Assembly: GCA_030265395.1 (NCBI GenBank)
Contig: JARFYF010000060.1
Location: 11,494,507-11,558,506 of the forward strand
Direction of reading: 5' to 3'
DNA from: Rhina ancylostomus
Taxonomy: Eukaryota
DNA length: 64,000 bases
Both the position numbers and the translations under genes were made by a program. The notes beneath the pieces are model-generated. The model saw only the letters and a program-made list of their open reading frames with translations, searched no databases and was not told the origin of the DNA. Shown in pieces: positions 1 to 64,000 of this stretch. How positions within the stretch are numbered: the first letter of the stretch is position 1; each line of letters starts with the position of its first letter.

Positions 1-1080
1 TCTGTGCTCAAGAGGGCTGTAGAAGCTCCATCACTGAGTATGTTCAAAAAAGAAATCAATAAAATTTTAGATATTATGTAAATCTGGGAACATAAGGTTA
101 GTGTTGGGAAGCGATACTGAGCTTAAGAATCAGCCATGATCTTAATGGCTGGCAGGCAGACGTGAGGGGCCAAATAGCCTACTCCTGCTTCTCTTTCTTA
201 AATTATGATAATTGGAAGCACAAGTAAGCTTCCAGTCATCTCTTTTTGATCTTCTATTTGATTAATAGAATTTCTTTAACTTGCCGCTGTGATATTCCTA
301 AATGTTGAATGGTCATTGTTGAAAACCTTCACTTTGGATATTGGCACTCTTAATATCCAAAAGGATAATGGATTTATCTGACTCAGGATAAGCTGGTTCT
401 CTAGGCCAATCACCAAATGGGCAAGTGGTCTGATCAGAACTTGAAAGTGGTTGCAGAAGGCAATCAGATGTGTCTGCTCTTTGGATTTCCAATAGTGTGT
501 CTGAGTAGTTCATATTTTTGTCTCACCTTGCCTGACCTTGGGACATTCCAAACCAATTTACTATCAGAGAAGTACTGAGCATACTTGGGGGTTTCTAATA
601 ATCTCAAAACTTCTCCATTTGCACACGTCTCAGTAATTGTGTTTGGAGAAGCTAAAACAGAGAACGCTTCTGCACATATCAGATGCAGAGCTGATCAGCA
701 GAAATAAAACTGTCTGTCTTGTCATCCAATGATTGTGGATTAATTTAAAATATTAATGGAAATATGCACAAAAGTAAAAACATGCTTGATGAAAAATCTT
801 CAACCACATGGACTCATATTATTGTGTTTACTGCTGTAAAAATCATGCTGAATAATTCATGGTTTGTTTTCAAGTTAACAGGACTTGCATTAATGTAATG
901 TATGGTCTCTCAAGCCCAGAATGTATCAGTGCATCTGTGGAATGCTGTTTTTGGTGATAAGACCAACAACAAAAAAATCAAACTGAAAGAAAATGTCACA
1001 TTGCATCAAATGCACATTCTGGTTTATTGTACAGATGCCAATGAGGTTTTGCAGTTTACTTCTCTTTTTCATTCATCTAG

Positions 1081-1149
1081 GCATCTATTCTCTCTCATTG
1101 TATAAAGTACAAGTTGTATATTAGCTGGACATTACCCTTATTGTCAAAG
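1081..1149 (+). CDS. Candidate internal exon (69 nt, phase 0-0, ASILSHCIKYKLYISWTLPLLSK) of an unidentified gene or transcript extending left of the window
   Basis: Strong acceptor ttctctttttcattcatctag and donor AAG|gtaagc. Only frame 0 is open. A second strong acceptor (tttttacttttctttgtag) ends at 1830. No family recognised. Confidence 0.3.
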
Positions 1150-2647
1150 GTAAGCACAGGTAAATTTTAGTAAATTTTTTCTAAGTAAATTTCTGGTTGC
1201 TGATAGATTGTTACAGCAGCATGTTTACAAGAACAACAAAAGGCACTCTTCTGGAAAATATATACTGAAATTCCCCAAGAACACGAAGTAACCCTGGGGT
1301 AAGCACAACTTGCATCATATCCAACAACATGCATCCGCTGGGTACCGAAATGCTGATCTTGAATGCAATATTCACGATGCTTGCTTACTGTAATACAGGC
1401 ATGTGTGTAGTACTTGCTTCATTATTCATTGGCTATATATATCTTTGGGGAACGGATTTAGGGAAAGGTGATTAGCACTTCTTCAGGGGGAGAATAGAAG
1501 GTGGATAAAGGACTGATACATTTACCAGGAAATGCATGGCCAAGTCATAATATTTTATTATATGAATTCAATTACTTTTCAATGAACATACATTTATACT
1601 AATTCTGCTAACGGTAATGCTGAATTTTAAAATAAAGCCTTACAGTTCATATAATAAAGCATTGATTTGATGGTGAAAGGCTAATCTTGATTTTTAAATC
1701 CTGATTGACATGAATTCCTTTTGGAAGTTTTGAATATCTAATAACTTAGTCAATATCTTCTGACTATTTTTCCCACCTTAATAATCTTACAATTTGGAAT
1801 GAATCCGAATATTTTTACTTTTCTTTGTAGGTAGGTGAACCCTCTTAATAACATAATTCCTGAATTTGGCCTGAATCCACCTGAGTCAGTAAAGACTTGA
1901 TCAAGGATCACAAACTGAACAACTCAACGATCCTTTAATGGTTTATTGTACCCCTTTAAACACGTTGTTGCCTTCAAACACTACTCACATACACGTTTCT
2001 TTATAACTCTCTCAGATTTCAAACACCACTTGGAAGAGCATGTTTCCACATGTACAAGTGGTCAGGTTATCCATGGTTCCCTTGCAGAGCTTTGCGTACC
2101 CTTTGTATAAAGCAAAAACTCTCCCTCTGGCAGATGATTCATGCAAACCCTCCTTTTGATCATCCTACCTTAACCTTGACTGCTTGTTCCAAGTCCTTAA
2201 TGTCTTTGATTTTATTACTTCTTCTAAATCAGTGGATTAATCCATTTTACTCAAAATAAGCTCAATGTGCTGGTAGAATTAATTTAGTATTTACATCGGA
2301 CACTGAAGTTCTATTGGCACTTTAAGAATGAAAGGTATTTAAGATCAACAAATCAAATCCAAAATTGGGGACAAATTCATAAGGCCTAGTGTACATGATG
2401 AGGTCTTCAAACTGTTATTGCATAATCTTATTATTTTAGTCTGATGTACTATCCAAAAAGACAAAATGGATGGCATGGACAAGTCGGGCTGAAGGGACTG
2501 TTTCTGTGCTGTATGATTCTGTGACTTTATGAATGAGAAGGAACTGTTTTACAAAATTGTCTTCTCAGGAGATGCACTTAATATTTTGCTGTCTAAAAGT
2601 CACGAGAGAATGGTGGTGGGGCTGTGTGTGGGACCCTCAAAGTACAG

Positions 2648-2933
2648 TGTCATGATTCTGAGTACTGGCCCTCGATTTGGCTCCTTAGATGCCTTGTTGT
2701 ACAGCACATGGTTTCCATGCTGGACTGATTGCNNNNNNNNNNNNNNNNNNNNNNNNNNNNNNNNNNNNNNNNNNNNNNNNNNNNNNNNNNNNNNNNNNNN
2801 NNNNNNNNNNNNNNNNNNNNNNNNNNNNNNNNTGCCTGTGTTTGGTCCTGAGGAAGTATCCTGACTCCAGTCTTGTACCAGTGTGCTGCATTTGGGTTTT
2901 CTGTGAGCTCGCTCTTTGCTCAACCTTGTGACA
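2648..2933. mobile_element. Solo LTR (Ty3/Gypsy-type), interrupted by an assembly gap
   Basis: TGTCA...TGACA termini with a perfect 5-bp TSD tacag (2643-2647 and 2934-2938). The same sequence start recurs at 54623. Confidence 0.85.
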
Positions 2934-2979
2934 TACAGTGGTAGGGAGGGTGACAACCCAGAAGGTTACAAGAAGTTCC

Positions 2980-3450
2980 AGTACAAGCTTGAGGAACAAC
3001 ACCTCACCTTTGGTATAGGCATGTTGCAGCCCATCAGGCTCAATATTGATTTCTCTGACTTTAGGTAAGGCACTCTTTCTTTCTATGAACTGGCCATTTC
3101 TGCTTGTCATCATATTGGCTCAGTTTCTCTTATTCTAGTCATATATTCTGTTCTACTGGAGATGTACCAGAGCTTTGCCATAGAGAAGCATAATGTGCTG
3201 GTAACTGCTCACATTAACGCATTTAGTCTCACACTACCGGAGATATTCTCTTTGTTCTACCCATCCTTCCTGCGCTTTCTAAATGACTGAAATCTAGCTT
3301 GTTTTTCTTTCTTTCCTGGTTCCGACAAAGCGTCCCACACCTGAATTGTTAGCTGCTTCTCTTTCCACAGATGCAGCCTGACCTGCTGAGAGTTTCCTGT
3401 GATTTCTGTCTTTGTTTCAGATTTCCAGCATCTGCAGTTTTTTTTATTTT
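2980..3450 (+). mobile_element. Penelope-like element 3' end (end of GIY-YIG ORF plus terminal repeat)
   Basis: 2980-3068 reads KLEEQHLTFGIGMLQPIRLNIDFSDFR*, matching the typical PLE C-terminus. The cagatgcagcctgacctgctgag terminal motif follows at about 3365-3440. Confidence 0.7.
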
Positions 3451-6400
3451 TCAGCCCAGGGTGTTGATGCATTCAGAAAGAAATATGAAATTCTTTATTC
3501 CTAAAAGCTTTTGGAGTTGGGAGGTCAATTGAAGATTTCAAGGCAGTGAATGACAGAGTTTTGTTTGGGAAGGGTCCTAAGGAGGTGAATAGATTGAACA
3601 AAAAGATTTGAAATAGCTATGATTTATAAGAGTAGACTAGATTTTGGGAGATTACCAGCCTCCTTCATTTATGTTCCTGCTTGGTTTGAGTCAAAGAGTC
3701 ATGGAGTTATACAGCATGGAAACAGGCCCTTTGGCCCAACTCTTCCATACTGACCAAGTTGCCTACCTGAGCTAGTTCCATTTGGCCCATGTCCCTCTAA
3801 ACCTTTCCTATCCATGTACCTGCCTAAAAGACTTTTAAATGTTGTAATTGTACCCGCCTCTACAGCTTCCTCTTTAAAGTGTTTCTAAGCTATTCTGACG
3901 TGGCACCACATACAGACCAGACATTCACAAGAATATAAGAAAATAGAAACTGGAGTAGACCAGCAGGGCCCTCAAGCCTGCCCCACAGTTCAACATGATC
4001 ATAGCTGACCAATCTCAGATCGCAACTGCTCCTCTGTGCACCATCTTTCCAACATGAAAGAGGCTCATTCATTCCAATTCTCTGCTTTAGATATTTAAGA
4101 TATTTATTTATTATTCACATGTACATCGAAACACACAGTGAAATGAGTCTATTTCCTTTACCGAGAATGTGCTGGGGGCAGCCCGCAAGTGTCGCCACTC
4201 TTCTGGCACCAGCATCGCATGCCCACAGCTCCTAACCTGTACGTCTCTGGAATGTGGGAGGAAACCGGAGGNNNNNNNNNNNNNNNNNNNNNNNNNNNNN
4301 NNNNNNNNNNNNNNNNNNNNNNNNNNNNNNNNNNNNNNNNNNNNNNNNNNNNNNNNNNNNNNNNNNNNNNNNNNNNNNNNNNNNNNNNNNNNNNNNNNNN
4401 NNNNNNNNNNNNNNNNNNNNNNNNNNNNNNNNNNNNNNNNNNNNNNNNNNNNNNNNNNNNNNNNNNNNNNNNNNNNNNNNNNNNNNNNNNNNNNNNNNNN
4501 NNNNNNNNNNNNNNNNNNNNNNNNNNNNNNNNNNNNNNNNNNNNNNNNNNNNNNNNNNNNNNNNNNNNNNNNNNNNNNNNNNNNNNNNNNNNNNNNNNNN
4601 NNNNNNNNNNNNNNNNNNNNNNNNNNNNNNNNNNNNNNNNNNNNNNNNNNNNNNNNNNNNNNNNNNNNNNNNNNNNNNNNNNNNNNNNNNNNNNNNNNNN
4701 NNNNNNNNNNNNNNNNNNNNNNNNNNNNNNNNNNNAACGTACGAACTCCTTACAGACAGCGGTGGGAATTGAACCTGGGTCACTGGTGCTGTAATAAGCG
4801 TTACACTAACTGCTACCTTCTGATAGTCAATTTTCAATCCATTTCCATACACCTTCCACTTGTGGTTCCTGACCACTGACCAGATTGAAAACCTTTCCGG
4901 GTTTTCCTCTTCCTTTAGGACACTGCATCCAATTGTGGGGCCTTAACTGCTGATCAGATCCAGCCCAGAAAATTCACTTTGGGTTCATGGATGTCCTGTG
5001 CAAAGTCCATGGTACAGAACCATATATCAAGTTACAGCATGTCAGTTTGATGGCTTGGGGCAGATAATGAATAGGCTAATCCAACCTTCAACCACACCCT
5101 TTTTGTGAAGTTCTTACACCTCCCCTTGAGCAAGAATTCCAGTAATGGGAGCCTTTGACACATGCTGTTACTTGAACGTGAGTGAAAAGAAAACTAAATG
5201 TGTTTTAAACAAGAACTGTTAAAGGGATTCTCCATTTCTTTTGTACATTACATTTGCACATTTCTGTCACATTACAGACAAGGACGACCCCAGCATCATT
5301 CTCAGCAGAGAATGTCGAGAGGTTGCTGCAATAAATATTAGTACACCCGGAGAGAGAGAACAAAAAACAGACAGGATCTTTGTTTCTGATTTTATCTGGT
5401 TAATATTATTAGAAAATGGAATGTTGTTGGCAAACAAGATATGATCAAGGATAGAAACAACAGTGATGCTCCCAGCTTGATTTGTGATCACACAAACAGA
5501 AAATCAATGTTTCCACACTTTAGGATCACATGTGGTTGGTGGAAGTGAGGTACGAATGATGGGTGGGAGTAGTCGAAGGGATGATGGGAGAAAATAGTGC
5601 AAGTGACACATTTCCCTTCCATTTTATAGCAAAATAAAATCTGGGTGAATTTTGACTCTGCTTTAGGTTTGATTTTGCCAATAAATATCTCCCTTACTGC
5701 TCTATTTACTCTACCTCTGATCTTCGAGCCATATTTATAAAAGCCTTCTCAAACAAAATAGCAGCATGGTGTAACACTCATCAAAGTGCAGTNNNNNNNN
5801 NNNNNNNNNNNNNNNNNNNNNNNNNNNNNNNNNNNNNNNNNNNNNNNNNNNNNNNNNNNNNNNNNNNNNNNNNNNNNNNNNNNNNNNNNNNNTCAAAGTG
5901 AAGTATATTAAGTTCTTATGTTATTTGTATTCCAGTGTATTACATAACTCAGTGAGACTAGGAAAATTAGGGAAACATTTACCTGTTACAGCAGTCTACG
6001 CTTAATTTTCTGAAGTAGAGTACTGCAGTAGTTCACCACAAACACTATGCCTTAAGTTAAGAGTGATCCCATTAACCTTAACACAGTACTTGCACATCAT
6101 ATTAGTATAACGCACTGCTTCTTCAATCAAAAGTGATCTACGTGGCATGACAGTTGCTATATAAGAACAGTTATGCATATATAGTTAGCTGTTTAAACAT
6201 GTCACAGGTTTTCCCATCTCAGAGACCTTCCTAACAGTGTGGAACTGATTGGATGTCATTCCAAGGCCTTCTCATGACATCTTCTGAATCCTGTGTCTCA
6301 ATATTTGGATTGCATCCTGTTCTTCAATTACCGCTTGTGGAAGATCGTTTGGTAAGTTGTATCTCTGACCCTTGTTTACTCCGTATGCCCTGACACCCTG

Positions 6401-6619
6401 GATGGACACCATGTGGTCCAAATGAACTTTTCTGTATCTGTTATTGACTCTTGCTATTTATTTCTCGCCCCAAATCCTTCTGCACCATTTCCAAGGTTCG
6501 ACCTTGATGTTGCACTTGTCCTGAAGGTCAGAGTATCTTCACCCAACCTCATAACTGGAATCTTCTTGTTGATCTCTGACCTTGGATTTATCTCTGGTTC
6601 CTCTACCTTCCTCTACGGT

Positions 6620-7177
6620 TGTAGTAAGAATCCTGAAATGTTGGCCAGAGAGCGCAAGGAACAATTGCTGGGATCAAATGTGTGTGTGCGGGGAAGGGTA
6701 ACCTGGGTGCTCGGTAACCAAAGTATTGTCTCTGCATACATGAGCCTGCAGTGCCTGAGGCAATAGTCAGGTAGGGGCTAGGGGAGGAGAGAAGTGAGCA
6801 GGGTATAAAAGAGTGAGCCCACTGGTGGTGAGGTCTCTTGGATTTGGGCTCACCACAGGTTAGGTCGCGACTGACGCTGTGGACCAATTGGAACAGGGCA
6901 CTGCAGTTAAACGGGCTCAGGCGCACTTCCGAGATAAGTATCACTTGTTGTAANNNNNNNNNNNNNNNNNNNNNNNNNNNNNNNNNNNNNNNNNNNNNNN
7001 NNNNNNNNNNNNNNNNNNNNNNNNNNNNNNNNNNNNNNNNNNNNNNNNNNNNNCTCACTTCAGAGATAAGTATCACTTGTTGTAATTTAGCAATAAAGTG
7101 CATTGTGCGCAGCATTGCGTGTGCAAGGCCTATTTTTATCAGATCTGCGAACAACCCTGCTTAACTTTGGCACAACA
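6620..7177 (+). repeat. ERV 5' LTR
   Basis: Starts tgtagtaag and ends cacaaca. TATAAAA at 6804-6810 and AATAAA at 7092-7097. Aligns with 11912-12337. Contains a 100-N gap. Confidence 0.93.
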
Positions 7178-7179
7178 AT

Positions 7180-7197
7180 TGACGTCACTAACAGGAT
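7180..7197 (+). other. Primer binding site, tRNA-Ser(CGA) type
   Basis: TGACGTCACTAACAGGAT matches at 16/18 the complement (TGGCGTCACGAACAGGAT) of the 3' end of vertebrate tRNA-Ser(CGA), recalled from memory. It lies 2 nt after the LTR end. Confidence 0.75.
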
Positions 7198-7221
7198 CTG
7201 GTGAAATAAACTGCACTCACA

Positions 7222-7667
7222 ATGTTCAAGAAGAGTAAAAATGTTGAGTTGACTCCTGAATTGTTCTGTGTCCCCGAGTGGACTGACAACTCTGAGGGCT
7301 TTGGTAGTCTGGCCAACTTATTGGCGGCACATGGTGCCCCAGTGGACAAGCAGAAACCTGCAGGCATGGAGCTGGGGCACTGCATGGTCTTATTGCTCCA
7401 GGCTAGCGGGTTCCCAGGTAGAAAGGGTAACCAGCAGGAGCTTAGGAAATTGAGGGAAGAGAATGGTAATTTAAAACAGAGATGCACCATGATGGGCAAA
7501 TCTGCGATAAGCTCTCAGCAGAGGGCTGAGGTGTTCGGGGATAAAAGTGTGAAGATGGCCAGCAAATTAATCAAGGCTAAGTAGGAGAAAGCAGACCAGT
7601 GGTCCCACTAGACCCATCAAAGGTGTGGGCCACAGTTTTAAAGGGTGACGACCCCAGATAGCTGGGG
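7222..7667 (+). pseudogene. gag: ERV gag N-terminal remnant
   Basis: 120-aa ORF with a coiled-coil-like stretch (ELRKLREENGNLKQR), then frameshifted PSKVWATVLKGDDP/DSW, resembling ERV-L gag KVRALIGKEWDP..WNG. It runs into a gap. Confidence 0.7.
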
Positions 7668-7848
7668 NNNNNNNNNNNNNNNNNNNNNNNNNNNNNNNNN
7701 NNNNNNNNNNNNNNNNNNNNNNNNNNNNNNNNNNNNNNNNNNNNNNNNNNNNNNNNNNNNNNNNNNNNNNNNNNNNNNNNNNNNNNNNNNNNNNNNNNNN
7801 NNNNNNNNNNNNNNNNNNNNNNNNNNNNNNNNNNNNNNNNNNNNNNNN

Positions 7849-10553
7849 TTCTATTGACAATGGTCATCCGCTTTCAGGAACCATTTTGGTGACCCCCCCC
7901 CCCCCACCGCCCCTCTGGAGTGTATCCTGGGGATGAATGCATTAAGGGGATGATCATTACACACCAGAAGGGGTCCCTTTATCTTTGAGGTTTGTAAAGC
8001 TACAATTACATTCGGCGAGGCCAGGTTGTGCCCTATGGTGATACCCCACCTGCAGAGGTAGTGAACATCGAATACCGGGAGGTACCACAGAAATTAGTGA
8101 GACCATGGAACCACTCCTCCATACGGCCCAGTTACCTCCCCCTTTCACAGTCTGGTGTGGCCTGTGCGTAAACCCAACGGCTCATGGAGGATGACCATCA
8201 ACTACTGTCAGCTGAACCAACACGTACTGCCTTTGTCCTCAGCAGTACCCGATGTAGTCACTGTAGTCGAGAACATCAGGGGAAGGGAAGACAAGCGCTG
8301 GTGTGTGGTCGTGGACTTGGCAAATACATTCTTCTCTATCCCACTGAGCCAGGAATCGCAGGACCAATTTGCATCTATCTGAGAAGGCAGGTAGTGCACC
8401 TTCTGCCGCTTGCCTCAGGGATGTGTACACAGTCCTACCCTCTGCCATGGGATCATTGCCAGGGACCTGCACCGCATACCCTGGAGCCCTAACGTTTCTA
8501 CCTCCCACTACATCAATGACATCAAGCTGCAAGGAACGGATGAAGAATTGGTGGCGCAGGCCCTTCACTTACTACGCAGCAACTTAAGGGACAGAGGATG
8601 GTGCCTTAATCCAGCCAAGATACAAGGCCCCAGCCATAATGTTTCCTGGGTATCCAATGGCATGCCGGACATCGCGAGATCCCAGAGAAGTCAAAACGAA
8701 AGCTCCTGAAGACAGCAGTCCTTACCAGCAAGGAGGAAACACAGTGATTTGTTGGGCTTCTTGGCTACTGGAGGGAGCACATACCCCACTTGACCATACT
8801 TCTGTGACCACTCTACCAAGTGTTGAGGAAGAAGGCAAACTTCCAGTGGGGAGCGGAACAGGCATTCGATGGAGCCATGCTCGCCGTGGAGTGAGCTCCT
8901 CCTCTGGACTCCCGACAGCAAGGCTTCCTGTATGAATTGCAAATGTCAACCACCAACACTGTGGTAGAATGGAGTCTCTGGCAGATGCTGAAGGGCAAGC
9001 AAGTCCCCATTGGCTTCTGGACTAAGATAAGATAAGGCATTGACATCGACGGAACACCAAACAGAAGCCGCTCCGGTTACTCCCAGGCCCCACCTGCCCA
9101 TCATGCAGTGGGTGAAGTCGGATAATACCACACACAAGGAGGGCCGTGCCCAGCCCTCCTTGATTGTCAAGTGTAAATGGTACATCGTGGACCATGCGAA
9201 GAAGTGGCCAGATGGCATCAGTCGGTTGCACGAATAGGTGATGGATCTTCCTCAGGTGGAATCCCGCCTCACACAGGAAGACCTCTCTCAATCCCCGGTC
9301 TCTTGGGGATGCCCGTATGATGTGCAGACTGAGGATGAAATGAAAGAGGCTTGGTTTGCTGACGGGTCTAGTGGATGGAAGAATGGGAAACAGTGCTGGA
9401 AGGCTGCAACACTACACCTGGACACCGGTCTTACCCGTGTCACAGAGGGTGGCGGAGGGTTCAGCCAACTGGCCAAACTTGTGGCTGCCACCTTGTCTCT
9501 GAAAGACGATAAGGGCCCCATCCGACTGTAGATGGACTCCTGGGCTGTTACCAATGGTACAACTGTTTAGATGACCTCGTGCAATAGCAGGACTGGAACA
9601 CCCATGGCCTTCCATTATGGGGCCAGCCCCACTGGGAACACATTTGGCAAGAGGCTGGGCTGCGGCCCATCACCATCTACCACTAAGATGCCCACACTCC
9701 CAGCAAGGATAACGAGTCCACTCACGACGTTGCTGTCGACAAGGCTGCACAGATTGTGAGTCTCGCTCCTGCACAGCCAGAGTGCTTGGCAGGCTGGCTG
9801 CATCAGAAGAGTGGCCATCCAGGGGTGGAGCCATGCAGGAAATGGGCCAAAGCAAGAAAGGTATCACCAGTTGGTGACAAAGCAAAGATGGTGGTAAACC
9901 AATGTGAGAAGAGCCAGACAGTAAAGCCCTGTAACTTCCCCATGGTTCCAAGAGGGGCAATCCGACGTGGAAGTGGCGCTGGACGAGTTTGGCAGACTGA
10001 CTACATTGGCCCGCTGCCACCCCAGAACAAGAAGAAGTGCATCTTGGCCACTGTGGACTCTTATTCAGGAGTACTGACTGCATTTCTCTGCAGCTGAGCA
10101 GACCTAGGAAGCACTAGAAAAGGACTGCAACAGCTATCCTAAATATATGGAACATCAGGGGAGACACAGTCAGATAATGGATCTCACTTCTCCCGATCAC
10201 AAGTCCAGGAGTCGGCTGCGGATTCTGCTATATTGTGGGTCTTCCATATGACCTACTACCCCCAGGCATCAGGACTTATTGAGTGGATGAACGGACTTCT
10301 GAAGCAGCAGATAAGACAACTGACGCCGACCTACACATTGCAGGGGTGGTTTGTAGTATTGCAGCAGGCTGTGAGCAATTTAAATGCCCGACCCTCTAAA
10401 TACGGAGGCACACCTATGTCTCGACACTTGGCCATCGCTGACAACCCAAAGGGGGATGATAACTCTGCCAAACAAGGACTCAGGGAAGGTATGAGTTTGT
10501 TTGCCCCAGAAAGGGCCAGGGAAAGGAGAGGTGGTGACCTGTGGACCTGGTGA
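7849..10553 (+). pseudogene. pol: ERV pro-pol (protease C-terminus, RT, tether, RNase H, integrase) with many stops and frameshifts
   Basis: Protease: ECILGMNAL. RT: WPVRKPNGSWRMTINY, DLANTFFSIP, LPQGCVHSPTLCH, HYIND (degenerate YIDD), NPAKIQGP. Tether: LPIMQWV..HKEGRAQ..KWYI. RNase H: AWFADGS, DSWAV. IN: LHQKSGH, WQTDYIGPLP, SDNGSHF, YPQASGLIEWMNGLLKQQ. All closely follow ERV-L/HERV-S pol. Confidence 0.95.
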
Positions 10554-10655
10554 CACACGATGGGTAGCGGTAGAGGGGGAGCTGGGGCTAATGTGCTTGA
10601 ACACCCAACAGTTGACAAAAAGAGAGTGAGTGTATGTGATTGATCCAGGGGGGAG

Positions 10656-11900
10656 ATGAAGCTGGTATTTCTAGTCCTGATGGTGGTCGACTGTACAGAT
10701 GCCTCTGCCTACATCAATGAGGCTCCGATCCGAAACTCCTTCTTCTCCCTCTGTTATGAATGAGCCAGCTGCCTTATAGATCTGACCATTGGCGCCTCAC
10801 TGTGACGAAGAAGGGATTCCACTCTGGGCCATACCCCTGAACGAGAGTGAGCAGTTGTCTGCGTGGGCCTCCTCTAATAAGACCAGGAGAAGTGCAGCCA
10901 AGACCTGTGCCCATTGCAGTGACTGTGGGTGTCACTGTTTTGAGGGGTGATACCACCCATCACCCCTGCACCCTAATGCCACGAGCAATTTAAATAAAAT
11001 GGCCCTGGCAGTACACAGATAGCAGCAAATGGAGGCCACCTGCTGCTGTAATAATGAGGGGAAAGGGACCTTCATCGGTAATGGCTTATGTACTCGTTAC
11101 ACCACCGCAGACCACCCGCCCTAGTCGATGGTACCTACAGAGCATGCGGAGGGAACACATACCCCTAGCTTCCTGGAATGCCAGGTGACCTGTGGGCCTC
11201 ATGGCCAGATCCTGAACCCTGGAGAGGGTGCTGTTACCTGGCGCATGTCGTACCCCACTTGCGGCACCTGAAGGAGCTGAGGGGGCACCCCCACCTGACC
11301 CGAGCTGAAAGGGCCATCACTGAGGCCGCAAGTTTTGGGTGACAGCCTGCCCTGCCTGTAGAGTGGTGACAGCAGCCAGAGAGCTGATTGATATGGCCTC
11401 AGCCATAGCAGCTCTTGCAAATAGGAAGTCCACTGCCTTTAGTGAGCTTAAAGAAGCCCTCACTGAGCTGTCAGCAGAATCAGTGGCTGTCCGGTCGGTA
11501 GCCCAGCAGAACCGGATGGCCATAGACTTCACCCTGTCTGAGAAAGGGGGTACATGTGCTGTAAGAAAGGGGGTACACAGGCTGTACCTTTATTTCCAAC
11601 AGCTCTGATAACATCACGAACCTGGCGAGCCGTATTCAAAGGACAGTGGGAAAGATGAACAAGTTTGGGGAACAATATCATGATTATTACTCTCCTGGGG
11701 GTTAGTAGCCCTTTGGAACAATAGGGAATTGGTGGTTCACTATGGTACATTGGGGTCTGACAATAGGGGTAATAATATTGGCTTTTATATTANNNNNNNN
11801 NNNNNNNNNNNNNNNNNNNNNNNNNNNNNNNNNNNNNNNNNNNNNNNNNNNNNNNNNNGGGATGCACAGGGATGTCTTAGATTGCAAGCGCCCTCTGGCC
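10656..11900 (+). pseudogene. env: ERV env remnant, gamma-type TM
   Basis: Signal-like MKLVFLVLMVVDCTDA at 10656 and a degenerate cleavage site RAER. Heptad region followed by immunosuppressive-domain motif QQNRMAIDFTLSEKGGTCAV..CTFI. Membrane anchor HWGLTIGVIILAFIL. Confidence 0.88.
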
Positions 11901-11911
11901 GAGGGGTGGAA

Positions 11912-12337
11912 TGTAGTAAGAAAACTGAAATGTCAGCCAGAGAGGGCAAGGAACAATTGCTGGGATCAAATGTGTGTGTGTGGAGGGGGGAAGGGTGACC
12001 TGGGTGCCAGGTAACCAAGGTATTGTCTCTGCAGACATGAGCCTGTAGTGCTCGAGGTAACGGTCACGCAATGGGTTGACCTGGACAAAGGATCGACCCA
12101 GCTAGGGGCGGAGAGAAGTGACCTGGGTATAAAAGAGTGAGCACACCAGTGGTGAGGTCTCTTGGATTTGGGCTCGCCACAGGTTAGGTCGTGACTGATG
12201 CTGTGGACCGATCGGAATGGGTCACGGCAGTTAAACGGGCTCAGGCGCAGCAATAAAGTGCGTCGTGTGCAGCATTGCGTGCGCAAGGCCTATTTCTATC
12301 GGATCTGTGAACAATCCTGCTTAACTTTGGCACAACA
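11912..12337 (+). repeat. ERV 3' LTR
   Basis: Follows the PPT. Starts tgtagtaag and ends cacaaca. TATAAAA at 12128-12134 and AATAAA at 12252-12257. Confidence 0.93.
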
Positions 12338-12759
12338 ACTGACCCCTCCAAACTGGGCTGCCCAACTGGGGAGTGAGGAATTGTTCTGCACGTAAGAAGG
12401 AATGATACAATCCAGTGACTCACTGAATCAATTGTCCAATAATTATCTTATCAACATTTCCTTCAATGTTTGGACTGAACCTTGGGTTTTAACAATATTT
12501 CAAAACTTGCCAAATGCTCTTCGTGCACAGTAAAACTGTGAACTGGATTCACTGGGACTATAGAATCTTATCAGAAACCAATTGCTCTGGCAGGCCATGC
12601 ACTGCAAAAACTCACTGATTTCTCCAGAGTTTGCTCTTTGATGGTGGATGGTCCCATTGGCAGGATCTCAGACTGAATTCAGTGGCTCTCTGCCAGAATA
12701 AAACAAAATAATACAGCCTTAGTTAGGAAAACAATCAATGTTTGGAACCCTAGAGCTGG

Positions 12760-14130
12760 CTATCCCCACATCAGTACAGGTGTTCCTGGTGGCTGTGTCC
12801 TATACTCCTCTTGCACCAAGCAAGCATCAACCAAGTCCTCTGTGTTTTTGAGTATCCAGCCAAGATGTGAAATGCCCAGCTGTGGCTTCATGTGGACCAT
12901 ATCCATGTGATAGGTATAAAACATTGATAAAGATATTTCCCTGAAATGTCTTTAGAATTTTACACCAATGAGCCCACTGCAAACAACCTTGGTCATGATG
13001 CCTCCTCCAGAAAGACTGAATGCTCTCTTTGATGCCCACCTCTACTTCATGCCCGCTCAGCAGAGAGTATTCTTGCATCGTCCAAAGGAACATCTTGCTG
13101 GGAGGCCCTGGTGATTTTGTGAACCGAGCCTGAAAAGTCATCCTTAACGGTCTGCAACTTGAAAAGCTGCGGTGCCAATGTGTGGTCGATTTCTCATACA
13201 TCAGCTCTTGCACTTTGTTGTGAGGTGCTGAACTCTCTGGATTAATCATAATGTAAGAGCAGCAGACCCTCATTGAAGAAGGGAAACTGCCATGGTCAGA
13301 ACGGTCAATTTTGTGACAAAGATCTCTAGTGGCACCGAAAGTAATCATCAGTTTTGAAGTTCACCATTCCTTCAGTATGTCAGACTTTTGGCTATCCAAG
13401 GAAAAGAATACTTGAAGATTATCACCTCGCACTGGTACAGAGCATCAGTGAGCTTTGCCCAATTATAGCAAGTACCTCAAAGCAATGCAAAGAAATAAAT
13501 TGTTGAAGAACTCAGAGGGTCAGGCAGCTTGTGTGGATGCAGGGTCCTGGTGCAGGGCCTCGATCCAAAATGTCAACCATCCCTTTGCCTCCACAGTTGC
13601 TGTTTGACCCACTGAGTTCCTTCAACGGTTTAGTTTTTGCTTCAGCTTCCAGTATTTGTAATCTCTTGTGTCTCTGACCTCAAAGCAATGGAAGGATATC
13701 TAAATGCCTCCGCAAAATACTTTGAACTCACTGGTAGGCTCAGCAACTCAACTGCGTGTCCTCTCCCAAGCCGACATTTCTAGCATCGAGGACTTTATTA
13801 CAGTCAGTCAACTCAAATGGGAAGACAACATTGTACACAGACTCCAAAATAAACACTCTGCTCTGAGCTCCAGCATGGTGATTGTTCAGGTGGACAGAAG
13901 AAAGGATTCGGGGGCATTCTCAAAGCCTCCTTGAAAATGTGTAATGTCTCCATTAGCTCATGGGAATCCTTGGGTCTTGAACACTCAAAATGGAGAAGAT
14001 GCACTCAGGATGGCAATGGAAACCTTAAATCCATGAGTTTGGGAGCACACAGAGCCCAGCATAAGCAGTGGAAGGAGAACACTACCTCCCAAACTACCTT
14101 GCTGTTTGCCCCATTATGCCAATATATGGT
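12760..14130 (+). mobile_element. Degraded RTE-clade LINE fragments
   Basis: Remnants such as SIEDFITVSQLKW and CNVSISSWESLGLEHSKWRR resemble the RTE/BovB ORF C-terminus. Endonuclease-like remnants lie upstream. Boundaries approximate. Confidence 0.6.
13488..13676. mobile_element. Short Penelope-derived element with inverted terminal portion, inserted into the RTE
   Basis: 14-bp direct repeat acctcaaagcaatg at 13474-13487 and 13677-13690. gaactcag..ggtcaggcagc at the left end is the inverse of gctgtttgacccactgagttc at the right end. Confidence 0.75.
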
Positions 14131-15129
14131 GTGACCTTCTGAATGTTTGTGGTACTTGCATGTTTTTCTTGTATCCCTGTTCAAGAATATTCAGGTTCCT
14201 CCAACCTTTGTGAGATGGCTCTAACCTCTGGTATCAGCATGGACAGTTGCACAGTGGATCTAAGGTGGAAATCTGGGTGGTCCAACTTATATTTCTAATT
14301 TTTGCACAGTTGTTGTTTCTATATGTTCCTACTGCTGCTTCAGTTCTGAAGATTTGGCTAAATCTTTTGNNNNNNNNNNNNNNNNNNNNNNNNNNNNNNN
14401 NNNNNNNNNNNNNNNNNNNNNNNNNNNNNNNNNNNNNNNNNNNNNNNNNNNNNNNNNNNNNNNNCTTAATTTTTTGAGAACAACGAGATCTAAAGTTTCA
14501 GTTTTCAGTGCAGTAAATGAATATTGTATCGAAAACTGCCCTTATAGATTCCAGCCATGTGGTATATTTCATCATGGCTTTATTGTTTCTAATGAACTCG
14601 CAAATTTTGATGAAGCACATACAGCTGAACAGGATATGGGATTTGCTGAATTAGGATCTGCATGTTCTCCCAGTCGGTATAGCTGATGTCAGCACAGGGT
14701 GTGTGTTTTTCACGTGGGTTCTTTGCATCTGTTTGCATAGAACACGATATAAACTAATTCCTGGGAACAGATAAATAATATCCCAGTTTGTTCTGCCACA
14801 CAAAAACAGGACATGTTCCCCGAACATTTGAATTTAAATAATCTTGCTGGGTACAGATTTAAAGTTGCACATTCAGTCTAATTTGTTTACAGCGTTTGTT
14901 TTGTATTCAGTTTTTGTAAGTTCTGTCTTCAGACAAGCCAGAACGTGTAAGCCCACATTTCCTGTCAGGCAGCTTATTTCCATTACAACATGTTTTTCAT
15001 TACTCTTTCTTACATTATTTATATATTTAACTTCAGATATATTGTTATTTAATGTTATTTTCATGCACACATTGTGAACAACTTTTACAAGAAAGAACTC
15101 AATTAGAACAAAAAAAAGTCTATTTTAGT

Positions 15130-15505
15130 GCAAAATGATCATCGTGTTGCTAAACTGTAATGATGAGGGTTGTACAAGTTGGTTCAAGAACTGAATGGTT
15201 GAAGGGAAGTAGCTGTTGTTGAACCTGGTGGTGTGGGACTTCAGGCTTCTGTACCTCCTGCCCGATGGGAGCTGCGAAAAGATGGCATGGCCCAGATGGT
15301 GGGGATCTTTGATGATGGATGTTGCCTTCTTGAGGCTGCGCTACTCTCTGCAGCTTCTTACATTCCTACCCATTTGAATTGCTGTACCAAACCATGACAC
15401 AACTAGTCAAGATACTTTCAACAGTACATCTGTAGAAATTTGTCAGTGTTCAGTGACATGCTGAACCTCCTTAACCTTCAAAGAAAGTAAAGATGCTGGT
15501 CTGAC
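15130..15505 (-). mobile_element. Rex1/Babar LINE 3' fragment
   Basis: Shares gaagctgtt..ctgtacctcctgcc..gatgttgccttcttgagg motifs with the Rex1/Babar copy at 45820-45970. Confidence 0.6.
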
Positions 15506-15735
15506 ACAACTTCTGCGCCCTGTAGTGCATCGCCAGGTAGAGTCTCTCAGTGGAGGAACTCTCTCTCTGAGTCTCCATTCCCTTCCCAGGGAGAGCCAGA
15601 ATCACACAGGACCTGGAGAGAGCAGCTGGTGAAGGTGGAGTTCAGGGTCACCCTAAAGAATCGNNNNNNNNNNNNNNNNNNNNNNNNNNNNNNNNNNNNN
15701 NNNNNNNNNNNNNNNNNNNNNNNNNNNNNNNNNNN

Positions 15736-16018
15736 TTAGGAGAGTTAAGTATGAGAGGACATGGCTTTAGTGTGAAAGGGGGTTTGGGGGGAACTTCTTC
15801 ACTCAGAGTGGTGGGAGTGTGGAATGGGCTGCCATCTGATGTAGTAAATATGGGTTCACTCTTGAGGTTTAAGAATAAATTGGATAGATACATGAACGGG
15901 AGAGGTCTGGAGGGTTATGGACTGGGTGCAGGTAAATAGGATTAGCGGAATAATGTTTCAGCACAGACTAGAAGGGCCGATTGGCCTGTTTTCTGTGCTG
16001 TAGTGATCTATGGTTCTA
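15736..16018 (+). mobile_element. CR1 (HER1-like) LINE 3' end
   Basis: RGHGFSVKG..RVVGVWNGLPSDVV..FKNKLDRYM, followed by the gggccgattggcctgttt..ctatggttct tail. Confidence 0.85.
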
Positions 16019-16659
16019 AAAGATTTTTTTCTGCTTATCGAGATATCAAGCGATAACATTAAACTTTCCAGTTCAGCATGATATGATAAATTCTGTCTTC
16101 AGTCCAAACAAATGTTGGTGTTTTCCTATCGCCAGCTGTTCCCCAACCCCTGAGAGGTTCTTGCTGAAGGAATCCAAACTTCAATCTTGTTTTTGCAACA
16201 TTATATCGATTTCACCATTTCCTACACCTCACGTTCTCTCTGAATGAGATTGCCAATTAGTATTGAATTTTGGAGAGTTCAGCCCAACTTCAGAACCATG
16301 CCCTTGGGCTCCTTCCTGCCACCCTTCCCACCTCTAGCCCAAATCCTAGCTTCCCTCAGAGTTTTTTCAGACCTCACCTTCCTTATTTCTTCTCATTCTG
16401 GGATATATTTCCCTGGCTTTCAAAATCTGGGATTCTCTTCTATGTTACTCACAATCTGTGCTTCGTGAAGGTGAGGGTGTTTTTGTCGGAACAGTCGTGC
16501 AAGAAGCAAATCTAATCTGAAAAATATTGAAGGACGAAGCAACCTGGATAGCATGGATTCAGTTGCTGAGTTGGAGGCCTTGGTGAGGAAGGGGAAGGGA
16601 GGAGAGATGTCTTGTATATAAATCAAATATTCCATCTTAACTGGATGAAGGAAATAGCT

Positions 16660-16950
16660 GTGAGTCATTGCCATACAGCCCATCATATCTATGCCAACCA
16701 CTGGGTACCCATCCATATAAATCTCATCTTCCAGCACTTGGCCCACAGCCTTCTATGCGTTGGCAATTTGTGCTTGCCCAGACTCATTTGAAATGCTGTC
16801 AGTGACTCTGCTTCCATCACTCTCTCCAACAGTGCATTCCGGATACTCACCGCTCTCTGGGTGAAAAAGGTCCCCCTCAGATTCCCTCTAAATCTCTTAC
16901 CCCTAACCTTAAACCTCTGTCCTCGAGTTTTATCTACCCCTGATATGGGA
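16660..16950 (-). mobile_element. CR1 LINE 3' end
   Basis: Minus-strand KTRGQRFKVRGKRFRGNLRGTFFTQRAVSIRNALLERVMEA. Confidence 0.85.
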
Positions 16951-17079
16951 TCCATGGCAGGAGAAGGTGCCAAAGTCAGACTCAGCAACCAAAGAGGGTC
17001 TGGACTCCCAAACAGTTCAACACCAACTGGCAACCACACACAGACGGGGGCCAAGAGTGGAGAAGGGGTGAAGGGCGTG

Positions 17080-18420
17080 TTGGCAGCAAATTATGGCTTT
17101 GGCCTGCCGCCGATGTCTGCAGTCAAAGCGGCAGCGTAATGTGGCGTGCTCCAGACACAAATCATAACTAGAGGTGAGTGCAAAATTGGCATTGTTCGTG
17201 CAAGACAACCAGACGCCCTGCATAACCGCGGACAGTGTGCCCGGCATCCACCCTTGCCGTCGCAGCCGTCCGCACCCGGTTGGTTGGGACTCAAAGGCAG
17301 TCTTGTTTTCTTCAGTGCAGGATGCTCGGTCACCCCGTGTCAGTGTCGGTGATCCCTGGAAATAACCGTCGCTGACATTCGTCCCACTGGCATTTGGCTC
17401 GCCACACAATCCTTCTGCCGAACACTAAGTTACTGAAAAATAGTAGAAGTCACACGTGGAAATTTCCCCTTTTTTCCCGAGAAACATCATTCCTGTTCAC
17501 CTTCCCACAAGCAGCCATTCTTGTGAACGCAACGCCGGAGGTTGAGCTTTCCCGGCGTCTTGCAGTCACCCGTAGGGCGGCAGCAGGAAGTCTGGTTTCT
17601 TCATTGTGTCGCTCCGACGTCTGGGGCTGCGGCGAATCCCCCGATGTGAAACCTTCAGAGTTTCAATGATAAACCTTGTCCGAGATCAGAGGACAGATGC
17701 CGCCCGTTTCCACCAGGTTACTTCTGACGAGTAGCGGATGAGAAGCTCGCATGAAAAACATTCTGGGCTGTTTTCTTTCTTGATGGTGAGTGAGAGCTCT
17801 CTGCGGAGCACTCGCAGACACCAAGCTCTTGCAGGCTTGGCTTGCTGCTGCTGTTTTGGTAGGTTTCGTCTCTCCTGATTCGGAGTTTTGATTGTGAATA
17901 CATTCGTTTTGGTTTTTTTTTCTGACCGCGCCTGAAAAGTAAATTATTGATTTGGTGCATGTTGTCGAGGAGAACTCGGGAGATGGAAACGGGAGCCTCA
18001 CTCCGTCTGTGCAGCGCAGATTCTCCACTCCCTTCACTCTGTCCCCACCCTCCCNNNNNNNNNNNNNNNNNNNNNNNNNNNNNNNNNNNNNNNNNNNNNN
18101 NNNNNNNNNNNNNNNNNNNNNNNNNNNNNNNNNNNNNNNNNNNNNNTTGTTTTCTTCATCAGATCCCAGCTTGTGCTCCTCCCTTTTCTCCCAACTACGC
18201 GCCGCCGCTGCTCTTCTCCTTCCAAGTCTCTTTGTTTTTTTTTCTCCTCTCCTCCAGACCCCAACCTCTTTCTCTCACTTCTACCGTAATGCGTGCACCC
18301 TCTTTCCACACATTTCCCACTCCCCGATACCACCCTCTCTTTCCCAACCAGAACCACTCTCTCCCTCCGAATGTCTTCATAGTTCTTTGTTGTGAGACTC
18401 GATTTGCATTATATTCCTTT
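17080..18420 (+). promoter_or_regulatory. CpG-island promoter with probable non-coding first exon ending at donor ATG|gtgagt (17785|17786)
   Basis: Abrupt CpG enrichment in non-repeat DNA and a consensus donor. Motif cluster: CACGTG 17453-17458, GGAAATTTCCC 17458-17468, TTCCCGAGAA 17474-17483, CAGGAAGT at about 17584. Link to the IgV gene is inferred. Confidence 0.65.
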
Positions 18421-18689
18421 GCTGGCCCGTTGCCTACGATCTTATCGTGTCCAGAACACCAGATGTTATTTATAATGTATTTTGATCTTTTATTTTTAAT
18501 TTTAAATGTGAAATTCCACCTCTGATGCCAAGTTATGAGTCTTTGAGTGGTTTATTTGGCTTTGTATGTAACTTTCCTGTGCTAATGGACAGGAATAAAT
18601 ATTAGAAATTAGTTGGCATCATGCTAAAGTCCGTCTTGAAGAGACCAGAACCTTGAAAGTAATTTTCTATCCCACAGGAGACTGACGGG

Positions 18690-19070
18690 TAACCTTTTAG
18701 AAGTGTGTAAAATCATGAGGGACATAAATAGGCTGAATGCGCAGATGTTCTTTCCTCCAGGGAAAGGGAATCAAAACCTGGAGGGCATTGGTTTAAGGTG
18801 AGTGAGAGGGGAAAGATTTAAAAGGGACCTGAGGGGCAACTTCTTCAGGCAGAGTGTGGTGTATATATGGAGTGAGCAGCCAGAGGAAATGGTCTGGGCA
18901 GGTACAATAACAACATTTAAAACATACCTGGACAGGTAAATGGATTGGAAAGGTTTAGTGGGATATGGGCAAATGCAGGCAAGTGGGACTAGATTGAATG
19001 GGCATCTTGGTCAGCATGGATGAGTTGGGCCGAAGGGCCTGTCTCTATCCTGTGTTATTTTATGACTCTG
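18690..19070 (+). mobile_element. CR1 LINE 3' end
   Basis: gaagtgtgtaaaatcatgagggac..gagggcattggtttaaggtgag..gggccgaagggcctgt tail. Confidence 0.85.
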
Positions 19071-22000
19071 CTCAAATGAATTCATTTCTGCAGCTGCTCA
19101 GTAAGTACGAGGTAATGGAGTGCCAACATTGTGGTGATAGATGGTCTGGATGGGGATGAGCGGTCTTTAGATGGGACTTAACCTCAGTAACTTACAGTAG
19201 TATAGTATTTTTCGTATAGGGAAATGTTACATGGCATCTCAAAAGAGGGTCATCAAATATAATGTAATACACAGCCATAAGAGCAAGTCTTTGAAAGCTG
19301 TCAGACTTTGTCAGTGGACATTAGAATGACTATCGGGACACAGGAGAAATGGACAGTTCAGCAGGCTCTAAACCTCCTCCATATCTGGGTCAGCTGTCTG
19401 GAGTGGACGTGACGAAGTGAGGTTGTGCTACAACACGAGCCCAGGAATTGCTGCACGAGGCAGACTACCCACAGACTTTTCATCTGCTCAAGAATGGTCC
19501 ACACTCAGTTCGGGATCCTGAAGAGGACAGCTTGTGAGTCCGTCGAGGAAAACAGATGATTTTAATGGATTGACACAAAATGATCAAAATCAAAAGGTTA
19601 CAGGAATGACTGAAAGGGGAAAAGAGAGGTATAGGTTTTGTGCTGGCAGAGTATTTCAGTGCTCGGAAGCTTGTCAGTTGAAGGTTTGGCTGATCATGGT
19701 GAGTCTATTTAAATATGGAAATGTGAAGGCCAGACTTTTGGCAGCAGAGTTGTTACAGAAGGTTAAAGGGCTGGTTGAAAGATTCACTTGAATTTGAAAA
19801 CAGGAAGAGAATGTAAAATAAAAATGTTGTTTAACTTGGAGCAAACTTAGACCAAGGACCGGAGAGGTGATGGTGTGATGGTTAGCGGTGATGTAGAGTG
19901 GTTAGGAGACCTTCCAGGTGTGTGTCATAACATTGAATGTTGAATTAACAAAGACATCAAGAATTTCAGGACCGAGATGGTTTTAGGTAGAGGTGGTCAG
20001 GCTTTGCTGTAGTAGGAATATTTATATGATACTTGTGTCTGTGCTGATATGTGGGTTGCAAACAGTCAATTCAACCTGACCTCGGAGATGAATGGAGCCA
20101 ATGGTTTGAGCAAAGGAATTTGTGGTGGATGGAGCAAGACAAGGATTTGCCTTTGCTAATGCTTTGGAATTTCCATGCCTTCTCCACTGGGAGCCAGGTC
20201 GAGAGTCTGGTAATTTATAAACAGTGGAAGTTTCAGGAGAAATTGTGGTAAAACATATGATTATATTTTTGATGGAAAACGATGGCATAGCTCGAAGGAA
20301 AAAAAATTGGAGCACTAGTCTGCAAAGAAAGAAGAGTGGAGCTTTTTTGAGGAGAGTGGTGTAAATGTGGAAGGAGAGAGGGAGAATTTATCTCTCACAG
20401 TGGTCCAAGAGATACTAGACTGAGGGAATTCTGGTTGACAAATTAACATGGCATAATCAAGATAAAAAACAGAAATGCAGGGAATAATCAGCAGCTCAGG
20501 CTGCGTCTGTGGGAAGAGAATCAGAGTTAACATCCAGGTCTTAACACTCAACTTCAAAGTCTTGTTACGTAATTTGCTCACCTGCTATTTTAATATTAAT
20601 CATTTAAAAAAGAAATCCTCAGTCATTCAAGTTATGGTTAAAGTGAGGGGGTATGAGTATATTGTGTTAATGCTTTTTTTGTCACTGCAACATACATTCA
20701 TGGGCATAACATTCAATACATACTATGCAGAAGAATCCTCACCATCTGAATGCCAAGGTGATGAAGCATTGATTGAAAAAAAGATTCCTATGTTTGATTG
20801 ATAATTAGTCTAATCGATCAGCAAGCTTGTGAGGTAGCAAGGTAGTTTCTTCAAAGAAAGTAAGAGCTGGATAATGACACACCTTTCACTTAACATTCAT
20901 TAGTTTTTGATTTAGTCCACTCTTTCTCTTTGATGTTAACACAGCAGTGGTTAGTCTGACATTGTGAACATTGCATAAAAAGCAAGGTTCTTGGAAGGGT
21001 GTTATCAATTTTCCCTGTGTTATTTCACACTGAAACTGCTAGTACAGAATCATAGAATGGTTACAGCCCAGGGAGGGCATTCAGCTCCTTGAATCCATAC
21101 TGATTCTATATAAAAACAATCCAGCTTATCTCACTGTCACCCCTCCTTGTTGTTGCCCTCCCAATTCTTTCCTTTTAGATACTTAACCAGTTTACTTTTA
21201 AATGACACAATTGAATCTATCTCCACTACCACACCTATTGACCAAACCAGTTTTTTATCTATGCCCTGACAGGCCCTTTTTCATTATTTGATGACAAGCC
21301 TATTATGTGGCACCTTATTAAACACATTTTAGAAGTCCTATAATACCATATCAACCATATTTCACTTATTAACCTCCTGTTACTTCAAAGGAGTCTACAA
21401 GTTAGCTCAACACAATATGCCTTGAACAAACCCATGATGGCTTGTTCTGATCAATACATGCATGTCCCTGATTATTGTTCTAGAATTTCCTTAAACCAAG
21501 GTTAAACTGATTGGTCTTCAGATAAATTGGGTTATTCAAATAACCCAATTCAAACAAGCTGGAAGAGGTAACCACTTTACTAAATCTTAATCCATCCAGA
21601 ATAGAAATTACATATTCCTTTCCTGAGCATCTTCTTGCTTGTTAAATTCTGATGTAAAGTACTCAGTACCTCAACCATGCCCTTTGCCTCCATGAGTAAC
21701 TTTTCCTTTTGCTCTCTGATATAATCCTTTTGGAATCCTTTTCCTATTCAGACTCTGAAAGAATATTTTTGGATTCCCTTTTCTGTTTGCAGCCAGTCTC
21801 GTGCTTGTTCTTTGCCGATCTCAGTTTGTTTTCCATTACCTTTCTGTAATCAGCGTGATTCTCTTGTGGGTTAACAACCTAGCATTTGTTACTTGCCATT
21901 ATTTCAGCTTACCCCTTTGGTTATTTATGGAACTCTGGGTTTAATTTCCAATAAGACATTGGACCATGACCCCGTGTTTGCCCTCTCTCTGTAGCAGTAT

Positions 22001-23369
22001 TTGGAAGAAAATCAAGGCTGTTTCTTGGTATGTTTAGTGCATTGCGAAAATGACTTCCTTTTTTAAAACTGACTGCAACTACTTCAGACTGTCCTGGAGC
22101 TATTTTTTTTTGTTTCTTTTGCATTATTTTCTGTTTTAAAAAGGTGGGAAACTTAACAAGTCACTCGCCAAAGGAATCAATACTTGGTCAAGTGGGACAT
22201 TAATTTTCTATTTCTTCGCTTGTTGGTAACAGATTTCTTTCCAGTCTTAAAGATACAGAACAGAAGTGGGTGATGATTTGCAAGCTGCCAAACACTAAAA
22301 GTTGCAACATTTCTGAAGCTGTAGAATTCAGTGCTGTGCATTTGGACTTTCTACAGAATTTGATGATAGGCCATTGGTGAGGTGTTCAGTAACTTTATTC
22401 CAAGTGAAAGATATTTTGTCTCCAGTTGTGGGTTCTGTGAAGCTTTGGCTTGTCCAGTTCTACACTGACTTGCCATAAATATCTTTTTCTGCAACCACGA
22501 CAGGATTGTAAACCAAGTGGAGGAAAAACAGCAAAAATCTTTAAGAATAAAATTCAACTATATTTTAGTGTCTAAATATGATAGAAATATCTGCTGTTAA
22601 ATTATCAGTCTCTCTAAATAGTTGAATTGTTCACAGCTAGAATAAGTTCAAAGAAATATTGCCGGCTTGGAATGCCATTTACAGCGTGTGAAGCTTTGTC
22701 CTCCCCTCTTGAGTTCCTCTAAATTCATTCAGTCACATGGTACAGTTCTGTGTAAATTTAAAGAAATTCTGGTGCACTGATAAATTGGGAAGGCACTGAC
22801 TCAGAAAGCATGTGAAGGAAATGCACCATGAATTGTCCTTCAGTGTAATGCTTCATATATTCTGTGCAATGTATTCTTTATCCCAACACAATCCATGAGG
22901 TTGTTTAAAGTGAAAGATCATCATTGCCTTGCATATATTTTTAGAAACATTTGTTTAAAGAATCAAGTTTCATTTATTCTGGGGAGTTTCACAAATCACC
23001 TGTGGGCTGGGGAGAATTAGCCATGGAAAATTGTTGTAGCAGCAGCATCTACTCATTCTACCCCTTGCTACATGAGTAGGTGACACTCTAGATGCTGTAT
23101 TAAATTCAGTGGTTGCCCTTTAGATGAAGCTGCAGTCTTCAGTTCGTGCTTATTGAAACCTGGGAGATTGCAATGGGAATTTCCAGCCCATTAAAACAGG
23201 ACGGTGGAAAAACTATCTTTTCAACTTTCAGGATGCATAATTTTGTTTCCTAAAGGAAGCTAGAAACAGATATAATTTAAATCCAGTAAATTCCAAATTA
23301 AGGAGAACCATTAAGCCCGCATCACAAAAGTGGTGCATGCAAGTTCTGAGGAGAACGTTTTAAGTTACC

Positions 23370-24850
23370 TTTTTTTAGGATCTTGGCATTGTCAGCAAGG
23401 GTTGCATTCGTTGCTCATCCTGAAATGTTCTTGAGAAGGTGGTCATGGTGCGGTGCATCTGGTGAAGTACTCCCAGTGGCGGTGGGTAGGGAATTCTAGA
23501 ATTTGGACCCAGTACCCATTAGATTACATTAGATTGGATTAGTTTATTGTCATATACAGCAGGGTGCAATGAAATGCCTCTTTCACATGAAGCTCACAGA
23601 GTAAACAGTATACATGGTAATAATAAATACAACAATGAATAAAACAAATAAATGGCAGAATATTTCCAAGTTAGAATGGTGTGCAACTTGGAGGAGAACA
23701 TGGAGGTGGTGGCTTCTCATAGACCCAAAGTCCTTTGTCCATCTTGTTGGTAGAAGTTGTAAGTTTAGGAATGCCATTGGAGAAGACAATGGGAGTAACT
23801 GCAGTGAGTTTAGTAGACAGTTGGCGCTGTAGCTTCTGTGCACTGGTGTTAGGGGAAAGAATGTTTATGGTGGCGAATGGAGTGTGGGCTGCTTGAGAAT
23901 ATTCCATCATGCACTTGACCTTTGCCTTGTAGATAGTGGAAATGCTTTGGGGTATCAGGAGATGAGTCACTCACTGCAGGATACACAATCTCTCAACTGC
24001 TCTTGTGGTCTCAATATTTATAAGGCTGATCTGGTTGAATCTCTGGTCAGTGATGACTCCCAAGACGTTGATGGTGGGTGACTCGTTAATGGTAATGCCA
24101 TTGAATATCAAGCAATAGGTGGTTAAATTCTCTCTTCTTGGAGAAAGTCAATGCATGGCACTTCTGTGGAATGACTTATTTGCCACTTACCAACCAAAAC
24201 TAAATGTTGTTCAGGATTTGGTGCAGACACAAATTCCTTAATTTCATGAAGAAGTTAGATGGAATTGTACTTAGTTACATCATCAGTGAATATATAACTT
24301 CTCACCTTGTGATGAAAGGAAGGTGACAAAGCACTGAAAATGGTTCAGTCTCAGACATTACCCTGAGGAACTCCTGCAGTGATGTACTGGGGCTGCAGTG
24401 ATCTCCAACAGCCACAGCCATCTTCCTTTTTTGGGAGGACTTGTCTTTATTTCCATTGACTTCAGTTTTAAGAGTGTCAGTGAATCAAGTTAGGCCAGTA
24501 ACTCTTGTGCACTTAGACAGCCAAGACTGTCGCCTCTGCACCAGTAGTGGGGAAATGGCTGCTTGTGGTGGTGTATGTATAGCTCCCTGATGCTGCACTT
24601 GGTCAAGGGCTGCCTTGATATTAAGGACAGCCGCTTTCACCTCACTGTTGGAACTCAGCTTGTGTCTCCATGTCTTGACCAAGGCTATGGTGAGGTCTGG
24701 AGTTGAGTGGCCCAGAGAGAGGAAACAAGCTGGGCATCAGCGAACAAGTTATTGGTGAGTAAGTTTGGCTAAATGGCACTGTCAACAACATCTTCCATCA
24801 TTTGCTGATGATTGCAATTAGACTGGTGAGTCTGCAACTAACAAGATTGG
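23370..24850 (-). mobile_element. Degraded CR1-type LINE fragments
   Basis: Reverse complement of the family seen at 56130-56990 and 59260-60420. Minus-strand TIYKAKVKCMMEYS and VKAAVLNIKAALDQVQHQG are RT-like remnants. Confidence 0.65.
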
Positions 24851-24854
24851 ATTT

Positions 24855-25215
24855 ACTTACCATACACTGAAGGAGGCCATTTGGCCCATCTGGTCCATTC
24901 TGGACCCCAGTAGAGCAATCCCATCGGTCCCATTCCCCCTCCTCGTTTCCCTGTAACCTGCAACTTATTCTTTTTCACAGGCCCATTAACTCTGCTTTAA
25001 TTTATTTTGCCACTGTAAACAAAGAGGCAATTTACAGTGGCCAGTTAACCTAGCAACATAGGTTTGGAATATGAGAGGAAACCAGAGCAACCAACAGAAA
25101 TGCACACATTTGCAAAAAGAGCGTGCAAACATTGCACAAGTGTCATCCGAGGTCAGTGTTGAATAGGGTTCCTGGAGCCGTGAGGCAACAGCAACAGTTG
25201 CTACACACCATGCTA
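24855..25215 (-). mobile_element. V-SINE (HE1-like)
   Basis: gaaggaggccatttggcccatc tail, gagaggaaaccagagca..gaaatgcac..gtgcaaac V-domain, and a tRNA-like head. Related copies at about 28160-28470, 36970-37250 and 4215-4815. Confidence 0.7.
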
Positions 25216-25515
25216 TTTGCCCTTTCTTTTGAGGTGGTACAGTTCTAGTAACACTAATATATGCGTGTTATGTAAAGTTGAATGTTTGACCCCATGAACT
25301 AGTTTTGGGATTTATTTCTTTTGTTAAGACTGAAAAATCTGCCATATTTAACTTTCATTTTCCTTTTGCAGTTACTTTTCTCTCTCTGCACTTCATTTGA
25401 TTTTTGCAAACTGCTGACTATCCAACTTCTCTTCCTGCCCTCTGCATCGAAAGGTGGTTAATGATGGTGTTATTGGTGTTCTTCCTCTGGGTGCTATCCC
25501 TGTCCTTCCCCAGTC

Positions 25516-25553
25516 CAGTCCAGATGAAGGGTCGCAACCCGAAATGTTGACTG
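25516..25553 (+). ncRNA. Decayed minimal hammerhead ribozyme motif in a Penelope terminal repeat
   Basis: cagtc-CAGATGA-agggtcgcaaccc-GAAA-tgtt-gactg. Stem I cagtc/gactg is perfect and stem II is gggt/accc. The CUGAUGA core has one substitution, so it is probably inactive. Confidence 0.55.
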
Positions 25554-28500
25554 TCCATTTTCATTCGTAGGTGATGACTGACCTGATTAGTTCATACAGA
25601 ATCTTNNNNNNNNNNNNNNNNNNNNNNNNNNNNNNNNNNNNNNNNNNNNNNNNNNNNNNNNNNNNNNNNNNNNNNNNNNNNNNNNNNNNNNNNNNNNNNN
25701 NNNNNTTCCTCCAGCATCTTGTGTGTTGTTTCAGATTCCAGTGTCTGCACTCTCTTGTGTCTTTCTTCTTTGGAAATTATTGCTTTCTCTCTGACCTCAC
25801 TTCTGTTTTCTGAAAATCGTCTCCTGAAACTTCATGGCCATCTTTCCCAGAACTTGTGTTTGTCTTACTGCCACTCAGGGCTCTGTCTCGCCCACAGTGC
25901 TAAAATGCCTCCTACAAAAGTAAGAAGTTACAACTGATGTGACTATGACCTGGATAAACTATCCCTCTTCATTTTCCTTGATCTATCAGCTTTTCTGTCA
26001 CCATCCCTGCGATGTGTGGAACTGCTCTCTCCGTGTTCCATTCCTGTCTAAACATGGTAAGAAAAGAAATGCTTCTGAAGGCTTCTCTTCCTGGTCCTGC
26101 ACCTTCATGTTGGAGTCACCTTCCATCTGCTCAGCACTAGGTTTGCCAGCATAGGATTCCAAAAATAACAGACATCGTGTGGATGTGGCCTGTTTGTAGA
26201 CAAGGTCACAGTAGCCCACTGAATAAAGAAAAGTCCAGGGAGCAGAAAAGGCTTATTGTCCTCGGCCGCCCTCTGTAACTGTGAACGTTATAGTCAACGG
26301 ATACTGAATAAAATAATATTAAGTAAGTGAAAAAGGAAACAAATATAACGTCTGTGCCCAGGGGGACTTCATTTTGTTGTGATAAAGTGACAGACCTTTG
26401 CCCACAAGTATCGTACCCCAGCTTTATACTGAGCCAGACCTGTTCCCAGTTGTATTGCATCCCAGCATTCTACCATGCCAGACCTCTGCATACTGCTTGA
26501 TTGCAATGTTATGCAGTCATGGACCTTTACCCACCTGTATTGTACCCCAAGGTTATAGAATTTTTTGAACATTTATTTATTTCTCGAGGTTGAATGTTGC
26601 TGGCAAGTCTAGTGTTTATTACCCAACTCTAATTGCCTTTGAGAAGGTGGAGGTAAGCCATTTTCTTGAACCACTGCATTCTTTACGGTGAAGGTATCCT
26701 CATAGTGTTGTTGGGGGCGGGGGGGGGGGCGGCGCACGGGAGTTCCAGAATTTAGGCAAAGTAACATTGGAGTAACCGGGATATATTTCCATGTCAGGAT
26801 AGTNNNNNNNNNNNNNNNNNNNNNNNNNNNNNNNNNNNNNNNNNNNNNNNNNNNNNNNNNNNNNNNNNNNNNNNNNNNNNNNNNNNNNNNNNNNNNNNNN
26901 NNNNNNNNNNNNNNNNNNNNNNNNNNNNNNNNNNNNNNNNNNNNNNNNNNNNNNNNNNNNNNNNNNNNNNNNNNNNNNNNNNNNNNNNNNNNNNNNNNNN
27001 NNNNNNNNNNNNNNNNNNNNNNNNNNNNNNNNNNNNNNNNNNNNNNNNNNNNNNNNNNNNNNNNNNNNNNNNNNNNNNNNNNNNNNNNNNNNNNNNNNNN
27101 NNNNNNNNNNNNNNNNNNNNNNNNNNNNNNNNNNNNNNNNNNNNNNNNNNNNNNNNNNNNNNNNNNNNNNNACTTTACTCGTAGAAATACCAAGTGCCCC
27201 AGTTTCATTCATAACATGACGTGAATGCAGTAGGGTCCCACTGCTGTACTTGCAGATATGTTCCACATTTAAAAGTACAGCAAAGGTTCTCATTCTTGAT
27301 TCTATTTGATTCAAAATTGAAAATAATTAAAGAATGACTCAAATTGCTGGAGCTACTCAGCAGGTCAGACAGCATCTGTGGAGAGAGAAACACAGAATTA
27401 GTGTGTTCTGGAAAACAATCTGTGGTTCTTGTTTTTCCCTCTTGATCTGCTGAGAATGTCCATCGTTTTCTGTATCTATTTTAGATTTTCGGTATCTGCA
27501 GATTTTTGGATTTGTCAAAGTGATTAAAAAATATTGATGAGGGTATTCCTCTCATTGATTGAACATTGCACGTTCAATTTTAGGTCATTAGCTTTTTGGA
27601 TGATGGTAAGAAAAGCACAGTGGTGTGACGGGACATGATGATCAGTCCTCATGGTATGAGCAGGCCTGTAGGATTGGCTGGTCTTGTCCTGCCCATCAAT
27701 AGTGTAGAAAACTTTTCCTCACTACCTCGCACAGGAGCCTGGCCAGAGCAGTGAGTGTGGAACAAAGTAGGTGTTGGGATCACATGAATGTAGAGAAAAA
27801 AAAACACTCCGGCAGAAGTCAATGACATACAGTGTGAATAGAAAAGGGAAGAAAGTAAATATTTTAAAAGATTACCTGAAGTACCATTGTTGCTTATAGG
27901 AGTCGTTGCAGGTACAACTATTGGGGAAATGAGGGAACTTCCAAATTCAAATTTTTTTGTCCACCCTCTTCTTCCTTTTCCTTTCTATATCCTGGATGTA
28001 GCCCTGTACCGTTTCTTTTATAGTGCGTAAACCAGCACTATTTATGGAGTGTGTGAATAGCATTCTGAGGGACTGTAAGTTGAACTCCAAATAACAGTGA
28101 ATTGTGATCACACCCAGAATATTATTTCATTTCCAATGTATTTCTTACAAACATGCAAGGAAGCCATCTGACCCATTGGGTCTATACTTTACAATGTTTT
28201 ACCATTGATCTTATTTCACTATAACCTGTTCTCTCATACATGCCCATCAACTCCACTCTGATTCTCTGCCTCCTATTTACACCAGGGGCAATTTCCAGTG
28301 GCCAATGAACCTATCAAATGGCACATCTTTGGGATCTGGGAGAAAACCAAAGCACTTGGGGTAAAGTCACCAGTATAGGAAGAACACACAAAATCCATAT
28401 AAACAGCACCCGAGGTCAGAATCGAACCTGAAGCTCTGAGTCTGCAACACTACCTGCTGTGCCACTGTGCCATCCATTACTTTGTGGAGATATATTTGTT

Positions 28501-29470
28501 TAGCTTTTTAATGTTTCAGGGAGCCATTCTTCAGAAAGACACTGAGCAAGCTGTCTTACCTCTGGCTTGTGAATAGGAGGGAGAACAACAAAATTATGCC
28601 TTTGTTTTAACGTAGCTCAAAAGTTGACAGTCTTTTTACCAAGTTCAGGTCCATATATCTGATTCACAAATGTTTTTTTATAATGTACTAATAAACCATT
28701 AACATTTGCTTTTTTCAATGAGATACATCTTTCTTGTATGATGTGCAAAGGTAGCTGTCACTTTTTCACCTTAACCATGAATTGATTAACAATGCTATTT
28801 CGGTTTAAATCTTCCTAATCCGACATAATTATGTGTCAGATTTTCCACAGAAACTAAACAGTGCTATCACATGGGGTCATAATCATATGAGGGCATTCTA
28901 TTCATCTGGAAAGTAGTTAGTTTTTAACGCAAGTAACCCTTCCAAAGTCATAGTTGCCTTGCTGCTTCATGTGAATGTGCAGTACAAAATTACGTGTGGG
29001 TTCATTCCTGAGGGTGAGTAAGATGTTCTTGTGAGATGTAACTTTTTGCGTGAATCTGATCAAGTTCTTCATTTCCATATGTCAGTTTAAAGGTCAAAAC
29101 TCGTGACTGGACTGATGAGGCCTGGTGCTGTCAATTACTGTTGTCATTAGCCTGCATATATAAACCATCATTTCAGAACGTGCATGGATCAGTAGATTCC
29201 CTTGGAGTTCACCAATCTTCTGCCTGCCAGTGGGAGCCGAATCTCCTGATGTTCCCATTGGTCGGCAGCGATACAGGCTCCGCTGGGAAATGTAAGAACA
29301 CAAGGGTTGCTGAATGTCTTCAGACTAAATGAGATCCTGAGAGGGACTGGGTTCTCTGGCTTGGTCTGGAGCTCTGGGCTGGGTCAGGGTTTACTGACAA
29401 TTCTTGGTTGGAATTATACTACAAAGCCTGGTGTGAATGTCATGTTCTTTCCAATTACAATTCTGTAATG

Positions 29471-29550
29471 AACTTAATCTAGCTGTTAAACTTAATCTAG
29501 CTGTTAAACTTAATCTAGCTGTTAAACTTAATCAAACTTAAACTTAATCT
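29471..29550. repeat. Tandem repeat, 18-bp unit aacttaatctagctgtta, 3 full copies plus partial copies
   Basis: Read directly from the sequence. Confidence 0.9.
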
Positions 29551-32052
29551 CTCTATCAATGGAAGCAAGGTCATTTGCAGAAGCAGTTGAAGATAGTTGG
29601 GTTGAGAAATTGCCCTGAGGAATTATGGCAGTGATTCTTCGGGTTGGGATGATTAACGTCCGAAAACCACATCCATCTTCCTTTGAATAAACCATTGGAA
29701 TATTTCCTCATTGATGCCCTTTGATTTAAGTTTTACCAAGGCTCCTTGATATCACACTTGGTCAAATGCTGCCTTGATAATGTCACTCTGGTTTGGACAA
29801 AGGACATAAGGAGATCTGGAGCAGAGTGACTCTGAAGAAACCCAAACTGGTGACTGGTGAGCAGGTTATTGTTGATCACAAATTTTCGACTGGATATCGA
29901 TGTAACAGCCAGTGCTCTTAAGATCAAAACATCAGAAATCCAAAAGCACAGTATTGTAGATGCTGGAAATCTGAAATAAAAAGGAAATGTTGGAAATATT
30001 CAGCAGGTCAGTCAGCATCTATGGAAGGAGAACAGAGAAAACATTTCAAGTTAAGGACGGACAAGTTAGTAATGAAACAAGTTTTATGTTGCAGGAAAGG
30101 TCAAAGCCGAGTTTATTGTCAGATGCACAAGTATGTGTATGCACAGGTGCAATGAAAAACATGTAGCAGCATCAGAGGCACACAGCATCACATACACAAC
30201 ATTCACAAGAGAAGCATAAATTATACATAATTTTTACAAGGAAGAGCACAATTAGAACAAAAACACAAATGGGGGAGGGATTGAGGGAACAAAGGGGATG
30301 TCTGTCATTGGGTGGAGACCAGCAGAAATGAAATGGCGTAAGTGGTGCTGGTGCTGGCTGAGAGTGGGTGGTCAAGGTATGTCTGGTGGAGATGTAGGCA
30401 GGAGGAGAGATTAAATTTGAAGTGCCAGAACAGGAATGAGAGAGAACTGAAGACAAACTGAATGCTGGAATGTGGAGATGCAAGATTAGAATAACTGATT
30501 AGCTGAAACAGTTGAATATACTGTAACAGTGTAGGACCCCAAAGAGAGGTCATAGTGGGAGTGCATTAGCTGATTGGGAACAGTAGAGTTTTCCCTTGTC
30601 TTCCTTTCTAAATGGAACGAGTCAGTCATAGTACAATGCGGTGAGCTGGGAAATGTGAGGTGGCAGAAATTGTTTCTTGTGGGCCACTGGGTAAAATATT
30701 TATTAAGTTTCTCCCACTTCCAGAAGATGCAGTGCATTCAGATTGAGACACACCTTGCAAGTGGTTTATGCATTGGTCATTTTGTGGAAGGAACATTGTC
30801 TTGTGAGAACTGTTAACCCAATACTGGTATATTTGTTTGGGGCAGGGGAATGAGAATATGCTAGAGAACAAAAAAATCAGGTCAGTAGATACTGAAATAG
30901 TTTTGGAGGCACTACAGCCCCAGGGATAATTCCACGAATCCTTGTTCTAATCAGACTAGACGTGTGTATTAATTACTGGTACTCTGATGGCTCCACTTAG
31001 TTGAATGGTATCTTGGTGTTAAGGGCGGCCATCTCTTGAACTCACCTCTGTAGTGCTTACATGGACAAAATGATTTTGGGTGTCAGGGTGAAGGTGGAAC
31101 TTGCTTGAGATGGTGATATGCCGTGAATGGGAACAGTTTTAAATGAGAATGACATAAATTTGCATGCTTGTTCTTGATTATCCATAAGTTCAAAGGCTGC
31201 TGTTTCAGACTTGCATTAATAGAGCTGAATGTGTGAAATGTGGTCAGGATTGTAGAAACTGGGTAAAGGTCAAAGAATGGAAGTCATACTTAAGTGTTAC
31301 ATTTGTATTTCCAAATTTGGCAAACTTGGAAAGAAAAAATAACACCAAATTGTTGGCAACTTCATGCAGGATTATCTCGGAGCCTGTTCCAAAGCAGCTT
31401 TTTGTAACTCTTAACAAATTCCTGCTTTTTTATATACCAGGCCTTTTACATTATATATTTTGTTGATATTCATGTTCAGAATACAGTCTTTGGCTTTCAT
31501 GGCTCATAGCAGGAGTAGCTCATGCAACACTTTCCATCATTTACATAGATCTTAACTTGTCTGTGCCACCATAACCTACCTTTCTTCCAGTTCATTGCCA
31601 GCCTTCACCATGTTCCCTCTGTAGTTGCTTGGTTGGATGCTTTTGTTGGAACCTTTCTTGCATGACTTCCACAAACTGGTGTCCAACTTGAGAACCTTGG
31701 GGAGGAAAAGGTCATCTCTCCTCTCTGTGAAATATTTCTTGGCACATAACTGAATGTGATTCTGATTGACATTTGAGAGAAAAAAAATTATCAATTTTGC
31801 CTGCAGTTTTCCATTACAGCACAAGTGCTTATTTACTGAAAACATTGCACTGTCATTAGTAAACATCATATGAAGGAACTCACCTTGCAGATAATCTTGC
31901 CAGCTTGTTGACTCTAGTGCAGACGTTCTCTTACTTCGGAGAGATTCATCACTGGGGTGAATATCTGCTTCTGCTAGATTACTGTAATTTTTTAATTGGG
32001 TTGTAAAATTCATGTAATTCTTTGTTATTTTTGTTATATTTTCAAATTATAG

Positions 32053-32178
32053 AAGTAGTAAGCAGTATGGCATTTTGTTCAGGGAGTTGGGGATGGAGAC
32101 CAATTGTCCTTGAAAAGCTTCAAAGAATTTCACCAGTCAGGAACATTTCCAGATCGATTCTGTGTTTCTAAGACACAG
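32053..32178 (+). other. Candidate 5'UTR exon of the IgV gene, containing a 34-aa uORF (32067-32171)
   Basis: Long T-rich acceptor ending ttcaaattatag and donor CAG|gtaatc. All three frames contain stops. Confidence 0.3.
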
Positions 32179-33329
32179 GTAATCAGAGGGGCATAAAAAG
32201 ATGATGTTTTATTTTTATATTTTATAAAGTTATTTTTATATTTTATCTTTACTTTGGATTGCTGGTTCTCCTTTGCTATGGCTGAATAAATCTTATGTCA
32301 TGATCTCTAGTTCCGAAATGTTCCTCTACTGAAACTTGGTATAGAAGTTTTTGTATTGAAGTGCTTTCTTTTGAGCTTGGTAACCAAAAATGTCAGGGGT
32401 TTGTGTATTGTGTTGGGAGGTGGAGAAAATTAAAGGGGGGGGGGCGGTTGTTGGTTAGGGGTTGGTTGGAGCTTAAGGTGGGGGGGGGTGGGGGTTGGGT
32501 TTTGAGGGTTAATGTAAAAGTTCCAAGGCTTTGGAGAACTTTCCTGGCTCCCTTTGCTGTTTGAAGTACTTCAGCTAAACTAAATGCAAAGTACTGAAAA
32601 GCTGATTTCAAGTTTACACTGCTTTTGCCTCTATACTTTTACTCACGAGAAAATAACAAGCCTGCAAACCTTCTTTTCATTGCACCAACAATGAGAGGGG
32701 ACAAGTCTTCACACAGTGAGTAATGAGCAGCCCTCAGCTCAAAATTCAGCTGAAATGTTTCCTTTGTTATAGATGGGCCTGCAGGACATACGTACTCAAG
32801 TACTTTTGAACTGTAAACTGCTGCTGCACTTCTTACATTACAGCACTATTCTTGCACAGAAAGTTGATGTGATATGGTGCACAATTTTAGCAGAAGTCTT
32901 TAATCAAATACAACACTTATTTCCTCTGCTAAGTTAATTGCAACTTATGACTGCATGATTTTGAATTAGTTATTATATTTCGATACATAAGAAGATGACT
33001 GCTGATTAGAGTAACCGGATAACAAACTGTGAAAGGTAAGAACAGGCTTCTTTCAAGGGATGGTGACAGGGTGAGTAGTTGTGCATTCAAAGAGCTTAAT
33101 TCAGTGGAGGCCTACCCTCCTTTGACTTTAAACACCAGAGATTCTCTCTGGGCTTTATGCACACCATCTGTTCCTGCTGATAACTCCTTATGGCTTCTGC
33201 TGAAATTAACTTTCACTTGGGTTTCGAAAACCAGCTCGGCCTTCTTTCAGTTCCCTACCATTGTCCACATTTTGAAAAGTTGCATTCATCGAGTCACTCA
33301 GTGAAACTGCACAGAGCCAGCCAGGGCAG

Positions 33330-34320
33330 GGGAGTCCAGAACTATAATGCACAGGTTTAAAGTGAGAGGGGAGAAGTTTAAGGAAGATCTGAGGAATTTT
33401 TCACACAGCAGATGGTGATTAAATGGAATGATCTGCCAAAGGGGGTAGTGGGGGCAGACACAATTACATGTTTATTAGGCATTTGGACAGGTACTTGAAT
33501 AGGAATTTTTACGTACCTGCAACAATAGAAACACACCGAGTCATGTATAAGTGTTAGAAACTATTTCATTAATAACTACTTGTAATAATAAGAATAAGAA
33601 AAACAAAAACATTAGATATCAAACATAATCCCCAAAACTAAACTCGAAGTGTGTGTGTGGCAAATTCCCAAACCCCAAGTCTAGGAATAGTTCTCAAAAT
33701 TCAGTTCAGCAATTCATAAGGTGAAACATGAGCAAAGGCTTTTGCATAACCACGATTGACTGAAGACAAAACATAGAGAGAAATTACAAAATCCACATGT
33801 TCCACGATGGAACCCATACGACACCTCAATCTCCGATGATCTCCACTGCTTTGTTCCAAAGTACCTGCCACCCCAAAAGGCATTCGATACGTGGCCACCC
33901 ACACAAATACCTGTTTCCCACTACAAGTTTCCCACTACAAAGTGGACTCCACTTGTTTGCTCCAAAAATCCATAGTCTTCATCCATTGTTATGGAGACCA
34001 GCAGTCAGTCTCTCTCTTGCTCTCTCTCACNNNNNNNNNNNNNNNNNNNNNNNNNNNNNNNNNNNNNNNNNNNNNNNNNNNNNNNNNNNNNNNNNNNNNN
34101 NNNNNNNNNNNNNNNNNNNNNNNNNNNNNNACACACCTACTCTACTGTCCAGGTGCCTTAAAGGGACCTTCACCAAATAGCAACCTGGCTCACAACAGAA
34201 TGGATAGAGGGATACGGGCCTAAGGTAGGCAAATGGGATTAGCATAGATAGGCATCATGGGCAAGGTGGGCTGAAAGGACCCATTTTGGTGCTGTATGCT
34301 TCTACGATTATCTGATTCTA
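33330..34320 (+). mobile_element. CR1 3' end split by a solo-LTR insertion
   Basis: CR1 tail ..ggacaggtacttgaataggaat resumes as gaatggatagagggatacgggcc after the insert. Confidence 0.8.
33507..34197 (-). mobile_element. Solo LTR (Gypsy-type) with 4-bp TSD
   Basis: TSD gaat at 33503-33506 and 34198-34201. Termini ttttacg...cacaaca look like decayed tgttacg...cgtaaca. Internal gap at a CT/CA microsatellite. Strand is tentative. Confidence 0.7.
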
Positions 34321-37300
34321 GCAGAGACTCTATGGTGAAGGGCCCCCATCCATGCTGCAACCTCTCTGGAGAAGCCACGCAGACCGCTGTACTGAGTTTA
34401 AATGAAAACTGCAGCTTCATGTTGGGAAGGTTACCACTGATAACTTGAGTCCAATGTTAGCCAGCCAAGTTATTCCCCATCTCCAAGTTTTTCATAAATT
34501 ACTGCAGAGTTCACCATAAGAAGTCATGCAAGTCCTCTGTGTTCTGTAGATTGGTTGGTGTTAGAGCTACAGGCAGATCCTCTTGGGGGATATCAAAACC
34601 TGAATGTTGCACTTGTTACAGAAAGGTCAACCCTTTTCTCTTGGTATACCACAACATTATATAAGTTGGTAAATTCTTTGTAAAAGGATTTACAGATTAA
34701 GCTTCTGTACAAGAATTCCAACTTGCTGTTATTAACATTTTTGTGAACACAAAAGAAAGGGACTTTGATTTAAGTTTGTGCATTGCGTGTTTTTCAAGAG
34801 TGTGCTTGGTTATAATTTCCATTTTTTTATCCCTTAATGTAGTCTTGTTTGCAGACCTTTCGTAATGGCATACACTTCATACCCAGTCAGAGCAGCTCTC
34901 CTTGAGCAGCATGAGGGTCACTGAAAACTTCTAAATACTTTCTTTCGCAAACACATGTATCTTTCTGACTACATTCTCAATGCGGTCTCCGCAGAGACTA
35001 CACACCCTGCAGACCTGCATCATTGACTCAGGGAAACAAAGTAGCTTGTGGCAGCTTTCCAAATATTAACCAGTCTCTTTGTGGCTGAGAAGGACTCAAC
35101 CAAAGTGTTGGGCTATGGCATGGTACAGTCAATGCCCTTAGACTCAACCTTGTCCCTCAGTTTGGCCACTTTCTTAGTGGAAATGTTGCAACAATTAAGT
35201 TTCCTGTTCACCGGTGAGTTAGTGTTTTCTTTGAGAGCATTACTACCACATTTCACTGCATTCTTTGCAAAGTGCTCCCAGATGTTGGCAGGTCAAATAG
35301 TTTCAGTTTCTTCTTTCAAGTTCTGATACACTTAGTCCTCCTTGCTGTTACTAACATTTACATTGTCAACACAGAATTAAGTTGGTGCGATACATGTTTT
35401 TTAAAAATAGGGTTGGTTATTGATTATGCAGTCACCTCACTTACTTGATAGAGGCCAGCACTTCGTTCTTTGCCTTATTCAGTTATCCAATCTCATGGGA
35501 CAAGGGGAAAGTTTTACATCAACTTCATTTCCTTCATTGGTGGTCATGGAGAAGTAGAACTGATCATGATTCCAGATCAAATCTACAAGTTCTGTAGTTT
35601 GTGATATAAACACCACAAATTTTATGATCACTGACTTCAAATACAATATGGACGCAAGCTTCAGTACCTCAGTCAGGAACCTGGAAAAAGCCCCAGATGT
35701 CAGGATGCACTTGATGTTTTTGGGATGCCTGGTCACACTACCTCTGATTAAACCTGACATCCAGTCAACAGAATAGAACCTGGAAGACAATACGTCCAAT
35801 AAGTGATGGTGGGATATAATGGGTTGCAGACATTCCATTGTTTCCTGTCATTCCAATTGTCACCAGCTCAACTGGAGGTTTCTACTAAGCTGGTTCTGAC
35901 ACCAAGAGGAATAAAACACACAAAAGTCACACCACTGAATTACAACACGGGGAGAATGAATGAAATTAGACCATTAACAAAAGCTTATTTTGAAAGCTTA
36001 TTTATCATTGGGTCTGTTAGGGGGTAGGAAACCAAGCTTGGTGCCAAGCCAGCAGTCTTAGTCAACATGCAACAGTTCAGAGATTTCACCAAGTTGTTCT
36101 CTGTACATGGTATTTTAACTTGTGAGGTCTTACAGCTGCTCCAGGGAATTGACATCAATAGAATTCTAACATTTCTCAAAGGAACTTCTCCTCAGAAGGG
36201 TTACTATAGCAGGTCATAGTCGTAAATGACAGGTGAGAGAGACGATACAGGACCAGATGTGAGCAAGCCTGTGGAAATGTAAGGCAAGATGTCAGCAAGG
36301 GCGAGAATGCAGAAATCGATGTGGGATGACAAAGTGAAACATAATGGTTTTTTGCAGAAGACCAAATGGTGGCAAGTCATTCAAAGATTAGCTTTGGGTT
36401 AAACCTGCTGCTAAGTTTTACTCCAGCTTGTGCAATCCAAGAAAATGTTTGTAATCAAGAGACTGCAGATGCTGGAATCTGGAGCAACAAACAATCTGCT
36501 GGAGGATTTTGATCTGAAATGTTGACAATTCCTTCCCACCCAAAGATGCTGCTCGACATGCTGAGTTCCGCCAGCAGATTGTTGATTGTAAAGGGGATGG
36601 ACTTCTTGGCAATCCAGGGTTATTTGTGGTGGGAACTGAATGAAAGCTATTTTCAGATTAGAATTGTAATGTGCCAACCCTGTGGTGATGCAGGGGATAT
36701 TGGAGAAATATGGAGAGCTGTCTTTTTTGGCATGAAATAAAAACGAGGTGATCTGGATGGATTGTGTAACTGGTGCAATTGGGGAAAGTACAGAGATGAA
36801 GTAAACAAATGGTAAGGACATGTCTTTGGGGAGGGACTACAGTAATGAAGGTGTGCAACAGGTGTCCTTGGTGAGAGATGCACCAATTATGATTTGAACA
36901 GCTTTACCTCAAGAGAATTTTCTGTACTTATTGACAGCTAAGGTCAAGAATGATATAGCTTCTAATGACGCAGAAGGAGGCCATTCAGCCCATCAAGTCC
37001 ACATCAGCCCCAGGGGAATAATCCCTTAGTCCCATCCCCCCTCTTATTTCCATGTACTCCTGCAAGTTATTCTATCTCGTATGCCTATCAATTCACCTTT
37101 TATTCTTTTTGCCTTTACCAAAAGGATAATTAACAGTTGGCAATCAGTTTAGCAGCATGTCTTTGGGATGTAGGAGGAAAACAGATTATCCTGGGGAAAC
37201 CCATGTGCAAACTCCAGTCAGACAGGACCTGAGACTGGAATTGAACCTACGGTTTCCTCAGGGTGCTACAGTCTCCTCCCAGATCCAAAGACGTGTAGGT

Positions 37301-38999
37301 TGGGCAGTTAATTGGCCAGTGTAAATTGCTGTAGTGCGCAGGTGAGTGGTAAAATCTCAAGAGAGTTGTTGAGAATGTGGGGAGAATAAAATTTAAGATT
37401 AATGTCAGATTAGAGCAAATGGCTAATTGATTGTCAGCATGGATTTGGTGGACCTAGGGCCTGTTTCTGTCCGGTATCTCCAGATGACTATGACTCACAT
37501 AAATCCATAAGGCTTCTGACAGCTTGGTTTTATTGAGTGCCTGATAGCCAAGTCTTGTGGTTTCCCAGAAGTTATTTCTGAGAAGCTTAATCTGCTTGAG
37601 TCTTAAAAATCTAGGAATGGTTTTAAAAGGAATGAAAGGGAATTGAAGAATTATAGTCTTTTTAGCAGTGACACAGAGGGAGACAGTACTAAAGTCAAGC
37701 TGGTAATGCCAAATTGTGTTTCCTCTATTTGATTTTAAAGTTTTGCAGCAGAGAGTGCTGTGAGGTGGTCCTATTCGCCACATCCTGTGTTGTACGCATT
37801 TGATTCCTCTGTTGTGGTGTTACACTGTGCCGTGTAACTGTCATCGCATTTTCCGTGGACCTGGTGTGTGGTTCTGGTCCATTCTCTTGCCGTCAGTCAT
37901 GCTGTTGCTGCCTCTCTCGGCAGACTTCAAGGGGCCTCTCAGTTTCAGTTTGGTACCTCAACCTTTCACATTCTTCGGAGGTTTTTACTCCAAGGTTATA
38001 AACCCAGACCGGAGCTGTGATCATTGGAGACACCTGGCTCCCTGCTTGCTGAAGAATCCTGATGAGCAAGAACATATGGATCTCCCAGTCATATTTGGGT
38101 TTCTACACATTGCATCTATCAGTCAAGTAGTGGGTAACAACCACAAATCAGATGATACTCACGTTGGCTATTACTCTGGATTTAGGTTTCCATATCTGTT
38201 TGCACCACAGTTTATGCCCAAGTTCCTCCCCAGTTCTATCTCTCCACTTTGCCTTTCTTCCATATGTTTGACTAATATGGATAAACAGCAAGGGCTGACA
38301 GATAACTATAAAAAGCTGACAACTCAGAATCGACCCTGCATGTGAGGTTTCTGAAAAACAATCAGCAATACTGAAAGTGAAACGAAACACAGATTTCCCA
38401 TAACTTGAACCATGATTAAAATAGTTGAATTTCAGTTTTAGAAAGTAAGCTTTTGAAAGCGAATTTTGCAGTGGTTGTGGATTTGAAAATATTGTTAGGA
38501 GAATGTAAAGATTAAACATTAACAAAATACTGCAAGTCAAAAGTTAAAACAAAGAATTCTGAAAATAGTCGGGAGGTCAGACAGTGTCTGGGGAGAGAGA
38601 AAAACAGGGTTAATGTTTTGGATCAATGACCTTTCATTAAAACTGGGAAAAGTTGATTTTAAGTTGCAGAGAAAGAGGGGAGGGCCAGAGATAACAAAAT
38701 GAATAACAAATAGAATGGGGACTGGGAGAATCTGATGGACACAGGTGGTAGTGGTGTTGACTAAGAGGATGGTAAAGGTATGTCTGAAGAAGGTGTGAGT
38801 AGGATGAGACAAATTAAACCTGAAACACCAGAAGAGGAGAGAGAGAAGCTTTGTTGGAACACCAGAGGAAGACAAAGGTCTGGAAACTTGAAGTGGAATG
38901 GAGAACTAAAATATTTTGGGAGCACCCTTGGAGGTTCTATCACGTGGTTATCCAAATCTGTGGACTCAGAGCACAGAAAGAGACTCTTCATGTCCATTC

Positions 39000-39620
39000 T
39001 GACCAACAATTACCCATCTAAACTAATCCCAATTACCAGAACTCAGTCTATAGTCTTCGATACCTAGCTGATTCAAGCACTTGTCTAGACACTTCTTAAC
39101 TGTTGTGAGAGTACCCACTTCCATCATCCACTCAGGCATTGTGTTGCAGTTTGTAACCACCCTCTGTAGTAAAACATTCTTCCTCTGATCCTCCTCTAAA
39201 CTTCTTACCCCCTTTTCTTACACCTATGTCCTCTAGATTTTACAGCAATTGCAATGGCAAGAAGTTTCCCACTGCCTTCTCTGTCTGTGCCCCTCATGAT
39301 TTTATGCACCTCAATCAGGTCCTTCCATTGCTCCAAGGAGGAGAAAAAGCTATCCAGTCTCTCCTGAAGTGAAATGCTGCATCCCAGGCAACATTCTGGT
39401 CAATCTTCTCTGCACCTTTTCCAGTGCAATCATGTCCCTCCTATGGCATTCTGACCAGAACTGCCTACAGTACTCGAGCTATAACCTAGGCAGTGTTTTA
39501 TAAAGTTGTATGATAACTTCCCTGCTCTTGCATTCTCTGCCCTGGCTAATGAAGTATCCCATGTGCATCTTTGTCATCTTATCTACCATTGTTGCCATCT
39601 TCAGGAATCCTTGTACTTTA
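39000..39620 (-). mobile_element. CR1 LINE 3' fragment
   Basis: gtgcccctcatgattttatgcacctc, tctctgcaccttttccag and gaccagaactgc..cagtactc are reverse-strand CR1 RT C-terminal motifs. Confidence 0.75.
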
Positions 39621-42600
39621 CAGTTTTACATTGAATGGCAGTTTTGTTGATCAAGAGAATTGTACTTTTTTCCCATGAACGTAATTACCACTCATTAAAT
39701 CTTAAGTTTCTTCACTCTTTTGAACTTACATTTGATGTGTGCTTTTCTGCTGAACTGGATTATAGATTGGTTTTCACTTTGTTCTGCCCCTTACTCCAAA
39801 CCTCCGTGATACTGTTCACAAGTTATGACTTTGATCGTTTATTCTTAAATTTTTGATACAGGATCCTAGTACCTTTTGTCCTGATGGATTTAAATTCTTT
39901 TGTCTCTTAGAAGTAGGGAATCTTATAAATTGTACATGGTTTCCTCAGGGAACTTATTGTCTGGTTTCAGGTGCTTTTGATTCTTTTGTTCAAGGAATGC
40001 AAGTGCTGTTGCCAAGGGCTGCATGTATTGCCTAGCCCTACCTGTCCTTGAGAAAGTGGTGAAGTAGTGAGCTTGCTTTTGAAATAGCCTTGATGTAACC
40101 GAACAGCTCTTCAGGTAATTTCAGGGGGCAACTTAAAATTTCAGTGTTTCTAGATTCACCTGGTTCAGATGGGAGGTTTCATTTTCAAAATGATTTTAGT
40201 TGTTGTTGTGCCTTGTTGCAGCCACATCTGGTAGTTTAATGTATAGTTTTACTTTTTATTTAATTAATTGAATTTAAATTCATAGTTGCCAGGATAAGAT
40301 TTGAATTCACATCCCTGGTTAATTTCTTTCTTTTGGTAACATAACCAGCTATGCCACTTCTTGGGCATTCTCCCTGGGGTCAAGAACAACTTTCTTCATC
40401 TCCACTTCTGTGGGTTCTGAGGTATCTGATGAGGCCAATGTGGGATGGGCAGGCCCTGCCAGAGAGAGGCCTGGAGATGATTAGCAGAATGGAAGGAAGG
40501 AAGTATGAGAGGTGGTCCACTCTTTCCACTGTTTTCTTTGGGCTTCTGTCTGAAGAGACTCAAGATTCTCAGTGCCTTTTATTTCTGAATGTCATAGAGC
40601 TCTCCTCCCAATACCTTTTGAAACATTGAGGTGAAAGCAATGCATAATCCCTTTTGACACTGGAAGGGTGGAGCTCAGCAGGCAAAATGATTCTGGTGAC
40701 TTGCTTGTGAGCATAGGGCGGGTACCCAAGCATAAGGAGCCCTTCGTGTAAAAGTGTTCAACAGGACCTGATAGTGCATATTGCACTGCTGAACATGCAG
40801 TGATACCCAACGCATCACTGACTGTGACGAAGGAGTTCCAACTACACACTGAAAGTAGTTCTTTCTAATCTGTTAATGCTCAGCATTTGATGGCAGTCTT
40901 AACTACCTTCTCGGTCTCTTAATTGATCTTCTGAAAGTGGATGAAGTTGCAGCTGCACTGTATCCCATAGAATTTCAAGTGGATGTGAGCCAGGAGCTGT
41001 TAACTCAGAAATCACATCAGGACTCCGCTCTATTAGTGGGCACCCAATGGTAAATAATCAAGGGTCAATGAGGTAGCTTTTGAGGGGGCATTTGAAGATG
41101 GGCAGAGGAGTAACAAAGCAAAGGGCTGAGAGAATAAAGAGCTGGAAAAGAGATGATTTTCATCATAGTTTTGCTATCCAAGTGTTAGGCTTATTGTTGA
41201 AACAATACCAATAATATTTTGCCTTCAATTCCATTTCATATTCCTTTCCTCTCTTTCTTGTTTCCCTCTCTCCTACTGTCTCTCTTTACCCTTTTAACTC
41301 TATCCACAGGATTCCACGAAAAAGGAATTAATTATTCACAGCATGTGTATTCACATCTTGTATATTGATTAGATGACTTCTGTTTTCCTATGATTTGGCA
41401 GTCTGTTTTCAATTATAGTTCTTAAAATATAGCAACATCCAGACAGTAAGGTTATGGCAAAATATCTGCAGAATTTAAGAGTTTTGATTGAGTGACATTC
41501 CTGTAGGTGGTAGACACAACTTTGGTCAGTAGCTAAATTCTGGCAAGTACCTTTTAATTGAGTCAATATTGCATTTGGAGCAGCTTTGAAACACTTAATC
41601 CATTTAATATAACTCTGCCTACATTATACATCTTCTCCATGGATCTATGGTTTGAAATTTGAACATTTGTTTCCATTCACAGACTTAGTCCAAACACATC
41701 AAAAGGTTGTCTGAAATGAACTTTACAAATGTAAACCCAATATATATTGTCACAGCAGTGTTGCCATTTAGTCTGCACCATCACCACGTTGATCATTTTT
41801 AACTTGCTAAGCTGCTCTGATTCAAAGCACATACAGAAGCTGTGCTGTGTATTCTATATTTGTAAGGTTATATCTTGGAAGTGTTGATAGAGTAATAAAG
41901 ATAAGGCTGCCAGACAGTTTCTATAGAGAAAGGCAGATAGCATCTTCTCAACTGAACATGAAAGCTCAGAGTTTGCAGTCTGATTTACTCTTCTCCATCA
42001 GAGGTTGTGCTACAAGAAGAACTTAAATACTTCACACTGAAAGAAATAACAGCTGGTTGATGGAACAACTTTCCCACTGCTAACATACTCACCATACCAG
42101 AGGAAGTTAGGGCTAATGCATTCAGGCATAAATGAGTTTTCAACCATGTGATAAGTGATAATTACTGCAAAACAACCTATTCGGCTTTGAAAATATAATC
42201 TACATCTAGTGATTAAAATATTTTTTGAAACTTCATCTGCTTTTAAAACTCTGAGACAGTCTGTGGTCTAATTAGGAAGCCTGCAGAGGACTTGAAATTT
42301 TCTGGAGTCATAGATAGCAAAGGAGGTTGTCTAAGGATTCAGCAGGACATAGAACAGCTAGAAAGTTGGGCAGATTGGTGGCAGATGTTTGGACAAGAGT
42401 GAGGTAATGCACACTTCGGGAAGTCGCATTCTGGTAGAATACATGGCAGGGACCTCAGGAGCATTGATGACCTTGGATGCAAGACCATAGTTCCCTGAAA
42501 GTGTTGGCACAGATGGATAGGGTAGTGAAGAAGGCATTTGTTCTGACCGCCTACATAGGCCAAGGCACGAATTGTAAGAGTTGGGACATCATGTTGCAAC

Positions 42601-43188
42601 TGTTCAAAACACTGGTGAGGCCATACCTGGAGTACTGTGTACAGTTCTGGTCATCACATGGTAGGAAGGATAAAATTGCAGTAGAAAGGGTACAGAAGAG
42701 ATTCACGAGTATGTTTTTTAAAAAAAAAGCAATGAGTTGAGAAGCATCGGTGGAGAGAAAGGGAGTTGTTGACGTTCTGGACTGGGACCCTGCATCGGGG
42801 TCTGAATGCAGGGTTTCAACCGGAATTTCGACAATTCCTTTTCCCTCCACAGATGCTGCTTGGCCAGCTGAGTTCTTCCAGCAGTGTTGTTGCTTTTGCA
42901 GCAGCTTCCGATATTTGCAGTCACCAAGATGTCGCCTGTAGAATGGAGGACCCCAGTTATAAAGAGAGATTGGATAGGTTGGGTTTGTTCTCACTGGAAC
43001 ATAGGAAGCTGAGGGATGACAGGTTTATAAAATTATGAGGGGTATTGGTAGGGTAGATAGATAGGTAGTTCTTTTTCCCAGGGCGGGAGAGTCTAGAACT
43101 AGAGGACACATATTTAAGGTGAGAGGGAGAAATTTGAAGGAGGTCTGAGGGGTAAGTTTTTCCCACAGAGTGCAGAGGTTGTCTAGAA

Positions 43189-44670
43189 CACAGGTTTTCA
43201 AGCTGTGGTCCGCGGACCCCCAGGGGTCTGCGGCAGGTTGACGGGATCCACCAGCAAGCCAAGAAAAAATGGACAAGTGACCTGTTACAAAGACGTAGCT
43301 TACTTGCTTGCTACAGTTTTCCACTATGCAGAAAATCAGCCATATCTATTCTATCAGTTATAGGGGACAATCTTAGAGACTTAGACAGTGTTCCCTTTCG
43401 GTAAGCTGCCGCTTAATATTGCATTTGTGTAGTCAGTAGTGGAAGTCGCTACTATTCTGTTGTGCCCTGTAGTGTTAGCAAGACTGAGTGCCGTTGTTGG
43501 TGTGCCTTAATAATATTGCTTACTTACCATGCATTAACGCCACAGTGACGTCATTGTTAAACGAAAAGTGCGCAAGCGTGTAAATTTTAGATTAGTTTTG
43601 ACCATTTTGTTTATCAGTAGTAGTAATTAAACTGTCTAGCGTGTATTGCTGAGTATGGAGAAATTTCTGAAGAGAAAAGCTGACCAGAAACCAGAAGATT
43701 CTGATGACGAAGGGGTTAAGGGTTACCGAAAGAGAAAACAGTGCAAATACGATCCGGAATACCTTTCGTATGACTTCATCGCAGTGGGGACAAATGCGGA
43801 CCGACCTCTCTGTGTTGTGTGTTTTCAAACACTGTCCAATGATGCAATGAAACCAATGAAATTGAAGCACCATTTAACAACAGTGCATCCAGATATTGCC
43901 AGTTAGCGGAAGGAATATTTTGAGCGGCAAAAGGAGCCGTACCTCAAGCAGAAAGGCAAAATGACTGCCTGCGCCACTGTAAATGAGAAGGCCCTTCGTG
44001 CATCATATTTGGTAGCATTACGTATAGCACGTTCCAGAAAGCCTCACACGATTGGAGAAGAGCTTATACTGCCTGCAGCAGTAGATATGTGCGAAGTTGG
44101 ACTGGGAAAAGAATCCAGTCAAAAACTGAGAGCCATTCCACTGTGTGATAACACAGTGAGCAGAAGAATTGGCGATATGGCAGATGTACGGAGCTANNNN
44201 NNNNNNNNNNNNNNNNNNNNNNNNNNNNNNNNNNNNNNNNNNNNNNNNNNNNNNNNNNNNNNNNNNNNNNNNNNNNNNNNNNNNNNNNNNNNNNNNGCAA
44301 AGCCATCAAGGTTCTGTTACCATTTGCAACCACTTACTTGTGCAAAACAGCATTTTCTGCAGTCACTGCCATGAAAACCAAATACAGATCAAGACATACT
44401 GACATATTGAGGATGACATGCACGTATGTTTGTCACACATACCATCACGTTTGGACAAACTCTGCAGTGCAAAACAGGCACAACCTTCACATTGAACTGA
44501 ACACTGAAAGACACCGCTGGTGATTATTGGTGATTGACGGGCCCATGTGCAGTAATTTAAGTGTTGTATGCACGAATTATTGATTGTTTGATTTTGTGGG
44601 CTTTGGGGGTCTGCCATCTAACAAGGACATGTTCTGGGGGCTGCAGCATGAAAAAGGTTAAAGACCACTG
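43189..44670 (+). mobile_element. hAT transposon, Buster/Charlie family
   Basis: Perfect 8-bp TSD gtctagaa (43181-43188 and 44671-44678) fitting the NTCTAGAN preference. Imperfect TIRs: cacaggttttcaagct on the left and cagtggtctttaacct (reverse complement) on the right. Confidence 0.93.
43655..44495 (+). pseudogene. Buster/Charlie transposase remnant (ZBED5/FAM200-like family)
   Basis: Zn-finger PLCVVC..KPMKLKHHL..H, then ASYLVALRIARSRKPHTIGEELILPAA and DNTVSRRI. C-terminal LLPFATTYLCKTAFS..KTKYRSR..AQPSH*. In-frame stop at 43904-43906. The centre is hidden by an N gap. Confidence 0.9.
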
Positions 44671-45164
44671 GTCTAGAATGAGCTGCCAGAGAAGGTGACA
44701 GATACAATTACAGCATTTAAAAGGCATTTGGGCAAGTATTTTGCACAGAATAGGAAAGGCACACAAGGATACAGGCCTAATGGAGGCAAATAGGGCCCAT
44801 TTCTATTCTGTATGATTCTGTGATATGGCCCGAAATTATTTCACTTGCTGTATGTATTTTATACCTTGTACTTTCTACGCATGAGGATTCTTCAGTCTGA
44901 TTGGCTGAAGATCATTTGTCCTTACCACAAATTATCGCAGATCTCCTCTTGTGGGTACAGGCTGGATTAGAGCAAGTTTTTTTTTCTCTCTGTGAATGCA
45001 CTGAAAGTTTTGGGGACAGCTGGCAACAAAACGAGCATTGTTTCCACACTGCTGATTTTTGAATTTCAGCCTTGCGTTACAGAATATATAACAGAAACCT
45101 GAAACAATTTTTCACCATTGAACTATTCCCTTTCATTGCAGTTTTCTCCACTTGGTCTACAGTC

Positions 45165-45234
45165 ATGGTTGCATTACAAGGCACCATCTACATTGTGATA
45201 TTCTCGGTATTCCTACCAAAAGGAAATTCAGAGA
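45165..45234 (+). CDS. IgV-GPI gene coding exon 1: signal peptide MVALQGTIYIVIFSVFLPKGNSE (exon starts at 45142)
   Basis: Acceptor ccctttcattgcag, ATG in gtcATGg context, hydrophobic core, and phase-1 donor A|gtaagt that joins in frame to the V exon. Confidence 0.85.
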
Positions 45235-45645
45235 GTAAGTATTGAGTTAATGCAACTGATGAATCAAATTGGATTGATGAATATTCTTATTTTGAGTTGT
45301 TGTATTTACTGACAGTGATATTCGTTTCAGAGCTATGCAGCTAATTCCTTATTTATAGAGAATCCATTCAATGACGAACCAACACAAGCAATATTCAGCA
45401 TTTCCGCAGAGCAGCATCAGCTTGGCTTGCCTTTGGTCATTTGGCCACGGACTAGAATTCCCCTTCTCACATCATCGAAATTAACGCTTCAGTGCAGGAA
45501 ATGCTAGATTTCAGCTCCGATTCTCTGAACCAGCACCAAAGCAACAGATTAAACAGTCACCAATTTCAGTTGGTCTGTGTTGTAAGCTGTAACTAGGCTC
45601 TTGAATTCCAGCAATTGAAATTAGTTAATTTGATTAGAGATGGAT

Positions 45646-47565
45646 GAATCAGGATCAGATTTATTATCACTGACGTATGTTGTGAAATTTGTTCTTTTGC
45701 GATAGCAGTACAGTGCAAGACATAAAGACATAAAAATCACCATAAGTTACAAAAATAATAAATAGTGCAAAAGAGTGTTCATGGGTTCATGGACCATTCA
45801 GAAAACTGATGGCGGAGGAGAAGAAGCTGTTCCTGAAACGTTGAGTGTGGGTCTTCAGACTCCTGTACTTCCTAATGGTAGTAACATGAAGAGGGCATGT
45901 CCTGGATGTTGAGGGTCCTTAATGTGGGATGCTGCCTTCTTGAGACACCGCCTCTTGAAGATGTCCTTGATGGCAGGGAGGGACATCCCTTCCTTCCGAT
46001 AAGGAAGTCGAGGATCCAGTGACAGAGGGAGGGTACAGAAGCCCAGGCTTTGAAGCTTGTTGAATAGTACTGAGGGGATGATGGTACTGAACACCGAGCT
46101 GTAATCGATAAACAGCAGGCTGATATACCTATGTTTTGCTGTTGTCTAGGTGCTTGAAAGCAGAGTGGAGAGCCAGTGAGATTGCATCCACTGTAGACCT
46201 GTTGTGGCAGTAGGCAAATTGCAGCAGGTCCAGGTCCTTGCTCAGGCGGGAGTTAATGCTAGCCATGACCAACCTCTCAAAGCACTTCATCACAGTAGGT
46301 ATGAGTGCTACTGGGTGATAGTCATTGAGGCAGCTCACCCTGCTCTTCTTGGGCACCGGTATGATTGATGCCCTTTAGAAGCAGGTGGGAACCTCCAACT
46401 GCAGCAGTGAGAGATTGAAGATGTCCTTGAACACTCCAGCCAGTTAGTTGGCACAGATTATCAATACCTTACTAGGTACACAATCAGGGCCTGACGCCTT
46501 GTGAGGGTTCACCCTTTTGATGTTCTCATGTCAGCCTCCAAGACAGAGATCAGAGTTGCCCGATGCCGTGGGGATTCACAGGTGTAGTGTTATTCTCCCT
46601 TTCAAAGGGTGCAGAAAAGGCGTTGAGCTCATCTGGGAGTGAAGCATTGCTGCCATGTTAGGTTTGGTCTTATAAGAAGTAATGGCTTGCAAACCCTGCC
46701 ACAGCTGTCGTGCATCCAATTGTTTCTCTAACTTCACTCGGGGTTGCCTTTTTGCTCTCATGATGGCCTTCCATAGGTCATACCTGGACTTCTTGTAGGG
46801 TTCTGGATCACCGGTCTTGAACGCCACTGATCTAGCCCTCAGCAGACTGTGAATCTCCTGGTTCATCCAGGGCTTCTGGTTCGGAAAAACTCGACGGCAC
46901 ACCTCATCCCCGCAGGTCTTGATGGAGCTGGTGGCAACTGTGGCATATTAATTCAGATCTGAAGATGAACCCCTGAATGTGGTCCAGTCTACTGATTCAA
47001 AGCAGTCCTGTAAACGCTCTTCAACCTCCCTTGACCAGACCTTCACAGTCCTCGCCACTGATACTGCGGTCTTCAGTCTCTGTGTGTATGTCAGGAGTAG
47101 ACGTGCAGCCAGGTGATCAGACTTGCCAAAGTGTGGGCGCGGGATGGCATGGTAAGTGTTCTTAATGGTGGTGTAGCAGTGATCAAGTGTATTGGCTCCT
47201 CTGGTTCTGCAAGTGACACATTGGTGGTAGTTTGTCAGAGACTTCTTCAAGCTGGCCTGGTTGAAGACCCCATGATGATTGGGAAGGTCTCGTGACTGTT
47301 GATCACGGTGCTCAGCTCCTCCAGTGCCAGCTTGTCATTTGCCAGGGATGGAATGTACACCGCTACCAGGATGGTGACAGAGAACTCCCTCGGCAGATAA
47401 AACAGACAACACTTGTTCGCCTGATGTTCCAGGTTGCGGCAGCGGGACAGTGACAGAACCACTGTGTCTGTGCACCACGATGAGTTAATAATGAAGCAAA
47501 TGCCACTGCCTCTGCCTTTGCCTCTGCCTTTGCCTCTGCCTTTGCCTCTGCCTTTGCCTCTGCCT
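45646..47565 (-). mobile_element. Rex1/Babar LINE, 5'-truncated and internally deleted
   Basis: EN remnants TLDHCYT and FGKSDH. Also [27 protein letters not shown] and LQFAY..NRST.DAI. The sequence then jumps to IKDPQHPGHALF. 3' tail aataaatctgatcctgattc. Confidence 0.9.
47507..47565. repeat. 12-bp tandem repeat (tgcctctgcctt), about 5 copies, at the 5' end of the Rex1 copy
   Basis: Read directly. Encodes GKGR repeats continuing the element's own GKGRGSGICF motif. Confidence 0.9.
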
Positions 47566-48158
47566 AAAATGCCACAAGGATATGAAAGCTGGAAATGCAA
47601 AATCTTTTCAGGATCATTTTAAACAAATTACCTCTCAAGCATCTGCTTTGGTTCAATGCTATTGTTGCAATGATCACAGGATAGGAAAATGTTGTCAAGG
47701 CAGTTTTTCATGGTTTGCTTGCTCACAGCGTCATTTGTACCAATTGCAATTTAGTATTTGTTAGTTTTGAATCTGCTGTTGAAAATTTGGCTAGAATTAA
47801 TTGATTTTTTTTTTATAACTCCATATTTCTACAAATAGAACAACTGTCGATGCTTTGGGTCAAAATCCTGCATCAGGACAAAATGGGATATTGGATTACC
47901 TTGCAATCATTGTTATAAATGAGCTGTTTCAGTGCAAGATGGTAAATTAATATTTTTCAGCTTTTTTATTATTTTTACCACTGCTTACTGATGAAGGAAG
48001 TTATTGTGGTGTTTAAAAAAAGTTCCTCTCTGAGAAGGCATAGATGAAAAATCAGTGCTTTTCTATTTTAGGGATGGTTTCAAAGGGATAATGTAGTATT
48101 TGTTAGGTTCCAGGAAGATGCTCGGCTTAAAAACTCAGCCCTACTTAAATGATGAAGT

Positions 48159-48820
48159 AGATTAGAGTTACAAACATGGAATAATTTTATTTAATTTACA
48201 ATTCATGGAAACAAACATTCAGAATATTGAAAAATATTTAAACAAAATTGAGGGCAAATTTGAAGTGGAAGTCAAAGAAACTGAATTATTGGAGTCGAGT
48301 TCTTTGCAAATATGTTACCACTTTGCACATATACAGAGCTGTGTTTTCTACCCCAACCTGAATTAAGGAAATATAAATTATTTTAAAATTCGATGTTGTG
48401 TTTGGTCCATGTGAGAGAATGGATCACTTCCAATTTTAAATTTCATACAGTTATATCAAAATGATTTTATACGACATTGAATGCAGAATGAAGCCTAACT
48501 AAGTGACTCAGGCCGAAGNNNNNNNNNNNNNNNNNNNNNNNNNNNNNNNNNNNNNNNNNNNNNNNNNNNNNNNNNNNNNNNNNNNNNNNNNNNNNNNNNN
48601 NNNNNNNNNNNNNNNNNNTAGATTTGTTCTGGTATGAAATTGGGTCGAATTTGACAGTAACATATTTGCAAAGAACTGTGCTCCAGTAATTCATTTCTGT
48701 TGACTTCCTTTGGAAATTTCTACTCAATTATGTTTAAATAATTTTCAATATTCTGAATGTTCATCTGCTTCCACTAATTGCAAATTGAATAAAATCATTC
48801 CATGCTATTTACTCCAATCG
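48159..48820. mobile_element. Foldback/MITE-like element with ~160-bp inverted arms
   Basis: 48159-48318 is the imperfect reverse complement of 48657-48820, e.g. agttctttgcaaatatgttac / gtaacatatttgcaaagaact and aacattcagaatattgaaaa / ttttcaatattctgaatgtt. Confidence 0.8.
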
Positions 48821-49675
48821 AGTTCTCACGATTCTTTGGGCAGGTCCATTCGTTTAAATTTTTCATGACTTGACTCATCCAATGTCTCTCTCCTTGTCTC
48901 TCCCACGCATCCTTTCGTGACCTTCCCAGTGCCCTCTCTCACACTTCACATTTTCTCTCCTCTTGCTCTCACTCTCCTCTAACACTCTTGCTGCTTTCTC
49001 TCCCTTCTCCCTCATCACTCACTCCCTCACCCTCCCTGGTTGTTCACACTCCATTACTCTCACTCACTATCTCTGCCAGCCCTTTTCTTTCATTTTTCAT
49101 CGAGCTAGATATTGCTGAGGATTTGATTAAAGGTCAACATGTGACAAGCCACAAATGACCTGCCTGAATCAATTCAGTTGCATGATTTAATGTTGTGGAA
49201 TTTGCGCTCATGGGATTCTAAATTGTATAGTGTGTGAAAGCACATGCTAAAATGTTGCAGCACAGATGACCCACACTAATCTTGTTCTCAGGTGTAAAGC
49301 AATAATTATTTTGCACAAGAACTGTGTTTTGTAAGCATCATGAGTCCTGGATCTTCAGCTCGGTTGCATGTTTCACCCCACACCCAGCTTTACCAATTGT
49401 TGTGAGAAATCAAACATATCTTGGAGGAATCACAACAAGAAGTATTTGGTCCAATTTCTTCATCAGCAGGACACAACAGGAAACAGGCACTAACACTTTG
49501 AAATATGCCCCAATGTTTTACATTCAGTTTTGGGCTTCTGTGACAAGTAATAAATGAAGAATGTTAAATTCCAGTTCTTGTTTTTTGTACATCAGTTGAT
49601 CATACAAACCCATGAATGACATAAGGGTATTTTCAAATGCTGAATATGTTTCTTTATGCATTTGTTTTTAAACAG

Positions 49676-49975
49676 CTATTAAGCATTTAACCGTGAATCT
49701 GACAGCTGGCAGTCAGGGATCACTGAAGTGTCCCCACCCATTGACGATTAACAATAAACCATTCAGTGTGTACTGGAGAAAGGGATCTGAAACGTTTTGC
49801 TATGAAAACGGCAAAGAACTACTCCATTGTGAAGGCTTTCAACATGAGATAACTAAAGAAGAAATTATATTAACCATTCCAAAAGTGAATGACTCAGATA
49901 CCGGAAGCTACATTTGCCATGTGAACACTGAAAATGAGAGTTTTGAATGCAGAATTGAACTGCGTTTAATAACTG
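49676..49975 (+). CDS. IgV-GPI gene coding exon 2: V-set immunoglobulin domain
   Basis: 300-nt phase 1-1 exon (tttttaaacag| ... G|gtagg). B-strand Cys (SLKC), C-strand Trp (VYWRK) and DTGSYIC F-strand motif. Three extra Cys and three N-glycosylation sequons (NLT, NDS, NES). Confidence 0.93.
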
Positions 49976-50280
49976 GTAGGTTCTTTTAAATACTGGTGTT
50001 GGTTTTGTGTATCTTTTGAATCAAATAGTCAGGCAAAACAAAGTACTTAAGTTGTGATTCTTAATATATGGGAAATATTTTGCTTTGGCAGTAAATCCAT
50101 TCTTTTACATGTCTTTTATGCATTGGCTCCTGCTGTCTGGCTGGATTCCTGTACTGAAAAGTGTTCTTTATGTTTCCTCAAACTCAAAGCAATTCTTGCT
50201 TACTGACTGTTGCCAAGCTTCAATTGAGTACTTCAGCAGTGACCAGAATGACCTCAGAAAGTTTCTGTTCTTTAAATGGC

Positions 50281-50560
50281 TGGCACAGTAGCACAGCAGG
50301 TAGTGCAGCAGCTCCAGTGACCAATGTTTGATCCTAATCTCTGGTGCTATCTGTGTGGCGTTTGCATTTCTCTCTGTGTGGGCTTCCCCCAAATGCTCCA
50401 GTTTCCTTAGACAGCCCAAAGACAGCTGGAAGGTTAATTGACTAATGTGAATTACTCCAAGTATAGGTGGGCAGTAGGAGGATCAGCAGGGAGTGAAAGG
50501 GCATCTGAGAGAGAACAAGTGACGAGGAGTAGGTAGGGGAATTGCCCTGAGAGCTGAAAG
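50281..50560 (+). mobile_element. V-SINE (HE1-like)
   Basis: tRNA-like head ggcacagtagcacagcaggtagtgc and V-domain ctgtgtggcgtttgcat..ctccagtttcct..cccaaagac..ggttaattg. Confidence 0.75.
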
Positions 50561-51134
50561 TCCTCCTGTGTTGTTTGGAAATATGAAATACAATGCAAAG
50601 TGTTTGCAAGGCACAAAATTATATATTGAATTACTTGGAGAGTTAAAAACACTTTCAATCTCTTAGCCTGGTTTTGACCTGGCAAGAAATTTTAGTACTA
50701 AAGTTGCACAATAAATGGCATCATGGTGGAACAACAGTTGAGCTAGTGGAGTAGCAACTCCAAAGCCAGAGGCCTGCACTAACAATTGAGAGACCAGAGT
50801 CCAAATCCCACCAGGGCAGCTGTGGGGTTTAAATTCAGTTAATCTTGAATTTTGAGAAAACTAGTCAGGAGTAATGATGACCACAAAACTACAGGATTGG
50901 AATAAAAAAAACATCTGACTCCCTGATTCCCTTCAATGGAGGAAGCCCAACTCATCTCTGACTCCAGACACATAGCAAGGTCCAAAACCCCTACTGAGGC
51001 TGGAGCAGAGAAACAATGAAATCAGATGGACCAATGACCCAGGATCTAAATTCTAACATGGCAAAGCTTTCCCCAGTCCAGTCAAGAAGTCCCCTTTGTA
51101 AAATATCTGGACACCAAGGTCTAAATTGAGATAG

Positions 51135-51369
51135 TGTAGCAACCCGTACTCAAGCGTTTCGAACCACCATCGGTGGCCACGGACGAACGCGCAGGGGCAT
51201 GGCGCGATCTGACTGCGGGGCGGCCGGCGGGGACCTGACGTTACGTCCGCCGAAGAGGCCCTCAGGTATTTTTACGCGCGCGCCTTTTGTTTTAGTCAGT
51301 AAAGTGTGCTTTGCTCCAGCCTCCACGTCTCCGGGTTTTCCTTTTGAAAATGCGCCGCATACGGCTACA
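51135..51369 (+). mobile_element. Short CpG-rich solo LTR (Gypsy-type), 235 bp
   Basis: TGTAGC...GCTACA inverted termini and an AGTAAA signal at about 51298. Flanks atag/ataa form a near-TSD. It interrupts an older LINE-like sequence. Confidence 0.75.
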
Positions 51370-52859
51370 ATAATTGTCCTGCAGACCAGTCAAACAACAG
51401 CCTGACCTGGTCATATTTACAGATTTGTACCTTTAAGGCAGTGTGCCAGACTCTTCCAACACAATCCTTGAGTAGTGCTATCTTTCTGGCAGGACTGACT
51501 GACCCATCAGAGGTGATGGTCTAGTGTTGTGCAGCCAAGACAGTTAGCCCTGGGAATCCTCAACATTAACCCCAGATCCCATGAAGTCTCATGGCATCAG
51601 ATGAACCGAGTGCATGCCAACCTCGTGATTACCATATACCACCCTCTGTCAATGATGAATCAGTGCTCCTCCATAGCAATGGCAGCTATGTTCACCCAGA
51701 AGGGCCAATTAGATGATGCCAGTCTTCAGCAGTTGGCTTCACATGAAATCAAGAAAACACAGAGCACTGAATTTTGCAAAGGGACCAGACGATATCCTGA
51801 GCAAAATGCAAACTGCTGGAGGAACTCAGCAGGTCAGACAGCATCTGTTGAGAGAAATGGATGGTTGATGTTTCAGGTTGAATTCCTTCATCTGGACTGC
51901 AAGAGTAGACAGGAGATGAGAGGGGGGAAGGGTTAGGGCAACAACTAGCAAGTGATAGGTGGATCCAGCTGAGGTGGGGTTGATTGGCAGATGGAGTCAG
52001 GTGGAGGAGGGAAGGGTGGGGATAGCGACAGAGGCTGGGAGGTGATTGGTGGAGGCAACAAAGGGCTTCAGATAATGGAATCTGATAGGAAAGGAAGGTG
52101 GAGCATGGAACTGAATAAGGGAGGTGGGAGGGCAGATGGGAACAGTGGGGGGAGGGGACTTGGTGGGAGGAGTGTGTGGGTGATGGGCAGATGGAGTTGT
52201 GGAGGAGGGGAAATAAACAGGGTGATAGGGGGCCGGGAGGTGGACAAAGAACATTTTACAGTTCATTCTTGCTGTTTTTTCACACAAAGGTGGAGAGAAA
52301 AAGATAGGGAAGGGATGAATACATCCTCAACCATGTTTTTATATTTCTTTATTTTTCAGGATCTGGACATCACTGGCAAGTCCAGAATTTATTGTCCATT
52401 TGTAAATGCCTGTGAACAGGGCATTTAAGAGTAATTCATATTGGTGTGTCTGGAGTCACATATAACCAGGACTGGGCAAGGACAGCAGGTTCCTCCCTCT
52501 GGGGTATTAGTGAACCAGATTATTTTTTTAAATAACCTGGTAGTTTTGTGTTCACCATTACTAACGAAAAGGGTAATTTTTTTTTTGTGCCAGATTATTA
52601 AAAGAATTCAAATTCCAGAGTAGGATTTGAACTTTGGTCTACTGGATCACAGGCCAAAGTCAAGTCATTTACCCACGGTGCCACCACAGCACCCAATCAG
52701 TCAAAGGAAGGGTGGCTGAAATCCTAGTCAAGGAGATACCAGTGGTATTGGTTATTAAAGCGGGGGAGGGAAGCCAAGTGGGGGAGAGTTTATAGACAGA
52801 GACCGAGAGTGAGATCCATGGGATCATGAATTCTGCCATCAATGGTGGGGCAGACAGAA

Positions 52860-53210
52860 GCAGTACATAGAATAGTACAGCTCAGGAATAGGCCTTTTGG
52901 TCCACCATGTGCTCGCCATGATGCCAATCTAACTAACCCCATCTGCCTGCACATGGTCTATATCCCTCTACTCCCTGCTGTTTATGTGTCTGTCTAAATG
53001 CCTGTTAAACCTGTATCCACCACCTCCCCTGACAGCACGTTTCAGGCACCTACCACTCTCTGCATAAAAAAACGTTGCCTCACATGTTCCCTTTAATCTC
53101 CCCCCGCCCCCCACCTTAAACCCATATCTTCTAGCATTTGACATTCCTACCCTGGGAAAAAGACTTTGACTAGCTACCCTATCTATACCTCTCATAATTT
53201 TATATACCTG
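52860..53210 (-). mobile_element. CR1 LINE 3' end
   Basis: Minus-strand QVYKIMRGIDRVASQSLFPRVGMSNARRYGFKV. Confidence 0.85.
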
Positions 53211-54622
53211 ATGAGGACAGTCCAGATTCAGACTGGAAGGCCAAAGGTTGAAGGAAAGTTTGTGAGAGGGCACAAAGTGCCAGAGACAGGATGAGGCTAA
53301 GGAAAGGTTCTTTAACTACACCTAGCCTCTCACCCTCCAAGTCCCCTGAATATCTCTCTGATCATCTACCCTCTGTCTCTTGACTCACAGTTTCTATTCA
53401 CAATTTCTAAATGGTGCATTATTCAAGCTCAACTTCAATCCCGTCCTTTTACTCCATCGAAGCCTTCCTTGTTCAACCTCCACAACACCCACCTCTGCCC
53501 ATATCTTACTCCATCCACTGATGTTCTGATCCATTTGCAGATGGAGACAATTTTTTTCTGCTCGAGCCACAGGAGCCAGTGTAGGTCAGTACAAGACAAA
53601 CTGACCAATCTTGTGAAGCTCCTACCGAGTAGACCCGGGGTCAGAAGGCAGTACTATTTTAGTCATGTGGTGGAGGCAGAGGTCTTGCCGAGATGGGACT
53701 GAATTGATAATGATTAGCGGTTCCGTTGAAGTTCAGCTTGGACAGTGCACAGTTTGGAAATCAAAGAGCTATGGGTACAGTGGGGGGTGGGGAGATGGTG
53801 GGATGAAAAGTTGAGACCCTGTAGGTGATGGGACAACTGTGAATGTGAAGCTGTTGCCAACTGTGCTGGGAGAGGAGTTATGGACCTACTGGGCACTCTC
53901 ATGGCTGATGAGGCGGAGGTGAGGGAGGATTGGCTCCAACTTGGAAAAGGCCTGATTTATGGAATGATCCTGGTCTTCCTGCAACTCCCTGGGTGACAGG
54001 AGAGGCTTGAACACAGCATGGCTGAGTGTAATCAGTTCAATTGTCTTTCAACAGGAAAACTCCTGGCTAACTAATGCACATGGAGGAAGACTGATTCGAT
54101 TTGGGGGAGGGAACAAGGCTGATCCAGAATGTGATACATTGAAATTCTGGAAGTTAAGGGATAAGGAAATGAACTGACTACAGCACACACTAGAATGGAA
54201 ATACTGACAGAGATTAAGGATCCTGCTGGGATTTTAACACATTCTGTTTAACTTTATCCTACGATCTACGATTACTGAAGGATTATTGGTGTTATTCTTA
54301 GACTTGCACTGTGCTGCTGCTGCAAAACAACAAATTTCACAACATATGTTAGTGATAATAAACCTGAAAAAAAAGGGACATTTTAATTCATAGTCTTTGT
54401 GGGCTTGAGTTGTCTCTCTGTAGGAACCATCTTCATTGACATTGCTCCACTATGTATCTTTATCCCATTTTATGAATTCTCTCGTTCTGCTCCTGACTCT
54501 TGCTAAGTTGCAGATCCCACAACCACAGCTTGGTGTGAAGGTTCTTGCCTCAAAGACTGGGCTCCAGTTGTCTTGGTCCCCTTGGCCATTTGCACTACAA
54601 TGGACTACTTTTTTGTTCTAAC

Positions 54623-54699
54623 TGTCATGGTTCCGAGTACTGGCCCTCAATTTGGCTCCTTTGATGCCTTGTTGTACAGCACATGGATTCCATGCTGGA
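54623..54699. mobile_element. Second copy of the LTR at 2648, truncated by a gap
   Basis: tgtcatggttccgagtactggccctcaatttggctcctttgatgccttgttgtacagcacatgg is nearly identical to 2648-2724. Confidence 0.85.
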
Positions 54700-54799
54700 N
54701 NNNNNNNNNNNNNNNNNNNNNNNNNNNNNNNNNNNNNNNNNNNNNNNNNNNNNNNNNNNNNNNNNNNNNNNNNNNNNNNNNNNNNNNNNNNNNNNNNNN

Positions 54800-55680
54800 G
54801 CTGGTGATGGGATTACGTTGTAGCTGGTGGAATTGTTGAAGAATGAAGTTCTGGGTGCGTAGGTTGGTGGGGTGAAAGGTAAGGACCAAGAAAATCCCTG
54901 TTCTGTCTGTGGGGGGGGGGTGGTAAGAGGAAAAAGTCCGGAAATGGAGGAGAAGTGGGTGAGTGCTCCATCGACCACAGTGGGGGTGAAGTCCCATTTC
55001 CTGAAGAAGAAGGACATCTCAGATATCCTGGAGTGGAAGGCCTCATCTCAAGAACAGATATGGGGGAGATGGAGAAACAGAGAGAAAGGAATGGTGTCTT
55101 TTCCTACAAGGTGGGAGGAGGTGTAATCTCGGTTGCTGTGGGAATCAATGGATTTGTAGTAAATGTCAGTGGGTAGTTTGTCTCCTGAGATGGAGACAGA
55201 GAGATTCAGAAAGGGGAGATTCAGAAATCGTCCAAGTGAATTTGAGGGCAGGTTGGAAGTTGGTAGTGAAATTGAGTTCCACGTGGATGCAGGAAGCAGC
55301 ACCCCAATGCATTTGTCGATGTAGCAGAGAAAGAATTGGGGAGCAGTGCCAGAGTAGGTTTGGAACAAAGACTGCTCCAAGTAGCCAACGAAAAGGCAGG
55401 TGTAGTTCAGACCTATGTGAGTGCCCATGGCTTTGATTTGCAGAAAGTGAGAGGAATAAAAAGAGTTGTTCAGAGCAAGTAGAAGCTCTGCGAGGCAGAG
55501 GAAAGTGTTAGTGGCGGGAAGCTGGTTGAATCTGTTTCAGAAAGAAATGGACAACCCTAAGACCCTTTTGATGGAGAATTGAAGTGTGCAGTTGAAGTGG
55601 ATGTTGTTAAAATAGTGAAGAGCATGCAGGATGTCCTGCATGTAGGTAGGAAGGGACTGGACAAGAGGGTGTTGCTTTTC
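54800..55680 (-). mobile_element. Penelope-like retroelement RT fragment
   Basis: MGTHIGLNYTCLFVGYLEQ, FLCYIDKC (degenerate RYIDD), TDIYYKSIDSH..DYTSSH..IPFSLFL and LVLTFHPTN are PLE RT and thumb motifs. Confidence 0.88.
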
Positions 55681-56129
55681 CTCTAATTTGCATTTGGCCA
55701 TACCCTGTTTTTTACTGTTACTCTAGTGTGTGATCCTGCCAAATTTGCCTCAAGCCATACTGTTCCTGCAGAGTTACATAGTGAACACTGGCATCTACCT
55801 AACGATATGGAAAATTGTCAAAGTTTGTCTTGTTGACAAAAAGTAAACTAGAACAAATACGATGTCTCCGTCATCAACAGTCTGTCAGGTGGCACTTGAC
55901 CATTAACCTGCGGCAGTCAAGTCAAGTTTATAGTCATGTGCACAAGTATGGTGAGCTACAGGTACAATGAAACAGCATCAATGACAACAAACAGAAAATA
56001 TAATACACATAAATTATGCACAAATTATTCATAAATCATACAAGACAGTGAAGAAAGAGAGGAAGAAAGTGTGCAAAAACAAGTCCTTAATGCAGAAAAA
56101 GTGCACTGCTAACACTTTTTTCTAGGATT

Positions 56130-56990
56130 GCTTGGTTCTAACTCTCATCACAACCTTGATCTAAATAAGGACCAACGAGTTGAATTCCAGAGGTAAGGTG
56201 AAAGTGACTACCCTTGACAGCAGAATTTGACCCAGTGCACCATCGACAATAAAACTAAAATCAGTTTGGTCATCGAGAAGAAAACACCCTAATGGCTGGA
56301 GTCATACCTTGCACAAAGGCAGATGGCTGTGGTTTTTGAAGGTCAATCATCCTTGGCCCAGGATATTACAGCAGGAGTTCTTTGGGGCCCAACCATCTTC
56401 AGCTCCATCATCTGTTCAGAAGTGGGGATGTTTGGTGACGGTTACACAATGCTCAATTCCATTTGTTATTTATTAGCAGATGAGGCAGTCGTGCTTGCAT
56501 TCAGTCATATCTAGACAACATTCTGCCACAGGCTGAGAGTAGCAAGCAACTGTTGTGCTACAGAGGTGTCAGCATGACCAGCCTTACTGTGGCTACAAGA
56601 GCTGATCACTGTTGGATTATCCTATGGTGAGTGACCCATGTCCCAGTACCACATAACCTTTCCACTATCAACAAGGCATAAGTAAGAATATGATGGAATT
56701 CTCTCCACTTGCCTGGATATGTGTACCTCCAACAATAGGCAAGGAGCTTGTCACCATCCAAGACAAAGCAAACTGCTTGAATGATATTCCATTCATCACC
56801 CTGAACATTCATTCCAATCACTGCTACTTCATAATCATTTGATCCAAATCCTAGAACACCCTCCTCAACAGCTTTGTTGGAGTGTTTTAAACAGAAGAAC
56901 TGTAATTATTCAGTGGCACGTAACCATCTTCTCAAGGTCAGATGTGGTTGGGCAATAAATGTTGGCTCTGGATCCTGAAATATGAATAAA
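56130..56990 (+). mobile_element. Degraded CR1-type LINE 3' part
   Basis: WLESYLAQRQMAVVFEGQSS..ITAGVLWGPTIFS..GMFGDG RT remnants. Confidence 0.75.
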
Positions 56991-59259
56991 TAACAAAAAA
57001 ATAACCCTGATTGGTCCTTAACATGAAATGCAATATGTATTTTACTTTTTTTTTCATCTGCTTATTACAAGCATATAAGAATAAGAAATAGCTTTTCCAG
57101 TCAATCAAGTATATTTTCTGTTTTTAGATCATATACCTGTCAACAAAAGTAAAATCCAAAGTAGAAACACCAAAAGTTGGAAATATGCAGCAACCTCTGA
57201 GACATAAGAAACATGTATCTCAATATCAAACCTTTCAAAGGCCATCAAGCCAATCCTAGTAGTTTGGTCCCAAGTTCTATCTCTTGAGTCCTGATTGCCA
57301 TTTGTAGCTTACTCCATCTCAAGACATGGCCATGGAACAGACACCTCCAGTGCATGGATCCCGTTGGTGCTGCAGCAAGTAAGCGCAGCCACAGGACTAG
57401 GGCTGGAGGTGAACACAAGATGAAAGCCTGGTCAAGCGTTATTTCACCTGTTTTTGGACACATTTGGGGAAAAGGCTTAATCCATCTTCACAATTTAAAA
57501 GAGAGCTGAGTAAAGAACAGAAAGGAAGCAGATGAAAGGAAACAAGAATATGAGGTTAGAATAATAATGGATCCAGACTAATCATATCTAACCTATGTAA
57601 CTTTGATATACTTCAGCTGTAATATGAAAATTATACAGCCCTTAATTTGGCCCTGAAAATGTGGGTCCTGACTATATTTGTATCACAAAACTTGAGAGCT
57701 ATAGTCATTAAAGAGAAGTACTATCTACTTAACTTTGTTTCACAGAAGGAAGTTTCATGTGAAAATCAGCATTTTGTTCTATAAATAAATCAGCTGATAT
57801 TCATGTGAATCTGTAACTAACCACTCGGTGAATTCACAGTGATTTTGCAGTTTACTTACATGATCTTTGTGTTGGAAAGACTTAAGTAAAAATGCAGAGG
57901 GTAGCTCCTATTTCATATCCACTATTAAAATGTTTCTGAGGTAGCACTTCTTGTTTAAATGAGCATCAGTCCAAAGTGGAATTTTCCCTTCAATGTTGAG
58001 TGTCAAGTCCTCTATATTATCTGTAACCCCTGCATCTCTGCCTCATGTGCTAGAGAGTTTGTGTGTAAGATTGAATTATTTATTTGCTGAATGTGCAAAT
58101 GACTCATTTCACCCTCCGTGCAAGATCCGCTGAGCTGTATTGTGTAGCTTTGCCTATAACTGTTGGAACAAAGTCTGTGCTGAGAGCAGATATTTCTGCT
58201 CCTCACAATGCAAGGTCCAGAGAGGTTGAGATCTCAATTAGTTGAGTACACTTGAAGGCCAACAATAACCTTCTAATTCTACTGTCAAAGTTTGGCCTGT
58301 ATCACACTTAAGGATATTATGAAGATTAATCTGCAGTTCCAAATTTTAGGTTAATCTTCATAATAGCTGGAAGACTCTACTCCTTCCCAACCATCAAATC
58401 CCATAACCATGCCCCTCACCTTGTGGTAATTGAGAGAGAGAGTATTAAACAGAATATAACTTTAACCTCTACAAACAAGCGGAAAGACACCATTAATCTG
58501 GATCATGAAGATTGATAATAAATTGAACATTTCAATTTCAGGTTTACTATCTATTTTGGGCTGGACCTAAAACAGATCTTTGGGCATGCTTTTTCTCAAA
58601 TTAACGAAGAAATAATTCCTAGTGTCATCATACTAAGTCAAAACCATCCCAATTTGCAGGAGATGAGGCCAAGCCAATGCCAATATATTTATAAGAAAAT
58701 GTTATTGACTTTAGTTTGACTAGATTTTGCAGATTTCATAAAATTAAATTGAGGAAGTTTTTTAAACTAAACTTTGCCTTCCTGTTTTCTTATTTACATT
58801 CAGATTATATGGTTTCAGTTTGAGAAAATAGACCCTTGCAAACCATTTATTTAGTCAGGCATGTAAGGTATGGTTTATATTTCACATTTTACTTTAACAG
58901 CTGAAAATCAGTGTGGAAAAATAAAGGTGTATTGCCTGAACATCCCAATGATGAAGCTTTCACTGCTGACTAGAACAAGTAAAGCACACTGGTCCAAGTA
59001 CTGCCATCAGCAAAATGCAATGATTGCTTGAGATTGTATTTCTGATGTTAAAGTTGCACCTATCCAAAGCAAGGGAGTTGGGCTAAGTGACTCTTCTGAG
59101 CTTTTACCGATTTACTTCAGATGCCTGTTAGTGACTTGGAGAAGAACACAGCAACTTCTGGTACTCTAGGCCTTTACACTCCTACCCAGCAGGAGTGAGG
59201 GAACGAACATAACTGAAATGCTTTTACATGGAGCTGGTAGAGACCTAATAGGCCTATTA

Positions 59260-60420
59260 GTCTCCTCCCATGTGACAAGCATCATGTCCTCATTATATAT
59301 TTGGTCCAAACAAGGAAGAAAGCTGAACTCCAGAAGTGAGGTTTGAGCAACTGCCCTTGACATCAAAACAACATTTTTGACTGAGCGTGATAAAACTGAC
59401 ATCCATGAGTCATACATTGCACAAAGGAAGATGGTTGTAGGTATTGGAGGTCAATCAAACAAACCTTGGAAATTGCTGCATTAGTACCTCAAGAAGGTGT
59501 CAACCATCGTCAACAACTTCAATGACATTCCTTCCATCGGGATATTTCTTGATGATTTCTCAATGTTCCAATTCCACTTATGCCCTTCAGCAAATGAAGC
59601 AATCTATGTCTGCAGGCAGCAGAGCTGGACATCATTAAGGCAGGGGCTGGTAAGTGGCAAATAACATTTATGCCACAAATATGCTGGGAAATGAACATCC
59701 CCAACAAGAAAGAGTCTAACCACCAGCACGTTTAGCAAAGGAACCGACACCAAGTCCTACACCATCAATATCTTAGGGGTAACCATCGACGAGCAACTCC
59801 ACCGGACCAGTTGCATAAATACCATGGCTACAAGAGCAGGTCAGAGGCTGGCTAACTAGCAGTGAGTGACTCATCTCCCAACTCTCTGAGCCTTTTCCGC
59901 CACCTGCAAGCAACAAATCAGGAATGTGATGGAATATTCCTCACTTGTTTGGATAAATTCTCAAAAAGCTCAACATTATCCAGGTCAAAACAGCATGTTT
60001 GATTGGTACCCCATCCACCAACATAAACATTCATTCCCTCCACTGTAGCTGTACAGTGAATAGAGTGCACTATCCATTTAATGCACTACAGTGATTCGCC
60101 CAGGCTATTGCGACAACAACTCACAATACAACAACCTCTACCATTAGAAGGATGAGGACATCAGACATGTAGAAACACCCCCACCTGCAGGTTCCACTTC
60201 AAGTCTTGTGCTATCCTGCCTTGGAAGTGTATCACCATTCCTTCTTTGTCGCTGGATCCAAATCCTTGAACTTCCTGCCCAACAGTACGAAGGGAACACC
60301 TTCACCAGACAGACTGCAGCAGCTCAAGAAGTCAGCTCACCACCTTCTTGAAGGCAATCAGGCTTGGGCAATATAATCTGGCCTTGTCAATGAGGCCCAG
60401 ATTCACAGACATGAATTTAA
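59260..60420 (+). mobile_element. Degraded CR1-type LINE 3' part (same family as 56130-56990)
   Basis: Shared gagtcatac..gcacaaaggaagatggttgt, gctacaagagcaggtcagaggctg and gtgatggaatattc motifs. Confidence 0.75.
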
Positions 60421-62346
60421 ATCCATCTAGTGATTGTCAGTTTTGAAAGATTGTCCCACATTTGATGCTTAGAGATAAAAATGTGTTTTCTCTGTTTGCG
60501 AATGTGCAGTGCGATAAGAATTTAACGACCCTGGTGAAGACTCCAGTCCTACAAGCATTCTGCAGAATATGGGAGCTTAGAATCTAGAAACTCTCAGCTG
60601 CCTGCAGAGAAGCACGTCGACACTGTTAACCTGAGCTGCTGTGACAGCCATTCAGAATGAGGAAGAGTAGGGCAGAAACAGAGGGAGGGTAGAATTGAGG
60701 CGTGGAGGAGGAAAGTTGGGGGGAAGGGAAATCAGGGCAAGAGAAGGGGTTCATCCATTTTTGTTGGGCTAAATATTCAATACATTTTACCCTAAACCCA
60801 AATTGGATGCTGCAGAAATCCTGCAGTACGGACATCCTTGCTTTAAGATAACATACTGTGGCTTTCTCCCATTTGAAAGCATTAGAAGCCAACTTCCCTG
60901 TTCACAGCCACTGTCTGAGCTCCCAACTGCTGCTCAGAGACGCATCAACATTGTTAAAATGATGTGTCTATGGCAACCACACAGGTTGCCATGTGGATGA
61001 GAGAAGTCGGGGTTGGAGGGAGCGGGAAGAAGTGGATAGAAAATGGAGAAGCTGGGGGAGAAGCAGAGGGTGGGGGGAATCAAAATGGGAAGGGGAGAAA
61101 TAGAGAGGGAAGAGAAATCAAAAGTGAAATTGTGAGTTAAGCGGTTCATTGATGGGTGATGATGCTCTCATGCAAAGCAATACCCAGACCCATGATCAGA
61201 CTACTCAGAGGACCACGGATTGTGGGACGTACATCATAGAAGCAGCAATCATTATGTACTGTCCCTATTCAAAAGCTCGGAAGGGCAGTCGGGTGGAACT
61301 TGGGAATCTACACGGGATTGTCAGCAAAAATGAAGAAGATGCCCCAGCAAAGGTCTTTGAATTAATGTATGTTTCCCATCTTTATGCACAAAATGTTTAT
61401 TTTACAATGTCTGTCAGTCAGAAGTGCATCCTGTAGATGTGCCAAAGACACTGGGAAAAAATCTCGCAATGAGGTGAACAGGAAGTTCCGAGTCCACCCG
61501 GGCCAGTTTCCCCAGAGAACGGGACTTTGACAAGAGAACACAATCACTTCAAGCCATGTGCAAATCATTTTCATTCCAGAATTATTCATAAAATACAGAA
61601 GAAACTATTTGAGAATACAAATTTCTGGGTAATATTGTCTGCTTTACTTCCTCACCCAGAAAAACAAAATACAGTGTTGATATAAGCAGTTGCAATAAAC
61701 TCTACTCATGTAAAGCATTCACAAGTTACTACATTCTGTGTTCAGAGGAAATAACTGACAACTGACTTCTCCCCTACCTAGCTCCTATTTACTTTGTGGT
61801 AAATCTATTTTCAGCTGTATCAATCAAAATACAATTCTACTATCAAGGGGTATTTTGAAAAGAAGAAGCACTGCCAATTGTGCTGGGTTGTGACAGGTTT
61901 TATATTTGGTAATTTTTCAAAAACCTCAATGAAAGAAATGCAAGCTTTTCAAAACCATTGCAATTGTGCCCAGAGCAAGAAAACTGTCTCCACCCACCTG
62001 GTCCATGGCTGTTCGGATGAGCTGTTTATGGAACCTTGTTGGCCAGACTGCTAAGCGTGCATTGTAAGATTGGATCAACGTTCTCTCGATTTGCTTTATA
62101 TCTCATAGTCCTGGGTTCTAAGTTCACAGAGCATGTTTCCCAAGTGTTTGCTGTTTGTAATGTTTCTTGTTGAGACTGAATGGATTACGCATTGGAACGA
62201 TTTTTATATGGGCTGCACAGCGAGGTCTGTGATCAACTTTTTGCTGCCATAATACATTTTTTAATGTGCCTTTTATGAACTCTGAATGGTATTTTGGAAT
62301 TTTTTTCAGTGATCCTGTCCAATAAGTGTCTTCCTTTTTGTTATAG

Positions 62347-62391
62347 GTAGAAGAATGTTATCCAACTCTAATGGAGTTCATATAAAAGCAG
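62347..62391 (+). CDS. IgV-GPI gene coding exon 3: stalk GRRMLSNSNGVHIKA containing the likely omega site
   Basis: Acceptor ttcctttttgttatag and donor CAG|gtaaga. 45 nt, open only in phase 1, matching the V exon. Confidence 0.78.
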
Positions 62392-62514
62392 GTAAGAATG
62401 TAAGGGCTTGGCTCGTTTTTCAACACACTAAAAAACGTTCTTGAATGTTTGAAATTACTAATTACTCTGATGAAATCCAAACTTGGGAACNNNNNNNNNN
62501 CGTCACTTCCTGGC

Positions 62515-63050
62515 ATAGAATCATAGAAATGTAAAACATAGAAGTAGACTCCTTAAGCCCACCTTGTCCATGCTGGCCATGATGCCTACCTACACTAATC
62601 CCATATGCCTGCATTGGGTCCATAACCTTCTACGCCTTTCCTATCTAAGTATCTGTCCAAACTTCTTCTAAATGTCATAATTATATCTGCATCCACAACC
62701 TTCTCTGGCAGCTCGTTCCATATAACCACCACCTTCTGTATGAAAAACCTACCATTCAGATCTCCTTTAAGTTTCTCCCTTCTCAACTTAAACCTGTGCC
62801 CTCTAGTTCTAGACTCCCCTTCCCCAGGAAAGAGATTCTGATTATCTATCCTATCTATGCCCCTCATAAATTTATAAGTCTCAGCTTCCTATGCTTCGGT
62901 GAGAATAACCCCAACCTATCTAATCTCTCCTTGTAATTACAAAACTCTATTCTAGGCAACATCCTTGTGAATCCCTCTGCACCCCGTCTAATGCCACTAC
63001 ATCCTTCCTGTGTGGAGACTAGAAGTAGAAACAATACAATCTAACTAATA
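62515..63050 (-). mobile_element. CR1 LINE 3' end
   Basis: Minus-strand ORF MRGIDRIDNQNLFP..SRTRGHRFKLR..WNELPEKVV..LDRYLD. Confidence 0.88.
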
Positions 63051-63451
63051 TTTTGTTTTGATTTTCCACCATCTACAACCCACAAATCAAGATGATGGTG
63101 GAATACCATCATTTGCCAGAATGTAGCTCCAACTGTACTCAAAAAGCTCAGTACTAGACAGGGCAAAGGGGCCTGTTATATTGACGCCCAAACATCCTCT
63201 CCCTTCACCATCACGTACCAAACTGAAATATGTACTATTCACAAAATGCTCACCCAGGTTATGCCGAGAGCTCCTCCTAAACACATGACCTCTTCAACCA
63301 AGAAAAATAAGGACCTCAGACCACAGCAAAGTCTACCACCTCTGGTTCCATTCCAAATCCCACAGCTACTTGACTTGGATATTTATTACTTAAGTGCTTT
63401 AGATTTTTTAAAAATCATGTATAATTCATGTGTAATTTTTGTTCCTTTCAG

Positions 63452-63516
63452 GTTCATTCTTTCTGCTACTCCCACTTTTAGTCGTCACTTGGAATTTGCC
63501 ATGGCTTTTATTGTAG
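63452..63516 (+). CDS. IgV-GPI gene terminal coding exon: GSFFLLLPLLVVTWNLPWLLL* (GPI-signal-type hydrophobic tail)
   Basis: Strong acceptor tttttgttcctttcag. The phase-1 frame gives an uncharged hydrophobic run ending directly at TAG with no cytoplasmic tail. Confidence 0.8.
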
Positions 63517-64000
63517 AACAGCAAATGTTGCCTGATTTCTGAAATATGAAACTCTGGAATTCTCAAAGAATTTGTCTTTTAGTGAATGTGCAATATAACA
63601 GTGAATACTTGCAAAACATGCTCCAGCTTAATTTCAATTGAAGTCATCTGACAGATAATCCTAAGCAGCTGCAATAATACAGTATATATTATCTGCAGCC
63701 TGATATATGCCTCATATACTTGTAAGCCTGATTTATTGGGCCATAGATTGGACTTTGGAAATTTCTGTTCATTTAGTCCATTGTGATATTATGGCATCCC
63801 AGCAGTATGTGAATCGTGATTTGTAATGGTTCTACACATTTTCCTGAGTTAAGCATTCATGACAAGGTAAGCAGTAACAAACTGTACCCTGTGAAGTGTG
63901 TTAGGGCGCTTTATTGTGCTCTAAATATGATGATCTTTTACACATTATAAAATAATTTAATTGTCCTGAAAATACTTAGATTTTTTTTGAGGCTATGAAG

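Follow-up and report, generated by a model that had tools for sequence, protein, structure and literature searches.

A decayed class III endogenous retrovirus in the genome of the ray Rhina ancylostomus, HERV-S-like in anatomy and with a probably exchanged env gene

The ERV-L retroviruses encode a dUTPase after integrase, lack env and carry a primer site of the tRNA-Leu type. The clade that includes class III endogenous retroviruses (ERVs), named Huo, infects all major vertebrate lineages according to the accessible text of Xu et al (2018, PMC6001957), in whose S2 Fig the whale-shark element Rh_ty_ERV3 is labelled beside HERVL, Murine_ERVL and HERVS, an order of labels and not of branches. A different set of traits is described, in the portions of the reports available, for HERV-S/ERV-S (HERV18, HERVL66) and for the black rhinoceros element ERV-S.1-Dbi: an env gene, no dUTPase, a tRNA-Ser primer binding site (PBS) and a 5-nt target duplication. 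HERV18/HERVL66 have been described as ERV1-ERV3 recombinants (PMC5753468), and ERV-S.1-Dbi combines a class III pol with a gamma-type env and a Ser(CGA) primer (bioRxiv 2024.03.17.585361). The published description of XtERV-S from Xenopus tropicalis (Yedavalli et al, 2021, PMC8278194), as far as it is available, gives a class III gag-pol, a Ser PBS, a 5-bp duplication, TGT/ACA LTR ends, a basic non-myristoylated Gag and a short SU with N-terminal CWIC, an internal fusion peptide, an HR1 glycan and a QNR-type immunosuppressive domain (ISD), all of which resemble the element described below; it differs in being intact and recent, in its Ser(AGA/TGA) primer and in a 150-residue dUTPase-like segment after integrase. 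Six cartilaginous fish were among the fish and amphibians screened in the study that yielded ERV-SA.a-Ppe, with a class III Pol and a gamma-type Env; its authors, in the accessible part of their text, call their own class III group SnRV-related and describe Pol/Env incongruence as widespread (Chen et al, bioRxiv 2021.11.23.469661). Class III ERVs in sharks, the pairing of class III pol with gamma-type env and frequent Pol/Env incongruence are already published.

The locus described here occupies positions 6620-12337 of a 64,000-nucleotide stretch of DNA from Rhina ancylostomus, hereafter the window. We consider it probable that it is a dead class III ERV of a family that entered the elasmobranch germ line in one burst and then decayed neutrally, with an env that was exchanged and not inherited in common with HERV-S. 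It is a real LTR provirus, ordered LTR-PBS-gag-pro-pol-env-PPT-LTR. The two-LTR structure proposed in a first-pass annotation is corroborated by the PBS, the polypurine tract (PPT), the TATA signals (6804/12128), the AATAAA signals (7092/12252) and a pair of LTRs with TGT...ACA ends, at 6620-7177 and at 11912-12337 (426 bp); all coding and regulatory features lie on the plus strand. The 5' LTR contains a 100-N assembly gap (6954-7053), one of three N gaps inside the provirus, which is flanked on both sides by a 30-nt overlap and thus represents an unmerged assembly join; its true length is therefore about 455 bp, as in solo LTRs. The two LTRs are identical at 352 of 394 aligned bases (K2P 0.116, or 0.066 with CpG sites excluded), and the purine-rich PPT (11898-11911), which precedes the 3' LTR, is the same in the sister copy L001.

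The same annotation had called the element complete, which does not hold: some 1.1 kb of gag and one half of the protease are unaccounted for at a 181-N gap, through either a deletion or an undersized gap in the assembly, and pol is broken by stops and frameshifts. Only the N-terminal part of gag is present (7222-7667); it is basic, has no myristoylation glycine and is homologous to residues 1-145 of the stingray Gag-Pol P0139 (35% identity, E 1e-18, match at 7216-7581). Behind it lies the gap (7668-7848). With tblastn, residues 146 to ~615 of P0139 have no match anywhere in the window, and the match resumes at residue 630, at position 7918; some 470 P0139 residues (~1.4 kb expected) face only 336 nt, 181 of these N. 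The absent stretch corresponds to most of the capsid, the nucleocapsid region and the N-terminal half of the protease, including the catalytic motif, and in sister L177 gag fills over 1 kb here. The Cys-His box region is missing or falls within N gaps in both the window and the L177 Gag, and no Cys-His box was seen in the homologue P0139. Frameshifts break both the C-terminal half of the protease and the start of reverse transcriptase (RT) (7849-8100). The RT core (8101-8655) has two stops and a substituted catalytic aspartate, the connection/tether region (8643-9250) is broken, and RNase H (9340-9745) is broken by stops and one frameshift. Integrase (9790-10629) retains a zinc-finger region, a D,D(35)E core and, 92 nt further on, a C-terminal domain. 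In all, pol bears 11 stops across four single-frame pieces and at least four frameshifts, and one RT catalytic aspartate, one RNase H acidic residue and one zinc-finger cysteine are not conserved. Pfam recognises RVT_1 (E 2.9e-17) and rve (E 2.7e-9) and gives a weak TLV_coat match on the env TM (E 0.082); it has no match on the decayed tether and RNase H pieces, which were recognised via tblastn to P0139 and to the MuERV-L-like Pol P0129. The locus has no coding function today. Elsewhere in the window, the minus strand holds decayed open reading frame fragments of non-LTR retrotransposons at 46579-47618 and 55051-55536, which by eye we take to be Rex1/Babar-like and Penelope-like; Rfam has no match in the window, and no evident host exon was seen among its reading frames of at least 110 residues.

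Judged from its sequence, the provirus belongs to the class III ERV-L/S group. In a 38-row RT tree the ERV-L/S clade is recovered at 100/99 without any gamma, epsilon, beta, delta or foamy virus, and a quick Gypsy-rooted tree of 82 rows agrees (SH-aLRT 99 for the class III clade); these trees rule out a Gypsy, foamy, gamma or epsilon placement and bear out the class III pol of the first-pass annotation. Within the 38-row tree, the window provirus lies deep inside the ERV-L/S clade and groups with Hemitrygon (stingray) P0005 and three copies from the same genome (99/94), two more joining at 93/86, and the ERV-S-like pair from bat and pheasant stands apart (99/93). The sampling behind these trees consisted of 210 RT stretches past a length filter, of which 82 and then 38 were used, the 38-row tree without a mixture model, with natural proteins from searches and virus records as references; the RT of P0139 was excluded from the 38-row tree because its gene model lacks part of the domain, and SnRV RT is absent from both. 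Our labels of reference rows as REV-type, epsilon-type and PFV-type are presumptive and derive from motifs. Three further labels, MuERV-L-like for P0129, XtERV-S-like for P0128 and ERV-S-like for bat P0050, were assigned by visual comparison with the RT alignment shown as Fig. S1 in PMC8278194. In an integrase tree, which contained no ERV-S integrase, the window provirus joins six same-genome copies (99/95) and then batoid proteins from Hemitrygon and Narcine (81/87). The best PDB matches are the RTs of foamy virus, HERV-K and MLV, with similarly weak scores that do not decide the class. The same genome also houses a larger related class III group (L004-L008, L214-L217, L080-L108), with about 50% integrase identity to the window and, at first look, 331 integrase, 628 RT and 383 TM candidates; it has its own env clade, common with Hypanus sabinus, and no dUTPase where probed.

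The env remnant (10656-11792) starts 27 nt past the pol stop and is followed by a 66-N gap. A signal peptide, a short SU, a decayed cleavage site, an internal fusion peptide, HR1, a QNR-type ISD and a membrane anchor can be traced; its gamma type, as first proposed, is corroborated by the ISD and by the relatives of its TM, the Pfam TLV_coat match being weak. The CX6CC region is damaged, with a 23-nt tandem duplication at 11541-11586, and a whole CX6CC is found in none of the three family copies covering the region, against 15 of 22 related TM stretches. The window env has also lost the CWIC, the furin site and the HR1 glycan site, whereas among the three sister envs two have the N-terminal CWIC, two have the HR1 glycan site and L167 has a canonical furin site. 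A search with the window TM returned 41 relatives among 1.84 billion representatives. Twenty of these were looked up and 15 could be named: nine are from elasmobranchs (best Pristis pectinata, then Hypanus and Carcharodon, one shark entry being mis-named as a peptidase), five from ray-finned fish or sturgeon (counted by representative, Esox twice, Aldrovandia and Huso) and one is a sloth PABLB env. The nearest relatives of pol and env alike come from rays and sharks, which by itself would point to an elasmobranch host, likely a batoid. We take the suffix of ERV-SA.a-Ppe to stand for the same Pristis pectinata, which is a guess.

We propose that this gamma-type env was likely exchanged with other fish retroviruses and not inherited from an ancestor common with HERV-S. 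Locus L209 (G000:C65814:472-4751, minus strand) is a provirus fragment on a gap-free contig in which env directly follows an epsilon-type pol whose RT groups with a class I copy of the same genome (100/99). The L209 env is 88% identical to Pristis pectinata P0172, annotated as an uninterrupted 421-residue reading frame, the identity reflecting either the recent sharing of a virus or conservation of env. In the env trees, the window family groups with L209 and Pristis at 85/82 (93/76 in a shorter tree), the remaining class III-linked envs being united in a clade of their own (100/100). That the 88%-identical counterpart of the nearest env follows an epsilon-type pol points to env swapping. Moreover, a clade uniting the class I-linked envs and their nearest kin to the exclusion of class III-linked ones is rejected (p 0.006), to be read in the light that the group was picked after viewing the tree and that only L209 is securely class I, L220/L224 being assigned by weak integrase matches and the RT of L226 being unplaced. 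At least one env exchange between pol lineages, in either direction, is likely. A wider reading, which we hold tentatively, is that rays carry their own large dUTPase-less ERV-L/S radiation of hundreds of copies and several LTR families, and that these may have obtained the fish-type gamma env from co-resident epsilon-type viruses, possibly twice; two independent captures were tested on the env trees and not established.

Conversely, class III pol and gamma-type env could be an ancient and stable pair, with env already there at the root of the ERV-L/S group, lost in ERV-L and borrowed by epsilon-type viruses from class III. Env-bearing class III elements are present in frogs, birds and mammals as well as here, XtERV-S has the same arrangement of N-terminal CWIC and HR1 glycan, and a single clade of all the class III-linked envs of the genome is not rejected (p 0.128) in trees that contained no HERV-S, XtERV-S or SnRV env. 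We nevertheless regard such a pairing as rather unlikely, since class III-linked envs intermingle in the env tree with envs that neighbour a non-class-III pol and with those of sharks, sturgeon and teleosts, and since Pol/Env incongruence is frequent in anamniotes, according to the accessible text of Chen et al (bioRxiv 2021.11.23.469661). Two further observations concern the wider diversity of these genes. The RT of L226 (G000:C94:41815800-41821300) falls outside both the class I and the ERV-L/S clades and by eye resembles whale-shark Rh_ty_ERV4, and its env is of the same type. In the lungfish Protopterus, residues ~800-1046 of P0145, a class III Pol gene model, enter an env-like region without the look of a gamma-type env.

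The combination of a Ser PBS, an env and no dUTPase had led the first-pass annotation to propose an HERV-S-like lineage in elasmobranchs, and each of the traits is confirmed. Between the end of the integrase core match (10394) and the start of the C-terminal match (10486) there are 92 nt, as opposed to the 150-170 residues between the same domains in P0128, P0126 and P0129; dUTPase probes found no match in 22 stretches, 14 of which have an integrase match (one a duplicate locus and one class I). Across the genome, Pfam PF00692 gave one match among seven candidates; this sole dUTPase match, L208 (G000:C60225:52-417), lies in one unbroken stretch on a contig of 540 bp and may be a processed copy or of viral origin. 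The PBS (7180-7197) is of the tRNA-Ser(CGA) type and has two mismatches to the perfect site, which sits behind the LTR of sister L169 and is complementary to the 3' terminus of human tRNA-Ser(CGA), the reference being the tRF-Ser-CGA primer in the consulted part of PMC9659620. No host tRNA-Ser(CGA) gene was recovered from the assembly by pattern and Rfam searches: the first pattern had no matches, the second had 10, of which the eight examined were primer sites and not tRNAs, and the 30 Rfam tRNA loci checked were Cys, Lys and Thr genes only. Seven of those eight primer sites belong to a second, unrelated LTR family of the same genome (L170-L176) with the same Ser(CGA) site, and the PBS consequently says little on descent.

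The lineage part of the proposal did not stand. A true ERV-S member would have received its Ser PBS, its env and its lack of dUTPase from an ancestor shared with HERV-S, by co-divergence or by a jump between host classes. Its three traits do fit the ERV-S descriptions in the accessible parts of PMC8278194 and PMC5753468, and ERV-S.1-Dbi agrees in its Ser(CGA) primer and in its 5-nt duplication in what is available of bioRxiv 2024.03.17.585361. We consider this descent unlikely, given that the RT lies in an elasmobranch subclade and that AU tests reject its union with ERV-S-like RT (p 0.0165 and 0.018), tests that are to be read with care, as they use 182 RT columns under LG+G4, a model that sometimes rejects true clades, and bat P0050 (the sole mammalian sequence) and pheasant proteins as stand-ins for ERV-S. 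A union with the XtERV-S group is borderline rejected (p 0.046) and one with ERV-L is not rejected (p 0.12). These columns do not resolve the class III backbone. Identities run in the same direction: the window RT is 55% identical to stingray P0005, 49% to MuERV-L-like P0129 and 42% to ERV-S-like P0050. Across RT, tether and RNase H, identity to ERV-L/MuERV-L is 46-49%, and the 5-bp duplication is also common to them. From XtERV-S the window provirus differs in being dead, in its Ser(CGA) primer and in having no dUTPase-like segment. Its TM belongs to a fish-type subgroup by database matches, and by eye it is nearer to the coelacanth and teleost rows than to the HERV-S row in Fig. S7 of PMC8278194. 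The term HERV-S-like thus fits the anatomy and not the descent, and the HERV-S traits in the window family are either an old state of the group or were separately reached.

The entry of the family in one burst, followed by neutral decay, is consistent with its other copies. A genome search with the 3' LTR gave 176 candidates, 40 of which were scored, and 39 LTR loci were examined; further copies were recovered, and those with internal sequence are also decayed. The family comprises at least five copies with internal sequence and dozens of solo LTRs. Besides the window copy, internal sequence is present in L001 (pol-env-LTR), L167, L177 (LTR-PBS-gag-pol) and L211, at 76-84% nucleotide identity where measured, and it adjoins only one of the 39 LTR loci (L001). 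The median pairwise identity of the 39 LTRs is 86%. Their 5-bp target duplication is perfect at 14 loci and has one mismatch at nine, that is, at most one mismatch at 23 of 39. Differences between the window copy and its sisters are spread evenly over the three codon positions (103/634, 97/634 and 103/635 against L001; 83/489, 63/489 and 69/489 against L177; 45/272, 46/273 and 35/271 against L211), and no purifying selection is seen in these comparisons. The even spread is as expected of near-identical insertions under neutral decay; it argues against a domesticated gene, and likewise against a long replicating history between copies. The age hinges on the rate chosen: the LTR distance corresponds to 150-260 My at the 2.2e-10 per year assumed in the accessible part of PMC4422223, and to only 15-26 My at the mammalian rate of 2.2e-9. 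It is highly improbable that the LTRs derive from two separate insertions that recombination, or scaffolding over the three internal N gaps, has brought together, for although the 5-mers flanking the provirus agree at only three of five bases and the 5' LTR is as near to the best solo LTR, L129 (90.3%), as to its own 3' LTR (88.8%), two mismatches also occur at 7 of the 39 family loci, the gene order is collinear, and L001 and L177 tie the LTR to both ends of the internal region.

We hypothesise that a single old burst likely brought the family into the elasmobranch germ line. Its founder would have been a simple enveloped retrovirus that primed on the host tRNA-Ser(CGA) and spread by infection, with an Env presumably composed of disulfide-linked SU and TM, in which an N-terminal CWIC paired with the CX6CC of TM, as in XtERV-S. 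Recombination between LTRs may then have reduced most insertions to solo LTRs.

The LTR family is probably undescribed; the broad lineage had been reported before. No description of this LTR family was found in the literature searched, which lay outside subscription journals, Dfam and Repbase, nor did that literature name an env-bearing provirus of the ERV-S-like kind from a ray. An elasmobranch ERV of the broad lineage is known in Rh_ty_ERV3, and a class III pol with a gamma-type env in ERV-SA.a-Ppe, insofar as their reports are available. The first 400 residues of Rh_ty_ERV3 have, by eye, Gag motifs common with stingray P0139 and sister L177; it may be another family, the comparison extending to Gag motifs and label order in the accessible material. 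Similarly, the window lineage may already sit in the catalogue of Chen et al, ERV-SA.a-Ppe being compared by its description in the available text.

Taken by itself, the window provirus is an ordinary-looking class III element, HERV-S/XtERV-S-like in design and failing ERV-S membership by RT, and wider interest attaches only to the kinship of its env with that of a co-resident epsilon-type virus. With it, the ERV-L/S group gains a previously undescribed elasmobranch family, and a provirus can evidently bear the HERV-S trait set without descending from HERV-S. That proviruses of both classes, I and III, carry closely related envs in a single genome offers a natural test case of env swapping for fish. 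If rays do carry a dUTPase-less radiation of their own, the HERV-S body plan would be a design that was reassembled repeatedly and not a single lineage, and the possession of the same env pool by both pol classes would allow the direction of env capture to be tested.

What the first reader, a model, noticed from the sequence alone, without database searches (positions are those of the whole stretch)
45165..63516. Hidden four-exon gene for a GPI-anchored single-IgV surface protein (CD160/Thy-1 architecture) in a probable shark or ray
Seen in sequence: four GT-AG exons, all with phase-1 junctions (70+300+45+65 = 480 nt), give a 159-aa ORF: MVALQGTIYIVIFSVFLPKGNSE-TIKHLTVNLTAGSQGSLKCPHPLTINNKPFSVYWRKGSETFCYENGKELLHCEGFQHEITKEEIILTIPKVNDSDTGSYICHVNTENESFECRIELRLIT-GRRMLSNSNGVHIKA-GSFFLLLPLLVVTWNLPWLLL*. 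Established: small residues (S-N-G), a short spacer and a terminal hydrophobic run form the standard GPI signal. Single-IgV GPI proteins are uncommon; the familiar ones are Thy-1 and mammalian CD160, an HVEM/MHC-I-binding NK/T-cell receptor. The VYW.K..YENGKE segment also resembles B7-family V domains, but I found no C-type domain exon. Inference: this could be an uncharacterised elasmobranch immune co-receptor or ligand, either an ancient CD160-like molecule or a GPI-linked V-only B7 relative. I cannot assign orthology by eye.
Basis: partly seen in the sequence, partly recalled or inferred. Interest (0 to 1): 0.85.

Follow-up and report, generated by a model that had tools for sequence, protein, structure and literature searches.

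The report
Shark-ray lipid-anchored single-Ig surface protein
This is a real, intact gene for a small antibody-like cell-surface protein that is probably tethered by a lipid anchor; it belongs to an uncharacterised family seen so far only in sharks and rays and may be an immune-cell contact molecule, but it could not be shown to be the counterpart of mammalian CD160 or Thy-1.

Summary
The four-exon model is correct. The GT-AG, phase-1 exons give 159 aa, and five elasmobranch proteins of 138-159 aa align to it at 33-47% identity; four of them run end to end. NCBI lists four of the five as uncharacterised or hypothetical proteins (skate, three sharks), so the family is annotated but unnamed. A GPI anchor is well supported by inference: S-x-G is conserved in 6 of 6, and 5 of 6 end in a hydrophobic tail with nothing cytoplasmic after it. 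No C-domain exon or convincing TM exon was found. The V domain is nearest, weakly, to B7/butyrophilin V domains by sequence and ties among CD80, 2B4 and CD2 by fold. CD160 shares the architecture, but orthology is unproven and no synteny was available. Thy-1's cysteine layout is not met. A new point: the core cysteines form a titin-like B/F/G triad, and orthologues keep B+F+G, B+G or B+F. Most likely a tail-less IgV ligand or co-receptor binding in trans; tissue and partner are unknown. Solid gene, modest novelty.

The parts
45165..45234 (+). First coding exon: signal peptide, residues 1-23; cleavage probably after Ser22 (by inspection, no SignalP); good Kozak context
   Evidence: (14 of 23 identical to Cetorhinus)
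49676..49975 (+). IgV exon, residues 24-123; Cys42 (B), Trp57 (C), Cys65 (C'), Cys75 (C''), Cys104 (F), Cys115 (G); sequons N31, N95, N110
   Evidence: (pLDDT 92, nine strands)
62347..62391 (+). Stalk exon, residues 124-138, with the probable GPI attachment residue Ser131 (codon 62367-62369) in the conserved S-x-G
63452..63516 (+). Last coding exon: 19-residue uncharged hydrophobic tail ending at the stop (GPI signal)
   Evidence: (15 of 21 identical to Rhinoraja)
45085..45091 (+). TATA-like TATATAA 80 nt before the ATG; alternatively a good splice acceptor before 45142 would make the ATG exon internal. The 5' end is unresolved
   Evidence: consensus matches only

Best explanation
An intact member of an elasmobranch family of small GPI-anchored single-IgV proteins, a lineage of its own most likely derived from a B7/butyrophilin- or CD2-type V domain. 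Shown: gene structure, V fold, conservation of all four segments, no C domain. Inferred from standard GPI biology: the signal peptide is removed, the ER transamidase cuts after Ser131 and swaps the 28-residue tail for a glycolipid, leaving a 109-aa (12.4 kDa) glycoprotein in lipid rafts. Inferred: a C'-C'' disulfide (Cys65-Cys75) and a core disulfide from Cys42 to Cys104 or Cys115 brace a compact domain whose GFCC' face, with invariant Tyr56 and Tyr66, binds an Ig-family counter-receptor on another cell. With no tail it acts as a ligand or co-receptor, signals only through raft partners, and can be shed or spliced to a soluble form. An immune setting is the likeliest but was not observed. Step odds: gene model about 0.97, GPI anchor about 0.85, immune co-signalling or adhesion role about 0.6.
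For: Five homologues, 5 of 1215 candidates, all short single-domain proteins; end-to-end alignment for four. S-x-G in 6 of 6, lying 25-28 residues from the end in the 5 with a tail. No charged residue in the last 20 of 4 of those 5. Only one Ig exon in the window. Of 124 phase-1 acceptors downstream of V, 4 open into a hydrophobic 19-mer and exon 4 is best on both scores. The family is a clade at 100/99 against 7 chosen non-family V domains (91/91 with 25 outsiders). The best non-family single domains among 125 fetched proteins are B7/butyrophilin-type V domains (21-26 bits against 148-158 within the family). CD80 is a single-stretch hit at E 0.0024. Top fold ties: B7-1 Z 13.1, rmsd 1.9 over 94; 2B4 and CD2 Z 13.5, rmsd 1.9 over 94. 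CD2 and CD58 bind through GFCC'C'' faces (PMC11969063, passages). Divergence is fast, as is usual for immune surface proteins (general knowledge).
Against: No expression, ligand or synteny data. Fold Z-scores are tied across many V-set families, and titin and IgLON domains score higher than CD80 in the sequence searches; CD80 is not among the 60 rows shown of 96 with the six-sequence profile. The sister group is unresolved in the tree, and the outsider set was pre-selected by similarity to the query. The Atlas puts Thy-1 clusters first for the full-length skate protein. GPI anchoring was judged by rule, not by a trained predictor. Disulfide pairings and side-chain directions are inferred from strand assignment, as no coordinates were returned. 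One orthologue (Mustelus X2) has no hydrophobic tail.
Confidence: 0.55

Rival explanations
1. It is the true cartilaginous-fish orthologue of CD160: an NK/T-cell GPI receptor for HVEM and MHC class I.
For: Same architecture. CD160 has 6 exons with the first two untranslated, so four coding exons, plus GPI, TM and soluble forms (PMC9676924, passages). A possible distant non-coding first exon and an acceptor before the ATG exon exist here. The tail-less Mustelus X2 isoform resembles a soluble form. One RUNX-type site lies at 44924, but the window holds 53 such hexamers, so this is chance-level.
Against: Reading through the stalk exon gives a short basic peptide and a stop, not a TM segment; that CD160-TM arises this way is recalled. 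By recall CD160 lacks the C-strand Trp and has a different extra disulfide, whereas Trp and the C'-C'' pair are invariant here. No neighbouring gene was detected to test synteny.
Confidence: 0.12
2. It is a diverged Thy-1 (CD90) orthologue or paralogue acting as an integrin/syndecan-binding adhesion molecule.
For: Thy-1 clusters take the top three Atlas ranks for the full-length skate protein (0.94-0.95, 187-190 of 256 features). Similar size. Thy-1 is conserved from fish to mammals (PMC6497726, passages).
Against: The V exon alone gives other top clusters, so the Thy-1 match probably reflects architecture. Thy-1 has a Cys at precursor position 28 (PMC6497726); none of 6 family members has a Cys before the B-strand one. 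By recall Thy-1 lacks the C-strand Trp, anchors at a Cys and has three coding exons. Apart from 3 family members, all of 123 whole-library hits are 220 aa or longer.
Confidence: 0.1
3. It is a non-immune adhesion or recognition protein (neural, epithelial or gamete surface).
For: Fast divergence and GPI anchoring also fit gamete proteins (JUNO and Bouncer are GPI-anchored; 10.1101/2023.07.27.550750, passages). IgLONs score well in profile searches. Weak Izumo-Ig match (E 0.005, below cut-off).
Against: IgLON and Izumo matches cover mainly the generic E-F half. The nearest whole-domain sequences are B7/butyrophilin-type.
Confidence: 0.15
4. The tail is a tail-less TM helix, or the main product is secreted, with no GPI anchor.
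For: The 19-residue tail is hydrophobic enough to span a membrane (mean 2.05) and models as a helix in the skate protein at low confidence. One orthologue isoform lacks it.
Against: The tail ends at the stop, holds prolines, and follows a conserved S-x-G at the right distance in 5 of 6.
Confidence: 0.08

Closest known systems
Uncharacterised elasmobranch proteins LOC144608712 (Rhinoraja longicauda), LOC144669245 (Cetorhinus maximus), chiPu_0001670 (Chiloscyllium punctatum), LOC144479844 X2 (Mustelus asterias), and unnamed P0124
   Same: Same family: signal peptide, V domain with 17 invariant residues, S-x-G stalk, hydrophobic tail.
   Different: Only 33-47% identical; the F- or G-strand Cys is lost in four of the five; none has a name or function.
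CD160
   Same: Signal + single IgV + stalk + GPI signal on four coding exons.
   Different: No stalk read-through TM form here; Trp and Cys layout differ by recall; orthology untested by synteny.
Thy-1 / CD90
   Same: About 160 aa, single V-like domain, GPI; top Atlas clusters for the full-length skate protein.
   Different: No Cys ahead of the B strand; C-strand Trp present; separate stalk exon; Ser rather than Cys anchor site (Thy-1 details partly recalled).
B7 / butyrophilin family (CD80, B7-H3, BTN, MOG)
   Same: Nearest V domains by sequence, weakly; top-tied fold; Tyr-Trp in the C strand.
   Different: No IgC domain, TM segment or tail; extra C'-C'' Cys pair.
CD2 / SLAM family (2B4, CD2, CD48, CD58)
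   Same: Top-tied fold (Z 13.5); compact V; CD48 and CD58 are GPI-linked (recalled).
   Different: No C2 domain; invariant B-strand Cys, which these first domains lack (recalled).
Titin I-band Ig domains with the CysB/CysF/CysG triad
   Same: Cys42, Cys104 and Cys115 align with three Cys of a 3B43 domain; B-F and B-G bonds both occur in titin (PMC5766482, passages).
   Different: Titin is intracellular and multi-domain; the likeness is presumably convergent.

Membership tests
GPI-anchored protein | N-terminal signal peptide | tested here: met
   Hydrophobic core and small-residue cleavage region conserved in 6 of 6; by inspection, no SignalP.
GPI-anchored protein | Small residues at omega and omega+2, polar spacer, terminal hydrophobic run, no cytoplasmic tail | tested here: met
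   S-x-G in 6 of 6; tail in 5 of 6; Ser131 is 28 residues from the end. The omega rule itself is recalled.
GPI-anchored protein | Release by PI-PLC | not testable with these tools
   Needs an experiment.
Ig V-set | V fold with C' and C'' strands, C-strand Trp, D-x-G-x-Y motif | tested here: met
   Pfam V-set above cut-off; model pLDDT 92 with nine strands.
CD160 | Single IgV plus GPI signal on four coding exons | tested here: met
   CD160 exon count from PMC9676924 (passages).
CD160 | V-domain sequence or fold specifically closer to CD160 than to other V-sets | tested here: inconclusive
   Sequence and fold searches do not separate V-set families.
CD160 | Synteny with PDZK1/RNF115/POLR3C (recalled) | tested here: inconclusive
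   No neighbouring gene detected among 254 ORFs scanned; flanks of orthologues not available.
CD160 | Binding to HVEM and MHC class I; NK/T expression | not testable with these tools
   Needs an experiment and RNA-seq.
Thy-1 | Single V-like domain, GPI, about 160 aa | tested here: met
Thy-1 | Cys at precursor position 28, ahead of the B-strand Cys | tested here: not met
   0 of 6 have a Cys before the B strand; Cys28 from PMC6497726 (passages), its strand position recalled; fish Thy-1 not examined.
Thy-1 | Synteny with USP2/NECTIN1 (recalled) | tested here: inconclusive
   No neighbours detected in the window.
B7 / butyrophilin | B7-type IgV domain | tested here: inconclusive
   Weakly nearest by sequence, tied by fold, sister group unresolved.
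B7 / butyrophilin | IgC domain after the V domain | tested here: not met
   One Ig exon only; orthologues have no insertion there.
B7 / butyrophilin | TM segment and cytoplasmic tail | tested here: not met
B7 / butyrophilin | Binding to a CD28-family receptor or TCR | not testable with these tools
   Needs an experiment.
CD2 / SLAM | V plus C2 ectodomain | tested here: not met
   No second Ig domain.
CD2 / SLAM | CD2-type first domain | tested here: inconclusive
   Top-tied fold but within 1 Z of many others.

The most novel reading that the evidence does not exclude
The family is an ancient V-only, GPI-anchored co-signalling molecule (a CD160-type receptor or a B7 offshoot) from the base of jawed vertebrates, and its titin-like CysB/CysF/CysG triad is functional. 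In species that keep all three cysteines, the core disulfide can isomerise under the force of cell-cell contact or with redox state, making a mechanical switch in an immune surface protein, while other lineages have fixed either the canonical B-F or the atypical B-G bond.
Probability: 0.12. Interest if true: 0.75.

Novelty: new variant of a known kind. Interest (0 to 1): 0.45.

Why it matters
Single-IgV GPI proteins are few, and the co-signalling repertoire of cartilaginous fish is poorly characterised. A conserved, unnamed shark and ray family of this build is a concrete, easily expressed candidate for tracing where CD160-like or V-only B7-type molecules came from. The natural swap of the supposedly fixed Ig core disulfide (B-F, B-G or both) among orthologues gives a ready-made series for testing disulfide plasticity in an extracellular Ig domain. 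Without expression, ligand or synteny it remains one more uncharacterised lineage-specific Ig gene.

Tried and rejected
Word-index searches with the V exon alone found nothing at near or longer lengths; relatives came from the whole-library search and the alignment query. Shorter lengths were not searched.

CD160 and Thy-1 are not among the rows shown in any PDB sequence search (best 60 of 155, 78 and 96) or fold search (about 50 rows each). This excludes neither, and I do not know whether Thy-1 is in those libraries. The N-terminal 61 residues of V gave 0 PDB hits.

A two-copy complex prediction of the V domain returned no verdict (score 0.00 in two runs, alignment not used); it is not evidence either way.

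Hidden C-domain or TM exon: rejected. Gaps at 48519, 54700 and 62491 could hide sequence, but the orthologues need no extra exon. Splicing out of exon 4 before the stop: rejected, donor score -1.4.

Neighbour genes: 227 of 284 exon-like ORFs (57 in the retroelement region dropped) plus 27 hand-picked long ORFs gave only Ig and mobile-element matches worth noting. Rfam 0 and tRNA 0.

Organism: closer to skates by identity and in the full-length tree, but basal to skates plus sharks in V-only trees with outgroups; grouping with skates is not rejected (p-AU 0.29). So a cartilaginous fish, perhaps a non-skate ray, unsettled.

Left unchecked: other cluster members such as Mustelus isoform X1, genomic flanks of orthologues, viral and metagenome contig collections, and supplements of the bioRxiv preprint.
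Full report
Observation. The four exons are at the stated coordinates, have GT-AG borders and phase-1 junctions, and give the stated 159-aa protein. Exon 2 is a Pfam V-set domain above the curated cut-off and models confidently as a nine-strand V fold (pLDDT 92). It is the only Ig exon in the window. With a splice matrix built from recalled frequencies, exon 3 is the best of 156 candidate rows on the + strand; its acceptor and donor rank 5 of 4261 and 5 of 3582, the exon 4 acceptor ranks 21, and the exon 2 acceptor only 393.

Independent confirmation. Word-index searches with the V exon found nothing. A whole-library phmmer gave 123 hits, of which 3 were short single-domain proteins and 120 were Ig proteins of 220 aa or more. 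A profile of those three plus the V exon returned 5 of 1215 candidates: Rhinoraja longicauda LOC144608712, Cetorhinus maximus LOC144669245, Chiloscyllium punctatum chiPu_0001670, Mustelus asterias LOC144479844 X2 and an unnamed 159-aa protein seen on 19 contigs of up to 3121 bases, a length that suggests spliced transcripts (inference). They align with the model at 33-47% identity, four of them from start to stop with no room for another exon. Homologue-derived profiles rank exons 1, 3 and 4 first among 40,440, 61,853 and 46,570 windows (columns taken from an alignment that included the model). Plain tblastn recovers exons 1, 2 and 4 with good E-values and exon 3 only weakly. The family forms a clade against outside V domains (100/99, 91/91). 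The organism is a cartilaginous fish by inference; it is closer to skates by identity and in the full-length tree but basal in outgroup-rooted V trees, with a skate grouping not rejected.

Anchor. The stalk is variable except for S-x-G, present in 6 of 6 sequences. In the 5 with a tail it lies 25-28 residues from the end, ahead of a polar spacer and a terminal hydrophobic run. Ser131 is the likely attachment residue, leaving a 109-aa, 12.4-kDa core with three sequons. Among 124 phase-1 acceptors downstream of V, four open into hydrophobic stretches and exon 4 is best on both scores; reading through either the V or the stalk exon gives a short peptide and a stop, not a TM segment. The Mustelus X2 protein ends just after S-H-G and may be a soluble form. 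GPI proteins are recognised by these two signals, sit in rafts and signal through partners (PMC7746843, passages); the omega rule is recalled, and no trained predictor was run.

Cysteines. The B, C' and C'' cysteines are invariant (6 of 6). The canonical F-strand Cys is present in only 3 of 6 and a G-strand Cys in 5 of 6: two members keep B+F+G, three B+G and one B+F. Every member keeps at least one partner for the B Cys. The same three positions align with three Cys of a titin domain in 3B43. In titin this CysB/CysF/CysG triad forms B-F or B-G bonds and isomerises under force (PMC5766482, passages). I infer a C'-C'' disulfide and an exchangeable core disulfide; no coordinates were returned, so distances were not measured. 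With six sequences this may be simple redundancy and not a switch.

Which family. Sequence searches of solved structures are led by titin, IgLON and other generic domains; CD80 appears as a single stretch at E 0.0024 with the four-sequence profile and is not among the 60 rows shown with the six-sequence one. Among the fetched proteins the best outside domains are V domains, one of which has CD276 and butyrophilins as its nearest solved relatives, but they score 21-26 bits against 148-158 in the family. Fold searches tie B7-1, B7-H3, B7-H6, 2B4 and CD2 within 1 Z of many other V domains. The Atlas gives Thy-1 clusters for the full-length skate protein but other clusters for the V exon alone. 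CD160 matches in having four coding exons and GPI, TM and soluble forms (PMC9676924 and PMC4163173, passages). Thy-1 has a Cys at position 28 (PMC6497726, passages) that no member here has. No neighbouring gene was detected among 254 ORFs scanned, so synteny is open. The protein is therefore built like CD160 or Thy-1, carries a weakly B7/CD2-like V domain, and cannot be filed in any of these families.

Mechanism. Most likely a tail-less raft protein that presents its GFCC' face to an Ig-family counter-receptor in trans. Tyr56 and Tyr66 are invariant and, by strand alternation, face outward (inference); CD2 and CD58 bind through this sheet (PMC11969063, passages). It would act as ligand or co-receptor and could be shed. 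An immune role rests on the nearest relatives and the fast divergence only; neural or gamete roles remain possible.

Literature. No paper in the library holds any of the four locus identifiers. A search for GPI-anchored single-V proteins in cartilaginous fish listed 4 papers, none about this family by title or abstract start; Thy-1 with shark, ortholog and synteny gave 0; some searches gave listings with no such report. A review of fish immunity mentions putative B7 genes in elephant shark and never CD160 or Thy-1 (PMC6795676, passages). PMC12151841 and 10.1101/2023.07.27.550750 were read in passages, the first without use. The library lacks most subscription papers, and preprint supplements were not seen, so a prior description cannot be excluded.

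Verdict. A real, intact, conserved gene. New variant of a known kind; interest 0.45.

Noticed in passing
window 17000-18400: CpG island (GC 0.47-0.59, CpG o/e about 0.5-0.9) with an ETS-type motif at 17586 and a consensus-like + strand donor at 17786; no coding exon detected between it and 45142. May be a distant first exon of this gene, though it would carry upstream ATGs out of frame with 45165, or of another gene.
   Followed up: partly
window about 6600-12350: Degraded LTR retroelement or endogenous retrovirus: direct repeats 6620-7183 and 11912-12343, RT pieces 8101-8706, weak integrase match 9687-10094, and an env-like stretch at 11324-11605 (motif recalled, no Pfam hit). Broken into many short ORFs.
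   Followed up: partly
window 43640-44500: Fragment of a DNA transposase just upstream of the gene (weak zf-C2H2_12 match; hAT-like by recall).
   Followed up: partly
window 45858-47618, minus strand: Broken LINE fragment in intron 1 (weak RVT_1 match at 46132-46374), next to a (TGCCTCTGCCTT)n run at 47507-47565.
   Followed up: partly
window 51150-51370: Short CpG-rich patch inside intron 2 (27 CpG in 500 bases); no Rfam or Pfam match; unexplained.
   Followed up: no
window 63517-64000: No canonical AATAAA after the stop, only variants, and a strong donor-like site near 63866; the 3' end probably lies beyond the window.
   Followed up: partly
window 62349-62354: A basic residue pair or single Arg just before the anchor site recurs in 5 of 6 members; possibly a shedding site, untested.
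   Followed up: no
window 48154-48825: Inverted repeat of about 170 bases at 81% identity around the gap at 48519, perhaps a MITE.
   Followed up: no
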